A DNA stretch of 62,591 nucleotides, counting the filler, from Nitrospinae bacterium RIFCSPLOWO2_12_FULL_45_22 (GTDB lineage: Bacteria > 2-12-FULL-45-22): NCBI GenBank assembly GCA_001803565.1. It is 5 parts of 5 records of this genome, joined end to end, with 100 filler letters (N's around TTAATTAATTAA, not from the genome) between each part and the next. Parts side by side here need not be neighbours in the genome. Positions count along the whole stretch, not along the records: positions 16,435 to 32,265 come from MHDQ01000026.1; 4 more parts are not named here. One strand, given 5' to 3'. The notes under the pieces are model-generated. The model saw nothing but the letters and a program-made list of their open reading frames with translations, was not told the origin of the DNA and did no database searches. Position numbers and translations under genes: made by a program. Positions within the stretch are counted from its first letter, which is position 1. The number at the start of each line of letters is the position of its first letter. Positions 1-62,591 of this stretch are shown piece by piece.

Positions 1-167
1 CAAGCAACGGTGCCACCCCGCATAAAGGTCTCATAGGTAGGAAACCAGGTTACATTTTTAAAGTGGTTCAGGCCGGCTTTAGCTAAAAGTTGTCCAATAG
101 TCAATACCCCCTGCCCGCCAAAACCGGCAATTACTAATTCAATCCTTGGAACTTTCTCATTACTCAT
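1..167 (-). CDS. 2-oxoacid:acceptor oxidoreductase gamma subunit, N-terminal part (runs off window)
   Basis: Manual translation MSNEKVPRIELVIAGFGGQGVLTIGQLLAKAG...WFPTYETFMRGGT with AGGAGG RBS; not in ORF track. Confidence 0.85.
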   Translation of the reverse strand, partial: MSNEKVPRIELVIAGFGGQGVLTIGQLLAKAGLNHFKNVTWFPTYETFMRGGTVA

Positions 168-191
168 ATCTGCCTCCTGTTTTATTTCCCA

Positions 192-407
192 TTATTTCTC
201 AGCTAACTTATAAATCTCTATAGCGAAGTCTGGACAGAGCTTAGCGCACGAAAGACAGCCTATACAGCATTCAGGGTCCTTAATAAAAGGGTACCTATAG
301 CCTTTTGAATTAAACTGCTCGCCTATGTCTAAGCATTCCTTGGGACAAAACGTCACACAATAACCACAGCCTTTACAATACTCGGTATTGATCACTACCT
401 CAAACAT
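192..407 (-). CDS. 2x[4Fe-4S] ferredoxin (oxidoreductase delta subunit)
   Basis: CKGCGYCVTFCP and CIGCLSCAKLCP motifs; directly upstream of the gamma subunit. Confidence 0.9.
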   Translation of the reverse strand: MFEVVINTEYCKGCGYCVTFCPKECLDIGEQFNSKGYRYPFIKDPECCIGCLSCAKLCPDFAIEIYKLAEK

Positions 408-705
408 CTTCTTTGTCCCTCCTTAATTTAGCTATAATCTCAGTAGGTTAAGGGGAATAAACTAACTCTGTTAATTTATCCTAAGCACATTTGGATGTCA
501 ATTTAAAACCTCTATGTGAATTGACAAGCTATGGGGGTATCGCTAAAATAGAGTAATTGTTTAGCCAACTAAATCTTTAAAAAAATGTAGCCACAAAAAA
601 GGCGCAAGAACGCAAAAACAAGATTAACCAGAAATCCTCTTGTACTCTCTGTGCATTTTTTGGGCTAAACTGTTACCAATAATCTCATTGCCCGGGGAGA
701 GAGAT

Positions 706-1623
706 ATGAGGCTATTGAGTTTTGGCCCTCCAGGTAGAGAGAGGGCCGGGCTGTTAGCAGGCGAAGATATTATTGATCTGAGGGCAGCTTCTCATAACCT
801 TTTTGCTGAACCGCTGCCAGCCGATTTAAGGGATATCCTGGCCCTACCGGATTGGTTTGAAAAGCTCCGGCATGTTTTTGCCTCGGTTTCTTTTTTATCC
901 CGAGAGGTCTTTTATGCCCAAAACGCTACCCGGATTGGAGCTCCCATACCCAACCCATCCAAGATTATTGCCCTCGGGGCTAATTATAAAGAGCACCTGG
1001 AAGAGACAAAGATGGATATAGAAACCCCTAAAACCCCTATCCTTTTCTCTAAGGCCCCTAGTAGTGTTAATGGCCCTTATGACGATATCCTCTATCCACC
1101 AGAAACCAGGGCCCTGGATTATGAGGTAGAGCTGGCAATAGTTATCGGCCGGCAGGGGAAAAGAATCAAGCCAGGAGAGGCTTATGAGTATATATCTGGT
1201 TATACCATCCTTAATGATATCTCTGCCCGCGATATCCAGATGGGCGGGCAAAAGGGGTTGGGGGATCAATGGTTCCGGGGAAAGAGCCTGGATACCTTTG
1301 CCCCTATGGGGCCCTGGATAGTGACGAAAGATGAGTTGCCAGAGCCGCATAATCTGAGGATAAGTTTAAAACTGAATGGTGAAATAAGGCAGGATAGTAA
1401 TACTGGCAAGCTTATCTTCAAGATACCAGAGATTGTAGCCTTTGTCTCCAGTGGAATAACCTTATTTCCCGGTGATATTATATCTACGGGAACACCTTCA
1501 GGTGTGGGGATGTTTTCCAACCCACCTCAGCTCCTTCAACCCTCGGATGTTATTAAGTCAGAGATAGAAGGGATTGGGTTTTTAGAAAATAAAATAGTCT
1601 CAGAGCAATCAAGGGAAGGGTGA
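706..1623 (+). CDS. Fumarylacetoacetate hydrolase family protein
   Basis: DYEVEL, NDISARD, GKSLDTF and TGTPSGVG motifs; ATG 706 preferred over TTG 640, which lies in a hairpin repeat. Confidence 0.9.
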   Translation: MRLLSFGPPGRERAGLLAGEDIIDLRAASHNLFAEPLPADLRDILALPDWFEKLRHVFASVSFLSREVFYAQNATRIGAPIPNPSKIIALGANYKEHLEETKMDIETPKTPILFSKAPSSVNGPYDDILYPPETRALDYEVELAIVIGRQGKRIKPGEAYEYISGYTILNDISARDIQMGGQKGLGDQWFRGKSLDTFAPMGPWIVTKDELPEPHNLRISLKLNGEIRQDSNTGKLIFKIPEIVAFVSSGITLFPGDIISTGTPSGVGMFSNPPQLLQPSDVIKSEIEGIGFLENKIVSEQSREG

Positions 1624-2753
1624 TGGTGAAAGAGGGATTTTCAGAGGAGAGAACTACGGCCAAAGTCAGCATACATAAGGCAGACTATCAGGTTATAGCC
1701 GACGTTATTCCTGAAGTCTTTGCGGAATTCCCTTTACCCTGGCAGGGCAAGCGGATACTGATAAAACCCAATATGTTGGGCCCTTTCCCGGTAAATAAGG
1801 GGGTTACTACCCATCCCGCACTGATAAAGTCGGTTGTTGAATATTTGCAATCCCAGAACCCAGCCGAAATAATAGTAGGAGACAACCCAGGCGCTATGGG
1901 TTATGGTGAGAATGAAAGATGTGCCCATCAGACTGGTATCCTGGAAGGGGCTCAAGGGTATTATCGCAACCTATCCAAGAATACTATAAAAAGAGAGGTA
2001 AAATCCACTTTTGTCAAGAGCCTGGTTATCTCCCGGGAGGTCTTAGAGAGTGACATAGTGATCAATCTTCCCAAATTTAAAACCCATCTCCAGACCCGTA
2101 TTACCGGGGCAGTAAAAAATATGTACGGCATCCTGGTGGGAGGGGAAAAGGCCCGACTCCATACCATAGCTACTGATCCAGAAGACTTTTCCAGGGCAGT
2201 AGTAGAAGTCTATAGAATACGGGTACCGGAATTGACCATTATGGATGCCGTGGTCGGGATGGAGGGGAACGGTCCTTCCAATGGTCACTTGCGAAATATA
2301 AACAGGATATTGGCTTCTAACAATGGTGTTGCCCTGGATGCTGTAATGGCTTATATGATGGGTGTAGCCCCACAGGAGATCAAGTATTTACAGATTGCCC
2401 AGACAGAAGGGCTGGGAGAAATAGACCTAGATAAAATAGAGATAAAGGGACCTTTAGAACAGATAAAGGGCTTTAAAATGCCCATAAGTTTTGGCAGCCG
2501 GGGCTTGTTAGGCACTATGATTAACAAATATTTCTATTCCTCTCTGGCCAAACCCCATCTTAAGGTTAAAGAGAAGCAATGTGAGCTCTGCCAGGTCTGT
2601 TTGCAGAGTTGTCCAGTAGGGGCACTAGAGCTGAAAAAATATCCTTCCGTCCGCAGGGATTTATGCATCTCGTGTTATTGCTGTTATGAGTTATGTCCCC
2701 AATCTGCTATTGACTTTACTGGATGGCAAAAGTTCATTAACCTGATATCGTAG
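1620..2753 (+). CDS. DUF362 family protein with C-terminal 4Fe-4S dicluster
   Basis: IKPN...TTHP, NLPKFKTH and GAVKN motifs; two CxxCxxCxxxCP at the C-terminus. Confidence 0.85.
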   Translation: MMVKEGFSEERTTAKVSIHKADYQVIADVIPEVFAEFPLPWQGKRILIKPNMLGPFPVNKGVTTHPALIKSVVEYLQSQNPAEIIVGDNPGAMGYGENERCAHQTGILEGAQGYYRNLSKNTIKREVKSTFVKSLVISREVLESDIVINLPKFKTHLQTRITGAVKNMYGILVGGEKARLHTIATDPEDFSRAVVEVYRIRVPELTIMDAVVGMEGNGPSNGHLRNINRILASNNGVALDAVMAYMMGVAPQEIKYLQIAQTEGLGEIDLDKIEIKGPLEQIKGFKMPISFGSRGLLGTMINKYFYSSLAKPHLKVKEKQCELCQVCLQSCPVGALELKKYPSVRRDLCISCYCCYELCPQSAIDFTGWQKFINLIS

Positions 2754-2844
2754 GGATTAAGGAAGATTTGTCTAAAGTTATAAGCTAAAGAGGCGATAAA
2801 TATAAGTAAGTGCTAAGTCGTAAATGCTTACCAGATAGCCGGAT

Positions 2845-3750
2845 ATGAACGGTGGGAGGAAGGGAATATTTATTTGTCTTGCCACGGCAACAATTTTGTC
2901 TTGTGCTGGGCCGAAAAAGGGTATAAAATATGAACCAGCAGAGAGCCTGGTGGAAATCCTTAGTGAATTTCAGAGGCAAATAACCTATGACTCTTACAGA
3001 TTCCCTACCCCTAAAGATTTAGCGGGGAGGAATATTTTTAAGGCTACTCTGGTCAAGCTGAATAACTATGAAAAGCTTTACCCTGGAAGATTCAAGCAAA
3101 TAATTGCCTTTAACAAAGCTAAATCCTGGGAAAGACTCCAGGACTACCGGCGGGCTATCAAGTACTATAAAGACGCAGAGCAGTATATGCCGCTTAAAAA
3201 AACAGCCCGGCAAAATATCCAAATATGTCAGGAATTTAATAATTTAAAAAAGCAATATGAAAAATTTCCAGGTAAGGAGCCAGAAGCGGTGTTAGCAAGA
3301 TTGGATAAAATGATAGATTCGTGGGAACCCCTTATTCGTAAATATATGGGCACACCCTATGAACCTCTGGCCAGAGAAGAACGGGAGCAACTAGAGTTTG
3401 CCCGGGTATTATTTCTTGAAAAAAACTGGTTCCACCGGTCAAAAGGCAAATTGCTTATACATAACAGTTATCGCTCTTTAATAAAGAAACATATAGAGAG
3501 TAAGAACATAAATCGCTATTTTATAAAATTTGGCGATTTCTATGCCCGTTTAGCCCATGAATATGCAGAAGAGTATGACCCCGAGAGTATTCATTTTAAC
3601 AGCAAAGATTTTGAAAGACTGGCTAATTATGCCTCAGAGTTGTATGAGGTGCCAGCTTCTAAAGACGGGATAGCAGAAAAAGTAGAGGCAAAAGGCAAAT
3701 TGGATGCCCTGAGTTCTTATATGAACTATGTTAAAGAACTGAATCAATAA
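2845..3750 (+). CDS. Hypothetical helical/TPR-like lipoprotein
   Basis: Lipobox ILSC after a hydrophobic stretch; TPR-like segment KAKSWERLQDYRRAIKYY. Confidence 0.6.
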   Translation: MNGGRKGIFICLATATILSCAGPKKGIKYEPAESLVEILSEFQRQITYDSYRFPTPKDLAGRNIFKATLVKLNNYEKLYPGRFKQIIAFNKAKSWERLQDYRRAIKYYKDAEQYMPLKKTARQNIQICQEFNNLKKQYEKFPGKEPEAVLARLDKMIDSWEPLIRKYMGTPYEPLAREEREQLEFARVLFLEKNWFHRSKGKLLIHNSYRSLIKKHIESKNINRYFIKFGDFYARLAHEYAEEYDPESIHFNSKDFERLANYASELYEVPASKDGIAEKVEAKGKLDALSSYMNYVKELNQ

Positions 3751-3866
3751 CCGAAATTATGCACCGCAAAAGCACAAAGTTCAGTAAGCAGTTAACTCCT
3801 CACGGCTCACTGCTTACTCCCCTCACTGTTCTTTGCGGTTATGATATAAACAGAAGGGAGGATCAA

Positions 3867-5930
3867 ATGCGGAAGTGGTCCTTTTTGCTGTTTGATCTCA
3901 TATTAATCTTATTAACTCTTCTGTTGCCCAATCTGTTGTGGTCTTTCTCGGGAAAAGACCTTGTTCAGAATAATAGCGCAATCAAGCCCTGCCCCCTTTC
4001 GGACGAAGAAGAGACTCTTTTGGCCTTAACCCTGGGCATCATCAATACCACTAATCAGATAGGATTTGAAGAGGCCAGGAAGCTTCTACGCGAAGACGAG
4101 GCTATTAAATTCGGCAAGCTATTTAATTTTTTCTTCTCCAGACTCAATTTTTGGAATGAATTAGACATTGAAGATATTGCCCTATTTCAGATAGGGCCCG
4201 CCTTCACCGCAAGCAAGAAAACCGTTGACCTGATAAGAGATTCCCAGGACTTGATCTCTGAATGGAGAGATATATCAACCCGGGAGAGGAAGGCCTTAGT
4301 CAAATATGAAACCTTCTTACGGAAATATCCGCACAGCAAATATGCCCCTGCGGTACAAAGGAAATTGCAAAAGTTAAAAGCTAAGAAGAGCCGCCATGAT
4401 TATCTTCTGGAGATGAAGCTGGCGAAGCAGGCCCTTAAGGCTGAGGATTTACCTCTGGCAAAGAGACACTATCAAACGGCCCTGAGACTATCACCTGCCA
4501 CCCATAAAGAAGTCTTAAAGGCCCTGTATAAGCTAGCAGAATTAGAAAGGGCCGATCGGGATAGAAAAAGAACCTTTGACCTGGTGAAGCCAGGGGGTGA
4601 AATATTTCTAAACCCAGGAGAAAAAGAGAACTATGAAGAACTCCTGGTCTCCCTCTCTCAACATGACACTGATACTCTCCTCGCGGCCAGCAATGAATTT
4701 GTTCAAAGACATAAAAGCAGCCCCTTAAAGGATGAGGCGGAGGTTTCTGTCGCACTGGCTTATGAGTTTAAGGACGATTTGTCACAAGCCAAGAAGGTCT
4801 TTAAGCAGGTAGGGAGAAAATATCCTGAGAGCAATATGGGGAGATATGCCCGACGCATCGCTGCTAACCCCCATTACGACTTATATGCCTCGGTAAAAAA
4901 AACCGTAAAAAACCGCCAAAAAGAAGCGATCAAATATGTCCTCTTAGGAGAAAATTCCAACCTGGCCTGGTTTCAAGAGGGAGTGACCGGATGGACAAAA
5001 CAGGCATACCATCTTAAAGAAAATCAGAAGCAAATCTCTTCGCCTAACCGGCTGATAAGTCGTGCCTTTGAGGTATTTGTACAGAAGAAAGTCCCTACCA
5101 ATCAAACTACTATCACTTTAGGAGAAGAGTATTTGAAAAAATATCCCCGTTCCAAACGGACGCCGGAGGTACGGAAAATAGTTGCCCGGGCTTATGAGGA
5201 GGAGAAACTTTATAATTCGGCCTTATTCCACTATAATTTGATTGGCAACGTACCAGGCAACAAGCTGAAAGAGTTAGAAGATAAAGCCGCTATAGACCTT
5301 CTACAGGGGGTTACACCGGATAAAAAAAACCTCTATTATGCTAATATCCTGGAATTATATCCCCACAGTGATGCGGCTCATCTCATCAGAAAATATACTA
5401 ATAATAAGGGTGCTGGTGGTGTTATCGGGCCAAAAGAAAAAACTGGCGGGATTAGTTTTGAGATTTCATCAGGCAGTTCCCCAATAATGCCCCTATTAGG
5501 AAGTAATTCCTGGCTGCTAAAAGCTAGAGATAATAGCTCTCTACCTGTTTCCCATCCATTATTAGGATTGAGCATGAACTTCGGGCGCAATTCTACTACC
5601 TCACCTGAGCAAGCGAATAGTCCTCAATTATTCGGACTTCCTTTGCACCTGAAAAAAGAATGGGTTAAAGAGGATGAATATTCTATGGGATACCAGTTGT
5701 GGGATGAAAAGCAGTTTGCTACTGGTAAACTCTCTTTAGAGCAGTGGGATGCGGTCGCCCAAATGGGGGTAAATAAAAAGGGCCCCAACACCCAGGTTCA
5801 TCTCCCGATACCCGTAATAAAAAATTTCATCCCCCTGGCCTTAAGAGTGCGTGCAAAGTTAGGAAGGGTGCAGTTCTTACCTGTCATGGAAGATATTGAA
5901 CTTGACGATGCCGCTTTATATCAGGATTAA
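3867..5930 (+). CDS. Exported TPR-repeat hypothetical protein
   Basis: GGAGG RBS before ATG 3867; hydrophobic N-terminus; repeated (K/L)YPxS motifs typical of BamD/CpoB-like TPRs. Confidence 0.6.
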   Translation: MRKWSFLLFDLILILLTLLLPNLLWSFSGKDLVQNNSAIKPCPLSDEEETLLALTLGIINTTNQIGFEEARKLLREDEAIKFGKLFNFFFSRLNFWNELDIEDIALFQIGPAFTASKKTVDLIRDSQDLISEWRDISTRERKALVKYETFLRKYPHSKYAPAVQRKLQKLKAKKSRHDYLLEMKLAKQALKAEDLPLAKRHYQTALRLSPATHKEVLKALYKLAELERADRDRKRTFDLVKPGGEIFLNPGEKENYEELLVSLSQHDTDTLLAASNEFVQRHKSSPLKDEAEVSVALAYEFKDDLSQAKKVFKQVGRKYPESNMGRYARRIAANPHYDLYASVKKTVKNRQKEAIKYVLLGENSNLAWFQEGVTGWTKQAYHLKENQKQISSPNRLISRAFEVFVQKKVPTNQTTITLGEEYLKKYPRSKRTPEVRKIVARAYEEEKLYNSALFHYNLIGNVPGNKLKELEDKAAIDLLQGVTPDKKNLYYANILELYPHSDAAHLIRKYTNNKGAGGVIGPKEKTGGISFEISSGSSPIMPLLGSNSWLLKARDNSSLPVSHPLLGLSMNFGRNSTTSPEQANSPQLFGLPLHLKKEWVKEDEYSMGYQLWDEKQFATGKLSLEQWDAVAQMGVNKKGPNTQVHLPIPVIKNFIPLALRVRAKLGRVQFLPVMEDIELDDAALYQD

Positions 5931-6145
5931 TGTCTGAACTTAGCCGGAAAATCTCCCTTCTTTCAAACATCCTTATTCCTCCCCATTTATCTTGATAGTA
6001 TAGGAATTTTCATTTTAATAATGCGGTTTTGTGGTAGTCGCAGGCTTTAGCCTGCGCTAATTTAACTTTGTCAGATTAAAGTATCTAGGTTCAGATATAA
6101 CCGCAAAGGACGCGAAGAATGACCAGGGAAAATGTTCCGGTTTTT

Positions 6146-6340
6146 GGCATCCTTCAAAAGTAGTTACCAGTTTGAGAAAAGGAAAATAGTTTTTTAACCC
6201 TTCACCGCAGAGAGCGCAGAGCCCGCGGAGAGGCCAGAGAGTTCTTTTCTATGTGATCTCTGCGTGCTTTGCGGTAAATTAGTAAAATAATCTTATCGAC
6301 TAAAAGTGTTAACTACTTTTTGGGCGAAATGAAGGATGCC
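6146..6340. mobile_element. MITE with GGCATCCTTCA terminal inverted repeats and 8-bp target duplication
   Basis: GGCATCCTTCA...TGAAGGATGCC flanked by CGGTTTTT at 6138-6145 and 6341-6348. Confidence 0.75.
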
Positions 6341-6562
6341 CGGTTTTTCCCTAAAACTTTTCAAACGGTTAGCCACAGAGTCACGGAGGACACAAAGTAG
6401 CAGCAGGGCCTTGCCCTGCCATAAGGGTAAAAGTTTTAAGTAGGGCGTTGCATGCAACGTCCTTACTCGCCACCTACCCTTCCTCTGGGTCCTCTGGGCC
6501 TCGGTGGCAATATTAATAGTTAATGTAACAATGTCAAACTAGCAGGATGATGGTCGCTGAGC

Positions 6563-7411
6563 ATGTCTAAATTTAAGCCCTATGTTGATTTTGCCGGGGT
6601 TATGAATATGGCCCATCGAGGCGGGGCGGGCCACGGCCCGGAAAATACCCTCCAGGCATTCCAGCAGGCATTAACCGAAGGGGCGCAGGTATTTGAGCTG
6701 GATGTACATCATACCCAGGATGGTTATATTGTTGTGCATCACGACCCGGATCTAGAAAGGACCGCTGGGGTCTCCTTAAAGATCAGTGAAACCCCTTTGA
6801 AAGTCTTGAAAACCTTTGATATCGCCCAACCCTTCCGGCGCTCTAATAATAACCCGCCCCCTCTTATATTCCAAGCCCTGCAACAAACTATAACCCTTCC
6901 TACCCTGGCAGAGGTCTTTGATGAGTTCCCCCATGCCCGAATAAATATAGATATAAAACCCAGGAAAGCTTTCCCGGTATTAGAATTAATCCGATTAATT
7001 GAAGAGAAGGGTATGACCGAGCGAGTGCTGGTAGTCTCCCAATATAGGAAATATCTACGAATTACCCGGAGGATAAACCCGCGGCTGGCTACGGGACTTT
7101 CTATGTCTGAAGTATTCTGCCTCAAATTCATCCCGTTTTACCGTCCAAAAGGCGATGCCTTACAGATCGGCTGGCTATATTATCTAAAAGGACTGATCGC
7201 TATCGGAAAAGTCACCCGGAGACTGGTGGCTAAAGCCCATAGAAAAGGCCTAAAGGTCCATGTCTTTATCACTGAGGGCAAAGCGGGTATGCCGCCAGAG
7301 GAGAGGATAGAAAAGGAAGCCGGAGATATTAAGAGGCTCTTAGATTTGGGGGTTGATGGAATAATAACCGATTACCCTTCCCTTCTAAAACAGATATTAG
7401 ATAATAAGTAA
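6563..7411 (+). CDS. Glycerophosphodiester phosphodiesterase
   Basis: AHRGG, PENT, ELDV, HD and GVDGIITDYP motifs. Confidence 0.92.
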   Translation: MSKFKPYVDFAGVMNMAHRGGAGHGPENTLQAFQQALTEGAQVFELDVHHTQDGYIVVHHDPDLERTAGVSLKISETPLKVLKTFDIAQPFRRSNNNPPPLIFQALQQTITLPTLAEVFDEFPHARINIDIKPRKAFPVLELIRLIEEKGMTERVLVVSQYRKYLRITRRINPRLATGLSMSEVFCLKFIPFYRPKGDALQIGWLYYLKGLIAIGKVTRRLVAKAHRKGLKVHVFITEGKAGMPPEERIEKEAGDIKRLLDLGVDGIITDYPSLLKQILDNK

Positions 7412-7583
7412 AATTTAGCCACCGAGACCGCAGAGAAAAGAGCTAAAAGTGGAAAGTGCAAGGTGTAAAGCTAAGGAATAATTCCATAGTTTTGCGCTTT
7501 TCGCTTTAAGCTTTGCAGTTTATCTCGGTACCTCGGTGGCTAAACAAATACTATAACAAGCATGATTACCACGGGATTGACGG

Positions 7584-8267
7584 ATGGCCAGAGAAAAGAT
7601 ACTGGTAGTAGAAGATGAAGAGGATATCCTGAATTTAGTTGATTATAACCTGCGCCAGGGAGGATTCCAGGTCATTCGGGCAGTAGATGGGGAAACAGCC
7701 CTGGCCCTGGCTAGACAAAAGCCCCCAGACCTCATCATCCTGGATTTGATGCTTCCGGGCATGGATGGGACCGAGGTATGTAAGACCTTAAAGCAGGAAG
7801 GTGCTACCCGGCGGATACCAATCATCATACTTAGCGCCAAAGGAGAAGAGATGGATCGGGTAATAGGACTGGAGCTAGGGGCGGCTGATTATGTAACTAA
7901 ACCCTTCAGCCCCAGAGAGTTAATCTTGAGGGTCAAAGCGGTCTTACAGCGGGGCCTCCCGGAGGAAGAAAACGAAATCCCAATTCAAGTAAGTGACTTA
8001 ACCATTAATATAGCTGAACACCAAGTCTACGTGAAGGGAAAACCGATCGAGCTCACGCATACGGAATTTAAACTCCTGGCATATCTGCTCAAGAATCGGG
8101 GACGGGTTCAGGACCGGGAGAGCCTCCTGGCTCACGTTTGGGGCTATGACTCGGTAGTATATGGCCGGACCGTAGATACCCATATACGCCGCCTCCGGGC
8201 CAAGATAGACCCCTTAGGAGAGTTCATTGAAACCATTCGCGGTGTGGGGTATCGGTTCAAAGAATGA
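7584..8267 (+). CDS. phoB: Phosphate regulon response regulator (OmpR family)
   Basis: REC domain plus wHTH (RTVDTHIRRLRAK, ETIRGVGY); coupled to a PhoR-like kinase in a pst context. Confidence 0.8.
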   Translation: MAREKILVVEDEEDILNLVDYNLRQGGFQVIRAVDGETALALARQKPPDLIILDLMLPGMDGTEVCKTLKQEGATRRIPIIILSAKGEEMDRVIGLELGAADYVTKPFSPRELILRVKAVLQRGLPEEENEIPIQVSDLTINIAEHQVYVKGKPIELTHTEFKLLAYLLKNRGRVQDRESLLAHVWGYDSVVYGRTVDTHIRRLRAKIDPLGEFIETIRGVGYRFKE

Positions 8268-9538
8268 CGGATTTATCATTAGTAATACCTCTGAGTATTA
8301 TCCTGGCATTAATTCTGGTTTACTGGTATCGTAAAACTTTCTATTTTCCTTTACAGAAACTCATCCTGTTTGCTCACCAGCTCTTAGCTGGTCAATATAA
8401 AACCCACCTGGATATCCCACCCAGTAGTAATGCGAGCATACGGGCCCTCGGCCAGTTACTGAATCAATTAGCCATTGAATGGGATAAAAAGAGTCAGGGG
8501 TTAATAACCGAAAAAGAACACCTGCTGGCAGTATTGCGGGGTATGGGAGAAGGGGTTATGGTTACCGATAAGCATGCCCGGATAATATTAATCAATCCTG
8601 CCTTTCGTAAGATATTTTCTGTCGAGGGACTTGTAGAGGGCAAAACCTCCCTCGAAATAATAAGGGATATAGGCCTTGAAGAAGGGATGGAAAGGGTTCT
8701 TCATGGTCAGGAGGAAAGAGTGACTTTAGAGATGAATCACTCATTCCCGCAGGAGAAGACCCTGGAAGTAAATATAACTTCGTTAGGGACAGAAACTGGT
8801 GGCAGTGGTATCCTGGCGGTTTTTCACGACATTACAGAACTTAAACGCCTGGAAGGGGCCCGGCGAGATTTTGTGGCCAATGTATCCCATGAGCTCCGTA
8901 CCCCCTTGACTTCTATTGTAGGATATACCGAGACCTTAATCGAAGGAACCCTTAACGACACCGAGACAGCCCAGAATTTTCTGATGATTATCCAAAAACA
9001 TGCCCAGAGACTGGCTGCGATAGTAGAAGATCTATTAACTATTTCCCAGATTGAGTCGCGTCAGCTAGACCTCACTTTCCAGCCCTTATCACTGGCCGAT
9101 TGTGCTCGAGAAGTACTGAATACTATAGAAAGGGCCTGTGAAGAGAAGGGATTAAAACTGGTTAATGCCTTATCTCCTGAGTTGCCTAAAGTAGGGGGAG
9201 ATAGGTACCGGATAGAACAAATCCTCCTTAATCTGTTAGATAATGCCGTGAAATATACTGCTAGCCCGGGTTCGATAACTATCTCCGCTAAACATAAGGG
9301 AGATATGGTTGAGGTAGCAATAACTGATACCGGCATCGGGATCCCGCAAAAGGACCTGAGCCGAATATTCGAGCGCTTCTATCGGGTAGATAAGGCCCGC
9401 TCCCGCAAGCTCGGTGGGACGGGATTGGGGCTATCTATCGTGAAGCACCTGGTACAGGCCCACAACGGAAAAGTGTGGGCAGAGAGTGAAGAAGGCCGCG
9501 GCTCGACCTTTTATTTCACCTTGCCTAAAGCTCCCTAA
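8264..9538 (+). CDS. phoR: Phosphate sensor histidine kinase (HAMP-PAS-HisKA-HATPase)
   Basis: RRDFVANVSHELRTPL and FERFYRVDKARSR...GGTGLGL. Confidence 0.85.
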   Translation: MTDLSLVIPLSIILALILVYWYRKTFYFPLQKLILFAHQLLAGQYKTHLDIPPSSNASIRALGQLLNQLAIEWDKKSQGLITEKEHLLAVLRGMGEGVMVTDKHARIILINPAFRKIFSVEGLVEGKTSLEIIRDIGLEEGMERVLHGQEERVTLEMNHSFPQEKTLEVNITSLGTETGGSGILAVFHDITELKRLEGARRDFVANVSHELRTPLTSIVGYTETLIEGTLNDTETAQNFLMIIQKHAQRLAAIVEDLLTISQIESRQLDLTFQPLSLADCAREVLNTIERACEEKGLKLVNALSPELPKVGGDRYRIEQILLNLLDNAVKYTASPGSITISAKHKGDMVEVAITDTGIGIPQKDLSRIFERFYRVDKARSRKLGGTGLGLSIVKHLVQAHNGKVWAESEEGRGSTFYFTLPKAP

Positions 9539-9654
9539 ACATTATATCTTTATCTCTTCCCCCGCATCTATACGGTAAGCCATTACCACAAAAGTAACAT
9601 ATCTCTGATACCTGGCAAATCCTTTTCTTGAAACCTCATCCCTCCCTACATTAT

Positions 9655-9692
9655 TTAACGGTATTGTAACATTCCGTTAAGGTGGTTGTAAC
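9655..9692 (+). promoter_or_regulatory. Pho-box-like 11-bp direct repeats upstream of the porin-pstS operon
   Basis: TTAAC/GTAAC/TTAAG/GTAAC at 9655, 9666, 9677 and 9688. Confidence 0.65.
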
Positions 9693-9845
9693 TTTATCGG
9701 GATAAGATTACTAGCCAGTATGAAGAAAAGTAGCGGAGAGGGAAAGGAGGTGAGGACAGAGTCTTGCGAGGTATCAGTAATATTAATTTTCGGGGTTATT
9801 AGGTTATCAGGAAGAATATGTTAACTGTTTTAGCTAAGGAGGTGT

Positions 9846-11174
9846 GTGGTGAAAAGATTCTGTAGCTTGTTAGCTTTTTCTTTGTTCCTGTTCTGGCCCC
9901 TGGTTAGCTGGGCCACCGATGAGGAGCTGTTGATGCTCCTGAAGACCAAAGGGGTCATTACCCAGGAGGAGATGGATGGCCTCCTGGAGCGGGTAAAAGG
10001 GCGGGAGAAGAAAGATAAGACCCTCAATGCCTTCTATAAGGATGGCTTTCAGGTACAAACGGTAGATAAGTCTTTTAAGATGCAAGTCGGTGGTCGCGTA
10101 CAGGGGGATTATCTAGGGCTGGACAATAATGACACCGATGATAGTTCCTTCACTATTCGGCGGGCCCGGATCTTTGCCTCGGGTGATCTTTTTAAACATA
10201 CTGATTTCAAAGGTGAGATAGACTTTGGTCAGGGCAACGATGCCAGCCTTACGGATGGTTACTTGAATTTTAAATATCTAAAGTGGGCCCAGCTCCGGAT
10301 CGGTCAGTACAAAGAGCCCTTTTCTCTGGAAGAGTTGACCTCATCCCGTTATATAGACTTTGTGGAGCGGTCTACTCTAAACAGCTTAGTTCCAGCTAGA
10401 GATATAGGTCTCATGGTTCATTCTGAATTCTTGGAAGGGACTATAGGTTATGGCCTGGGTATCTTTAATGGCAGTGGCCTTAACCAGAGACGCGATCAGA
10501 ACGATGATAAAGATATTGCCGGCCGGCTCTATTTCCGTCCCTTTGCCCAGAGCGAGTCCATGTTCCTCAAAGGGCTACAATTGGCTACTAACTTTACCGT
10601 GGGTAATCAGGAAGGCGGTCTCAGTACCATAAGAACCCCTGCCGCAAGAACATCTATTATTAGCTGGGCTAGTGGGGTGAAGAGCGATGACCGCCGCACC
10701 CGTTTTGGGGCGGACCTGGCCTGGGTCATCGGTCCCTTCTCTCTGAAGAGCGAGTATATCAGGGCAGATTGGGACAATCTCAGGCTAAAGAATAGGCAAG
10801 AAGACTTTGATATCCAGGGCTGGTATGTAACCGGCAGTATCTTCCTTACCGGTGAAGAGAAGCCCTTTAAAGAAGGTGCCTTTGGCCGGCTGAAGAAGGT
10901 GCATAGCTTTGATCCCCAAAAGTCCGGTTGGGGGGCCTGGGAACTCCTGGCCCGCTACGATACCCTCAGGGCCGATGATGATATCTTTGACCTGGGCTAT
11001 GCCACCGGCACTGACCGGATCAATGCCTTTACGGTAGGCCTGAACTGGTACCCGCATAATATGGTGACCGTGAAATTCAACTATGTCCATAACTCCTATG
11101 ATGACAACTTGAAGGAGCTCGAGGGAGACGATTCAGAAGACCTCTTTCTGACCCGGCTCCAGGTAGAATTCTAA
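9846..11174 (+). CDS. Phosphate-selective porin, OprO/OprP family
   Basis: Signal peptide, RRAR and GQYKEPFSLEELTSS motifs, C-terminal F; upstream of pstS. Confidence 0.88.
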   Translation: MVKRFCSLLAFSLFLFWPLVSWATDEELLMLLKTKGVITQEEMDGLLERVKGREKKDKTLNAFYKDGFQVQTVDKSFKMQVGGRVQGDYLGLDNNDTDDSSFTIRRARIFASGDLFKHTDFKGEIDFGQGNDASLTDGYLNFKYLKWAQLRIGQYKEPFSLEELTSSRYIDFVERSTLNSLVPARDIGLMVHSEFLEGTIGYGLGIFNGSGLNQRRDQNDDKDIAGRLYFRPFAQSESMFLKGLQLATNFTVGNQEGGLSTIRTPAARTSIISWASGVKSDDRRTRFGADLAWVIGPFSLKSEYIRADWDNLRLKNRQEDFDIQGWYVTGSIFLTGEEKPFKEGAFGRLKKVHSFDPQKSGWGAWELLARYDTLRADDDIFDLGYATGTDRINAFTVGLNWYPHNMVTVKFNYVHNSYDDNLKELEGDDSEDLFLTRLQVEF

Positions 11175-11352
11175 AGTGATTCTGGACACAGATGAACACA
11201 GATAATTTCGAGTTGTGTGTTAAACCCGTAACTCGCAACCCGTAACGAGTTACTGTAGGTATCTGTGAAAATCTGTGTCCCAACTTAAAGTGGTAATCGC
11301 AGGCTGTAGTCGCAGGCTTTAGCCTGCGCTAATTTAAAGAGAGGAGGAAAGA

Positions 11353-12348
11353 ATGATGATAGGGAGTAAGATCATAAGCAAGATTCTAAGTGTAGTTACC
11401 AGTTGTGTTTTAGTTGGAATAGTGACATCTATTAGCTTAAGCCAGGAGGCCATCCAGGTAGACCCCGGTATCACCTCCTACCAGAAGGCCATCGGTGTCT
11501 CGGGCAACCTGAGTAGTGTCGGTTCCGATACTATCCTCAACCTCATGACCCTCTGGGCCGAAGGGTTCAAGAAGGCCTATCCCAATGTCAATATTCAGAT
11601 CGAGGGGAAAGGCTCCAGTACTGCACCACCGGCCCTCATCTCTGGCACTGCGCAGCTCGGACCCATGTCCCGGGCCATGAAGCCCACTGAGATTGATGAA
11701 TTTGAGGCCAAGTTCGGCTATAAGCCCACCCAGATTAAGACCGCCATCGATACCATCGGGGTCTATGTCCACAAAGATAATCCTATCCAGGGCCTTACCA
11801 TGGGCCAGGTAGATGCTATATTCTCCAAGACCCATCGCTGTGGCAACCCCAAAGAGATCCGTACCTGGGGCGACCTGGCCCTCACGGGCGAGTGGGCCGA
11901 CAAGCCCATAAGTATCTATGGCCGTAACTCGGCCTCTGGCACCTATGGCTTCTTTAAAGAAAATGCCCTCTGCAAAGGCGATTACAAAGATGAGGTCAAG
12001 GAGCAGCCCGGGTCGGCTGCCGTAGTCCAGGGTGTTACTGAGGACCGCTACGGGATTGGTTATAGCGGTATCGGGTATGTCACCTCCGGGGTAAGGGCGG
12101 TACCCTTGGGTTTCGAAAACAAGGGTTTTGTCGAAGCCAATATGGAGAATGCCATGAATGGCTCTTATCCCCTGGCCCGCTTCCTCTATGTCTATATCAA
12201 TAAGGCGCCCGATAAACCCCTGGAGCCCCTAGTTAAAGAGTTCATTAAGTTCATCATGAGCCGGGAAGGCCAGGAGGTAGTCATAAAAGATGGTTACTTT
12301 CCCCTGACGGCAGATTTAGTGGCCAAGGAATTGGCCAATCTAGAATAG
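11353..12348 (+). CDS. pstS: Phosphate ABC transporter substrate-binding protein
   Basis: [23 protein letters not shown] and YPLARFLY motifs. Confidence 0.92.
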
Positions 12349-12447
12349 GAATACTTACCGCAGGGACACAGAGGCCGTGGAGAGAATGGACCTAAACCAG
12401 GGTACCCACAGCCTCCTCAGCGTCTCAGCGCCTCTGCGGTTAATATT

Positions 12448-13182
12448 ATGGAAAGATACTCACCCATGTTAATAGCAATATTTGGGGATATCCATGGGAA
12501 TATTGAGGCCCTCAGGGTGGCATATGAGGCGGCCATCACTCATAGAGTTGAAAAGATATATCACCTGGGCGACCTAGGTGGCTATGCACCATTCGTAAAT
12601 GAAGTGGTTGATTTCCTTATCGAGCATAAGATTGAGGGAATACAGGGTAATTATGATGAAGCGGTAGCTAATAACCGGGAACATTGTGGCTGCAAGTATG
12701 AGAACCCCTTCCAGGCAGAGATGGCCACCTTGTCTTTTGAGTGGACCAAGCAGCATGCTACCCAGAAGAGTAAGGACTATATGAAGGGTCTCCCTTTTGA
12801 TATTTCATTCTCCTGCCACAATCTAACCATAACCCTATTCCATGCCACCCCATTGAAAAACAATCTTTATTGGTACCAAGAAAGGCCGGATAAATTTTTC
12901 CGGCAGATGGCTATGTGGGCAGATGCCAAGGTAATGATTTATGGACATACTCATATCCCTTACAGGAAGGATATAGACAATAAGGTATTCATCAATGCTG
13001 GTAGTGTAGGGAAGCCAAAGGATGGGAATCCAGGGGCATGTGTGGCATTGGTTGATATTACTCCCGATGCCATAAGAACCGAATTATTAAGGCTGCCTTA
13101 TGATGTAGAAAAGATGGCGGGAGCCATAATTAAAAGCGGCTTACCAAAATATTTTGCCGAGAAGCTGCGCTCAGGAGAATGA
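12448..13182 (+). CDS. Metallophosphoesterase (calcineurin-like)
   Basis: GDIHGN, LGDL, GNYD, GHTH and NAGSVG motifs plus a CGC motif. Confidence 0.85.
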   Translation: MERYSPMLIAIFGDIHGNIEALRVAYEAAITHRVEKIYHLGDLGGYAPFVNEVVDFLIEHKIEGIQGNYDEAVANNREHCGCKYENPFQAEMATLSFEWTKQHATQKSKDYMKGLPFDISFSCHNLTITLFHATPLKNNLYWYQERPDKFFRQMAMWADAKVMIYGHTHIPYRKDIDNKVFINAGSVGKPKDGNPGACVALVDITPDAIRTELLRLPYDVEKMAGAIIKSGLPKYFAEKLRSGE

Positions 13183-13200
13183 GTCGAGAGGAGAGCGCCA

Positions 13201-13959
13201 ATGGATCAGAAAGAGGATATTCTGGAATTAAGACCTAACATCTTCCGCCTGCGGGGCACCAATCAGAGTAGCCATTCCTACGTGATAAAAGGAGATTATA
13301 AGAACCTGCTGATTGATTCCGGGGCAGATGAGAACTTTCAAAAGTTGGAAAGCCTCCTCCTAAAGGTGGGCCTCAAGGTAAAAGATATTGACATAATAAT
13401 AAATACCCATGAACATTTTGATCACATAGGGGCTAACCGCTATTTTCAGGACTATGCCCTCATCGCTTCCCATCGCTACTCGGCCAATAAGATAACCCTG
13501 GCAGACCGGGTCGTTACTCATTACCAGAGCCGGGATATGAATGAGTTACCCCTGAAGGTGCATTTATGCCTAAAAGACCGGTGTCGGATGGATCTGGGCA
13601 ATTATATCCTGGATGTAATCCATACCCCAGGCCATACCTCGGGCTCCATCTGTCTGTATGAATTCAGTCAGATGCTATTATTTACGGGTGATACTGTCTT
13701 TGCCGGCGGCACTTTATCCAGGATTGCCGAGTCAGGCAGTATTGGCGATTATATAAACTCCATCATTACTTTGAGAAACTTCAGGATTGCTGAGCTCTAC
13801 CCTGGCCATGGCCGTATTTCTTGTACACCAGACGAAGATATGGAGCAGGCCATAATCAATGCCCGCTCCTTCCTCAAAGATAAATGCCAACCGTCACCTA
13901 TCGGAATGGCCAGTCCATCTCTTGAATCGGAAGATAACGAAAATTTAATAAAATTGTAA
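13201..13959 (+). CDS. MBL-fold metallo-hydrolase
   Basis: THEHFDHIG, HTPGHT, FTGD and PGHG motifs. Confidence 0.88.
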   Translation: MDQKEDILELRPNIFRLRGTNQSSHSYVIKGDYKNLLIDSGADENFQKLESLLLKVGLKVKDIDIIINTHEHFDHIGANRYFQDYALIASHRYSANKITLADRVVTHYQSRDMNELPLKVHLCLKDRCRMDLGNYILDVIHTPGHTSGSICLYEFSQMLLFTGDTVFAGGTLSRIAESGSIGDYINSIITLRNFRIAELYPGHGRISCTPDEDMEQAIINARSFLKDKCQPSPIGMASPSLESEDNENLIKL

Positions 13960-13982
13960 CCATTCCTTAACCTGCCTGTAAC
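13934..13982 (+). promoter_or_regulatory. Pho-box-like 11-bp direct repeats upstream of the second regulator and pstC
   Basis: ATAAC/TTAAT/GTAAC/TTAAC/GTAAC at 13934, 13945, 13956, 13967 and 13978, followed by TATAAT. Confidence 0.65.
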
Positions 13983-14006
13983 ATTTCCAGGCTATAATGT
14001 GCGGCA

Positions 14007-14720
14007 ATGGATAAAGTATCACCAAAGTTCAAGCCTAAGACTGTCCTGGTAGTAGATGATGAGTTAGATGTAGTACGTTTAGTAGCTTATCATCTCGCCC
14101 AGGCCGGTTTTTCGGTCTATGAGGCATATGATGGCAAGAGCGGTATTGATATCTGCCTGAGTAATCCCATAGATCTATTAATCCTGGATATTATGCTCCC
14201 GCAATTGAGTGGCTGGGAAGTATGTCAACTCCTGAAGGCTCATCCCAAGACCTATCGGCTGCCTATAATTATCCTTTCCGCACTGGCTGAGGAAGAAGCC
14301 CGGATAAAGGGTTTCCAGTTGGGGGCCGATGACTATATGGTAAAGCCCTTTTCTCCCCGGGAGTTGGTTTGTCGGGTAAAGAACATCTTGCACCAGATGG
14401 AAGTCGAGAAAAAGGCTAGGTCGGTAATAAGGGTTGGAGAAATCACTATTGATTTCTCTAGACACCGGGTATTCAGGCAAGATAAGGAGATATTTTTGAG
14501 TATAAGAGAATTTAACCTCTTGAAACTCCTCGCTACTCACCAGGGATGTATCCTCAAGCGGGATGAGATCATAGAGGCCTTGTGGGATCAGGACCGCTTT
14601 ATCGAATATGGCAATATAGATGTCCATATATGTCACCTGAGGAAAAAGTTAGAACCTGATCCGCATAAACCCCGGCACATTGTTACCAAAAAAGGTGTAG
14701 GGTACCTACTAGCCAGCTAA
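14007..14720 (+). CDS. Second PhoB-like OmpR-family response regulator
   Basis: REC domain plus wHTH; KPFSPREL motif; lies between the MBL gene and pstC. Confidence 0.8.
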   Translation: MDKVSPKFKPKTVLVVDDELDVVRLVAYHLAQAGFSVYEAYDGKSGIDICLSNPIDLLILDIMLPQLSGWEVCQLLKAHPKTYRLPIIILSALAEEEARIKGFQLGADDYMVKPFSPRELVCRVKNILHQMEVEKKARSVIRVGEITIDFSRHRVFRQDKEIFLSIREFNLLKLLATHQGCILKRDEIIEALWDQDRFIEYGNIDVHICHLRKKLEPDPHKPRHIVTKKGVGYLLAS

Positions 14721-14728
14721 GATAGGGG

Positions 14729-16334
14729 GTGATAAATCTGTCTTCGGCCAGATGGAAAACTATAACGGGGGTTTTACCCTACCTGATTATCTCATTAGGG
14801 GGTATCACCATAATAGTGAGCATCCTGGCTATTCTGATATTTATTGCCTGGGAGGTTTATCCTTTGTGGAAAAAACCCAAGGCCGGCCTAGTCGCTAAGA
14901 TCAATCTTACCCAGGAACTAACCGGTATAAATTGGGATGATCTGCCATCACCCCTGGCTTTAGGGATCGAAGAATATCGCGAGATAGCTTTTGTGCCGGC
15001 GGTAGATGGGGCCATCAACTTCTTCTCACCTATTACGGGTAAGGTGATAGAGTCCGCCAGGGTGAAAGAGATAGAACCAGGAGATATTACCGCTTCTCGG
15101 GGGTCATTGGGCAGCAAAGGAATAATCATGGGCACTTCTACCGGTGAGGTAGTAGTAGGGGAGATAAATTTCTCTATCTCCTTTATCAGCGGGAAGCGCA
15201 CTATCAGACCAACTATTACGGTGAAAGGGCCTATTAAAGTTGATCAGGCGGGGCAACCTCTCTCGCTCGTTACTTTTAAGGGAGATGAAGAGCAAGGGGC
15301 TGCTGCCGCCCTAACCGCAGATGGCAGACTGGTTTTTTTTGCTTACCAGAAAGGCCCTCCTACCCTCCTCCTGGGCGAAGGGAAAAGAGAGGAGTTTCGA
15401 CACGATCTTACCCAGCAACTTCAGGGAGAGCAGGTGAGGGCCTTGGCCTTAGACCATTTCTTGGAAAATCTCTATATAGGTACCCAACATGGGCATATTT
15501 ATAATTGGGCTGTGAGGGATAAGAGGAATCTTTCTTTAGTGGACAAGTTGGATGCCACGGGTGACAGGAGAGCCCCAGTTACTGCCCTGGGGTTTTTGAT
15601 AGGTGAGCGGTCCCTCATGGTCGGTGATGCCGCCGGTAATGTGAGTACCTGGATGCAAATAGCGAATCAGACTTCTCCTGGAAAGACCATACTCAGAAGG
15701 GGCCATGTACTGAATCCCCATCCGGCAGCGGTTACTGCGGTGGCTGGTTCATCGCGGAATAAGGGTTTTGTATCGGCCGATGTCCAAGGAAACATCTTTA
15801 TCCACCATGCCACATCAGAACAAACTCTGCTGGAGCTTAAAGGGGAAGGAGAGATCATTAAAGCCCTGGCCTTTGCCCCCAAAGCCGATGGAGTAATAGC
15901 TCTGGACGGAAAAGGGGTATTTTACCACTGGGAGGTGGATAATCCCCACCCGGAAATAAACCTGAAAACTCTCTTTGGTAAGGTCTGGTATGAGGGCTAT
16001 CAAAAACCGGAATATGTATGGCAGTCTACCGGAGGAAGCGACGACTTTGAACCGAAAATCAGCCTTACACCCCTGGTTTATGGCACCTTTAAAGGTACCT
16101 TTTATGCCCTGATCTTTGCTATCCCATTAGCAGTACTGGGGGCCATTTATACCTCTCAGCTTATGCACCCTAATCTAAAAGGAATTGTTAAACCAAGCAT
16201 AGAAATTATGGCGGCTTTACCCAGTGTAGTGCTGGGTTTTTTGGCCGGTCTATGGATAGCTCCTCTACTGGAAAAGATATTGCCCGCGGTGCTAATTATG
16301 CCTTTGGTTATCATTAGTTTGATATTGGTTGCGG
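14729..16334 (+). CDS. pstC: Phosphate ABC permease PstC with periplasmic beta-propeller insert (truncated by gap)
   Basis: KVWYEGY...WQSTGGSDDFEPK and KPSIEIMAALPSVVLGF; WD40-like N-terminal region. Confidence 0.85.
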
Positions 16335-16434
16335 NNNNNNNNNNNNNNNNNNNNNNNNNNNNNNNNNNNNNNNNNNNNTTAATTAATTAANNNNNNNNNN
16401 NNNNNNNNNNNNNNNNNNNNNNNNNNNNNNNNNN
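16335..16434. other. Artificial contig linker
   Basis: N run containing TTAATTAATTAA (stops in all frames). Confidence 0.97.
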
Positions 16435-16553
16435 AGATGAAATAACCATTTACGTATAAGCCTTTGGTTTGGCAACGGTAGGCCGTTTCTGGTATACTCG
16501 TCCTTTTGTTGAAAGCTGATTGCTAATACCTGAACGCTTCCCGGGGGTAGGCT

Positions 16554-17348
16554 ATGAAGAGTCTAATCAAGGCTATTCTGGTAGGGTTAGCGCTGAGTAT
16601 AGGTGCGGGGATAGCCGGGGCCGACGATCGCTTCCAATTGCTATTTAGTGGAAGGGCAAAGCTTTTGGACCTGACTTATCCCATTAATAAGGGTAATGCC
16701 TATTGGCCCGGCAGCGCCTATTTTCCATTCACGCTTAAAAACATCGCTAATATTGATAAAGACGGCGTATACTCGAATAGCTTCTCTATGCCAGAACACC
16801 TGGGGACTCATATGGACGCCCCCAGTCATTTTGTTAAGGGCCAACTGTCTTTAGATCAGATCCCTTTGACTCAACTCTTTGGCCCTGCCGTAGTAGTAGA
16901 TGTCCGGCAAAAGGTGGATAAGAACCCGGATTATCAAATGAGTATCCAGGACCTGAAGGGATGGGAACAGGCCCATGGGCTCATACCCGATGGAGCCATC
17001 ATATTAATGTATACCGGCTGGGGGGAGCGGTGGTCTGATTTTAATAGCTATCGGAACCGAGATGCGCAGGGCAACTTGCATTTCCCGGGCTATTCGCCCG
17101 AAGTGGCTCAATTCCTGATAAAAGAAAAGAGTATCTATGGGATTGGTATAGACACTTTGAGTGTAGACTATGGCCTATCTAAAGATTTTAAAGTCCACCA
17201 CATATGCCATGGGGCAGGTAAATACCATCTAGAGAACGTGGCTAATCTGGACAAGATGCCTGCTAACGGGGCTTATCTGATATTGGCCCCGATCAAGATT
17301 GAAGGCGGTTCTGGAGGACCTACGAGAATCTATGCTGTATTACCCTGA
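16554..17348 (+). CDS. Cyclase/kynurenine formamidase family protein with signal peptide
   Basis: EHLGTHMDAPSHF, GIDTLSVD, HLENV and GGSGGPTR motifs. Confidence 0.88.
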   Translation: MKSLIKAILVGLALSIGAGIAGADDRFQLLFSGRAKLLDLTYPINKGNAYWPGSAYFPFTLKNIANIDKDGVYSNSFSMPEHLGTHMDAPSHFVKGQLSLDQIPLTQLFGPAVVVDVRQKVDKNPDYQMSIQDLKGWEQAHGLIPDGAIILMYTGWGERWSDFNSYRNRDAQGNLHFPGYSPEVAQFLIKEKSIYGIGIDTLSVDYGLSKDFKVHHICHGAGKYHLENVANLDKMPANGAYLILAPIKIEGGSGGPTRIYAVLP

Positions 17349-17478
17349 TTGTCCAGGAATTTCCTTTTGGACACAGATGAACGCAGATTTTTAGGACTAA
17401 GGGAAAATATTGAGTGGTGAAGAGTAAGGAGTAAACAGTTAACTCTGGATGGCTTACTGCTCACTCTTGACTTTAATT

Positions 17479-20133
17479 TTATCTGCCGTGCTTTACTCCA
17501 GCCTCTTCAACTGCGGCAATGATCTCTTTACACACTTTCTGTAATTCACGAGATATACGACCGATTACTCTCTTATCCTGGGTGTAATATTGAATGATAT
17601 ATTTGAAAGGCTCAAGGAAGTCAAACTCTTCCTTATACGGTGTCCTTGAGAGTTCATTGATGAACTCCTCTGCCTCTTTAAACCTCCTGAGTTTTAAAAT
17701 ATTTATTAAGAAGGTATAGAAAATAGAATGGATTTGTTTTAATATTTTAACCCTTGGAAGTGCTTCAAGTAGCTCATAGACAAGCCTCTTATAAGTCGTT
17801 TCTCTGTCTACCCTGAGCGAAAGCCAGGCCGCTGTAAGAAGGGTATCAATCATAGAGGGATAGTCAAGTATTGCTTTCTTCTTTATAATCTCCCAGGATG
17901 CAATGAACTGCTGGAGTGCCTCTTTAAGGTAATTTTCATTGTGCTTAAGTTCAGCCAACTCTAAGAGTGCAACTCCCCATTTAGAGAATGCCGAAAAATG
18001 ATCGGGGTCCAATTCAAGCACCTTTTTGCATTTCTCGATTACCTCCCGAAATAGTTTTTCATCTCTCTTCAGGGTTGCGAATTCTAATAATGAGTCTCCC
18101 CATTTGCAAAAGGCTTCATAAAAATCAGGTTTTAATTCCACTGCCATCTTGAATTTTTCAAAAGACTCCTGAAAGAGTCCCTCATCCTGCTTTAACTCGG
18201 CAAGTTCAGACAGTGCAATCCCCCAGCTATAGAAGCCTTCAGGATCATCAGGCTCTAATTCAACTACCTTTTCATATTTTTCAAAGGCTTCTCTGAAGAG
18301 TCCTTCATCCCGCTTTAATTTAGCAAGGTCTGAGAGTGCAATCCCCCAGTTGTTAAAAGCTCTAAAATAATCAGGTTTTAATTCCACTGCCCTTTTGTAT
18401 TTTTCAAAGGCTTCCTGGAAGAGCCTCTCATCCTGCTTTAACTCAGCAAGGCGTAAAAGTGCGTTTCCCCAGTTATGGAAGGCTTCAGGAAAATCGGGCT
18501 TTAATTCCACTGCCCTTTTGTATTTTTCAAAGGCTTCTTGGAAGAGTCCCTCATCCTGCTTCAATCTGGCAAGGTCTGAGAGTGCAAGCCCCCAGTTATA
18601 GAAGGCCCCATAATCTTTAGGCTCGATTTCTGTAATCCTTGAGAATTGTATTACTGAATCAGCAAATGCACCTTCTTCAGCTAAGGCTATTCCATAGAGG
18701 TTGAGTATATAAAGGCTATCCGGCTTCTTTCTTAAATATCTTTTAGATAGTTCAATTACCCGACGGAATTCTCGCTTCTCATATACCTCCTGAATCTCTC
18801 TTTCTGCTTTAATAATTCTTATTCTTTTCTTCAGCTTTAATGCAGCCTCGGTATATTCGAGCAATCTTGCATATTGTGGACGAGTATCCGCAGTATGAAT
18901 GAGCATTTTGCGATATTCCCTCAATTGAGCCTCGGAGTACCAAAGACTGATAAACCGAATAAACATCTCAACCAATCCTCGGTCAGTGGTGGATAAATGC
19001 CAATAGCGATAGAGGTGCTCTTCTAAGTCATAGAGCGCGCCTATACCTTTCTCTTTTCTAACAAACCTTACAAATCCATTCTTCTCCAGTTCATTTAACT
19101 GGGCGGTGACGGTATTCGTAGGAATATGAAGCTTTTTTGATATCTGACCTGGAGTAAGAAGGAAGGGGCTTTCGGCAAAGGCGATGAGGATCTTTTCCTG
19201 CTGAGGGGAGAGATTCTCGGTCCTGGACTGAAAGTATGGGGTCAACTCCTCCAGGAGATGATAGAACAACCTCTCTATCTCCTCCAATCTCTCATACTCT
19301 AAGGCTATCTCATAAAGCATGAGGATAAGCCTGGGATTGCCACCAGTAAGGGTGGAAAGAACCATGAGTAGAGCCCGGTTTCTCTTTATTGTCTCTAAGA
19401 AATCCTGTCTCCCCTCAAGCTCGGCTCTCTTCAACCAGAGACCCTGACAGTCATTATCTGAGAAATCTTCTAACTCCTCTATCCTAAAGAAGTTGTATAA
19501 GGCATGCTTGTGATCAATCAGTTGTTTAAAAACTGAGGTAGAGGTGCCGATGAGTAATAGGACATTATCATTCATTAGAAGGCTTCGTAACCAGCGCTCC
19601 TTGTAAGGATCTTTTATTTTTATGACCCTCTTTCCAAAGACCCTATCTAAGTTTTCTACTAAAAGGAGAAGCTTTCTTTTTCTTTTTATGGCCTGCCCGA
19701 TTAAAAAAGCCCGTATCTTCTCTACTGCGTCGGTTTCTTTCTCACCTCTGATATCTTCAAGAATCTTATCCCATCCCTCTTCCTCTCCCTGAGCCAACTT
19801 GATTATCTTTACCATAAAATCCAGTAGAGAGATAATTCCATACCCCTGCTCAGGAAACAAGATAGGTAGCCACTTCTTTCTAAACCCTTCCTCTTCCTTT
19901 ATTCGATGATAGATGAAGGATATGAGATGGCTTTTGCCAATACCTCTTGGTCCTACCAATAACCAATGTTGATGGGTTTTTTTCTCTGCCTGTTCCTTTA
20001 TGGAATTAAAGAGCAGATTTAATAATTCCTCCCTTCCTACGGTGGTCTCTTCAAGTTCCTTTAGGGAGAAATGGATCGGGTTATAGTGATAAATCACTCT
20101 TTTAGCCTCCTCTTGAATTGATATCGTTTCCAA
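17479..20133 (-). CDS. P-loop NTPase (STAND/AAA-like) with winged HTH and TPR repeats
   Basis: Walker A GPRGIGKS, Walker B LLLLVENLD, GGNPR, HTH-like PGQISKKLHIPTNTVTAQLNELEKNGFV, six 41-aa repeats. Confidence 0.8.
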   Translation of the reverse strand: METISIQEEAKRVIYHYNPIHFSLKELEETTVGREELLNLLFNSIKEQAEKKTHQHWLLVGPRGIGKSHLISFIYHRIKEEEGFRKKWLPILFPEQGYGIISLLDFMVKIIKLAQGEEEGWDKILEDIRGEKETDAVEKIRAFLIGQAIKRKRKLLLLVENLDRVFGKRVIKIKDPYKERWLRSLLMNDNVLLLIGTSTSVFKQLIDHKHALYNFFRIEELEDFSDNDCQGLWLKRAELEGRQDFLETIKRNRALLMVLSTLTGGNPRLILMLYEIALEYERLEEIERLFYHLLEELTPYFQSRTENLSPQQEKILIAFAESPFLLTPGQISKKLHIPTNTVTAQLNELEKNGFVRFVRKEKGIGALYDLEEHLYRYWHLSTTDRGLVEMFIRFISLWYSEAQLREYRKMLIHTADTRPQYARLLEYTEAALKLKKRIRIIKAEREIQEVYEKREFRRVIELSKRYLRKKPDSLYILNLYGIALAEEGAFADSVIQFSRITEIEPKDYGAFYNWGLALSDLARLKQDEGLFQEAFEKYKRAVELKPDFPEAFHNWGNALLRLAELKQDERLFQEAFEKYKRAVELKPDYFRAFNNWGIALSDLAKLKRDEGLFREAFEKYEKVVELEPDDPEGFYSWGIALSELAELKQDEGLFQESFEKFKMAVELKPDFYEAFCKWGDSLLEFATLKRDEKLFREVIEKCKKVLELDPDHFSAFSKWGVALLELAELKHNENYLKEALQQFIASWEIIKKKAILDYPSMIDTLLTAAWLSLRVDRETTYKRLVYELLEALPRVKILKQIHSIFYTFLINILKLRRFKEAEEFINELSRTPYKEEFDFLEPFKYIIQYYTQDKRVIGRISRELQKVCKEIIAAVEEAGVKHGR
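17905..18615 (-). repeat. Six 123-bp (41-aa) intragenic TPR-like tandem repeats
   Basis: For example ATTCCACTGCCCTTTTGTATTTTTCAAAGGCTTC recurs at 18381 and 18504. Confidence 0.9.
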
Positions 20134-21551
20134 TACTCCCTGAGGAGAGGGGATGAGAAACGATAGGCATTATCTTTCTTTTCAAGATAAACGTCATACT
20201 CTAAATACCCGAGTAGTATTTCAATATCTTTGGCATCTCTAAACTTTGAAAGGTAGATGTGTTGTAACTCTGCTATCCTGACCCCTTGAGGGGATTTAGA
20301 GAGTTCATCGAGTAAGACCTCAGCCTTCCTTGTTCGCTCCCCTCCATAGTGCCGCAAGATATGATGATAGAGATCATCCAGATATCGTCTACAGTTTGGG
20401 CCTAACAGTTGATTCTCATAGATATGAGGGATATCTTTTACAGTAATAGACTTATATTTTCGGTAATATGAGATAATCTGACCAGTGAAGATCTGGAGAA
20501 AATAGGGGTAAGCCGGATGGATAGATTTCACTATCTCTTCTATTATTTCTTTTTCTAAGTAAACTCCTTGTCCATAGAGGAGACCTTCAACAAGTAATTC
20601 AGCCTCTTCTTCCTTAAAGGGTGAGAGTTTGAGGCGATCAAAGTCAGCAAAATATCTCTGATTTATATTTTTATCCTCAATATATACCTCTATATCTATA
20701 GAGCCGGTCAGGATAAACCGTAAGTATTTTTCCCCCTCTCTCTTTCTAGCAAACCACTGAAGAAATTCCTCAATCTCCTTCCTTTTGAGTTTTTCAAAAA
20801 AATTGTCAAGCATATATGAAAACTCATCCATCAAGAACAATAATCGGCTCCTTCTGATCTCTTTAAAGGTCTCCTCAGCTTTACTTTGCCAGTTTATATT
20901 GGTCTTTCTGATTTCTTCTTCAATCTTATTCCTTTCTACCTCGTCCTTTGCCCTGACGGCTGCCGTACATCTGGCTGCAAAATCCAGAGGAGAGTAAACT
21001 TTCTCAAGGTCTATATGAATACAGCGATAGTCCTCTTTCGGATTATCACGAATAACATACAACAGACTCGTCTTTCCAAACCTTCGAGGAGCAGTTATGA
21101 GAAGGTTTTTTTCTTGCAGCCTCTGCCAGACCTCTTCAATAGTAGCCTCCCGATTGAAAAAATCATTTCCTGTTACCACCCCACCTGCATAATTTGATGG
21201 GAAAAAATTGCCTCGAGACAGTAGAAGATTCTTTATCCCGATAAGAAATAGCTTATGTTTAAATTCCTGCTTACTTCTATCCCAAAAGATCCATATAGGG
21301 AAAGTCTCTATAGTGAACCCGTGAGTCTGTGGATGTTTAAAAGGAATCTCTTGGAAATTGGCTACGTAATATTCTTTAATAAAGCCTTCTTCTCTGATAC
21401 TATCATTAATCTTGGAAGTCTCTTGAGGTAGACATTCTACAGCATCACTATCCTCTACTCCTCTAACCCAGAGGAATACAAATCCTTTAGGCTTCTTTTC
21501 CTTATCATAGATATCTATAAGGTGTCCTGTTCCACTGAACTCTTTGTCCAT
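20094..21551 (-). CDS. P-loop NTPase (archaeal-ATPase/STAND-like) with unrecognised N-terminal domain
   Basis: Walker A APRRFGKTS, Walker B LLFLMDEF, RFILTGS, HPAYPYFLQ, C-terminal YRFSSPLLREYW; overlaps the next gene by 40 bp. Confidence 0.8.
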   Translation of the reverse strand: MDKEFSGTGHLIDIYDKEKKPKGFVFLWVRGVEDSDAVECLPQETSKINDSIREEGFIKEYYVANFQEIPFKHPQTHGFTIETFPIWIFWDRSKQEFKHKLFLIGIKNLLLSRGNFFPSNYAGGVVTGNDFFNREATIEEVWQRLQEKNLLITAPRRFGKTSLLYVIRDNPKEDYRCIHIDLEKVYSPLDFAARCTAAVRAKDEVERNKIEEEIRKTNINWQSKAEETFKEIRRSRLLFLMDEFSYMLDNFFEKLKRKEIEEFLQWFARKREGEKYLRFILTGSIDIEVYIEDKNINQRYFADFDRLKLSPFKEEEAELLVEGLLYGQGVYLEKEIIEEIVKSIHPAYPYFLQIFTGQIISYYRKYKSITVKDIPHIYENQLLGPNCRRYLDDLYHHILRHYGGERTRKAEVLLDELSKSPQGVRIAELQHIYLSKFRDAKDIEILLGYLEYDVYLEKKDNAYRFSSPLLREYWKRYQFKRRLKE

Positions 21552-22244
21552 TTATTTTCCTCTCCTTTTGTCTATTTCTTTTTTCAAACTGTCAAAGAAT
21601 TCATCTGCAATATATAATAGTTCGCTCATGGCAAAGAATTTAATTTCTTCATCCAATTGGACTGACTTAGATCGTTTATATCTAAGACCATGCTCTTTCT
21701 TATCCCAACCATGCTGAAGCAGAGTCATAATCTGCACCTCAAATTTAATAGGAGATATTTCAAAGAAGAGATGGACTGCACGATGCCCCTTTGCTCTTTC
21801 TTTAGGGATAATATTGATATAGTCTCGTGGTTGTTCCAATAATTTGAAAGGAACACCGTCCTCTGTCTTCTCTAGCAGAAAGTCTTTTATTTTAGTCACC
21901 TCTGACAGGTAATTACATAGGATACGAAATCTGAGAATATCCTTCATCTCCCGATGGAAGTTCTGAAAACTATATTTTTTAGGCTCTTCCCCGATTTTTT
22001 TTACTATACTCTCCCAGCTTTTTATCTGTGTTGTCTCATGAGTATCCAACTCAGGATAGAGTTCCGTATCTAATTGATTTTGTACTCTATATTCATTCAG
22101 CATCCTGTTAAGTTCAGCAAACACAATTGAACACAATCCTTTATGTGGTTGGGTTTTAGCCTCAATATCCCGCTGACATTTTTCAAGAGATAAATAACTA
22201 CTACCTTTAATAAATTCTTCTAATCTTTTATCAATGTATGCCAT
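21552..22244 (-). CDS. RelA/SpoT nucleotidyltransferase-domain protein (small alarmone synthetase-like, divergent)
   Basis: IKSWESIVKK, MKDILRFRILC, DYI...GHRAVHL and FEVQIMTLLQHGWDKKEHGLRYK correspond to the Syn1-Syn4 motifs. Confidence 0.8.
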   Translation of the reverse strand: MAYIDKRLEEFIKGSSYLSLEKCQRDIEAKTQPHKGLCSIVFAELNRMLNEYRVQNQLDTELYPELDTHETTQIKSWESIVKKIGEEPKKYSFQNFHREMKDILRFRILCNYLSEVTKIKDFLLEKTEDGVPFKLLEQPRDYINIIPKERAKGHRAVHLFFEISPIKFEVQIMTLLQHGWDKKEHGLRYKRSKSVQLDEEIKFFAMSELLYIADEFFDSLKKEIDKRRGK

Positions 22245-22264
22245 TTCTAGCCCTTATAAATGCA

Positions 22265-22328
22265 ATAGTTTTATTGCGCAATAAAATTATTGCGCAATAA
22301 AACTATCACAAAATATATATCATGTCAA
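22265..22328 (-). promoter_or_regulatory. Sigma70 promoter of the island overlapped by a double palindromic operator
   Basis: Minus strand TTGACA-N17-TAGTTT (22328-22300); perfect 20-bp inverted repeat at 22265-22306. Confidence 0.7.
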
Positions 22329-22697
22329 TATATTCAGTGTCAGCTTTCTCTTGTAAATCTTTTGTAAAATGGTTTGTCTTTAGGCTTAAACTATGATATA
22401 AAGGATATAATAGTTGTAAAGAACCCAGGTAAGGCAGAAGCACATAGATGATCCCCTTCTTGGTGAAATAGACGATGAAGAAACCGATTAAGGTTATTCT
22501 GGTACTATAATATCTGTGTAACCATCTTAGGGTGGGTAACCTAATTTTTCTTTGGGCCTTTGTGGTTCCTTTTAGTTTCGTACTGTTTTGCGCTTCTTTG
22601 GGGCTATATTTTAGAAGCTTTTAGCGGGCTAAACTATTAGAATTCCAGTTATCTGCAGAAATCTGTGTCCTAAATATACATCAAAGGGAGGACAGAC

Positions 22698-23303
22698 ATG
22701 GAGCTAGAAGTTATCCTCTATTCTGATTTTATCTGACCCTTCTGCTATATTGGGGAGCAGAACCTGGATCGGCTCCGCACGGAGTATAATATAAAGGTGG
22801 ACTGGAAGGGTTTAGAGATCCATCCTGAAGTGCCCAAGCCAGGTTTAAGGCTCTCCCAACTCCTTGGTCCAGGGAGGATAGAGACGCTTTGGGCTAATGT
22901 AGACTATTTAGCCGCCAGCGTGGGCCTGAAGCTCAAGCGGCCTCAGCATCTACCTAATTCCCACTGGGCTTTAGAAGCGGCAGAATTTGCTAAAGAAAAA
23001 GGACGGCTGAAGGAGTTTCATGACCGGGTATTTAAGGCCTACTTTGAGGAAGGCGAAGATATCGGGTCGCTAGAAGCCCTGGCTGCTATTGGCCAGCGGT
23101 GTGGTCTGGACCCGGCCGAGTTAAAAGAATCCCTCCAGGCCGGACATTATTACCCTATCATCGAGCAATACCGACAAGAGGCCAAAGAGAGACAGGTTAC
23201 CGGGGTACCTACTTACATCATAGGAAGTTACCCCCTTGTCGGGGCACAACCTTATGAAATCATGAAACGGGCCACTGAAAAAGCCCTGGAGCAAGCCAGC
23301 TAA
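22698..23303 (+). CDS. DsbA/FrnE family oxidoreductase, selenoprotein (UPFC)
   Basis: GGAGG RBS, ATG 22698, MELEVILYSDFI-TGA-PFCYIG in frame with the annotated 22797 ORF; C-terminal VTGVPTYIIG...GAQP. Confidence 0.82.
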
Positions 23304-23322
23304 AGGAAGAGGCTGAAGAGCG

Positions 23323-23853
23323 TTGACCAGACTAAAGCTCGACCTCCATACCCACTGCTTCGAGGCATTGAAGGCCAGACCCAGTAAAGATTCTGTCAAA
23401 GAAATCCTGGAAGCTATAAAAGCGAAAGGCCTGGATGGGATAGCTATCACTGAGCATGAGAATAAATATTATGGATTTAAAGCCCGAGAAATCCAGCAGG
23501 CTTATTTCGGTAATGAGGTGTTACTTATACCGGGCCAGGAAGTGATAACCCCGGAAGCCTCCTTCATAGAACTTTATCTACCTGACAATTCAACTTTTTA
23601 TACCTTCCGCTTTATTGCCCATCCCTACTATCAGTTTTCCGTCAAGGACTATACCGATATTCACGGTATTGAGATAGAGAATGATATGCATAATTACCAT
23701 ATTGATAAGGAACTGGTTGAATCGGTAGCCCAGGATCACAATTTACTACTCTTACGCAATAGTGATGCCCACTATTTAGAGGATATAGGCAATTTTTATA
23801 ATGAACTGGCCTGGGAAGACTTTTTTATCAAGAACAATAAATTTATAGCATAG
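23323..23853 (+). CDS. PHP domain protein
   Basis: DLHTH, GIAITEH, IAHPY and NSDAH motifs. Confidence 0.85.
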
Positions 23854-24076
23854 GAATTTTTGTTTTGGACACAGATGAACCCAGAAAATTCTAAACCCTA
23901 ATATCTAAATCCTAAACAAATTCAAAACTCAAATGAGCTAAATTCAAAAAACAGTTTTGAACATTTGGACTTTGAATTTGGATATTGTTTAGAATTTAGG
24001 GTTTAATTTATTACTATCCGCATTTGTCTGTGAGAATCTGTGTCCTAATAAATCTTAACCATAAGGGAGGTGGACT

Positions 24077-25252
24077 ATGCTGGCATTAGAAGGGCTTGTG
24101 GTGCTGGACTTAGCGAGGCGTTACCCGGGGGCCTATTCGGCTATGTTTTTTGCTGATTTTGGTGCGGAGGTGATCAAAGTTGATCCGCCCGTGGGAGGTT
24201 TACCTATTCAACCAGAAAATGTTAGTGAGGAAAAATTTGCTGCCTATTATGCCTCGGATCGGAACAAAAAAAGCATTATCCTTAACCTTAAAAGTGATGA
24301 AGGTCGAGAGGCATTTCACCGATTAGTAAAAAAGGCCGATGTGCTGATAGAGGGCTTCAGCCCCGGGGTAATGAAGCGGCTGAAGACTGATTATGACACG
24401 CTTAAAACTATTAATCCCCGGCTCATATATTGTTCCCTGACCGGATATGGTCATGATGGACCGTATGCCCATATGCCCGGGCATGATATGAATTATTCTG
24501 CTATCGGAGGGGCCTTGAGCCTCGTTGGTGAGCGGGGTGGCCGTCCCTATCTGGTGAGTAATCTACTGGCAGATATGGCTGGTGCTGGCTTGCATAGCGT
24601 CATTGGTATTCTGATCGCCCTAATGGCCCGGGAAAGAACTGGCAGAGGGCAATTTGTAGACATATCATATGTTGATGGTGTGATCTCGCTGCTCGCTATG
24701 GATGCCTCTTTCTATCTGGCCACAGGTAAAGTACCCCGGCGGGGTGAGACCTTTACGACCGGTGGAGTACCCTGGGGAAATATCTACCGCTGCAAAGACG
24801 GAGAATATATTACCTTAGGTTGTGCGGAACCGCATTTCTGGGTAAATCTCTGCCGGGCATTAGGCCGGGAAGACCTCATACCCTACCATACTCCACCCGA
24901 AGAAAAGCGAGAGGAAGTGATTTCCGCCCTAGCAGAGATATTTCTTACCCGCACCAGAAAAGAGTGGTGCGAGTTCTTTAAAGACAAAGATACCTGCTTT
25001 GGCCCGGTCTATTATCTGAATGAGACCTTTTCTGATCCCCAGGTACTGCACCGGCAGATGGTAGTTGAATTAGAACACCCTAACGTAGGCAAAGTAAAAC
25101 AAATTGGTATCCCCATAAAACTGTCTGAGACACCAGGCCAGATAAGGAGTTTAGGGGTTCCAACCGGTACTCATACGGGTGAGATTCTAACCAGTCTGGG
25201 ATATACGAAGGAAGAGATCCAAAAATTGCGCCAGACAAAAGTTATTGGCTGA
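24077..25252 (+). CDS. CoA transferase, CaiB/BaiF family
   Basis: DFGAEVIKV, RNKKSI, GHDMNY and GRGQFVDIS motifs. Confidence 0.92.
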   Translation: MLALEGLVVLDLARRYPGAYSAMFFADFGAEVIKVDPPVGGLPIQPENVSEEKFAAYYASDRNKKSIILNLKSDEGREAFHRLVKKADVLIEGFSPGVMKRLKTDYDTLKTINPRLIYCSLTGYGHDGPYAHMPGHDMNYSAIGGALSLVGERGGRPYLVSNLLADMAGAGLHSVIGILIALMARERTGRGQFVDISYVDGVISLLAMDASFYLATGKVPRRGETFTTGGVPWGNIYRCKDGEYITLGCAEPHFWVNLCRALGREDLIPYHTPPEEKREEVISALAEIFLTRTRKEWCEFFKDKDTCFGPVYYLNETFSDPQVLHRQMVVELEHPNVGKVKQIGIPIKLSETPGQIRSLGVPTGTHTGEILTSLGYTKEEIQKLRQTKVIG

Positions 25253-25259
25253 TAAAATT

Positions 25260-25399
25260 TAAATTATATTTGGGACACAGATTTCCACAGATACACACAG
25301 ATAACAGTAAGGAGTGAGCAGTTACTGCTTAGTGCTCACTTATTTTTATCCTGTTAATCTGCGTTCATCTGTGTCCAAAAGGAAATTCCCAGACAATTA
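25260..25399. repeat. Intact GGACACAGAT...ATCTGTGTCC hairpin repeat; other copies at about 11183-11280 and 23867-24044
   Basis: Complementary 9/10-nt-periodic arms GGACACAGATTTCCACAGAT and ATCTGCGTTCATCTGTGTCC. Confidence 0.8.
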
Positions 25400-25693
25400 A
25401 GTTAATTTTGTTACCACAAAAACACAAAGGGCACTAAGAATTTCAGTAATAATCCTTACTTCCCTTAGTGCTTTCTGTGACTTTGCGGTTCATACAACTG
25501 GAAAATAGGGAATGGTCATTTACTATTCACCATTTATCATTTCCGGCAGAACTTCTTAGACGGGATTAACAGGATTTCCAAATTTTTCGAATGGTAAGCG
25601 TTGAGCATGGTATTTACCGCGGTTATTTGGAATTTATCCTGTAAATCTTGTGAGATGCTGTAATTGATAACCGTTTAGAGAGGAGGAGAGGTT

Positions 25694-26491
25694 ATGGGAT
25701 TGTTAGATGGGAAAGTTGCTGTAATAACCGGTGCTGGTAGGGGTATTGGAGCGGCTGTGGCTAAGTTATTTGCTAGCCAGGGGGCTAGTGTAGTAGTTTC
25801 TGACTTAGATGAAGGGCCCGCCCAGGCTGTAGTAGAAGAGATAAAGAAGGCCGGTGGTAAAGCTATAGCCTGTTGTGGTAATGTTATGGAAGAGGCTACT
25901 AACCAGGCCTTAATCAAGGCCGCAGTAGACAGCTTTAAGGGACTACATATCCTGGTACCCTGTGCTGGCTTTTGTAATGATTCTGTCATTCAGAAGATGA
26001 GCCTGGAGGTTTTCCGGCAGATGGTTGCGATCCATATGGAGGCACCCTGGATGCTCTGTAGGGCTGCTTACCCGGTGTTTAAAGAAGCGAGTGCTGATGG
26101 GGTAATCCGCAAGGTCATTTTTATCTCCTCTGAGGCAGGCAGCCGGGGCAATGCGGGCCAGACTAACTATGCCTCAGCTAAGAGTGGGGTTATTGGCCTA
26201 ATGCGGACCGTGGCAAAAGAATGGCTACGCATCCGCGTCAATTCCAATTGCATAGCCTTTGGCTTTGTTGATACCCGGCTGACCCAGGCCGATTGTGGTA
26301 GTACTATCATGGGCGCCAAGATTGGATTACCAGGCAACTTGCGCCAGATGGCCGAGCAAGGGGTCACGATGCGAGGTGGTAGGCTCCTTACGCCAGAAGA
26401 AGGGGCTGGGAGCATATTCTGTCTGGCCATACCCCAGGCCGATGGGATCAATGGCCAGTTAGTCGAGGTAGACAGCGGGGTCGGTATATAG
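25694..26491 (+). CDS. SDR family oxidoreductase (3-oxoacyl reductase-like)
   Basis: TGAGRGIG, NAGQTNYASAK (YxxxK). Confidence 0.9.
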   Translation: MGLLDGKVAVITGAGRGIGAAVAKLFASQGASVVVSDLDEGPAQAVVEEIKKAGGKAIACCGNVMEEATNQALIKAAVDSFKGLHILVPCAGFCNDSVIQKMSLEVFRQMVAIHMEAPWMLCRAAYPVFKEASADGVIRKVIFISSEAGSRGNAGQTNYASAKSGVIGLMRTVAKEWLRIRVNSNCIAFGFVDTRLTQADCGSTIMGAKIGLPGNLRQMAEQGVTMRGGRLLTPEEGAGSIFCLAIPQADGINGQLVEVDSGVGI

Positions 26492-26519
26492 AACTCACCC
26501 TAAAAGAAAGCGAGAAAGG

Positions 26520-27041
26520 ATGCAGAAATTTAATAAAAAGGGAGATGAGGGGTATACTGACCTTCTCTTTGGCCGCCGGGAGCTTAAATGTCATCCCCGG
26601 ATAGAGGCTTATGGCGAGATAGATGAGGCCATATCGCTTCTGGGGTTAGCGCGGGCCCTGGTTAAAGATGAGTGGTCTAAAGAAATACTCCTTGGAATAC
26701 AGCATGACTTATTTCTGGTCAGCACTGAGTTAGCCACTTTCCCGGAGGCCTATCATAGGTTAAAAAAGACGGTCTCTGAAGATATGGCCCAGCGGCTAGA
26801 GGAGCTTATAAACCAACTAGAGGCCAGGGTAGAATTACCACATAGTTTCATTATTCCAGGCGATTCTGTAGTATCAGCCATACTGGACATGGGCCGGGCT
26901 ATGGTTCGGCGAATAGAACGGCAGGTAGTGAGATTGAGAGAAGAAAGGGCTATCTCTAATGGTGCTATCCTGAGCTACCTGAATCGCCTGGCCGATCTCA
27001 TCTATACCTTAGCCCGCTACCAGGAAACCCTGGCCGGGTAA
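26520..27041 (+). CDS. Cob(I)alamin adenosyltransferase, PduO type
   Basis: KGDEGYT, IEAYGEIDE, FIIPG and YLNRLADL motifs. Confidence 0.88.
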   Translation: MQKFNKKGDEGYTDLLFGRRELKCHPRIEAYGEIDEAISLLGLARALVKDEWSKEILLGIQHDLFLVSTELATFPEAYHRLKKTVSEDMAQRLEELINQLEARVELPHSFIIPGDSVVSAILDMGRAMVRRIERQVVRLREERAISNGAILSYLNRLADLIYTLARYQETLAG

Positions 27042-27093
27042 ATCTAATAAAGATGACAGGTCTGGTCAACGGTTACAGAGAGATAATATTGTA

Positions 27094-28119
27094 ATGCTTG
27101 GTCATAGACATTGCAGCTCTAATATTCAACCCCATGACCAGAACTACCAGCTTAGCCGGCATAGCCATATCACTGGGGTCACAGACCCGGTCATTTTTAC
27201 CACCCAGCAAGGTATTCAGGCGATCAAGTGGTCCTTTATTGGCTTACTGGGCACCGCCTTTCTTCAGATCATTGTTGTTTGGCTCTCAGGAAGTGTGGCC
27301 CTTCTGGCTGATACGATCCACAACTTCAGCGATGCCGCTACCGCCATCCCGCTATGGATAGCTTTCAGGCTTACCTGTATAAAACCCACCAGGCGGTTTA
27401 CTTACGGCTATGGCCGGGTAGAAGACTTAGCAGGGGTGGCCATCGTATTTATCATATTGCTCAGCGCCGTTATCGCTGGCTATCAGTCGGTTGCCCGACT
27501 TTACCACCCCCAGGCAGTCGGCTATCTTGGCGCTGTGATCGCAGCATCACTGGTGGGCTTCCTGGGTAATGAGGCGGTGGCCATGTTTCGCATAAGAGTA
27601 GGCAAAGATATCGGTAGCGCCGCTTTGGTGGCAGATGGCTATCATGCCCGGGTAGATGGTTTAACCAGTTTATCAGTATTGTTTGGAGCAGTAGGAGTGG
27701 GGCTGGGCTTCCCACTGGCAGACCCTATTGTCGGTCTCTTTATTACTGCGGTAATCCTGCGCATTGTCTGGGGATCTGCCAAGGCCGTTTTTATCCGCTT
27801 GCTGGAGGGAGTAGACCCAGGTATGATAGATGAAATTAAGCATGCAGCCAATCACGTACCCGGGGTGAAGGAAATCACAGAAGTGCGGGTGAGATGGTTG
27901 GGTCATCGGCTCCATGCGGAAGTAAATATAGCCGTTAATCCGGAACTAACCATTACCCAGGGGCATGGAATTGCCCTGGAGGTACGCCACCAGCTCTTGC
28001 ATCATTTGAAATATCTTTCCCAGGCCACGGTGCATATTGACCCATTGGACGCATCAGGTGAGGCATATCATAGCATCTCCGGACATCGGCACGACGATCT
28101 GCCTGTTCATAAGCATTAA
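27094..28119 (+). CDS. Cation diffusion facilitator transporter
   Basis: SGSVALLADTIHNFSD and ADGYHARVD motifs; His-rich termini. Confidence 0.9.
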   Translation: MLGHRHCSSNIQPHDQNYQLSRHSHITGVTDPVIFTTQQGIQAIKWSFIGLLGTAFLQIIVVWLSGSVALLADTIHNFSDAATAIPLWIAFRLTCIKPTRRFTYGYGRVEDLAGVAIVFIILLSAVIAGYQSVARLYHPQAVGYLGAVIAASLVGFLGNEAVAMFRIRVGKDIGSAALVADGYHARVDGLTSLSVLFGAVGVGLGFPLADPIVGLFITAVILRIVWGSAKAVFIRLLEGVDPGMIDEIKHAANHVPGVKEITEVRVRWLGHRLHAEVNIAVNPELTITQGHGIALEVRHQLLHHLKYLSQATVHIDPLDASGEAYHSISGHRHDDLPVHKH

Positions 28120-28139
28120 GGGGAGGGAGTTGAGGTAAG

Positions 28140-29816
28140 ATGGAAAAGGCTTTAGCCGCGGTATTAACTAGAGAGATAAGGGCCCCGCGAGGAAAACACC
28201 TGGGCTGCAAAGGCTGGACCCAGGAAGCGGCTATGCGTATGCTGATGAATAACCTGGACCCTGAGGTAGCAGAAAAGCCCCAGGAGCTTATTGTCTATGG
28301 TGGCTCAGGTAAGGCGGCCCGCAACTGGGAGGCATATGAACAGATCGTCAAGTCCCTGCAAGCCCTGGAGAATAATGAGACCCTGTTGATTCAATCCGGT
28401 AAGGCCGTAGGTATCCTGAAGACCCATGGCCGGGCCCCCAGGGTAATAATAGCCAACTCCCTACTGGTGCCTAAATGGGCTACCCGGGACTATTTCCAGG
28501 AACTAGAAGCCCGCGGTCTCACCATGTTTGGTCAGATGACCGCTGGTAGCTGGATATATATCGGAACCCAGGGGATACTGCAGGGTACTTATGAGACCCT
28601 ACGGGCCGCTGCAGAGCGGCATTTCGGTGGCAACTTAAAAGGCAAGCTGGTGGTCACGGCTGGCTTAGGTGGTATGGGTGGTGCGCAGCCGCTGGCTATC
28701 ACCTTCAACCAGGGTGTTTGCCTGGCCGCAGAAGTAGATCGAGAACGGATCATGCGGCGGCTACAGACCGGCTATTGTGATACCATGGCAGAAGACCTGC
28801 CCCGGGCAGTCAGTCTGGCCCGGCAATATACTGCTGAGAAAGAGGCCCATTCTATTGCCTACCTGGGCAATGCCGTAGACTTATTAGAATACCTGGTTAA
28901 AATGGATATTACTCCGGACTTGCTGACCGACCAGACCGCTGCCCATGACCCGCTTAATGGCTATGTGCCGCATGGTATCCCATTTAATCAGGCTATAGCC
29001 TTACGCCGTAGCCATCCTAACCAATATATGCAGCGAGCCATGTCTTCTATAGCCGCCCATATGCGGGCCATGCTGGAACTGCAAAGGCGGGGTGCCGTTA
29101 CCTTCGAGTACGGCAACAATCTCCGGGGTATGGCCTTAGAAGCCGGTGTTACTGAGGCATTTCTGGTACCCGGTTTTGTCCATGCCTATATCCGGCCCCT
29201 CTTCTGTCAGGGTAAAGGGCCTTTCCGCTGGGTTGCCCTGAGTGGCGACCCCCAGGATATCCATCGTACTGATAAAGCGGTAATGGAAACCTTCCCGGAT
29301 AATAAAGGATTATCTGGTTGGCTGACCCTGGCCAGTAAAAAGGTTAAGTTCCAGGGTCTTCCCGCCCGGATATGCTGGCTGGGCTATGGCGAACGGGATA
29401 AGATCGGGCTCTTGTTTAATCAGATGGTAACTAAAGGCCAGTTGAAAGGCCCTATTGTCATTGGTCGGGACCATCTGGACTGTGGCTCCGTAGCATCTCC
29501 CAACCGTGAGACCGAGAAGATGCTGGATGGTAGTGATGCTATTGCCGATTGGCCTATCCTTAATGCGTTGATCAATGCGGTGAATGGGGCCAGTTGGGTA
29601 TCAGTACACCATGGTGGTGGAGTAGGGATAGGCTATTCTATCCATGCGGGTATGGTAGTAGTGGCGGATGGGAGCCGCGAAGCAGCCTGGCGCTTGAAGC
29701 GGGTATTGGTCTCTGACCCCGCCTCAGGCATCATCCGCCATGCCGATGCCGGCTACCCCGAGGCTATAGCCACCGCCCAGCGCAAAAAGATAAAGCTCCC
29801 GGGCATCAACCTATAA
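28140..29816 (+). CDS. hutU: Urocanate hydratase
   Basis: [24 protein letters not shown] and SVHHGGGVG motifs. Confidence 0.97.
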
Positions 29817-29866
29817 TTGCAGTAGCACAATATCCTGCTTAAATGCGGAGGCGCAGGGAACACCAG

Positions 29867-29909
29867 ATTGGGTTATTGGGTTATTGGGTTATTGGGTTAT
29901 TGGGTTATT
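29867..29909 (+). repeat. (ATTGGGTT)x5 tandem repeat inside a hairpin element
   Basis: Direct reading; partial complement TGACCTAATCACCCAATAAC follows. Confidence 0.9.
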
Positions 29910-29995
29910 CAATACAGGAATGACCTAATCACCCAATAACGACCACGCCTCTGCGGTTCAATGGTCATTTTTCATAACTTATTGCGTACAGACCT

Positions 29996-31255
29996 ATGCC
30001 TCAACCGGTTGAGTTGATTATAAAGAATGCTGACCAACTCCTTACCCTGGCTACGGCTACACCTGACAATCCCCTGGGGATAATAACTCAAGGTTCAGTT
30101 GCTATTGGCCGGGATCAGGTGGTATGGGTAGGAGCAGAAGCAAACCTGGCAAAAGAGGTGCTGGTTACTGAATCTACCAGGGTATTGGATGCCCAGGGTA
30201 AAGTAGTTATCCCCGGGCTGATAGATGCCCATACCCATCTGATCTTTGCTGGCAGTAGGGCAGACGAGTTCGACCTGAGGAATATTGGCATCAGTTATCA
30301 AGAGATTATGGGGCGTGGTGGTGGAATCCTGGCTACCGTAGCCGCTACTCGAAAAGCCAGCAAAGAAGAGCTGTATAGGCTGGGCGTGAGGCGCTTGAAC
30401 CGGGCCTTGAGGTGGGGTACTACTACCTTAGAAGTTAAGAGCGGCTATGGCTTGAGTCTGGAGCACGAGCTAAAGATGCTAGACGTAATAAAGGAATTAA
30501 GCGCCCATCATCCAGTAGATCTCATACCTACCTTTTTGGGCGCCCACGCCATCCCGGAAGAATACAAAGGCCAACGAGAAAAATATATCCAGCTTATCTG
30601 CCAGGAGATGATACCCAGCATAGCCGAGAGGAAGCTGGCAATATTCTGTGATGTATTTTGTGAAAAAGGCGCCTTTACTTATGACGAAACGGAACAGATT
30701 TTACGGACTGGCATAAAATATGGTCTAAAGGCTAAAGTCCATGCTGATGAATTCTCTAATAGTGGCGGCGCCATCCTGGCAGCAGACTTAGGGGCCGTTT
30801 CCGCCGATCACTTACTCTCTGCCCCGGCGGAGGCATTAGCTGCCATGCGGCTCCGGGGGGTCGCAGCGGTATTATTGCCCGGTACTTCTTTTGTCCTGGG
30901 ACTGAAGCGTTATGGGCCAGCCCGCAGCATATTAGCCCAGGGATTAACCCTGGCCTTAGCTACTGATTTCAATCCCGGCTCCTGCTTCACGCAGTCCCTC
31001 CCACTCATTATGTCCATTGCCTGCACCCAGATGCATATGACGGTAGCAGAGGCAGTCCTGGCCTGTACTAGCGGGTCGGCTAAGGCTTTAGCGCTACCGG
31101 ATAAATATGGTAAATTGGCGCCTGGAAGTCCGGCAGACCTCCTGATCCTGGATATCACTGATTATCGCTTCCTGGCCTATCAAATGGGAGAAAACCCGGT
31201 AGAGACAGTGATCAAAGAAGGCCGAATAGTTATAGAAAACAGACATTTAGTATGA
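29996..31255 (+). CDS. hutI: Imidazolonepropionase
   Basis: PGLIDAHTH, EVKSGYG, HADE and ATDFNPG motifs. Confidence 0.95.
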   Translation: MPQPVELIIKNADQLLTLATATPDNPLGIITQGSVAIGRDQVVWVGAEANLAKEVLVTESTRVLDAQGKVVIPGLIDAHTHLIFAGSRADEFDLRNIGISYQEIMGRGGGILATVAATRKASKEELYRLGVRRLNRALRWGTTTLEVKSGYGLSLEHELKMLDVIKELSAHHPVDLIPTFLGAHAIPEEYKGQREKYIQLICQEMIPSIAERKLAIFCDVFCEKGAFTYDETEQILRTGIKYGLKAKVHADEFSNSGGAILAADLGAVSADHLLSAPAEALAAMRLRGVAAVLLPGTSFVLGLKRYGPARSILAQGLTLALATDFNPGSCFTQSLPLIMSIACTQMHMTVAEAVLACTSGSAKALALPDKYGKLAPGSPADLLILDITDYRFLAYQMGENPVETVIKEGRIVIENRHLV

Positions 31256-32241
31256 AAAAAGGACTAGCGTCTCTAATGACCCAGCCAGACCCAGGGGCGT
31301 TTTATAGCTCCGGTGATACTCAAGATATTCGCCTGGGAGACCTGGTAAAAAAAGATATTTCCTGGGAAGAGGATTTCCCCACCAATACCATAGCCCTTAT
31401 TGGTTTTCCTTTAGACGAGGGCATTGAGCGGATCGGCGGTAGGATCGGTGCCGCCCGGGGGCCGACCGAGATCAGAACGGCCCTTTATCGCTTGACCAGC
31501 GGGTGTCGCCATCCACTTAATAAGGTAACTTTGCTGGATTTAGGAGACCTGATCCCTCAGAATGACCTGGAAACCTCCCATGAGCGGCTGGCCGATATTG
31601 TGGCCATCTGGATAAAAAAGGGGGCATTACCCATTGTCCTTGGCGGTAGTCATGATCTGAGCTTCGGCTCAGTCAGTGGCTTGATCCAGACAATACCTGC
31701 TCTTGAACATATCGGCCTGATAAATATAGATAGCCATCTCGATCTACGCTCATCGGATAAAGGGATCAATAGTGGCACTGCCTTTTATCGCTTATTAGAG
31801 AGATGGCCAGAGCAATTATCTGGCACAGGCATTATTGAATATGCAGCACACGAACAGTGTAACTCTTCCTTTCATTATCAATACGCCTTAGAAAAAAGAG
31901 TGAAGGTATATTTCTTAGATGAATTACGCACCAACCTGGATGGCCCAGTAGGATTCTTCCCGCAGGTCCTGCGTCTGGCAGGTATGGATGTAGCGGCAGT
32001 AGCCCTTAGTATAGATATAGACGTATGCCAGCGGGCTTATGCGCCAGGCGCCAGCGCACCACAAACCGATGGGCTAACGGGTTCTGAAATCCTTCAGATA
32101 AGTTTCCTGGCAGGCAAAGAGAGAAAAGTTAAGCTCCTGGATCTCTGTGAAGTCAGCCCACCCCTGGATATTGCTGGTAAGACCATTGCCCTGGCTGCCC
32201 AGATCATCTTCTGGTTCTTACAAGGATTAACGTTAAGATGA
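31252..32241 (+). CDS. hutG: Formimidoylglutamase (arginase family)
   Basis: LGGSHD, DSHLD, NSGT and SIDID motifs; hut context; another gene starts at 32252 and is cut by the gap. Confidence 0.88.
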   Translation: MKKGLASLMTQPDPGAFYSSGDTQDIRLGDLVKKDISWEEDFPTNTIALIGFPLDEGIERIGGRIGAARGPTEIRTALYRLTSGCRHPLNKVTLLDLGDLIPQNDLETSHERLADIVAIWIKKGALPIVLGGSHDLSFGSVSGLIQTIPALEHIGLINIDSHLDLRSSDKGINSGTAFYRLLERWPEQLSGTGIIEYAAHEQCNSSFHYQYALEKRVKVYFLDELRTNLDGPVGFFPQVLRLAGMDVAAVALSIDIDVCQRAYAPGASAPQTDGLTGSEILQISFLAGKERKVKLLDLCEVSPPLDIAGKTIALAAQIIFWFLQGLTLR

Positions 32242-32265
32242 GGAGATAGCTATGGAATCCCGTAA

Positions 32266-32365
32266 NNNNNNNNNNNNNNNNNNNNNNNNNNNNNNNNNNN
32301 NNNNNNNNNTTAATTAATTAANNNNNNNNNNNNNNNNNNNNNNNNNNNNNNNNNNNNNNNNNNNN
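32266..32365. other. Artificial contig linker
   Basis: N run with TTAATTAATTAA. Confidence 0.97.
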
Positions 32366-32430
32366 GCCTTCACCGTTTTTCAGACCGCGTCCGCGCGGGA
32401 TGAAAATACGGTGCGAGGCGTTGTTGGGAC
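32366..32430 (-). other. Integron attC site (distal end cut by gap)
   Basis: Minus strand GTCCCAAC...CACCGTATTTTCA-loop-TGAAAAACGGTG with an extrahelical base; inverse core complements GTTGGGAC at the cassette start. Confidence 0.75.
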
Positions 32431-32450
32431 TCCTTCTTCCCTGGTTGTTC

Positions 32451-32681
32451 TCATGCAACTTGGACAGGGGGAACTGCCCCGAGTTTCTTAAGCACGCAGG
32501 CGATGGCTTTGTTCTGACTCTTGGTTGAATCGAGCCATGTGTCGTAGAAGATCGCGTCGAATGGACACCATGTCGCCCACGATGCTGTGAACTCCCGTCC
32601 GTTCAATTTCCCCTCTGCATAGCCGATGGTCTCGCTCCCATCATGCCAGTGCTTTGTGATCTCAACCTTTGGCGCAGCCAT
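32451..32681 (-). CDS. Integron gene cassette, hypothetical 76-aa protein
   Basis: AAGGAG RBS; bounded by GTTGGGAC core (32711-32704) and attC. Confidence 0.7.
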   Translation of the reverse strand: MAAPKVEITKHWHDGSETIGYAEGKLNGREFTASWATWCPFDAIFYDTWLDSTKSQNKAIACVLKKLGAVPPVQVA

Positions 32682-32703
32682 GTCTCTCTCCTTTCATCTT
32701 CTC

Positions 32704-32735
32704 GTCCCAACAAATTATTCTATAGTTTCTTAATA
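32704..32735 (-). other. Putative attI/first-cassette junction
   Basis: Minus strand AGAATAATTT-GTTGGGAC, where the sequence changes from AT-rich platform to GC-richer cassette. Confidence 0.55.
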
Positions 32736-32847
32736 ACTCCGCACCTCAAGGGGTTCCTTCAGGGATCTATGCATTAATAAGTTATGTTGTCTATCCAGCC
32801 CATGGTCCCCTAACCTCTTAGATACCCCTTAAATCATTATAAAATAA

Positions 32848-34172
32848 CACTACTGTCCGATTGTTTGATTCGGATTCTGTTGTAACCAGTTTAAATTCAA
32901 TGCTTTGCGAGCTAAAATGACTTTTATCGATTTCAAATCTCAAGTAAACTATGGCCATTCCGCTTTGAAGAAGGAGAAAGGAGTGGCCAATGAATACTAT
33001 GACAACGGTCTTTGCTCAACTGATGTATTTCCTGCCAATGTACGAGCTCCGCAAGTGTGTTCAGAGATACGGCGGCAATTACAAAGTGCGAAGCTTTTCA
33101 TGTCTGGACCAGTTCCTTTGCATGGCATTTGCTCAACTGAGTTATCGCGAAAGCCTCCGCGATATCGAAGCATGTCTACGTTCCCGACAGACAAAGCTCT
33201 ACCACATGGGCATTCATGGAAAAGTCTCTCGGAGCACACTCGCGGATGCCAATGAGAACAGAGATTGGCGTATCTATGCGGATTTCGCTCAAGTGCTGAT
33301 TCATATAGCCAGGAGTCTCTACGTCAACGACAAGTTCGGGGTGGAACTGGATCAGACGGTTTACGCCTTGGATTCCACAACCATCGACCTGTGCCTTTCG
33401 CTATTCCCATGGGCGAGGTTCCGAAAGTACAAAGGGGCGATCAAACTGCACACACTGTTGGATCTGTGCGGCAATATTCCTTCGTTTATCAGAATCACAG
33501 AAGGGAAAGTTCACGATGTAAACATCCTCGACGAGTTGGTTCCGGAGCCAGGATCGTTCTATGTAATGGACCGCGGCTATCTCGACTTTGCCCGTCTTCA
33601 AACCTTGGCACAGTCTCTGGCTTTTTTTGTCACCCGCGCCAAAACCAATCTCCAGTTTCGCAGACTGTATTCCCATCCTGTCGAGAAGTCCACTGGTCTG
33701 AGATGCGATCAGACAATCGTCTTGACGGGCGTTCATACTTCGAAAGACTATCCGGAGAAGCTTCGGCGTATCCGGTATTTCGATATAGAGAACCAAAACA
33801 ATCTGACCTTCTTGACCAACAACTTCGTGCTTCCGGCACTCACAATTGCGCAGCTGTACAAATGTCGCTGGCAGGTGGAATTGTTCTTCAAGTGGATCAA
33901 GCAGCACCTCAGAATCAAGGCCTTCTACGGCACATCCGAGAATGCGGTGAAGACTCAAATATGGATCGCCATTTCGGTGTATGTGCTCGTCGCCATTGTC
34001 AAAAAGCAGCTTCATCTGGGCCTCAATCTCTACACAATTCTACAGATTTTGAGCGTGACCGTTTTCGAGAAAACCCCTATATTACAAGTACTTACGGAGT
34101 TAAATTACAAAGAGCCAGGGGGCGAACGTTATAAACAACTGACATTATTCGATTTATAACCGGACAGTAGTG
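32848..34172 (+). mobile_element. IS4-family insertion sequence
   Basis: TIRs CACTACTGTCCG / CGGACAGTAGTG; 9-bp duplication ATAAAATAA at 32839-32847 and 34173-34181. Confidence 0.92.
32990..34159 (+). CDS. IS4-family transposase (DUF4372 + DDE)
   Basis: LDSTTI, MDRGY and YKCRWQVELFFKWIKQ motifs. Confidence 0.93.
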   Translation: MNTMTTVFAQLMYFLPMYELRKCVQRYGGNYKVRSFSCLDQFLCMAFAQLSYRESLRDIEACLRSRQTKLYHMGIHGKVSRSTLADANENRDWRIYADFAQVLIHIARSLYVNDKFGVELDQTVYALDSTTIDLCLSLFPWARFRKYKGAIKLHTLLDLCGNIPSFIRITEGKVHDVNILDELVPEPGSFYVMDRGYLDFARLQTLAQSLAFFVTRAKTNLQFRRLYSHPVEKSTGLRCDQTIVLTGVHTSKDYPEKLRRIRYFDIENQNNLTFLTNNFVLPALTIAQLYKCRWQVELFFKWIKQHLRIKAFYGTSENAVKTQIWIAISVYVLVAIVKKQLHLGLNLYTILQILSVTVFEKTPILQVLTELNYKEPGGERYKQLTLFDL

Positions 34173-34281
34173 ATAAAATAACAATAATCTCGTGACAGAT
34201 TTTTTGCAACAACATATTTCAATCTTTCTGTATAACATGTCATTTTTAAGATTATATTATATAGAGATAGGAGAATCCTAC

Positions 34282-34897
34282 ATGCTGGCTATCCCTTCCG
34301 CATTACAGGCACAATTTGAAGAATATTTACGAAATAAGGCAATTCCAAACAGCTTGCAAGGGGCGTATAAAAAATGGCTGCGCTATTACCTGGACTTTTG
34401 TCAGAAGTATCACTTCCCTCCTATACATAAAGAGAGTCTCCCTCCCTTTATTCGCAAATTGTAGGAAAAGAAGCAGACGAAGGTTCAACAAGAGCAGGCC
34501 GTAATGGCGATAACGTTGTATTACGAAGTTCTTACCGCAAAGGTGTGTCCTCCCCAACAAAGAACCTATGCCCCAACCCACCAGTCCTCCGAGATACGCC
34601 CCTTTCAACGACGTAAAACACTTTTCTATCCAAGGAGGATACGGCCAGGCCGATTCAATATGAAAAGGTCATACCGCCTATTTCTCATGATTCCGCCCCA
34701 TCATCAAGTGTGTATGGCTCCTCACACGCCGTTAGCCAGTCAGGTAAGACTTCTGTTGAACCGCAAAACGTGATCGATTCTACCCCTCTTCAAACAAAAC
34801 GAGGAAACGGGGCTTCCTGGAATGCGGAATACTCCCGGCTGGCGGATGAAATCCATGTACGGCATTATTCTTCCAAAACTCTCCAGACCTATAGAGG
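34282..34897 (+). pseudogene. intI: Integron integrase N-terminal remnant (two SAM-like domains; premature stop, frameshift, truncation)
   Basis: YKKWLRYYLDFCQKY...FIRKL*EKKQ...QA, then in another frame WNAEYSRLADEIHVRHYSSKTLQTY; catalytic domain missing; divergent from the cassette. Confidence 0.75.
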
Positions 34898-35194
34898 TGT
34901 AAATTGACTCTGTCTGATTGCCCATTCCATAATTTGCCTGTAAGCCTGAAGAACATCTTCTTCCTCCGTTTGTTCAAACCAGGTATGAAAATGATTGTTT
35001 GCCCAGTCTTTTAGCGCATCTTTGCCTTTGTCTATCTCCGCTTTCACTCGATCTATACTGCATATGGCGCCGTTCTGTGCGTGTTGGATCAAGGCTTGCC
35101 AAAAACCCGGTGCAAGGTCGAATGCATAGTAACGCTTTGCTGCCTCAATAAAAACATTGGCATCCAGAACATAACGGAAAAGAAGATCTGTCAT
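34889..35194 (-). pseudogene. DUF4411 PIN-like protein, 3'-truncated
   Basis: YVLDANVFIEAAKRYYAFDLAPGFW; ends abruptly at the junction with the intI remnant. Confidence 0.75.
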
Positions 35195-36327
35195 GGAAGT
35201 TCTACCCAGAGATGCCTGGCATATTGCTCAAAAGTTTTGCCGTAAAGACCTGTCAGTCGGTAAGCGCCACGATAGAGTAACTTGCCTTCTCGAACAGCAC
35301 GGATGACGGCCCCAGCAAAGCGTCTTCCGAGGCGCAGAGTTTGTGTAGCATAGAAGTCTCCTCCTTTTTGCCGTATAGGCTCTCGTTGCGGATAGTTCTG
35401 ATAGAACTCAAGAAATTCACTCTTTCTAATCAGTTGTAAATCGAGTGCCCTACGAGCAGCCACCAGCTCGCTAACCTTGAAACGGCGGGCAATGGCCTGG
35501 AAGGGCTCCGGCTCTCGGCTGATGGATGGCCATATCTCATGTAACTCGACCGATGGAACCAGGAATTCTGCCGCAATCCGGTCGCATACTTGTTCGGTCT
35601 CGTTGTCAGCCGGCTTGAGTTCACGCAAGTCAAAGGCCGCACTGCTGCCCAGCCAAACATGTGCTAACTCGTGCGCCAAAGTAAACATTTGCGCCGCCCG
35701 AGCATCTGCACCATTGATAAAGATCAGCGGCGCATATTCGTCCACCAAGACAAAACCACGAAATTCCTTTACATCCAGTTTGCGATGGTTGTTGTTGCCG
35801 ACAACGCTATTGACCCCGACGATAATGCCTACTTCCTCGGCGCTATTCCGCAAGGATTTAAGCGCCTCGCTCCAGGTGGGCTGCGTGTCCGCCCATCCTT
35901 CCTCAAGACCCAGGGTGCGCCTTATCTTATCTGCGACGCGCTGCGGTTCATCTGTAATTCGTACGGACCTGACAAAGTCCAGTGGTTCGTCCCCCTCCTC
36001 TATCAAGTATTCGCGCACCCAATCTTGCCGGCGCTGCATCATCTGGACGATTTCAAGAAGGTCAGCGCTCGGCCGGCGATACCGCTCATCGCCAAGTGTG
36101 CGGAAATAAGGGATGGGGAGTTTTTCTTCTGGTGGTTCAGAAAGGAATAAGTATCCCAAAGGGGTTGAGGTCGCCTTTGCAAATGCCTGAAGTTGACGCA
36201 GTGTGGGCAGACTCCGACCTTCAAGCCACTCCATCAGTTTTGGGAACTTCCTTCTTACGACCTCGGGCTTTCTTGCACGCTCTAATCCCCAGCGAAGGGT
36301 AGACGCAGAGACATTAACCCTGGTCAT
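35191..36327 (-). CDS. HTH plus ImmA/IrrE metallo-endopeptidase (DUF955)
   Basis: FTLAHELAH, EQVCDRIAAEFL, N-terminal HTH. Confidence 0.88.
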   Translation of the reverse strand: MTRVNVSASTLRWGLERARKPEVVRRKFPKLMEWLEGRSLPTLRQLQAFAKATSTPLGYLFLSEPPEEKLPIPYFRTLGDERYRRPSADLLEIVQMMQRRQDWVREYLIEEGDEPLDFVRSVRITDEPQRVADKIRRTLGLEEGWADTQPTWSEALKSLRNSAEEVGIIVGVNSVVGNNNHRKLDVKEFRGFVLVDEYAPLIFINGADARAAQMFTLAHELAHVWLGSSAAFDLRELKPADNETEQVCDRIAAEFLVPSVELHEIWPSISREPEPFQAIARRFKVSELVAARRALDLQLIRKSEFLEFYQNYPQREPIRQKGGDFYATQTLRLGRRFAGAVIRAVREGKLLYRGAYRLTGLYGKTFEQYARHLWVELP

Positions 36328-36593
36328 GCCAATACCCCTTCTCTTAATATTGATTCAAACTCGCACCACTCACTCATCATACTCCAGATCCTCCAGACTC
36401 TTCCAGATCGCTTCATCCAGTCGGCGCGCCTCAGCGCCTACGTAGCGGCCGGGGGTGAGCTCGCGATAGACGCAATCCACCATACGCCCTGGTTTACGGG
36501 CGTCAATGAAGAGCGCCTCGCCACGTTGGTCGCGGAACCGACCGTGGCACCGGTGGTGTTCGCCGTCTTCGAGTTGTTCTTTCGCTTTGCCAA
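36324..36593 (-). pseudogene. hsdM: Collapsed type I RM hsdM remnant with possible hsdS remnant
   Basis: AKRKNN...GATVG joined to [39 protein letters not shown]; then MSEW... 18-codon stub overlapping the next ATG. Confidence 0.7.
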
Positions 36594-36900
36594 TGCCTAC
36601 CTCCCCAGACGATCGTGCATGGAGGTATTCCAGGGGCGTCTAAAATTTACTTTTAAACTCATTCTATCTTTAGCCGAATTGTAATAGTGAAATAACCCTA
36701 ATGTCAATATTTTTAGAGATATTTTAATGAGAATAGGCAAAATAATTCGGCATAATGATAAATATTTATGATTATTCGGAATCAGCAATGCCAGAAAATG
36801 CCTTGACTAGCCCGGATCAAAAGTTATAATTTATTTCCTCTTAATAGGATGGGATACTTTCCCTAATTTTGGCTTATAATGGAACATATTTACTATATTT

Positions 36901-38013
36901 ATGGATGATAAAGCCGATAAAGCGTATTGGGTAGCCCTTAATCTTATCCCGGGCATTGGCCAAATCTTATCCCATAGGTTACTGGAGCATTTTGGTGACC
37001 CGAAGAGAATTTTTGCTGTCTCAGCTAAAGAGTTGTCCCGGATAGAGGGTATAGGAGCGAAATTAGCTCAGGAGATCGTTTCCTTTAGGTGGGAGGAGAC
37101 CGTAGCTAACGAACTAAAACAATTAGAAAAGCGGGATATAAATATCCTGACGATAAAGGATGAGAACTATCCCCAACTCCTCAGGGCGATTCCGACCCCC
37201 CCTCTCCTCCTCTATGTCCTGGGGGATATCAGAGAAAGGGATGAGGTAGCCCTGGCAATAGTAGGCTCAAGATCACCTACTCCTTATGGTAAATGGGCCG
37301 TAGATGGCTTGGCTCGGGCCCTGGCTGAGGTAGGGTTTACTATAGTAAGTGGTATGGCCCGGGGGATTGATAGTATTGCTCATCGAGCGGCTTTGGCTGT
37401 AGGTGGTAGAACTATTGCGGTATTAGGGTGCGGACTAGGAATTATCTATCCCCCAGAAAACCAAACCCTGATGCAAAAGATCCCCCACTCAGGGGCAGTA
37501 GTATCAGAATTCCCTCTATTCACTAAACCAGAAAAGCTTAATTTCCCTATCCGGAATCGCCTCATCAGTGGCCTGAGCTTAGGGGTCATGGTAATAGAGG
37601 CAGCGGCTAATAGTGGCTCATTAATAACCGCAAGCCATGCCCTGGAACAGAGCCGAGAGGTATTTGCGGTACCAGGGAATATCCAATCTCCTAAAAGCAA
37701 AGGGACTAATGGGCTTATCAAAAAAGGAGCCAAGCTGGTTGAAGGTATAGAAGACGTCTTAGAGGAATTACCTATTACGGTTAAGGAAAGATTAAAGGGG
37801 ACAAAACCCTTATCGGACGAGGAAACAACCGAGGGATTAGACCCCGAAGAGAAACTGATCTTTTCCTTAATTACTACCGAAGGAGAGGATATAGATTATC
37901 TGGTAAATCAGAGCCAACTACCGGCCAGTCGTATCGCCAGCACCCTCATAATGTTAGAACTTAAAGGTCTAATACGACAGGCCATGGGAAAGGTCTTTCG
38001 TAGAAAGGAATAA
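36901..38013 (+). CDS. dprA: DNA-processing protein DprA
   Basis: AIVGSR, VSGMARGID, FPIRNRLISGLS and SGSLITA motifs. Confidence 0.95.
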   Translation: MDDKADKAYWVALNLIPGIGQILSHRLLEHFGDPKRIFAVSAKELSRIEGIGAKLAQEIVSFRWEETVANELKQLEKRDINILTIKDENYPQLLRAIPTPPLLLYVLGDIRERDEVALAIVGSRSPTPYGKWAVDGLARALAEVGFTIVSGMARGIDSIAHRAALAVGGRTIAVLGCGLGIIYPPENQTLMQKIPHSGAVVSEFPLFTKPEKLNFPIRNRLISGLSLGVMVIEAAANSGSLITASHALEQSREVFAVPGNIQSPKSKGTNGLIKKGAKLVEGIEDVLEELPITVKERLKGTKPLSDEETTEGLDPEEKLIFSLITTEGEDIDYLVNQSQLPASRIASTLIMLELKGLIRQAMGKVFRRKE

Positions 38014-40313
38014 TGGATAAAGTGAATAAAATAAAATCCCTGATTATTGTCGAATCACCAGCTAAGGCTAGAACCCTGAAGAAATTCTTAGGGAATAATT
38101 ACGCGATAAAGGCCTCTTTAGGCCATGTTAAGGACCTGCCTGGAAACCAATTAGGGGTAGAGATCGAGAAGAATTTTAAACCCCATTATATAACTATTCC
38201 GAGTAAGACCCGGGTTCTTCAGGAGTTAAGAAAGGCAGCTAACGACGCCGACCGAATATATCTTGCCCAGGACCCGGACCGCGAGGGAGAGGCTATTGCC
38301 TGGCATGTCTCGCAGGAATTAAAAGATGTGCCAGAAGAGGAGAAATACCGCGTCCTGTTTAATGAGATTACAGAAAAAGCCGTAAAAGAAGCCCTACAGA
38401 ATGCCGGGAGGATAGATAAGGACAAGGTTGATGCTCAACAGGCCCGGCGCATCCTGGATCGTCTAGTAGGCTATAAATTGAGCCCTTTGCTCTGGGAGAA
38501 AGTCAAGCGGGGCCTCAGTGCTGGCCGGGTCCAATCGGTAGCATTACGGCTAATTTGCGACCGGGAAAAGGATATCCTATCTTTTACCCCAGAGGAATAT
38601 TGGACTATAACCGCCACCCTCCAAAGAGATACCCCCCCTTCTTTTGCCGCCAGGCTTTTTAAGATAAAGGGGAAAAAGGCCCAGCTAAAGGTTCAGGCGG
38701 AGGCGGATAGGATAGTAGAAGAAGTAAAACCCCTTTCTTTTATAGTCTCCCATATCGAAAAAAAGGAGAAAAAGAGAAACCCGGTGCCCCCCTTTATCAC
38801 CAGTACCTTACAACAAGAAGCCGCACGGAAGCTCCGGTTTTCACCCCAAAAGACTATGTTGATTGCTCAGGGGCTTTATGAAGGTCAAGAGCTGGGCCCA
38901 GAAGGTAGCATAGGCCTAATAACCTATATGAGAACCGATTCTCCCAGGGTATCAGCCGAGGCCCAGGGTCAGGCCCGAGAATATATCAAAGGACGGTTTG
39001 GCCTGGATTACCTCCCCGCAAAAGCACCAACCTATAGAGGCAGGGCTACTGCCCAGGAAGCCCATGAGGCTATCCGCCCTACAGAGGTCTTCCGGGAGCC
39101 TGAATCTCTTAGACCATATCTATCGGCTGATCATTTCGCCCTGCATCAATTGATCTGGCAGCGTTTCCTGGCCAGCCAAATGAATCCGGCCATCTATGAT
39201 GTTACCACGGTTGATATTGCCGCTGGAGAATACCTCTTCCGGGCTAATGGCTCTATTATAAAGTTTTTGGGTTTCATGAAGCTGTATGTAGAGAGTAAAG
39301 ACGAGTTGACGGAAGAGGGGGCTGAAGATCAGGAAAAAGAAGAGATTTTGCCCCCCTTAGCTACTGGAGATAAGTTGCTCCTCCTGGAACTTACCCCTAA
39401 ACAACACTTTACCCAACCCCCGCCCCGTTATAGCGCAGCTACGCTGGTAAAAGGATTAGAAGAAAACGGAATCGGCCGGCCCAGCACTTATGCTACTATA
39501 GTAAGTATCATAAAAACCAGGGATTATGTCAGAGAAGAAAAAGGTCGTTTTTTCCCCACCGATTTAGGATTATTAATAAACGATCTATTGGTTGAAAATT
39601 TTCCGGAAATCCTGGACATAAAATTTACTGCCCAATTAGAAGATCAACTGGACCAGATTGAAGAGGGAAAGACTAATTGGACCCAGACCGTGTCCGATTT
39701 CTACCGCCCCTTTGCCGTGGATCTTGAGAAGGCCCGGAAGAATATGCAGAAAATAAAAGGGATTCATCCCCCTACTGAGATCCCTTGTCCTAAGTGTGGT
39801 CAAAAAATGCTTATTAAGTGGGGCCGGAATGGAGAATTTTTAGCTTGCTCAGATTATCCTAAGTGTACCGCTACTAGCAATTTCATCCGGGACGAAAAGG
39901 GTGAAATAAGGCTCAAACCTAATGCGCAGGTCAATAAAGAATCTACTAACGAGCAATGCAGCAAGTGCGGCCAACCCATGATTATAAAAAGGGGAAAGTT
40001 CGGAGAGTTTCTGGCCTGTTCTAATTATCCGAAATGTAAGAATACCAAAAATCTAGCCTCGGCTGATCTTGATCTAAACTGCCCGATACCGGGTTGCCCG
40101 GGAACCATTACTGTCCGCAAGACCAAAAAAGGTAAGGTCTTCTATGGCTGTAGTAATTTCCCTACATGTACCTTCGCTACCTGGGATCGCCCGATACCGG
40201 AACCCTGTCCGCAATGCCAGGCACCATTCTTGGTGGAGAAGAAATCAGGTAGAGATACTATTATCATCCAGTGTATACAAGAAGGATGTCAGTATAAGAG
40301 TGGGGGAAAATGA
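38013..40313 (+). CDS. topA: DNA topoisomerase I
   Basis: IVESPAKA, DPDREGEAI, SAGRVQS, ITYMRTD and zinc ribbons. Confidence 0.97.
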   Translation: MDKVNKIKSLIIVESPAKARTLKKFLGNNYAIKASLGHVKDLPGNQLGVEIEKNFKPHYITIPSKTRVLQELRKAANDADRIYLAQDPDREGEAIAWHVSQELKDVPEEEKYRVLFNEITEKAVKEALQNAGRIDKDKVDAQQARRILDRLVGYKLSPLLWEKVKRGLSAGRVQSVALRLICDREKDILSFTPEEYWTITATLQRDTPPSFAARLFKIKGKKAQLKVQAEADRIVEEVKPLSFIVSHIEKKEKKRNPVPPFITSTLQQEAARKLRFSPQKTMLIAQGLYEGQELGPEGSIGLITYMRTDSPRVSAEAQGQAREYIKGRFGLDYLPAKAPTYRGRATAQEAHEAIRPTEVFREPESLRPYLSADHFALHQLIWQRFLASQMNPAIYDVTTVDIAAGEYLFRANGSIIKFLGFMKLYVESKDELTEEGAEDQEKEEILPPLATGDKLLLLELTPKQHFTQPPPRYSAATLVKGLEENGIGRPSTYATIVSIIKTRDYVREEKGRFFPTDLGLLINDLLVENFPEILDIKFTAQLEDQLDQIEEGKTNWTQTVSDFYRPFAVDLEKARKNMQKIKGIHPPTEIPCPKCGQKMLIKWGRNGEFLACSDYPKCTATSNFIRDEKGEIRLKPNAQVNKESTNEQCSKCGQPMIIKRGKFGEFLACSNYPKCKNTKNLASADLDLNCPIPGCPGTITVRKTKKGKVFYGCSNFPTCTFATWDRPIPEPCPQCQAPFLVEKKSGRDTIIIQCIQEGCQYKSGGK

Positions 40314-40327
40314 AGAAATCAGCGATT

Positions 40328-40458
40328 CAGGGGCCCGTAATCCACTAGAACAGTCACTCCAGACTCTATACTCTCTCTCCACTCTAACTCGCTCGTGCAA
40401 GAGAAAGAAAATGAATACCCACAACAAAATCGTCCGCTTTAAATTTTACGAGCCCCTG
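40328..40458. mobile_element. 131-bp MITE/IS remnant
   Basis: CAGGGGCCCGTAA...TTACGAGCCCCTG flanked by ATT on both sides. Confidence 0.6.
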
Positions 40459-40804
40459 ATTCAACTTTTGTTGGGTAGGAAATGTGTATTATCGGCTATA
40501 TAATAGAGCAATTATCGTACCATATCCCCTTTTTTCCCGATATAATTTCTCTCTTAATGATGTTTAGTGGGCCTTTCTAGCCCTCCCTTTTACCTCCTTC
40601 CGGGACAACCCACCGATCCCCTTATATGCAAACAAAGTTATCAGATTAACCCCCATACCGAGAAATCCCTGGATTATTAGCCGCCCCTGTACGCAAACAA
40701 TGTAAGCAGGTAAAATGCTAACTTTGTTTATAGCAGATAAGGTCATTCAAAGAACATATAGAGGGCTATTATAATCAAAAAGAAGCCAAAGACTTTCCTT
40801 AATG

Positions 40805-42214
40805 TCAGTGCAGGTAATAGTCTACTACCTTTTTCAATGCCTTTGCGGCACGGCTGTAGTTGCTAAAAGTCGGGATATTTCCTTGAAGGAACCGTTCCCT
40901 CACTTCTCTCTCAGCTTCTTCATGAAAAGAAGGTGGGAGCATAACTAGAAGAGGTTTGCCTACCGTCTTTTCAAAATCAAAAATAGTGCCATATATCAGG
41001 TTAGCAAAATCAGGGTAGATATCCTGGGCCATCTTAATAAAGAGGGCGGGTATTTCCACTACTACTGTGTCTATCCGCTCCTCACATCCGAGGATTTCTA
41101 AGGCGGGCTTAAATGCCTGGAGCAGATACCAGGGCAGACCCATATCAATAGGATTCTTATAGCTGGACCCCACGGCTTTAAATATTTCTGATAACTGCTG
41201 ATAACTTTTTTCTGTTAATAAAGGGACCTCTAAGCCCACCCTACTAAAGGTGTCAGCCATAGCTACGCACTGGCCACCATTCATAGATATTATACCTATG
41301 CGATAGCCCCTGGGCTGTGGCAGACAAAGGAGCAGCTTGGTAATATCCACTAACTCTTCAATACCATCGGCTTCAATCGCCCCGCTCTGCCGGATAACCG
41401 TCTGCCAGACCTTACTGGACTCAGCAAGAGAGCCGGTATGGGATGAAGTAGCCCGGGCACCGGCCTCAGTCTGTCCCCCTTTCCAGATCACGATAGGCTT
41501 CTTAGGGGTCGTCTCCTGGAGTAACTTAAAAAGCCGGCGGCCATCCTTTATCCCTTCAATATATATCCCAATAATACGGGTTTCTTCATCTTTTGCCAAG
41601 TACTCCAAAAAATCTGGGCTATCATAAAAATAGGCATTACCATAGCTTATGCCCTTGCTGATCTTTATCCCATGTTGATAAGCCAGTCCAGCAAAATCGA
41701 GAAGATTCCGGCCACTCTGAGAAATGAAGCCTACCGGCCCACCTGTTCCATGATACAGCTCCGGTCCATTTCCCAGCCCAATCTTAGGGTTAAAAACTCC
41801 TACGCAATTGGGACCAATAAGGGTAACCCCCAACTCTGGCACTAGTTTCATCAACTCCTCTTGAAGCCTTCGTCCCTCCGGACTCCCTGTCTCGCCATAA
41901 CCAGAAGTAAATAGTGCCACACCACCAACTTTCTTCTTAGCACAGTCCCGGAGAAAGGTTGGGATGACTTCCCGCGGTATAGAGACGAAGGCATAATCTA
42001 CCGGCTCAGGGATATCCAGGATACTAGGATAGTTCTTGATTCCCAGAGCTTCTATCCCGACGGCCTCTTTGGGATCAATGTTGACCGAATAGACTTTGCC
42101 CTGGAAAGTCTTTACCCCTTGGAGCCACATATAGTTGTTATTTAACAACTTATCCCCTACTACTGCTACTGTCTTAGGGTTAAAGATCCGGTCTAATATT
42201 TTTAGTTTATCCAT
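40805..42214 (-). CDS. Acyl-CoA synthetase (NDP-forming) alpha-subunit-like CoA-binding protein
   Basis: IGPNCVG, ISQSG, SHTGSLA and NPID motifs. Confidence 0.88.
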   Translation of the reverse strand: MDKLKILDRIFNPKTVAVVGDKLLNNNYMWLQGVKTFQGKVYSVNIDPKEAVGIEALGIKNYPSILDIPEPVDYAFVSIPREVIPTFLRDCAKKKVGGVALFTSGYGETGSPEGRRLQEELMKLVPELGVTLIGPNCVGVFNPKIGLGNGPELYHGTGGPVGFISQSGRNLLDFAGLAYQHGIKISKGISYGNAYFYDSPDFLEYLAKDEETRIIGIYIEGIKDGRRLFKLLQETTPKKPIVIWKGGQTEAGARATSSHTGSLAESSKVWQTVIRQSGAIEADGIEELVDITKLLLCLPQPRGYRIGIISMNGGQCVAMADTFSRVGLEVPLLTEKSYQQLSEIFKAVGSSYKNPIDMGLPWYLLQAFKPALEILGCEERIDTVVVEIPALFIKMAQDIYPDFANLIYGTIFDFEKTVGKPLLVMLPPSFHEEAEREVRERFLQGNIPTFSNYSRAAKALKKVVDYYLH

Positions 42215-42404
42215 CAGCTTTCCTTCATAAGTAAGTTAGAGAGAGGGTCAAGAAACCCGATCCTGCTCCACTGTTTAGCCGAAAAATTAGGATTTTAGCT
42301 ACAGATGAACCCGGATATTTTTACCGCAGAGGGCAGAGACCGCGGAACAGGAATGAGAAAAACATGAAGATATGGAGCAAATGGCTACCGAGCTTTTAAG
42401 AGTT

Positions 42405-43441
42405 TCACTCCTTGGTTAAGGACCTATGTTTAAAATACAGTAGTCCTGCGGCCAAGAATATCCACGCAATAAAGAATGCCAGGGCCCTCTTGCGTATCCT
42501 TAGATCGTTCCTTACCTGCTCTGCCACCTGGCTTATCCCTTCTATCTTAACAATAGCTGACTGGGTCAAGTCCCCAACCGTTTTAGGGTTCAAGGTATGG
42601 ATAAGGGTAGTGGCCTGGACTATGTCATTGTGCGCCTTTTCCAGGTTGGTTGAGAGATCATCAATATTCCTGCCAGCCGATTCCGCCTCCTTAACCCCCT
42701 CTTCCCCTTGTTCAATGGCCTTCAGGGCCGTAGCTAATGCCTTTTTTATCTCCTGTCCTTTACCATAAGAGCGGGCATCATCCTCTGAGTGGCACATGCC
42801 ACAATGGCCTTCTTCGGAGCCATCAAACATAGCTAGAGAGGGGAATATTATCTTATGATTACTATGACAATCCACGCAGCGAGGGGCTCCGGCCTCTTCT
42901 AAGGCTATATAGTGGGGCCCTTCCTTAAAGGCATTAGCAGTAACTGAGTGGCAGTTGCCACATACGTTAGGGACCTCACTTACCCCCGGGGGTGTTGCTC
43001 CATGGATCCCGTGGCAGGTGGCACAATTGGGCGCCAGGGCAGGGTTTTTGTCCGGAATTTTACCATATAGAATCTGGCCATGATAGCTCTCTTTATAGAG
43101 GGCCAATTGATTAGTGGGGATATTATAAGGTTGCATCCTGGCTTGGTTCGAATGGCATCTACCGCAGGTCTCTGGGACGTTGGTGTGATATACCGTCGCT
43201 AAAGGGTCGCTCTTGCGCCTGATCTCATGAGTACTATGGCAGCTAACACAGGTAGCTACCCGGGTATCACCCTTCTCTATCAACAACCTACCATGGACAC
43301 TGGTTAAGTATTCGGCATATTGATCAGTCCTGATATTATATTGCCTCATCTTCTTGATATCGGCATGACATTTGGCACACAAAGCCGGAATATCTTCTAT
43401 CCTGGATTTACCAATATAGCCCGCGGCCTTAGCTTTGGCTT
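42405..43441 (-). CDS. Multiheme cytochrome c with C-terminal membrane anchor (5' end cut by gap)
   Basis: Seven CxxCH motifs visible; frame open to the gap. Confidence 0.9.
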
Positions 43442-43541
43442 NNNNNNNNNNNNNNNNNNNNNNNNNNNNNNNNNNNNNNNNNNNNTTAATTAATTAANNN
43501 NNNNNNNNNNNNNNNNNNNNNNNNNNNNNNNNNNNNNNNNN
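43442..43541. other. Artificial contig linker
   Basis: N run with TTAATTAATTAA. Confidence 0.97.
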
Positions 43542-43929
43542 AGTTTCCCTAAATCATCAAATAAGGAATATACTACCGGGATCACTACCAGGGTAAGGAA
43601 AGTAGAGGTCGCCAGCCCGCCCATAATAACAATAGCCATAGGGGAGCGCATCTCTGCCCCTTCTCCAGCCGAGAGGGCAAATTGAACTCTGACCGGTCCG
43701 GGGTAGTAACGAACTCTACCCCGACAATCCCGGCCAATTTAAGGCTCAGGAAGAATATGACCACCGTCCCCAGTACTACCGTCTTTGTCTGCTTTGCCTG
43801 ATCGCCATCCTCAGTCGTCCTGGCCTGACCCTTTTCTCCACCACATCCGATAAGCAAGGCAGAGTAGAGAAAAACTGCTATCCCAAGTAACCCTGGTACT
43901 CTAATAAACCCATTCCCTCTCTTCTTCAT
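43542..43929 (-). pseudogene. Collapsed RND efflux operon remnant (adaptor lipoprotein start plus AcrB-family fragments)
   Basis: LLIGC lipobox, then VVIFFLS...GVEFVTTPDRSEF, then in another frame GEGAEMRSPMAIVIMGGLATSTFLTLVVIPVVYSLFD. Confidence 0.7.
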
Positions 43930-44237
43930 AGGTAATACCTCGTCTATAGCTCACTGCCAATAAGGAAAGATGGGATACAGAGGTGATGTGATTCCTAGGA
44001 ATAATATGAAGGCATGGGAAAGAAACTTTGCACACCTAAACACTTTAACCTCCGCTCCCATCTACCACCCGCTATACTAGAGCTTCAACAACCGCTTTCT
44101 AACCCCAACCCAAAGAATGTAGTGAAGGTGTTATTGATGAAGAGGGCATGTGGTTTTACCTGATGCCCAGCAAAAATATCTACCGCTTAATATAACTTAT
44201 ACGATCGGGAAAAATCAATCCATTGGTTGACTACCCC

Positions 44238-44355
44238 AGGGCCACGTCAAAGTCATCTTAGAAGTCGATTGGGTAACTCAAGGCTTTAGCCTTGACAGAT
44301 CAACCCTGAAGGGTTGAGTTACAGGGGCTGCTCAGGATCACTTTGACGTTACCGT
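44238..44355. mobile_element. 118-bp MITE-like element with 12-bp flanking direct repeats
   Basis: GTTGACTACCCC at 44226 and 44356; imperfect TIR core ACGTCAAAGT / ACTTTGACGT; internal REP-like hairpins. Confidence 0.6.
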
Positions 44356-44595
44356 GTTGACTACCCCTAAATTACTCGAACCAAGTATCATCCGCGTTAA
44401 GCCTTCACCACAGAGGCAGCAGAGCGCGCAAAGTTCTCTGCGCTTCTCAGTGTACTCTGTGGTTCATTCTCATCTATAAGACTGCAATTGCTTTTGTAAG
44501 TAAAGGAGAAATGGGGATGAGGGAGAAAGGAATAATTTAGGTTGGGATAAGGCGGGAGGTGTTGGGAGTGCCCCCCGCCATAATACTACTGATCA

Positions 44596-44886
44596 TTATT
44601 CTATGATCTGGGCCTTAAAATGGCCAGATGCTTCTACCGCCTTTATCAGGTCCTCGGTCTTAACCCCTTCTCCGGCTACTACCACAGCCTTCCCATCCTT
44701 CAGGCTTACTTCAGCCGATTTTACCCCCTCTACCCCTTTAAGGGCTTTGCTCACGGCTGGGGGACACATATCACAATTCATACCGTCTACCTTGACCTGG
44801 ATAGTTTGGTCTACTGACCAGACCGGGGTAGAGAGACCAGCCAGGATAAAGGCAGATATTACAACCATACTTATTAATTTCCTCAT
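44596..44886 (-). CDS. Periplasmic heavy-metal-binding (HMA/MerP-like) protein
   Basis: Signal peptide; VDGMNCDMCP; GGAGG RBS. Confidence 0.85.
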   Translation of the reverse strand: MRKLISMVVISAFILAGLSTPVWSVDQTIQVKVDGMNCDMCPPAVSKALKGVEGVKSAEVSLKDGKAVVVAGEGVKTEDLIKAVEASGHFKAQIIE

Positions 44887-44995
44887 TTTCCTTTCACCTC
44901 CTTTCTCCTTGCAAAATAGCCTCAGGATTGTCTTCTCCCTGAAGTCCCTAAAAGACCTTATGCCCGCATTTTTTGCCGGCACCAAATGGACGCTG

Positions 44996-45334
44996 TTAAC
45001 TGACTATCCTTGATAGGACCATAGGGTAGAAAACCGCTACTAAAAAGATAGACAGGCATAACCAGAAGAAAACTTTATTGATCCTGCCTGATGAAATGCC
45101 CTTATACACACAATCAAAAGCCGGTTTATTCAAGTAGATGTGATAAAAGGCATATCCCAGAAAGAGAAAAGCCACTAGTATAAATAGGGGCCGAAACCTC
45201 TCCAGGGAGGTAAAGAAATTTAAACCCCCTATGGAAATCCCAAAAAGGACAAACATGGTAGGTCCTAAGCAGCAAGAACCTACAAAAAATGAGGAGACCA
45301 GAGCCCCTATGTTCCCCATGGTTACCCTGTTCAT
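44996..45334 (-). CDS. MerT-like heavy-metal transporter
   Basis: SCCLGP in the first TM helix, RPLF motif, three TM helices. Confidence 0.8.
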   Translation of the reverse strand: MNRVTMGNIGALVSSFFVGSCCLGPTMFVLFGISIGGLNFFTSLERFRPLFILVAFLFLGYAFYHIYLNKPAFDCVYKGISSGRINKVFFWLCLSIFLVAVFYPMVLSRIVS

Positions 45335-45652
45335 CCTTTTCTCCCTTTCTTTATCTCCATTATCTTACCTATTCCCCTCATCACCTCTTGCTTACACTTT
45401 TTTATAGGTCAAAAGTGTTAAAGGGTCATATGGTTCTTGCCTTCTACTATATTATTTTACATATTAATAAACAATTTACCTCAAAAAATATTCCCTTAGT
45501 GGAATCGTTCCGCCATCGCCACCAGGATAGCGAAAGGGAATTTAACTATTCACCGCTCTTCTGCGTGCTCTGTGTTCTCTGCGGTAAAAAATATACGGTT
45601 GCCTAGTTGTCGGAGGATAACGAGAGGATAACAAAGGGCCTCAGGTAAACAG

Positions 45653-46720
45653 CTACAGGGATCCCAGGCGGTGTAAGGCTTCTATTTTTTCCCCCCGGCC
45701 AATTTTTGCCTGGGTTACGACCTTCCTTAGAAACTCAATCGAGCGGTCATAGTTCTTTCGGTCTATGGGATAAGGGTGACTGTCTTTGCCTCCATGGGCA
45801 AAGCTGAAGCGGGCAGGGTCAGTGTAATTGGGCTTAATGCCATAGACCAACTCTGATATCAAACTAAGGGCTCGAATAGCCTTGGGGCCCACCCCGGGCA
45901 TGCCCAGGAGTTTCTCAAAGTCTTCCGGTTGGTTTTCGTAGGTGGAGCAAAAAATCTTGTAGAGCCTCTCTGGGTGCAAGTCCTGTACCAAGATATGGTG
46001 TCGGCCAGGTAGGTCCAACTGCTGCATCTTCTTTATCTCCCTGACCAATATCTCTGGCCTTTCATGCGAGACTAAGGTGGTAGTATTCCGGGCATCAGCA
46101 CTATCACTAGCCACCAGATTCAAAACCAGCCTGGCTTTTGAGTCACAGCAGATAGCTGCTTCTGGCTCATTAACAAAATCAGTCACTTTTTCCCCCAGCC
46201 AATGATACCGGCGGGCATAACAGTTTGTTTCATTCATGCCTTGCTGGATAACAGCCCATTTCCCTTCCCTGGTAAAAAAGAAGCTATGATGGTATAATTG
46301 GTAACCATCCTGGAGGGCATTATTATCTACTTTGGCCGCCATCCGGCTAGCAAATTGTAAGCTAGCTGGCTCAATCAGCAAGTAGTTACCAACCTTTTCT
46401 ATCTCATGGGGTGTGTGGCGAGAGATACCCCCTTTCCCGCCAGCTACAAAGAGTCCCAGCTCCCTTTCTAGCCCCTTTAACCCTTCTTTTATCGCTCCAC
46501 AGGTTGTCGTTGTCAGCCCACTAGAATGCCAATCAAATCCCAACACACACCCCAGGGCCTGGAACCAAAAAGGGTCAGAGAGTTTAATCAAGAATTCCTC
46601 TGGGCCCTGTTCCAATACAATGAGGTAGATAATCTCCCGCGCTAGCTTCCTCATCCGCTGGAAGAGCCAGGGTGGGGCCTGCCCATAATGGAGTGGCAGA
46701 TACGCTTCCCCTACTTTCAT
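45653..46720 (-). CDS. DUF763 family protein
   Basis: LPLHYG, GFDWHSSGLTT, AKVD, QQGMN and FAHGGKD motifs. Confidence 0.88.
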   Translation of the reverse strand: MKVGEAYLPLHYGQAPPWLFQRMRKLAREIIYLIVLEQGPEEFLIKLSDPFWFQALGCVLGFDWHSSGLTTTTCGAIKEGLKGLERELGLFVAGGKGGISRHTPHEIEKVGNYLLIEPASLQFASRMAAKVDNNALQDGYQLYHHSFFFTREGKWAVIQQGMNETNCYARRYHWLGEKVTDFVNEPEAAICCDSKARLVLNLVASDSADARNTTTLVSHERPEILVREIKKMQQLDLPGRHHILVQDLHPERLYKIFCSTYENQPEDFEKLLGMPGVGPKAIRALSLISELVYGIKPNYTDPARFSFAHGGKDSHPYPIDRKNYDRSIEFLRKVVTQAKIGRGEKIEALHRLGSL

Positions 46721-46754
46721 AATCTTTATGCCTTTAACCTTTCATTTTGCAACG

Positions 46755-46924
46755 CCTAAGTGCTTCATTTCATAAATACAGTTACGTATTATGCCTATTT
46801 TTTGCCTTCTTTTTTATTAGGAAACCAAGAAGCCAGGAAATTAACCTCTCCTGTATTCCTGGTTTCCTTATCATAAGCACTTTCTCTCAAATACGTCACC
46901 GTAATTATGGATTAGAGCACTAAG
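46755..46924 (+). mobile_element. About 170-bp MITE, copy 1
   Basis: Near-identical to 51445-51613; imperfect TIRs of about 35 bp. Confidence 0.8.
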
Positions 46925-47125
46925 GGTCGGGTGGCACTTGAATTATAATAGTTTAATAACATTTTAGGCAAGTGGAGTTGCGCAGAAAACCAACCTACCC
47001 AATTTCTAGTGTTCCCCAAAAATTTTATGTTTTATTAGGGATAATTGTGAGAGGAGAGGTGGTTTTCATGGACAGGAAAAAGGGAAATGAACCGTTTAGG
47101 GGAAATGAAGGATGCTGTTCTCGGA

Positions 47126-48175
47126 TTAGGCAACACAGGTTTTATTCCTGCCAGAGGATTTAGCCCGATATAAGGCTTGATCTGCCTTGATTACCAGCGC
47201 TTCCTTATTATGAGCATCTACCGGATAAGTAGCTATACCAACACTTATAGTAATCCTTGACTTAGGCATAGTGCCTCTCCCACTGAATCTTGTCTTTTCT
47301 ACTGCCTCTGACAGTCTCTTCCCTAATAAGACGGCTTCTGCCTTACTGGTTTCAGGGGCAATAACGCTGAATTCTTCCCCCCCATACCGGGCAATTAGGT
47401 CATAAAAGCGGCAAGAGCCTTTTAAAAGGCCAGTCAATTCTTTCAATAATGCGTCTCCGGCAGGATGGCCATAAGTATCATTGTATTGCTTGAAGTGATC
47501 AATATCTAACATGAGTAGAGATACACTATGCCCATGTCTTTCCGCCCGGGCCACTTCTGCCTCTAATAAATTGTGTAGGGCCTGATGGTTAAAGAGTCCT
47601 GTCATACTGTCTAACCTGGATAGTTCCTTATAATATTGGGCTTCTTTAGCTACCCTTTGCACCTCTCTCTTTTCCAGCGTTTTGGCTATTATAATCTTTA
47701 TCAATTCATTATTAAGGGGCTTGGTTAAGTAATCCGCTGCTCCTAATCTCATGGCCTTTACCGCGGTCTCTACCGAGGCATACCCGGTGATAATAATAAC
47801 GTCAATTTCTGGGTCTATTTCTTTGCCCCTCTCAAGTAGTTCCAGACCATCTATCCCGGGCATCTTTATGTCGCTGAGAATCAAATCAAAAGGCATCGTT
47901 TTAACCTTTTCTATGGCTTCTTCGCCATTACAGGCCGTCCATACTCTGTATCCTTCTGCTTCCAATACCTCCCGGAAGAGATCCAGGATAATCTCTTCAT
48001 CGTCTACTACCAATATCCTGGCGGGCAGTCTAGCTAACTCTACCTTATCGTGGGTTCCAAATATATTGGAATAGTTATCGCCTGTAGCTAACATATTAGA
48101 TGCTACAGAAATATTTTCCCGCCCGGTTGTGACCTCTCGGGTCCCCAATTTTTTCATTTTATCTCTCTCGTCCAT
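47126..48175 (-). CDS. Response-regulator diguanylate cyclase
   Basis: REC domain plus RYGGEEF. Confidence 0.92.
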   Translation of the reverse strand: MDERDKMKKLGTREVTTGRENISVASNMLATGDNYSNIFGTHDKVELARLPARILVVDDEEIILDLFREVLEAEGYRVWTACNGEEAIEKVKTMPFDLILSDIKMPGIDGLELLERGKEIDPEIDVIIITGYASVETAVKAMRLGAADYLTKPLNNELIKIIIAKTLEKREVQRVAKEAQYYKELSRLDSMTGLFNHQALHNLLEAEVARAERHGHSVSLLMLDIDHFKQYNDTYGHPAGDALLKELTGLLKGSCRFYDLIARYGGEEFSVIAPETSKAEAVLLGKRLSEAVEKTRFSGRGTMPKSRITISVGIATYPVDAHNKEALVIKADQALYRAKSSGRNKTCVA

Positions 48176-48327
48176 TAAGATAAAGAAAAATTAGCTAAGA
48201 CTTTGCCTCAGCCCAATGCTCTTTTCTTTAGCAGAAAGGTTGAGATAATGGCACTCTAAAGCAACTTCGACAAGTTTCCTCTGTCGTTTCTATAACTTAT
48301 CGGAAGAAATTAGTAAATAATCAAATG

Positions 48328-49887
48328 TTAGGAGACCCTACTCTCCTGGTCTCGCCAGTATTGCTCTCGTAAGACCCTCTTTAGTATCTTACCCGAGGGA
48401 TTGCGGGGTAATTCAGCCACAAAGTCTACTGACTTAGGCTTCTTATAGCTGGCCAGTCTATCTTTGCAATGGTCCATAATCTCTTGTTCGGTACAGGTCT
48501 CGCCATCCTTTAGGACCACTATGGCCTTCAACGACTCACCCCATTTCTCATCCGGTACCCCGATTACAGCACAGTCCACTACCTTCGGATGGGCCATAAT
48601 TACGTTATCTATTTCTACCGGATAGATATTGACACCCCCACTGATAACCATATCAGACTTCCGGTCTACTACATAATAATACCCTTCTTCATCCATCCTC
48701 AGCACATCACCCACGGTAAACCATTTACCACGAGAGTTATCGTCGGTAGCCCTGGGGTTTTTATAGTAGCCATCCAGCATACATGGCCCGGTAGCATATA
48801 GTATCCCCGGCTCACCATGGGGTGCTGGTTTGCCTTCCTCATCCAGGAGGGTCATCTCATAGCCAAAGATAGGCTGGCCCACACATCGGAGCTTACGGCG
48901 CTGGTCTCTATGTTTCAAATTGGTACAGATACCGGTCTCGGTAGCTCCATAGACCTCGCTAAGATTGGCATTCTTGAAATAGTCTAATATCCATTCCTTG
49001 GTCTTGGTATGCAGTGGGGCGGCTCCAGAGGTAAGCACCCGCATAGAGCTGACATCATAGCTGTCTAACTCTTTCTTAGGCAGTTGCATCATCATATTAT
49101 ACATAGTAGGGACGAAAAAGGCGGTAGTAATCTTTTCCTCCCCGATAGTCCTCAGGGTATCGGCAGCATCAAACTTCTCCCGGATAAGGACTGTCGCGCC
49201 TATATATAGATGCATATGGTTAAAGAAGCAGGGGCCACCATGGTAAAGGGGCCCTACGCTAATAATCTTGTCCTCTTCGGTAAAGCCAAATTCTATACAG
49301 GAGTACATGTAGAGTAAAGTATTTGCCCGGTGGCTGCGGACCGCTCCCTTGGGGAATCCGGTAGTGCCTGAGGTATACATAATCAGATTATGATCAGCCT
49401 CTTTCAATTCTACTTCCGGTTCAGCGGTGGAAGAGCGGGCCAGTAGCTCTTCATAGGGGATCATGTTAGGGCATTTCTCATTTCCTAACAGGATATAATG
49501 CTTTACTTGCTCAAATTGCTTCATAACCGGCTCTACCCTCTCCAGGAACTCAACACTGGTGATCAGGGCCTTCGATTCAGAGTTGTTGACAATATATTGT
49601 ATTTCATCTGCTTTCAGGTTGTAGTTGATGGGTACGGCTACAAAGCCGGTCTTGTGGATAGCAAAGTAGGCATCCATATACTCCGGCTTATTAGACAGGA
49701 GGATCGAGACCTTATCACCTTTTTTGAGCCCTAAGCCCATCAAGCCGTTAGCCAGGCGGTTGACGCGTTCATTATACTCCCCATAGGTCATCCGCTTATC
49801 TTCAAAGATTATGGCCTCTTTGGTCGGATATTTTTGGGCATGTTGTCGCAAAGTATCGCCTACCAATAAAGTGTCCTTCAATAGCAT
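48328..49887 (-). CDS. Long-chain acyl-CoA ligase (AMP-binding)
   Basis: YTSGTTGFPKG, YGATE and LPRNPSGK motifs. Confidence 0.92.
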   Translation of the reverse strand: MLLKDTLLVGDTLRQHAQKYPTKEAIIFEDKRMTYGEYNERVNRLANGLMGLGLKKGDKVSILLSNKPEYMDAYFAIHKTGFVAVPINYNLKADEIQYIVNNSESKALITSVEFLERVEPVMKQFEQVKHYILLGNEKCPNMIPYEELLARSSTAEPEVELKEADHNLIMYTSGTTGFPKGAVRSHRANTLLYMYSCIEFGFTEEDKIISVGPLYHGGPCFFNHMHLYIGATVLIREKFDAADTLRTIGEEKITTAFFVPTMYNMMMQLPKKELDSYDVSSMRVLTSGAAPLHTKTKEWILDYFKNANLSEVYGATETGICTNLKHRDQRRKLRCVGQPIFGYEMTLLDEEGKPAPHGEPGILYATGPCMLDGYYKNPRATDDNSRGKWFTVGDVLRMDEEGYYYVVDRKSDMVISGGVNIYPVEIDNVIMAHPKVVDCAVIGVPDEKWGESLKAIVVLKDGETCTEQEIMDHCKDRLASYKKPKSVDFVAELPRNPSGKILKRVLREQYWRDQESRVS

Positions 49888-50005
49888 ATCGTTACCCTCC
49901 CCTCAGCCTAGCTTCTATAGGTTGATATTGTTTAAAGTTAAGATTTTTCTGATAGTGCCATAAACCTCCTTATTTGTCAAAAAAAATTTTGCTAAAAAAA
50001 ACAAG

Positions 50006-51400
50006 CTAGCTTACTTTATTGATCAACCATTCTTTTACTACCTTAGTAGCTAAGCAATCATCCCGGTTGTACTCGATGGCCCAATCCAGGTACTGTTGTT
50101 GGGCGGTTTCTAGCCAGAGGGAATACCAGAGCATAGACTGATGGGCATTGGCCTTATGATTACTCCAACTGAATCCTAACCATTTAGCAATCTCTTTTAA
50201 AGAATAGCTCCGGGTAGGTATAACCAGGTGATCTTTTATGAACTTATGGATATCGGCCATATTGCCCAATATGTGCTGGAGCAAATCTTCTTCACCACCA
50301 TATTTCACCTGGAGCTTTTTCAAGACCATAGGTTCATAGGTATGGTAGTGATAAACAATAAAATCATCCTCCCACTGGGCCATAAATGCAAGAAACTCCT
50401 GCCAGATACGGCATTCTTCTATAGGGTCTTTGGCCACAAAGCAACGATACTCTTCCTGACCATCTTGACATACTAAAACCCCGATGAGATAGATTATCCC
50501 CCGCTGGTATTCACTCTCTATATCCAGGAAAATCTCCACCTTTTTCTCAGGCAGGAAAAAGCGTTTCATTTGGATAGTCTGACTGCTGGCCAGGGCTTGG
50601 GCCTGGAGTTTTATGCGTTTAGATAGACCCCGTGAGCCTTGCTGGAACCATCTTAAGGCCCGGGTGGACAAATGGGCCAACTGGCTTATCCGTATAATTC
50701 CTTGATTTTTCAATCTTTCTTTAGCCTGCCTGGAGAGACCTGGTATTAAAGAGATGTCCTCCCGTTCCCAGGCCTCTGCTACACAAGTCCTTTCCCAGGG
50801 GCAGTTCTGACAGGCCGAAGAGATAAAAGGGGATACTTCCTGACCTTGAAAAATAGCTTCTATCTCCTGTAATACCTGCTGAAAATAGGGGTAATTCTCC
50901 CTCACCGGGATTAGCCGCTGCCTTCTATCGGAAAGGATCAATCCCATATGGTCAGGCAACCGCCCTTGAATAATCTCTAATATATGGACATAGAAGATAG
51001 TTTGCAGGAGATATATTTTCCGGCGGGTACGGCCGCTTTTAATCTCTACTGGTCGGTAATGGTAGGTACCGAATAAGGAGTTTCCTGGTACCTTCTCCAG
51101 CAAATCTGGTATCCCAAGAAAGTTGTTGGTAAATAGGACCCCATGTGCTATCCAGTCCACCCCTTGTTGCATAAGGGCCAGAGTCTTCTCCATTCCTTGA
51201 TAATAATTACCTGGCTCATATTGAGGTACACAGCAAGGGATCGTCTTCAATACCTGCTGCTCAAAATAAAGGCTATCTTTCTTGAGCCTTAAGAGAAAAT
51301 CGCTAGGTGAGGTCTTTTGCCTGGAGTCACCATGAAGCTCTAAATATAGCCACCGGGGGCATTTGCTATATTGGAAAAAATTTTCCGCGGTAATTACCAT
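50006..51400 (-). CDS. TM0106 family RecB-like nuclease with RNase H-like domain
   Basis: GIPDLL, PVEIKS, FLDIE, SYSLK and YNRDDC motifs. Confidence 0.85.
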   Translation of the reverse strand: MVITAENFFQYSKCPRWLYLELHGDSRQKTSPSDFLLRLKKDSLYFEQQVLKTIPCCVPQYEPGNYYQGMEKTLALMQQGVDWIAHGVLFTNNFLGIPDLLEKVPGNSLFGTYHYRPVEIKSGRTRRKIYLLQTIFYVHILEIIQGRLPDHMGLILSDRRQRLIPVRENYPYFQQVLQEIEAIFQGQEVSPFISSACQNCPWERTCVAEAWEREDISLIPGLSRQAKERLKNQGIIRISQLAHLSTRALRWFQQGSRGLSKRIKLQAQALASSQTIQMKRFFLPEKKVEIFLDIESEYQRGIIYLIGVLVCQDGQEEYRCFVAKDPIEECRIWQEFLAFMAQWEDDFIVYHYHTYEPMVLKKLQVKYGGEEDLLQHILGNMADIHKFIKDHLVIPTRSYSLKEIAKWLGFSWSNHKANAHQSMLWYSLWLETAQQQYLDWAIEYNRDDCLATKVVKEWLINKVS

Positions 51401-51444
51401 GCCACGCTATCCAGTATCGTGCAACTATTCAGCCACCAAGAACG

Positions 51445-51613
51445 CTTAGTGCTTCATTTCATAAATACAGTTACGTATTATGCCTATTTTTTGCCTTTTT
51501 TTTTATTAGGAAGCCAAGAGGCCAGGAAATTAACCTCTCCTGTATTCCTGGTTTCCTTATCATAAACACTTTCTCTCAAATACGTCACCGTAATTATGGA
51601 TTAGAGCGCTAAG
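51445..51613 (+). mobile_element. About 170-bp MITE, copy 2
   Basis: CTTAGTGCTTCATTTCATAAATACAGTTACGTATT...AATACGTCACCGTAATTATGGATTAGAGCGCTAAG. Confidence 0.8.
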
Positions 51614-51750
51614 TTTTACTGTAACAGTTCACGGGGATCAGTTAACAGGGTTCAGAAAAAGAGTTTAAATTTTAAATAGTTATCGCTATTTGGAGAGGGC
51701 GCTGATGTCTTTGAGGAAAAGATTGCCGGACAACTGATCCCTGTGAACTG

Positions 51751-52335
51751 TTACCTACCGATCTTACTCTCTGTCCCTTGCCAGAGCCTCTCCAAATTAT
51801 CCTGGTGTCTCCAGATGATTAAAAGTCCTATCACTACACCCACAATAACAAAGCTATTGCCTGCCCCCAAAAAAAAGCCAAACATAGGCAGGGACAGGGC
51901 AGAGGTCATAGAGGCGACAGATACATATCGCCAGAGTAAACAGCACATTAGCCATATAGCACCGGCTAAGAGGGTTGCCCAAGGCATTAAGACCAAAAAT
52001 ACCCCCAGGCCAGTAGCGACTCCTTTGCCACCCCGGAAATGGCTAAAAACCGGGAACATATGACCCAAGATTACAGCTAGCCCGGCTAATGACATGGCCG
52101 TAGCTGACGCAGCCAATCCCTGGGCTAATAAAACCGCTCCGCTGCCTTTTAATCCATCACCCAGCAAGGTCAATATACCGGCTGTTTTCCCTACTACCCT
52201 GAAGACATTAGTGGTACCAATATTACCACTGCCATATTCCCTTATGTCTATCCTCTTCTGCTTACGGGCAATAATCAGGCCAAAGGATATAGAACCTAAT
52301 AAATAAGCCGCGATAACCGAAATAATAACAGACAT
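51751..52335 (-). CDS. plsY: Glycerol-3-phosphate acyltransferase
   Basis: YLLGSI, GSGNIGTTN, GGKGVAT and RHQDN motifs. Confidence 0.93.
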   Translation of the reverse strand: MSVIISVIAAYLLGSISFGLIIARKQKRIDIREYGSGNIGTTNVFRVVGKTAGILTLLGDGLKGSGAVLLAQGLAASATAMSLAGLAVILGHMFPVFSHFRGGKGVATGLGVFLVLMPWATLLAGAIWLMCCLLWRYVSVASMTSALSLPMFGFFLGAGNSFVIVGVVIGLLIIWRHQDNLERLWQGTESKIGR

Positions 52336-52388
52336 AAAGAATAATATTTGGGACGCAGATTCCCGCAGATAACTATCTGAAAGAAAAG

Positions 52389-53369
52389 TTAAGACCACAG
52401 CCCTATGACTTCTCGCACCTCATGCATCGTCTGCTGGGCAATAGGCCGGGCTTTATTGGCCCCATATTCTAATATTTCCTTAAGTTTCTCCTGGCTGCCA
52501 ATAAGCTGCTCTCGCCTCTCCCGATACGGTCCAAGATAATCTGCCAGGGTCTTAGCCAGATTATTCTTGTTCTCTACACACCCTAAGGTCCCTGCTTCGC
52601 AGCCATGTCGGACATCTTCTATCTTGCCGGGAGAAAATATCTGTTGATAATGAAATACTGAACAGATATCTGGCCGGCCCGGATCACCACGGCGTATCTT
52701 CTGCGGGTCTGTAACCATCTGATGGACTTTTTCCCTGATGACTTCCGGTGGATCGGCTAAATAGATACAATTATCCAGACTCTTGCTCATCTTACGACCA
52801 TCAATCCCGAGCAATTTAGGAGTCTTGGTAAGTATCTCCTGGGGCTCAGGAAAGATAGGTTTATAGAGGCGGTTGAAGGAGCGGACTATTTCTCGTATTA
52901 TCTCTAGATGAGGTAATTGATCCACTCCTACCGGCACCTTATTCCCTTTGTACATAAGGATATCCGAGGCCTGCAGCACCGGATACCCCATCAAGCCATA
53001 GTTTATCTTGGGTATATGGGTCTCTCTGACTTGTTCTTTCAGGGTTGGATTACGCTCTAGCCAGGGCATAGGCACCAGCATAGAAAGGAGAAGATGGAGT
53101 TCCGCATGTTCTTTTACCTGCGACTGTAAGAATATGACGCTATTTTCTTGATCAAGACCTATGGCTAACCAGTCTGCCAGGAGCTGAAAGATATTCTCTT
53201 TTAACTCTGAGGGGTCTTCAAAATCGGTAGTCATAGCATGCCAATCCACAATGGAATAGAAGCAATCGTACTCTTTTTGCAGTTCCATCCATTTTTCTAA
53301 TACCCCTACCAGGTGGCCTATATGCACCTTACCCGTAGGGCGCATCCCACTAAAAACCCGCTCCCTCAT
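52389..53369 (-). CDS. trpS: Tryptophan--tRNA ligase
   Basis: SGMRPTG-HIGH, YPVLQASDI, VGVDQ and KMSKS motifs. Confidence 0.96.
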   Translation of the reverse strand: MRERVFSGMRPTGKVHIGHLVGVLEKWMELQKEYDCFYSIVDWHAMTTDFEDPSELKENIFQLLADWLAIGLDQENSVIFLQSQVKEHAELHLLLSMLVPMPWLERNPTLKEQVRETHIPKINYGLMGYPVLQASDILMYKGNKVPVGVDQLPHLEIIREIVRSFNRLYKPIFPEPQEILTKTPKLLGIDGRKMSKSLDNCIYLADPPEVIREKVHQMVTDPQKIRRGDPGRPDICSVFHYQQIFSPGKIEDVRHGCEAGTLGCVENKNNLAKTLADYLGPYRERREQLIGSQEKLKEILEYGANKARPIAQQTMHEVREVIGLWS

Positions 53370-53385
53370 CTACCACTCCTATCTA

Positions 53386-53485
53386 NNNNNNNNNNNNNNN
53401 NNNNNNNNNNNNNNNNNNNNNNNNNNNNNTTAATTAATTAANNNNNNNNNNNNNNNNNNNNNNNNNNNNNNNNNNNNNNNNNNNN
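53386..53485. other. Artificial contig linker
   Basis: N run with TTAATTAATTAA. Confidence 0.97.
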
Positions 53486-53640
53486 TGCTACTTCAGATTT
53501 TAGCAATTGCTAAAGTTAAATGGCTTCAAATGTGTATTGCGAAGGTAACTTGGTTTATGTTTGTTACAGGAGGTTTATCTCCTTAGCTTATTAACAAAAA
53601 AAATAAGCTTTAGATAGACACATACTCCATAAACAAGCAT

Positions 53641-53752
53641 GAGTTACCGGGCTTTATGTGAAAGTAGAGCCTTACAGGGGCTTGAGCAGTGTGTGGTGAA
53701 AGCTGCTTGCACCGTTCTTAGGGGGAGGCGTAAGCCTCCCGATCCACCCGGT
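53641..53752 (+). ncRNA. Degenerate group II intron 3' end (domains V-VI)
   Basis: TTGAGCAGTGTGTGGTGAAAGCTGCTTGCACCGTTCTTAGGGGG...CCACCCGG resembles the domain V/VI consensus; no RT nearby on this contig. Confidence 0.7.
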
Positions 53753-53834
53753 GTAGTACTGCGATGAATAATTATGTAAGAGATAGTAGGATGTCAAAAA
53801 GAGGAAAATTTATTCCCTTTACTTCTTAATTAAG

Positions 53835-54167
53835 TTGAGGCCTAATAAGATGGTTTGTTTTGAGGATCTAAAAAGAGAAGGAGAGAAACCAGAGATTCGT
53901 GAAGTGAATTTAGCTAGGCAAGAAGAGGAAAGACAAAGGAGAAAAGCCGAAGAAACGAGGAAAAAAGAGAAAGAGTTACAAGCTGAAAGAGCTGAAATTG
54001 AGAGTGAGCGTTGGGGGACACCTGAAAAAGTATACAGGACGTGGGAATCTAGGGCAAAATCTCTTGTTGAAATAGCAAAGGAATATGTCCGTTATGGCGC
54101 TGTTCCGGAAGGTTATCTGCTCATTGCGGGCAGGGAAAGGATGAAATTAGGTGATAAGATAAGATGA
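53835..54167 (+). CDS. Hypothetical charged coiled-coil protein (possibly a fragment)
   Basis: ORF only; weak TTG start. Confidence 0.35.
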   Translation: MRPNKMVCFEDLKREGEKPEIREVNLARQEEERQRRKAEETRKKEKELQAERAEIESERWGTPEKVYRTWESRAKSLVEIAKEYVRYGAVPEGYLLIAGRERMKLGDKIR

Positions 54168-54342
54168 AGAAACAACTTAGGAAATGATTTCAAAAGTATA
54201 TCAACCAGCCAGATAGAACAAGTAAGCTTTTACACAAAATAAGAAGAAGTAATCAACGAATTGGGAAAAGACATCCAACAAAAAAGGGAAACGTGATTAA
54301 AATTAGTAGAAAATAATCTCGTCCCCTACGTCCCCATTTCCC

Positions 54343-54377
54343 CTAAAACCCGAGCCACCGGCCCGGGCAGATTTTAG
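54343..54377 (-). promoter_or_regulatory. SECIS-like stem-loop
   Basis: Minus strand CTAAAA-TCTG-CCCGGGCC-GGT-GGCTCGGG-TTTTAG just 3' of the in-frame TGA. Confidence 0.7.
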
Positions 54378-54592
54378 ACCGTTCAGTAGCCATTGAAACC
54401 CACGGTTACCTTATCATCCATGAGAATGACCGGTACTTTCTTACCGCCCGAGACCTTGACCATCTCTGGTAGGCGATCCCGGTCGTTGGTAACATTTATC
54501 TCCTCAAATTCGATCCCTTTAGCCTTCAAATCCTGCAGGGCCGCGGCACAATAAGGGCACCCGGTCTTAGTATAAATAGTTGCTTGAGCCAT
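54374..54592 (-). CDS. UXX-star family glutaredoxin-like selenoprotein
   Basis: CPYC active site; ends GFNGY-TGA-ACG-GTC-TAA (U-T-V-stop). Confidence 0.82.
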
Positions 54593-54721
54593 CCCTTCCT
54601 CCTTATAAAAAGTGTAAAACTCAAAGAGCAAAGTGCAAAATCAAGGAACTTATTACCGACATGGACAACGGACACGACCCACGGAAATTATCTTTGCGCC
54701 CTCTGCGACTGCGGTAACGAT

Positions 54722-56203
54722 TCAATCAATGTCAATCTGGGCCCGTTGTAGTCTCCCACTATAATCTATATAAACACTCTTCCACTCAGTAAAGGCTTCC
54801 AGGGCAGCATTACCGGCCTCACGGTGACCATTACCCGTACCCCGCGTACCTCCGAAAGGGAGGTGTACTTCGGAGCCAATAGTACCAGCATTGATATATA
54901 CCAGGCCAGTACTAATATTATTTATGGCCTTTAATGCCTTATTGACATCCTGGGTATAAATAGATGATGAGAGGCCATAAGGGGTATTATTATTTACTTC
55001 TATGGCCTCTTCTAAATCCTTTACCGTAATAAGGACTGTGGTAGGGCCAAATATCTCTTCCTGGGCAATCCTCATACCTGGCTTTACTAGGGCAAATACT
55101 GTAGGTGTGTAAAAGAACCCTCTGGCGCATTCCCCCTCAGTATAGCGCTTTCCACCGGTTAATAGGATGGCCCTTTCTTTCAGGCCAATCTCGGTATAGT
55201 TATGGATGCGCTGGAGCTGGGGCTCATTAATTACTGGCCCGATGTCAGTAGTCTCCAGCAGACCATTGCCCAGCCGGAATTTTTTAACCCTTTCAACCAA
55301 GCTCCTGGTCAGGTCTTCCTGAATACCTTGCTGCACAATGACTCGGCTAGCAGCCGTGCAGCGCTGTCCTGAAGTACCAAAGGCACTCCAGAGGATACCC
55401 TCTAGGGCCAGCTCCAAGGCGGCATCGTCCAGCACTATTATAGCATTCTTACCACCCATTTCCAGAGACAGGCGCTTACCACGCTCAGCGGCCTTGATAG
55501 CGATCTCGCGGCCTACTTCGTTAGACCCGGTAAAAGATATCATAGCTACCTTAGGATGTTCTACCAGGGCCGCTCCTACCTCTCCCGGGCCTAAGACCAG
55601 GTTAAGGACGCCGGGTGGTAAGCCGGCCTCTTCCAATATTTGTACCAGTAGCACCCCCATAATCGGGGTATCTTCTGCCGGTTTAAATACCACTGTATTG
55701 CCAGCAACCAGGGCAGGCATGATCTTCCAGGCCGGGATAGCCAGGGGAAAATTCCAGGGTGTTATGGCGGCTACCACACCGATAGGGTCCCTTACCTGCA
55801 TAGCAAATTTATTGGGCAGCTCAGAAGGGGTAGTGTAACCAAACAGACGGCGTCCTTCACCAGCCATATAATAAGCCATATCTATAGCCTCTTGCACATC
55901 CCCCCGGGCCTCTTTCAGCACCTTGCCCATCTCTCGGGTAAGCATGATAGCCAGCTCCTCTTTACGCCTCTGCAAAATATCTCCTGCCCGGAAGAGGGTC
56001 TCGGCCCGCCGGGGTGCCGGTACCTGTCTCCACCTGGAGAAGGCCCTGGTAGCTGCTTCTACGGCAGAGTCTATCTCGTTGGGGCCAGCATAAGAAACTC
56101 TCCCCAGGACTTCACCATTGGCCGGATTTAGGCTCTCAAAGACCTTCCCTGATGCGGACTCAACCCATTTACCATCTATATAGTTCCTATATAACATGAC
56201 CAT
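54722..56203 (-). CDS. Aldehyde dehydrogenase
   Basis: ITPWNFP, FTGS, LEMGGKN, GQRCTA and EEIFGP motifs. Confidence 0.95.
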   Translation of the reverse strand: MVMLYRNYIDGKWVESASGKVFESLNPANGEVLGRVSYAGPNEIDSAVEAATRAFSRWRQVPAPRRAETLFRAGDILQRRKEELAIMLTREMGKVLKEARGDVQEAIDMAYYMAGEGRRLFGYTTPSELPNKFAMQVRDPIGVVAAITPWNFPLAIPAWKIMPALVAGNTVVFKPAEDTPIMGVLLVQILEEAGLPPGVLNLVLGPGEVGAALVEHPKVAMISFTGSNEVGREIAIKAAERGKRLSLEMGGKNAIIVLDDAALELALEGILWSAFGTSGQRCTAASRVIVQQGIQEDLTRSLVERVKKFRLGNGLLETTDIGPVINEPQLQRIHNYTEIGLKERAILLTGGKRYTEGECARGFFYTPTVFALVKPGMRIAQEEIFGPTTVLITVKDLEEAIEVNNNTPYGLSSSIYTQDVNKALKAINNISTGLVYINAGTIGSEVHLPFGGTRGTGNGHREAGNAALEAFTEWKSVYIDYSGRLQRAQIDID

Positions 56204-56568
56204 ATCCTCCTTACGTGCCTGGAGCAACTCGATGATGCCCCCTAAGATTAATCTATCTTAGATAAGCCTGTTTTGCAAACGATAGGGTTTTAGCGCGGTT
56301 AATTTCCACTTTTTCTGTTTCATGAAAATCATTGTTACTCCTACACTTATTCCGTGTAAGAGGACAAATTTTGGGGAATGTCCAGACCATATTTCCCTTG
56401 ACACGATTGGAATATTTTTGCATCATAGGGAAATCCTAATATAGCTTATTGACCGGGGCTTTTTTACTTGCTGCCTGCATAGGGTCTAGACTCATCCTCT
56501 ATATCAGAAAGGGAATCTCAGGCTGGGCAGGAGGAATTTTTGAAAAAATAATAAGGGGAGGTGGTAAC

Positions 56569-57015
56569 ATGAATTTGTATTTTGAAGATTTTGAGGTAGG
56601 AGAGAAGTTCTCTACTCCAGGAAGGAGCATTTTTAATACTGATATAGTTAATTTTGTGGGCCTTACCGGTATGTATGAGGATCTCTTCTGTAATCTGGAA
56701 TATATCGAAAAGGCCAGTGCCTTTAAAAAGCGGATAGTACCTGGGGCCTTGACCCTTTCGGTCTCTGTCGGCTTGTTTAGCCGAACCGGCTGGTTCGACA
56801 AGACTGGCCTGGCCCTCACAGGTTTCCGGAAGATAAATTTCATCAATCCTCTAGTCCCAGGCGATACCATCAGGAACGAATGTGAGGTGATAGGTAAGCA
56901 GGAATCAGAGAGAAGAGATGGGGGCATTCTTACCCTGCAAGTTATAGTCAAGAACCAGCGGGATGAAGATATTGTCTCGTATCAGACCCTGGGTTTAATG
57001 GCAAAAAGGGGTTAA
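56569..57015 (+). CDS. MaoC family dehydratase
   Basis: LYFEDFEVGE, RIVPG and F..PLVPGDTI; GGAGG RBS. Confidence 0.85.
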   Translation: MNLYFEDFEVGEKFSTPGRSIFNTDIVNFVGLTGMYEDLFCNLEYIEKASAFKKRIVPGALTLSVSVGLFSRTGWFDKTGLALTGFRKINFINPLVPGDTIRNECEVIGKQESERRDGGILTLQVIVKNQRDEDIVSYQTLGLMAKRG

Positions 57016-57232
57016 GAAAGGTTCAAAGTTCAACGTTCTATATAAAGCCAACCTTGAACCTTGAACGTTGTACATTGAACTTATTAAATTAAGGAGAAAG
57101 GGAGAAGAAGGGAAAATGGTGAAAGAAGAGCAATAGATATAATTTTTCTCCAGTTCCCTTTCTCCCCTTTTCTCCTTATTATTAAAATGGAAATTCCTAT
57201 ACTATGAACTTATGAAGAGAGGAGGGAGATAA

Positions 57233-57703
57233 ATGCCAAAAGAAGCGCATATGGACCTATATTTTGATGATTTACCCCGGGGGTATAAATTTTCTGTCCC
57301 AGCGAGAACCATATTTGATGCCGATATCGTAGGTTTTGTGGCCCTCTCAGGACAGACAGAGAGCCTCTTTTTAGATACTGAGTATGCTGAGAAAGAGAGC
57401 ATATTCAAGAAGCGGGTTGCCCCCGGCATGCTCGTCTGGCAGCTTTCTATGATGGGGATGCTCCGGTTAGGGATACTGGAAAAGGCGGGATTAGCTTTCC
57501 TGGGTCTGGATGATGTCAACTTCTTTAAGCCTGTCTGTCCCGGTGATACCATTTATTCCGAGGCAGAAATCGTGGAATGCCGAGAGACCAGCAAAGGGGA
57601 TCGGGGTATTATTGCCATGCGGTTTGAGGTTAAAAATCAGCGCGGGGAAAAGGTTATGGAGTATACCCATAGAGAACTACTCCGCAAACGACCGCAACCA
57701 TAA
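57233..57703 (+). CDS. MaoC family dehydratase (paralog)
   Basis: LYFDD, KRVAPG, FKPVCPGDTI and KNQRGE motifs. Confidence 0.85.
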   Translation: MPKEAHMDLYFDDLPRGYKFSVPARTIFDADIVGFVALSGQTESLFLDTEYAEKESIFKKRVAPGMLVWQLSMMGMLRLGILEKAGLAFLGLDDVNFFKPVCPGDTIYSEAEIVECRETSKGDRGIIAMRFEVKNQRGEKVMEYTHRELLRKRPQP

Positions 57704-57831
57704 TGACCCTTGAAATTTATTGAGATTGAGAGACTAATGGAGACTTGCTGAGACCGAGAGATTATTGTCGAAATGAGTCTCTATAAATCTCAGCATATAG
57801 TCCAAGTCTCTATGACTCTGTGGCTGAACCG

Positions 57832-59820
57832 TTAGGGTGAAGATATTGATCCCTGGTTGTTAGCTAAGATGCCTTTTATCACGGGTAAAATTCTATCAAT
57901 TTTAAAGGGTTTATTTATAACCTGATCTACTCCATTTTCTTTAAGTGTTTGATCATCTATTTCCATATTCCACCCAGTCATCAGTATAACGGGTGTCTCT
58001 GGATTGATTTCTTTAATCCTTTGAGCTACTATCCAGCCTGAGATTTCTGGCATTCCCAAGTCGGTAATGACTAAGTCATATTTATTTCGGCCAAAGAGTT
58101 CTAGGCCTTCCTGGCCCTCATTTACGTAAGTGGCTTGGCAACCCACGCTATCTAATATTTCAGAGAGGGCTTCCCCAATTTCTTCTTCATCCTCAATAAT
58201 CAAGATCTTTTCACCGGCAAAAGGACTAACACTAACCAACTCTTCCGCCTTTTGTTGGGGCCCAGGAGCTACTACTGGTAGATGAATAGTAAAGGTAGTC
58301 CCCTGCCCTTCTTGAGTAGCAATAGCGATGCTTCCTCCCTGGGAGGTAATTATACCGTATGACATACTCAATCCCAAACCTGAATTCCGGGGACCCTTAG
58401 TAGTAAAAAAGGGTTCAAAGGCCTTAAGTTTTGTTTTGGGAGACATACCAATGCCGGTATCGTTGACCTGGACCTCCACCAAGGAATTAGCATCCCCTAA
58501 ACGGGAAGAGATGGTGATGGTCCCCCCTTGGGGCATGGCATCCACCGCATTAAATATCAAATTGATGAAGACTTCTTTAAGTTCAGAGGCGATCCCTCCA
58601 ATTAAAGACATATCTTCTAAATGGGTTTCAAATTCTATTTTGACACCTTTTTGCTGGGCATCATCTTTCCAGCGAGGCTTAGTCAATTCTTTAACTTCCA
58701 TGATTAATTCATTAAGATTTAAAGGTTGGCAGGTCCTTTCTTTTTTAGCCCCAGCAAATTCTTGGATGTGTCTTACTACATCAGCTCCATCCAGAGCGGA
58801 TCTCTCAATAACTTCTAACCCCTTCGAAATGGTACTTATATCTTTTTCCTTTCCTGACAACTGTAGCAATTGGGCTCTCACCAAGATAATGGATAATATA
58901 TTATTAAAATCGTGGGCTATTCCAGCCGCCATTTCTCCTAAAGCCTTAAGCCTCTCCGCCTGAATAACTTGCTCTTGGAGCCTTTTTTGCTCACTAATAT
59001 CTCTCAAGATCACTAAAATACCTATTATTCCATCATTTCTATCTCTCAAGAAAGAGACAGAAATAAGGGATGGTATTTTCTGTCCATCTTTAGCTAAAAA
59101 TTCTATCTCTTGATTCTGTATTTTCCCTGTTTCTTTCAGCTCTTGGGTTAACTTCTCTATTTTTTCAGGCTCATCCCCACAGTAATGGGTGAATAAAGTA
59201 CCCACTATTTCTTGGGCCTCATGCCCATAAAGACTCTCTGCCCCTTTACTAAAAAAGTTTACGGTCCCTCCCGTATCCGTAGTAATAATAGCGTCAATAG
59301 AGCTTTCGATGAGGCATTCTAAATAATCCTTAGTTAGGGTAATCTGGGTCGTTAACTCCTTTTTTTCTTTTTCTATTTTCTTTATCTTTTTCTCTAATAT
59401 TTCCTTGGATTTCTGCGAATGCTCCAGGGTTTCTTTTACCCGTCTCCTTTCTTCCAGCCGGCCAATCCCTTTCTCAACTATCTTTTCCACATCTTCTTTA
59501 TTAAAAGGTTTAATTAAATAATCTGAAGCCCCATACCTGAGAGCATCCTGGGCATTTTCTATAGAGGCATAAGCAGTGACAATGGCTACTTCGGTATCTA
59601 AACTAGACTCTCTTAGCTGCCGTAGAACCTCTATACCATCCATATATGGCATTAGAATATCCAAAAGCACCATATCGGGTCTTTCAGCCCTAATATATTT
59701 GAGGGCCTCTTTTCCATTTTCCATGGTAGTTACCTGATATTTACCCTCTAAGATCAATCGAAGGGATTCCCTACAACCCAGCTCGTCATCCACCACCAGT
59801 ACTCTATATTTTTCATCCAT
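57832..59820 (-). CDS. Hybrid histidine kinase (REC-PAS-HisKA-HATPase-REC)
   Basis: GIAHDFNN, FEPFFTTK and two receiver domains. Confidence 0.92.
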   Translation of the reverse strand: MDEKYRVLVVDDELGCRESLRLILEGKYQVTTMENGKEALKYIRAERPDMVLLDILMPYMDGIEVLRQLRESSLDTEVAIVTAYASIENAQDALRYGASDYLIKPFNKEDVEKIVEKGIGRLEERRRVKETLEHSQKSKEILEKKIKKIEKEKKELTTQITLTKDYLECLIESSIDAIITTDTGGTVNFFSKGAESLYGHEAQEIVGTLFTHYCGDEPEKIEKLTQELKETGKIQNQEIEFLAKDGQKIPSLISVSFLRDRNDGIIGILVILRDISEQKRLQEQVIQAERLKALGEMAAGIAHDFNNILSIILVRAQLLQLSGKEKDISTISKGLEVIERSALDGADVVRHIQEFAGAKKERTCQPLNLNELIMEVKELTKPRWKDDAQQKGVKIEFETHLEDMSLIGGIASELKEVFINLIFNAVDAMPQGGTITISSRLGDANSLVEVQVNDTGIGMSPKTKLKAFEPFFTTKGPRNSGLGLSMSYGIITSQGGSIAIATQEGQGTTFTIHLPVVAPGPQQKAEELVSVSPFAGEKILIIEDEEEIGEALSEILDSVGCQATYVNEGQEGLELFGRNKYDLVITDLGMPEISGWIVAQRIKEINPETPVILMTGWNMEIDDQTLKENGVDQVINKPFKIDRILPVIKGILANNQGSISSP

Positions 59821-61870
59821 GAGTCTTCCCCTTCCTTCCTGCTAATAATTTAACTTTAATAGAACAACCTTCCTTTATATTGTCATCCAGAAATATAGTA
59901 CCACCATGATCTTCAATGATCCTTTTGGCAATGGACAGACCTAATCCAAACCCCTTTTGCTTGGTCGTAAAGAAGGGCAAAAATACCTTTTCCCTATCAT
60001 CAGTAGCGATTCCAGAGCCATTATCCTTAATTTCTATCTCAGCTATATTGGCCTGTTTCCTAGTAGAGACCTTTATAGTCAGATCTACTCCTTCCCGTTT
60101 AGCCTCTACGGAATTTCTTAGGATATGGCAAAAGGCCTCCCGGAGTCTACTCCTATCCAAGTCGAAGGGGATGGGTTCTGGCGATAGATCCTTGATAATC
60201 CTCGCTTGCTCCAGCCCTATCTCGGACTTTAACGAGTCAAGGATTCCCATTATAAAATTATTGATATCTATCTCCTCAGTATGGAGATCATGATGCAAGG
60301 CAAAACTGATGAGTTGTTCAACAATCTTGTTTAATTTATCTAACTCCTGGGATACTACATTAGAGAAGAAATTACGGAAAGTTTCTTCTTGATATTTTTC
60401 TGGTAAAAGCCGGGTAAAGGTATTGATGGCTACCAGGGGATTTTTAATCTCATGGGCAATGCGGGAGACCAAAAAATTCCAGAATTTTACCCGCTCTAGT
60501 TCTAGGGTCTTTTTTTCCAATAGCTTAGCCTCAGACAGATCAGAAAAGACCATGATGGCTCCCACTGCGTCTTGATTTTCGTTACAAAGGAAAGAAGTAC
60601 TTGCTCCCAAAGGGGCTTTGGTAATTGGATGGATGGTCTCATGCCTATTAAACACATGACCTTCTTTAATGGTGGAGAGGAGAAGATGGGAAAGGGCCGA
60701 GCCTATCTTCTGAACGCTCTCTTCTAATACTTCCTCAGCTTTGATATTCAGGACCCTTTCGGCGCTCTTATTAATGGTGGTTATCATACCCTCATTATTG
60801 ATACTAATAACACCACTAGGAATATTATCTAACACATTTTGGATGTATTCTTTTTGCAAAGACACTCTTTGATATAAAAAGGCATTTTCTATGGCGATCG
60901 CCCCATATAGCGAAACGGTAAGAAGAATTTCTAGGTCTTCCCTAGAAAAGTCCTCGCCTGTTACCTTCTTACCAATCCCTATGAAACCCAGGAGCCCTTC
61001 CCGACCATTTAAAGGTAAAGCAATATTTGCCCCGACCAGGTCTATTTCCTTTTTTAGCTGAATCCCTTCAGAGCCGGAGATGGAGTCAGGTAAATTACTG
61101 ATCTTTAATAGCTGGTTATTCTCCTTCAGCCATTTTATAAGACTATCTTTCTCTTGAAAGGCCATTCTATTCAGGAATCTCTTAGCAAAACCAAAAGAGC
61201 TGCAGGGCAGATATTTCTTGGCATTCATATCCCACAGAAAGATAATAACCTTATTAGCCCCGAAAGCATCTACTATTAGCTCCACCAGGCTTCCTAAAAC
61301 CTTTTCTAAATTAGATATATGAATAATAGCATTAGAAAATTTTCTCATGATGTCTCGATAATAATATGCGCTTTTGACCTGATAGTTATTATCGGCCATA
61401 GCGCCATTTTTAAGAAATAAATGCCTGGTTTTTTCTTTCCCCTCCATTTGCTCTAATCGGGCAGAGAGAAACTTTATCTCCTGACTTAAGCGCCTTTTTT
61501 CTATGGCATTAAGGGTGAGGCAGCGGAGCTCTTCTTCCTTTGATATATTAAGGATAAAGCCATAGGCGCCAGCCCGCAAAACTTCTGCAGCCATCTCGGG
61601 CGAAACCAGAGGAGGTGTTAAAGCTAGGAAGATAACTGGTAAGTGGGGGTCTATTTTTTTGATCTTTTCTAATACCTTAAAAGAATCCCATCCTTTCAAA
61701 TTTATCTCGAGAAAAACTAGGTCTATAAGGTTTCTAACCAGATATTCGTTGATTTCAGAGTCTTTCTTTTCTATGGGAAAAAAGACAAATTCTTTCCCTA
61801 AAATTAACCGCAGAGATTCTGAGAATTCTTCTTCCTTATTAGAAATTAGCAATATATGATGCTTGGCCAT
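59813..61870 (-). CDS. Histidine kinase (REC-like, GAF, PAS, HisKA, HATPase)
   Basis: IAHEIKNPL, PFFTTK and GFGLGL motifs. Confidence 0.9.
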   Translation of the reverse strand: MAKHHILLISNKEEEFSESLRLILGKEFVFFPIEKKDSEINEYLVRNLIDLVFLEINLKGWDSFKVLEKIKKIDPHLPVIFLALTPPLVSPEMAAEVLRAGAYGFILNISKEEELRCLTLNAIEKRRLSQEIKFLSARLEQMEGKEKTRHLFLKNGAMADNNYQVKSAYYYRDIMRKFSNAIIHISNLEKVLGSLVELIVDAFGANKVIIFLWDMNAKKYLPCSSFGFAKRFLNRMAFQEKDSLIKWLKENNQLLKISNLPDSISGSEGIQLKKEIDLVGANIALPLNGREGLLGFIGIGKKVTGEDFSREDLEILLTVSLYGAIAIENAFLYQRVSLQKEYIQNVLDNIPSGVISINNEGMITTINKSAERVLNIKAEEVLEESVQKIGSALSHLLLSTIKEGHVFNRHETIHPITKAPLGASTSFLCNENQDAVGAIMVFSDLSEAKLLEKKTLELERVKFWNFLVSRIAHEIKNPLVAINTFTRLLPEKYQEETFRNFFSNVVSQELDKLNKIVEQLISFALHHDLHTEEIDINNFIMGILDSLKSEIGLEQARIIKDLSPEPIPFDLDRSRLREAFCHILRNSVEAKREGVDLTIKVSTRKQANIAEIEIKDNGSGIATDDREKVFLPFFTTKQKGFGLGLSIAKRIIEDHGGTIFLDDNIKEGCSIKVKLLAGRKGKTHG

Positions 61871-61884
61871 CGGCTTCTTCTGTT

Positions 61885-62013
61885 GTCATTGCGAGCCTCC
61901 AGAAGGGAGGCGTGGCAATCCCATTATATCCCGTACCTGTCTGTCATTTGAGATTGCTTCGGGGCTGCGCCCCTCGCAATGACAGGTGAGGGGTCTCGCT
62001 CCCCGCAATGACA
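61885..62013. repeat. GTCATTGCG...CGCAATGAC REP-like hairpin cluster
   Basis: GTCATTGCGAG / GGCAATC / GAGATTGCTTCG / CTCGCAATGAC arms. Confidence 0.75.
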
Positions 62014-62591
62014 TTTTCATTGTCCTTTGTGCCTTGTAGAGGCATGAATGCTTCTCCAAAATTTTCTATGGATAAAGGCAATCTTATAATAAAGGTAGAC
62101 CCAGCTCCAGGTTGGCTTTCTACTTCAATACTCCCTTTTAATTCATTGACAATCTCTTTGGAGATGACCAGACCTAAGCCCGTACCCTTCTCTTTGGTGG
62201 TAAAAAAGGGCTCAAAGATATCAGACAGGTATTCTTCTGGTATCCCTCTACCAGTATCAGAGATCCTGATGAAAACTATCTGGGAATTAGCCTGATGAGA
62301 AGGGAATTCTAGTTTCTGACCGTTGTTTTCTAGTTCTGTGCTAATAGTGAGAGTCCCTCCTTTATCCATGGCTTGTATGCTATTATTAAAAAGGTTTAAA
62401 AAGACTTGTTTGAGTTTATCAGGATCGGTCAATAAAATTATATTTTCTTGTGTATAATTCTTATTAACCAATATTTCCTTATCCCTTAATTCTTTTTTTA
62501 CTAAGGCCAGGGATTCTTCTAATACTGCCCCAATAGCTACTGATTTCAAGACCTTTGGGGAAACCCGCGAGAGACTTAAGAGGTCTTCGGT
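61944..62591 (-). CDS. Histidine kinase C-terminal HATPase part (runs off window)
   Basis: QVFLNLFNNS, DTGRGI and FEPFFTTKEKGTGLGL motifs. Confidence 0.9.
   Translation of the reverse strand, partial: TEDLLSLSRVSPKVLKSVAIGAVLEESLALVKKELRDKEILVNKNYTQENIILLTDPDKLKQVFLNLFNNSIQAMDKGGTLTISTELENNGQKLEFPSHQANSQIVFIRISDTGRGIPEEYLSDIFEPFFTTKEKGTGLGLVISKEIVNELKGSIEVESQPGAGSTFIIRLPLSIENFGEAFMPLQGTKDNENVIAGSETPHLSLRGAQPRSNLK

Follow-up and report, generated by a model that had tools for sequence, protein, structure and literature searches.

Does a run of three genes that joins a RelA/SpoT-type enzyme to two P-loop NTPases form a conflict system, and has such a system been named before? We examined a window of 62,591 nucleotides (the whole stretch of DNA analysed here) from Nitrospinae bacterium RIFCSPLOWO2_12_FULL_45_22, in which three co-directional minus-strand genes at 17479-22244 are coupled at the level of translation. 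The original prediction, made from the sequence of the window, was of an undescribed defence or conflict system in which a TPR-bearing NTPase senses infection and the NTPase pair controls a nucleotidyltransferase. We confirmed the three-gene observation and found this first interpretation to be partly supported: the cassette looks like an unnamed toxin-plus-sensor conflict module. PADLOC matched gene 1 only partially, to PDC-S33, and had no significant match to either NTPase, NCBIfam gave no match identifying a named system, and a literature search found no description of the three-gene cassette, all of which bear out the claim that this is not a named system.

Gene layout and the AT-rich island

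Gene 1 (P0001, 230 aa, ATG start) occupies 21552-22244 on the minus strand and gene 2 (P0002, 485 aa, ATG start) occupies 20094-21551 on the same strand, with a gap of 0 bp between them (gene-1 stop at 21552-21554, gene-2 ATG at 21549-21551). The longest open reading frame of gene 3, also on the minus strand, runs over 17479-20133 (884 aa from a TTG), and only this start yields the 40-bp overlap with gene 2 that had been described. An alternative GTG start at 20097-20095 has a perfect AGGAGG (20111-20106) 8 nt ahead of it, shares a GTGA overlap with the gene-2 stop, fits the N-terminus of the family (an invariant Y-N-P stands about 7 residues further on) and agrees with stop/start overlaps at the same junction in other loci. 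Together these features make the GTG start likelier, so that gene 3 probably spans 17479-20097 (872 aa) and is tightly coupled to gene 2. The predicted coupling was therefore upheld for the three minus-strand genes and the 0-bp gap, and the 40-bp overlap gives way to the likelier GTGA overlap. Both junctions show stop/start overlap or abutment in most other loci.

The island had been described as AT-richer than its surroundings, and this held: 500-nt bins across 17500-22499 had a GC content of 0.32-0.45 (mean 0.39), against flanking means of 0.47 (10000-17499) and 0.49 (22500-29999). At its edges is a 20-nt repeat, GGACACAGAT-N4-GCAGAT, with a left copy on the plus strand (17369..17388) and an inverted right copy on the minus strand (22651..22670). 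This repeat is present in 9 copies in the window (0.34 expected); the other copies are close inverted pairs, 77-160 nt apart, and the island pair is split by 5.26 kb with the operon between. The cassette in the window is an AT-rich insert that splits a short repeat element.

Domains and conserved residues of the three proteins

Pfam matches bore out the domain assignments of all three genes. Gene 1 encodes a small SAS-like RelA/SpoT-type nucleotide pyrophosphokinase, here called Rel (Pfam RelA_SpoT 4.4e-13, 49.9 bits, cut-off 27), whose nearest solved relatives are RelP/YwaC (6fgk, 1.4e-11) and RelQ/YjbM; the NCBIfam YjbM model scored 46 bits against a cut-off of 320. The Rel family profile (A2) reached RelQ at 1e-15, RelP at 6e-15 and CapRel (7ztb) at 2e-5, and gave no match to FaRel2, Tas1 or long RSH proteins at E<=1. 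K75, K83, D102, R105, R107, E169, Q171, T174, W180, D181 and H185 are invariant in 29/29 family members, all of which keep the Mg-binding Asp and the E-x-Q motif unchanged, with roles given on the basis of D90 of FaRel2 (accessible text of 10.1101/2021.04.30.441581). The acceptor-stacking Tyr of SAS (GY(R/K)S) is called highly conserved in the same accessible text; at the corresponding Rel position 154 we found H in 13, E in 13, Y in 2 and N in 1 of the 29 members, and position 73 (the Syn1 Arg) is R in 0/29. Judging from these residues, binding of the acceptor probably departs from the canonical GDP/GTP mode, which makes an adenine nucleotide, the 3' end of a tRNA or another substrate candidate acceptors. 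Isoelectric points range from 5.4 to 9.9 across the family, so there is no consistent basic surface that would indicate tRNA.

Gene 2 encodes NTPase-1, an archaeal-type AAA+/STAND-like ATPase (Pfam AAA_14, nSTAND1, AAA_35 and ATPase_2) with a unique N-domain of ~120 aa. Its core (20094..21176, minus strand; residues 126-485 plus stop) has a C-terminal winged helix and an invariant Walker A (P155-R-R-x-G-K-x-S162), Walker B (D242-E243), G283-S284 and P349. By profile, NTPase-1 matches the archaeal Walker ATPases 2fna and 2qen at ~1e-10. An AF2 model (pLDDT 89.4), with a helix-helix-helix-strand-strand end at 405-465, had 2qen (1.5e-11) and 2fna as its top Foldseek matches, then Orc1/Cdc6 (including a DNA-bound heterodimer), NB-ARC, CED-4 and MalT.

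The N-domain (21177..21551, minus strand; residues 1-125) has no Pfam match and an alpha/beta AF2 model (pLDDT 89.1) in the order beta-beta-alpha-beta-alpha-beta-alpha. We found that it travels with Rel: among 66 loci, 29 had both, 36 had neither, 1 had Rel only and 0 had the domain only. The 45 independent metagenome loci, chosen by the NTPase-1 Walker A motif alone, gave 8, 36, 1 and 0, respectively. Matches to the domain at E<=1e-3 numbered 69 among 1.84 billion representatives, most of them 450-515 aa long with the domain N-terminal, and by this search it is confined to the NTPase-1 protein family. Its profile gave no match to PDB sequences at E<=10. Structurally, the N-domain comes closest, though weakly, to ATfaRel2, a toxSAS antitoxin (Z 4.9-5.1, rmsd 3.0-3.3, 74-79 residues), with a score under the trustworthy level of the tool and, in a wide search, tied with unrelated chains at Z 4.0-4.6. 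ATfaRel2 was rank 1 of 48,161 chains by VIA-align (Z 4.9, 74/74 residues), its chains were Foldseek ranks 2, 4 and 5, and a second comparison gave Z 5.1/4.8/4.7 with the next chain at 3.4. The YXXY motif that ATfaRel2 uses (accessible text of PMC11782079) is not conserved in the N-domain alignment. By analogy, the N-domain may be a structured antitoxin of the toxSAS type, and we consider it a candidate Rel-binding or neutralising adaptor. The proposal that the NTPases restrain the effector thus gains indirectly from the occurrence of the N-domain only with Rel and from ATfaRel2 as its best, if weak, structural match.

Gene 3 encodes NTPase-2 (17479..20097, minus strand), with an AAA_16 ATPase domain (32-164), a wHTH (HTH_24/IclR/MarR, 310-361) and TPR-like repeats (TPR families, 457-750; TPR-S at 36.2 bits, Pfam cut-off 27.6). 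Its invariants are a Walker A of the form GxRGxGK(S/T)H, a Walker-B-like hhhh(E/D)-N-x-D and a GG(N/L)PR motif. N161 is present in 16/16 sequences where the catalytic acid usually stands, and Walker A is kept, so NTPase-2 is probably a nucleotide-bound switch. Its TPR region contains five tandem repeat units of 123 nt (41 aa) at 17962..18630 on the minus strand, found by a repeat search as 5 copies at a spacing of 123 with 61-78% identity. Relatives diverge most in the C-terminal repeat region, whose length differs by hundreds of residues. In the pair L003/L004, the TPR arm was 68% identical against 87-93% for other parts, with a length difference of 272 aa; in L019/L020, it was 27% identical against 51-68%. 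By these comparisons, the TPR arm is the fastest to evolve.

Distribution, operator and competing explanations

A pattern scan that used only the Rel protein yielded, from 185,579 species genomes, 22 genome loci in at least 10 named lineages, including Aenigmatarchaeota. Rel was followed by NTPase-1 in 22/22 and NTPase-2 came next in 16/22; of the 6 without NTPase-2, 3 end too early and 3 have the metabolic gene HpaB next. Across the genome and metagenome sets, NTPase-2 follows in 23/26 Rel-containing loci with at least 400 nt downstream. On these counts, the three-gene arrangement is far above chance, and its synteny is conserved across phyla. The NTPase pair is also widespread without Rel, in which case NTPase-1 is without the N-domain; this Rel-less two-ATPase pair is the ancestral module. 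We saw no alternative effector replacing Rel in the loci sampled, the Rel-less pairs had no recognisable effector, and other NTPase-1-like fusions found carry TPRs only. Since no swapping of effectors was seen and the Rel-less pairs have no recognisable one, a sensor-to-effector logic fails to explain the ancestral pair.

The cassette is patchily distributed, with horizontal acquisition: its family was present in 5/201 sampled genomes of one order, and flanking genes vary from locus to locus. Neighbours were mostly housekeeping genes (90 ORFs at the 22 genome loci and 99 at metagenome loci), and around these loci we found single PADLOC defence-like matches and no defence-island enrichment. Some of these may be generic matches, such as those in myxobacteria to PD-T4-6 kinase models. 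No relatives of Rel or NTPase-1 were found among 2.9 million viral contigs, and neither this nor the result from the 90 + 99 neighbour ORFs supports the defence role first proposed. Distant Rel-less pairs are present on plasmids. A search of the plasmid collection did not turn up the Rel-linked form; all 7 matches there begin at residue >=113 and so lack the N-domain.

Two perfect 14-nt palindromes (TTATTGCGCAATAA) at 22271..22300, 16 nt apart from start to start and 27-56 nt upstream of the gene-1 ATG, form a candidate operator. Scanning loci L001-L102 for the motif TTRTTGNNCAAYAA (TTGTTG-N2-CAACAA sites, <=1 mismatch), we found 37 occurrences in 717,460 nt, 33 of them within -129 to +17 of the operon start; in seven loci, two sites lie 16 nt apart as in the window. 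The motif precedes Rel operons and Rel-less pairs alike, which points to a putative binder within the ATPase pair. Just upstream of the operator is a perfect -35-like hexamer, TTGACA (22323..22328, minus strand), from which we infer a promoter. TTGACA directly precedes the operator repeats in other loci too; the -10 candidate in the window (TAGTTT, 22300-22305) is weak, and a consensus promoter scan listed a different site (22420-22393) and not 22323-22328. The conserved operator and the Rel-less ancestor module were both missing from the original prediction.

The explanation that we favour, with about an even chance of being correct, is that the cassette is a self-contained, horizontally moving, autoregulated NTPase-gated toxSAS-like conflict module that works as a toxin/antitoxin or abortive-infection system. 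Rel would be its toxic effector, moving pyrophosphate from ATP onto an acceptor, and at rest would be bound and held inactive by the N-domain of NTPase-1. NTPase-1, with its canonical Walker B DE, and NTPase-2 would form an Orc1/Cdc6- or STAND-like hetero-complex, and NTPase-2 would use its hypervariable TPR arm to bind the trigger, which could be a protein from an invader or a stress cue. A nucleotide-dependent rearrangement would then free or activate Rel and lead to growth arrest, which might act against phage. The ATPase pair would also repress its own operon, using a winged helix to bind the tandem palindromes that overlie the promoter. Several observations point away from this explanation: there is no defence-island signal, no viral copies were found and no swapping of effectors was seen; further, Rel lies nearer RelQ/RelP, the ATfaRel2 match is weak, YXXY is not conserved and isoelectric points are scattered.

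It is conceivable, if on the unlikely side, that the cassette serves physiological signalling and not conflict. The two ATPases would then be STAND-type transcription or signal regulators (like MalT/AfsR) that sense an endogenous metabolite or stress. They would govern the promoter of their own operon together with a small alarmone synthetase, whose product, (p)ppGpp or a related messenger, would serve adaptation. The closeness of Rel to housekeeping RelQ/RelP, the housekeeping neighbours, the winged-helix domains of the ATPase pair with a promoter-overlapping operator, the occurrence of the pair alone without effector, as for a regulator, and the lack of a phage link among the viral contigs all fit such signalling. 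It sits poorly with a sporadic presence (the 5/201 genomes in one order, and 22 loci in 185,579 species genomes within the reach of the pattern scan), with flanking genes that differ among loci, with the AT-rich insert in the window, with a hypervariable repeat arm and with the loss of the acceptor Tyr and Syn1 Arg of (p)ppGpp synthetases; the co-inheritance of Rel and N-domain and the translational coupling suggest stoichiometric restraint over mere transcriptional control.

We regard as rather improbable a selfish addiction (post-segregational killing) cassette, with Rel as toxin, the ATPase pair as a large antitoxin that regulates its own expression, and a TPR arm serving stability or partner binding in place of invader sensing, which would persist because its loss kills the host. 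The toxin-antitoxin-like layout with a candidate operator over the promoter, the tight gene coupling, the hint of an antitoxin in the N-domain fold, horizontal spread without defence neighbours and plasmid carriage of distant Rel-less pairs are in keeping with addiction. Yet a mere antitoxin would be costly if it took two large ATPases and a repeat arm that diversifies rapidly, the plasmid collection holds 7 matches without N-domain and no Rel-linked form, and a Rel-less pair has nothing to neutralise. That last pair, ancestral, self-sufficient and behind the same operator without Rel, also raises the quite remote prospect that Rel is not the output but a nucleotide-binding or -modifying accessory that feeds or regulates the ATPases, for instance as the maker or sensor of a nucleotide ligand. 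The true output would be Orc1/Cdc6-like DNA binding at TTGTTG-N2-CAACAA sites, perhaps on foreign or own DNA, in line with the fold of NTPase-1 (closest to archaeal Walker ATPases and Orc1/Cdc6, including the DNA-bound heterodimer) and the atypical acceptor site of Rel. However, Mg and catalytic residues invariant in 29/29 argue for a working transferase, and a motif nearly confined to its own promoter (33/37 in 717 kb of loci) fits autoregulation better than genome-wide action.

Comparison with known systems

The proposed conflict module shares with toxSAS (FaRel2:ATfaRel2 and the fused CapRel-SJ46) a small RelA/SpoT-fold pyrophosphokinase in a tight operon with a presumed restrainer. The likeness extends to the CapRel 7ztb match of the Rel profile, the weak ATfaRel2 match of the NTPase-1 N-domain, and the operator in the promoter region. 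An operator over the promoter is the layout typical of type II toxin-antitoxin operons. Structured antitoxin domains act by occluding the ATP donor site, with release linked to sensing (accessible text of PMC11782079). Unlike toxSAS, the cassette contains no small antitoxin gene: the domain that may neutralise Rel is part of the same polypeptide as a 360-aa AAA+/STAND-like ATPase, and there is a second ATPase with wHTH-TPR. YXXY is not conserved in its N-domain, and its Rel has H or E at the acceptor Tyr position and is nearer RelQ/RelP by sequence.

A P-loop switch ATPase with RelA/SpoT-fold output is likewise found in STAND/NLR-like systems (fungal RelA_SpoT-NACHT NLRs, bacterial NACHT proteins with alarmone-synthetase effectors, and Avs), and the effector domains of bNACHT proteins include alarmone synthetases (accessible text of 10.1101/2022.07.19.500537). 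The GxP-type motif, winged helix and C-terminal TPR sensor repeats of these ATPases recur in the cassette, and the TPR-S repeat family is also in gene 3. By contrast, the cassette has its effector as a separate protein, two different ATPases in place of one, a fold closest to archaeal ATPase PF01637 / Orc1-Cdc6 and not NACHT/NB-ARC, and an additional, putative operator-bound autoregulatory layer; the PADLOC Avs and NLR models gave no match to it. The likeness to Avs that had been proposed is thus one of architecture only.

RelQ (YjbM) and RelP (YwaC), the best sequence relatives of Rel, are of the same size class, and Rel keeps their Syn2 Asp and Syn4 Glu-x-Gln. It differs in being without the Syn1 Arg in all 29 members, in having the GY(R/K)S Tyr in only 2/29, and in a family that is sporadic, horizontally spread and always ATPase-linked. 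Like the cassette, vWA-MoxR and related NTP-dependent ternary conflict systems are three-component, NTPase-centred and laterally transferred, with variable sensors. In the accessible text of Kaur et al. 2020 (PMC7159879), a RelA nucleotidyltransferase domain is a rare effector of such systems, and variability and patchy distribution are criteria for conflict systems; set against that same text, the cassette has neither vWA nor MoxR and its ATPases are of another class. The archaeal Walker-type ATPases 2qen and 2fna (Pfam ATPase_2) are the best profile and fold matches of NTPase-1, which shares with them and with Orc1/Cdc6 an ATPase with C-terminal winged helix. Two paralogous subunits beside repeated inverted DNA sites recall the way in which Orc1/Cdc6 heterodimers sit on origin repeats (title of entry 2qby). 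The cassette differs from these proteins in that its repeats lie over its own operon promoter and in being a sporadic bacterial island gene set, with TPRs on NTPase-2 and, in one form, a RelA/SpoT partner.

Gene layout and island boundaries

The cassette lies on the minus strand and comprises gene 1 (21552-22244, 230 aa), encoding the RelA/SpoT-type protein Rel; gene 2 (20094-21551, 485 aa), encoding the ATPase NTPase-1; and gene 3, encoding the second ATPase, NTPase-2. The tight coupling claimed in the original prediction held, genes 1 and 2 being abutting ORFs with zero gap, but the 40-bp overlap between genes 2 and 3 appears only if gene 3 is read as its longest ORF (17479-20133, 884 aa) from a TTG start. 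We prefer the GTG at 20097-20095, placing gene 3 at 17479-20097, because this codon follows AGGAGG (20111-20106) by 8 nt and overlaps the gene 2 TGA as GTGA, because the resulting N-terminal length is that of the relatives, and because other loci have like junctions; the 40-bp overlap is therefore an artefact of choosing the longest ORF. GC content at 17500-22499 was 0.32-0.45 (mean 0.39), whereas the flanking 7.5-kb stretches averaged 0.47 and 0.49, confirming that the genes sit in an AT-richer island. The island also lacks a small antitoxin gene, as had been noted, containing only ORFs of 25-45 aa without support. Searching the island against Rfam returned only a sub-threshold miRNA model on a palindrome, which we took as chance, and no tRNA genes were found in the window.

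The island is bounded by copies of a short interspersed repeat with 20-nt ends (GGACACAGAT-N4-GCAGAT), for which 0.34 occurrences were expected in the window and 9 were found (11184-11280, 17369-17388, 22651-22670, 23867-24045, 25273-25376, and 52351-52370). Most copies form close inverted pairs, three in number and 77-160 nt apart, in intergenic spaces between co-directional genes; the members of the pair at 17369 (+) and 22651 (-) stand 5.26 kb from each other, with precisely the three cassette genes between them. Contigs from four public metagenome runs span the island and its flanks continuously, with depth spikes at the repeats. Since contig depth at two repeat copies was ~10x and ~70x that of neighbouring bins, the repeat is a high-copy element; it may be REP/MITE-like or a terminator. 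The simplest reading is that the cassette was inserted into such an element. No transposase was found inside the island. We rejected candidate joints for an island-less allele in the contigs of the four runs as repeat artefacts, as the only joints have sides of 22-35 letters at high-copy repeats.

Several further features were observed around the island. A 36-nt direct repeat, 78% identical, is present at 16548-16583 and 22469-22504; its left copy is the start of a cyclase-family ORF (MKSLIKAILV...), and the right one, in the island's upstream spacer, reads as an isolated "MKKPIKVILV" fragment, possibly the remnant of a displaced gene start. The ORF at 14729-16390 is interrupted at its end by the N run at ~16335-16434, and its translated sequence finishes in a string of X. 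For the DsbA/FrnE-like gene adjoining the island (22698-23303, +), the start seems to be ATG 22698, whereas the ORF list has GTG 22797. The gene carries an in-frame TGA at 22734-22736, and residues 5-192 of its read-through product align to Pfam DSBA (1e-33). It is a candidate selenoprotein because, in FrnE (5cp1), the leading Cys of CPWC falls opposite this TGA, giving U-P-F-C. As for a SECIS element, a downstream hairpin is present, but shuffled sequences fold equally well (z -0.46).

Rel and the two ATPases

Rel matched the Pfam RelA_SpoT family (PF04607) over profile positions 3-112 of 113 (49.9 bits, cut-off 27; E 4.4e-13), and its PDB matches were the small alarmone synthetases (SAS) RelP and RelQ. 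A profile of the 29 family members hit RelQ at 1e-15 and CapRel at 2e-5. K75, K83, D102, R105, R107, E169, Q171, T174, W180, D181, and H185 are invariant (29/29), among them the Mg-coordinating Asp of Syn2 (D102) and the catalytic Glu-x-Gln of Syn4 (E169/Q171), which align to RelP/RelQ. The acceptor-base-stacking Tyr is described as highly conserved among SAS (10.1101/2021.04.30.441581). The corresponding position 154 of Rel, in the G-Y-(R/K)-S motif, is His in 13 members, Glu in 13, Asn in 1, and Tyr in only 2 of 29, and position 73, where the R-x-K motif of Syn1 has its Arg, is Arg in none, so that the family differs from (p)ppGpp makers of the RelQ/RelP type at both places. From these alignments we read Rel as having a working pyrophosphate donor site and a remodelled acceptor site; the atypical acceptor site suggests that its substrate may differ from those of known RelA/SpoT enzymes. 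More specific models fit poorly: the NCBIfam YjbM equivalog scored 46.1 bits (cut-off 320), and PADLOC PDC-S33 matched not at full length but over profile positions 69-174 of 349, which are the RelA/SpoT core (E 1.5e-9). Pfam and PDB comparison found no extra C-terminal domain on the 230-aa protein. Charge was rejected as a pointer to tRNA binding by Rel, as isoelectric points scatter across the family.

STAND proteins combine a P-loop NTPase, a helical module that carries a GxP motif, a winged helix, and then sensor repeats. NTPase-2 fits this layout, having an invariant Walker A, a GG(N/L)PR motif (16/16 members), a wHTH, and TPR-like repeats; its Pfam domains are AAA_16, wHTH, and repeats that include the TPR-S sensor family. 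At Walker B it has hhhh(E/D)-N-x-D, and this Asn is present in 16/16; in an AAA+ enzyme, such a motif suggests that NTPase-2 may bind nucleotide but hydrolyse it poorly. The TPR region, or repeat arm, is the fastest-changing part of the protein. Between L003 and L004, two loci of relatives, it is 68% identical against 87-93% elsewhere, with a length difference of 272 aa; between L019 and L020, it is 27% identical against 51-68% in other parts; and the L016 protein is nearly armless. The window's NTPase-2 carries five tandem 41-aa units.

NTPase-1 shares the STAND features Walker A (PRRxGKxS), Walker B (DE), and P349, which are invariant alongside further motifs, and its C-terminal end is predicted to be a winged helix. 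Its profile matches two archaeal Walker ATPases, 2fna and 2qen, at ~1e-10. A Foldseek search with its AF2 model (pLDDT 89.4) likewise placed archaeal Walker ATPases first (1.5e-11), then Orc1/Cdc6, NB-ARC, CED-4, and MalT. Pfam scores were below threshold for ATPase_2 (PF01637; 22 bits, cut-off 33.2) and slightly so for nSTAND1 (25.2 bits, cut-off 27.1), and some relatives passed the ATPase_2 cut-off (L001 NTPase-2, 49.8 bits; L073, 45.7 bits).

The first 120 residues of NTPase-1 form a separate alpha/beta domain without a family match, which we call the N-domain. A full-library profile search recovered it in 69 of 1.84 billion representatives, nearly always N-terminal in proteins of 450-515 aa. 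Folded alone, it reached a pLDDT of 89.1. Foldseek against the PDB returned nothing at E ≤ 1e-3, with ranks 2, 4, and 5 taken by chains of ATfaRel2, which is the antitoxin partner of the toxSAS enzyme FaRel2. Compared structurally with 48,161 chains in an independent search, it matched ATfaRel2 first (Z 4.9, rmsd 3.0, 74/74 residues), in effect level with the next, unrelated chains (Z 4.6-4.0), and a repeat comparison gave three ATfaRel2 chains at Z 5.1, 4.8, and 4.7 (next entry, 3.4), a Z of ~5 being below the level at which the tool's guidance accepts a common fold. Its profile had 0 matches among PDB sequences at E ≤ 10, and the ESM Atlas held nothing usable (best feature score 0.84). The YXXY motif, which ATfaRel2 uses (PMC11782079), is not conserved in the N-domain alignments. 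We treat the likeness of the modelled domain to ATfaRel2, together with its genetic link to Rel, as a striking coincidence and as a lead: the domain may work like an antitoxin domain, a wording that implies no family membership.

Distribution, the Rel-less pair, and the operator

Using the Rel alignment to scan a single genome from each species, we obtained 22 loci. These fell in Desantisbacteria, Bacteroidota (Marinifilum), Desulfobacterales, other Thermodesulfobacteriota, Lentisphaeria, an Aenigmatarchaeota archaeon, Acidobacteriota (Thermoanaerobaculia, Bryobacteraceae, Solibacteraceae), and Myxococcota (Hyalangium, Archangium, Myxococcus, Polyangiaceae). Conserved synteny elsewhere, which had been left to be checked, was found: an NTPase-1 homologue directly follows Rel at all 22 loci and NTPase-2 comes third at 16. 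Three of the remaining six loci end too early. The other three (L012, L014, and L017), from related delta-proteobacterial/Thermodesulfobacteriota genomes, are a two-gene form in which Rel and NTPase-1 with its N-domain are followed by HpaB-type hydroxylase genes replacing NTPase-2. Apart from near-identical genome pairs, no flanking gene is common between loci, and clustering of all neighbours revealed no fourth conserved gene. The distribution of the cassette is patchy; within one myxobacterial order, 5 of 201 sampled genomes carried the Rel family at E ≤ 1e-30.

A metagenome scan seeded by the NTPase-1 Walker A motif alone gave 80 loci, which we sorted into forms by HMM mapping. One form has Rel, NTPase-1 with the N-domain, and NTPase-2; the other, commoner form has the NTPase-1 core and NTPase-2 without Rel. 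Rel-less NTPase-1 starts ~5 residues ahead of the ATPase core, and this pair has no other conserved neighbour. When both sets were pooled and only loci with 1100 nt or more of upstream sequence were counted (n = 66), 29 had Rel and the N-domain, 36 had neither, 1 had Rel without a recognised domain, and 0 had the domain without Rel; the exception (L036) has an N-extension outside HMM recognition. The metagenome subset, which is independent, gave 8, 36, 1, and 0, respectively. The ATPase pair predates its link to Rel. Rel-less NTPase-2 is built alike: its repeats are TPR, Sel1, or absent, and it has no enzyme domain. We found no replacement effector, fused or adjacent, in ten Rel-less NTPase-2 and six odd NTPase-1-like ORFs, which contained only ATPase, wHTH, TPR, and Sel1 domains; one neighbour of the examined loci had a PIF1 helicase domain.

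The Rel-less pair, with an NTPase-1 core of ~400 aa, is widespread, occurring across loci L024-L069 (e.g. L025, L037, L051-L056, L063) and plasmid loci L103 and L104. On plasmids, tblastn with NTPase-1 found 7 distant matches, all without the N-domain. A pair on a Segatella copri plasmid is annotated merely as "ATP-binding protein" and has WYL and DUF262 genes and IS elements nearby, and a pair on a Clostridium plasmid is surrounded by hypothetical genes.

Upstream of gene 1, two perfect palindromes, TTATTGCGCAATAA, lie at 22271-22284 and 22287-22300, after a TTGACA at 22328-22323. Upstream regions of other loci contain arrays of TTGTTG-N2-CAACAA, often right behind TTGACA. In 717,460 nt of loci L001-L102, the motif TTRTTGNNCAAYAA (≤ 1 mismatch) occurred 37 times, with 33 of these within -129 to +17 of an operon start, at 25 of 101 loci; seven loci have window-like paired sites 16 nt apart. 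Because the motif precedes Rel operons and also nine Rel-less pairs, we expect it to be bound by one or other of the winged-helix ATPases, so that autorepression of the operon is probable. The cassette also brings to light a two-ATPase module that is widespread and has an operator of its own.

Possible function and relation to known systems

A conflict or toxin-antitoxin-like function is, in our estimation, the most likely reading of the cassette, and we hold it with moderate confidence. The fast-changing repeat arm, the tandem units within it, the patchy distribution, and the inserted state of the window's copy argue for it. The defence-island enrichment that the original prediction suggested looking for was not found: in raw counts from a crude ORF caller, the Pfam families seen most often in the 90 ORFs flanking the 22 genome loci were metabolic or transport ones, and PADLOC families were represented by single ORFs. 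The 99 neighbouring ORFs of metagenome loci were mostly housekeeping, with GmrSD_N twice and N6_Mtase once. Searches of viral contigs with the Rel and NTPase-1 profiles returned no relative. These housekeeping neighbours and the lack of viral copies speak against a conflict system, as do an effector that is not exchanged in the loci examined and a Rel nearer to housekeeping SAS than to known toxSAS. The main rival is a housekeeping signalling role, which we regard as rather unlikely.

Within the conflict reading, we tentatively propose an NLR-like three-protein switch, a model that is possible but that we would not favour over its alternatives taken together. An Orc1/Cdc6-like heterodimer of the two STAND-type ATPases would repress its own promoter through the tandem palindromes, and an antitoxin-like domain added to one of its subunits would let the same heterodimer keep the toxSAS-like pyrophosphokinase off. 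The enzyme, whose remodelled acceptor site would act on something other than GDP or GTP, would be released once the other subunit captured a ligand with its hypervariable TPR arm. The far commoner Rel-less pair would then be an unrecognised family of effector-less sensor-regulators, to which toxin and adaptor were added once. To our knowledge, toxSAS enzymes have so far been found with small or fused antitoxins. The cassette may be a natural case in which the domain presumed to neutralise the enzyme is connected both to a nucleotide switch and to a sensor that is separate and evolves fast; sensing, switching, and neutralising would therefore be genetically separable. On the coupling of toxSAS to sensing, one account counts the part that pZFD domains play in sensing among the challenges still ahead (PMC11782079).

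In agreement with the original prediction, we found no named system with this architecture in the PADLOC and NCBIfam libraries or in paper searches, although supplementary tables might still list it. PADLOC Avs and NLR models did not match NTPase-1 or NTPase-2 at E ≤ 0.1, and, unlike in Avs and bNACHT, the effector here is a separate gene and not a domain of a single polypeptide. Toxin-antitoxin modules with toxSAS are well studied (PMC7229694, PMC11782079); the cassette differs from them in having neither an adjoining small antitoxin gene nor a fused pZFD domain on Rel. In vWA-MoxR ternary systems, a RelA/SpoT enzyme is a rare effector (PMC7159879); neither vWA nor MoxR is among the Pfam matches of our three proteins. 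The theme of a STAND-type switch with a RelA/SpoT enzyme is already in print: a RelA/SpoT-type effector is listed for bacterial NACHT proteins (10.1101/2022.07.19.500537), and some fungal NLRs fuse a STAND-type switch to a RelA/SpoT enzyme (PMC4986451). What is apparently new, in that we did not find it described, is the combination of two different archaeal-type ATPases, an N-domain specific to Rel, a small Rel that is a protein of its own and has an altered acceptor site, and an operator. The cassette also provides a prokaryotic, split counterpart of the fungal RelA_SpoT-NLR proteins.
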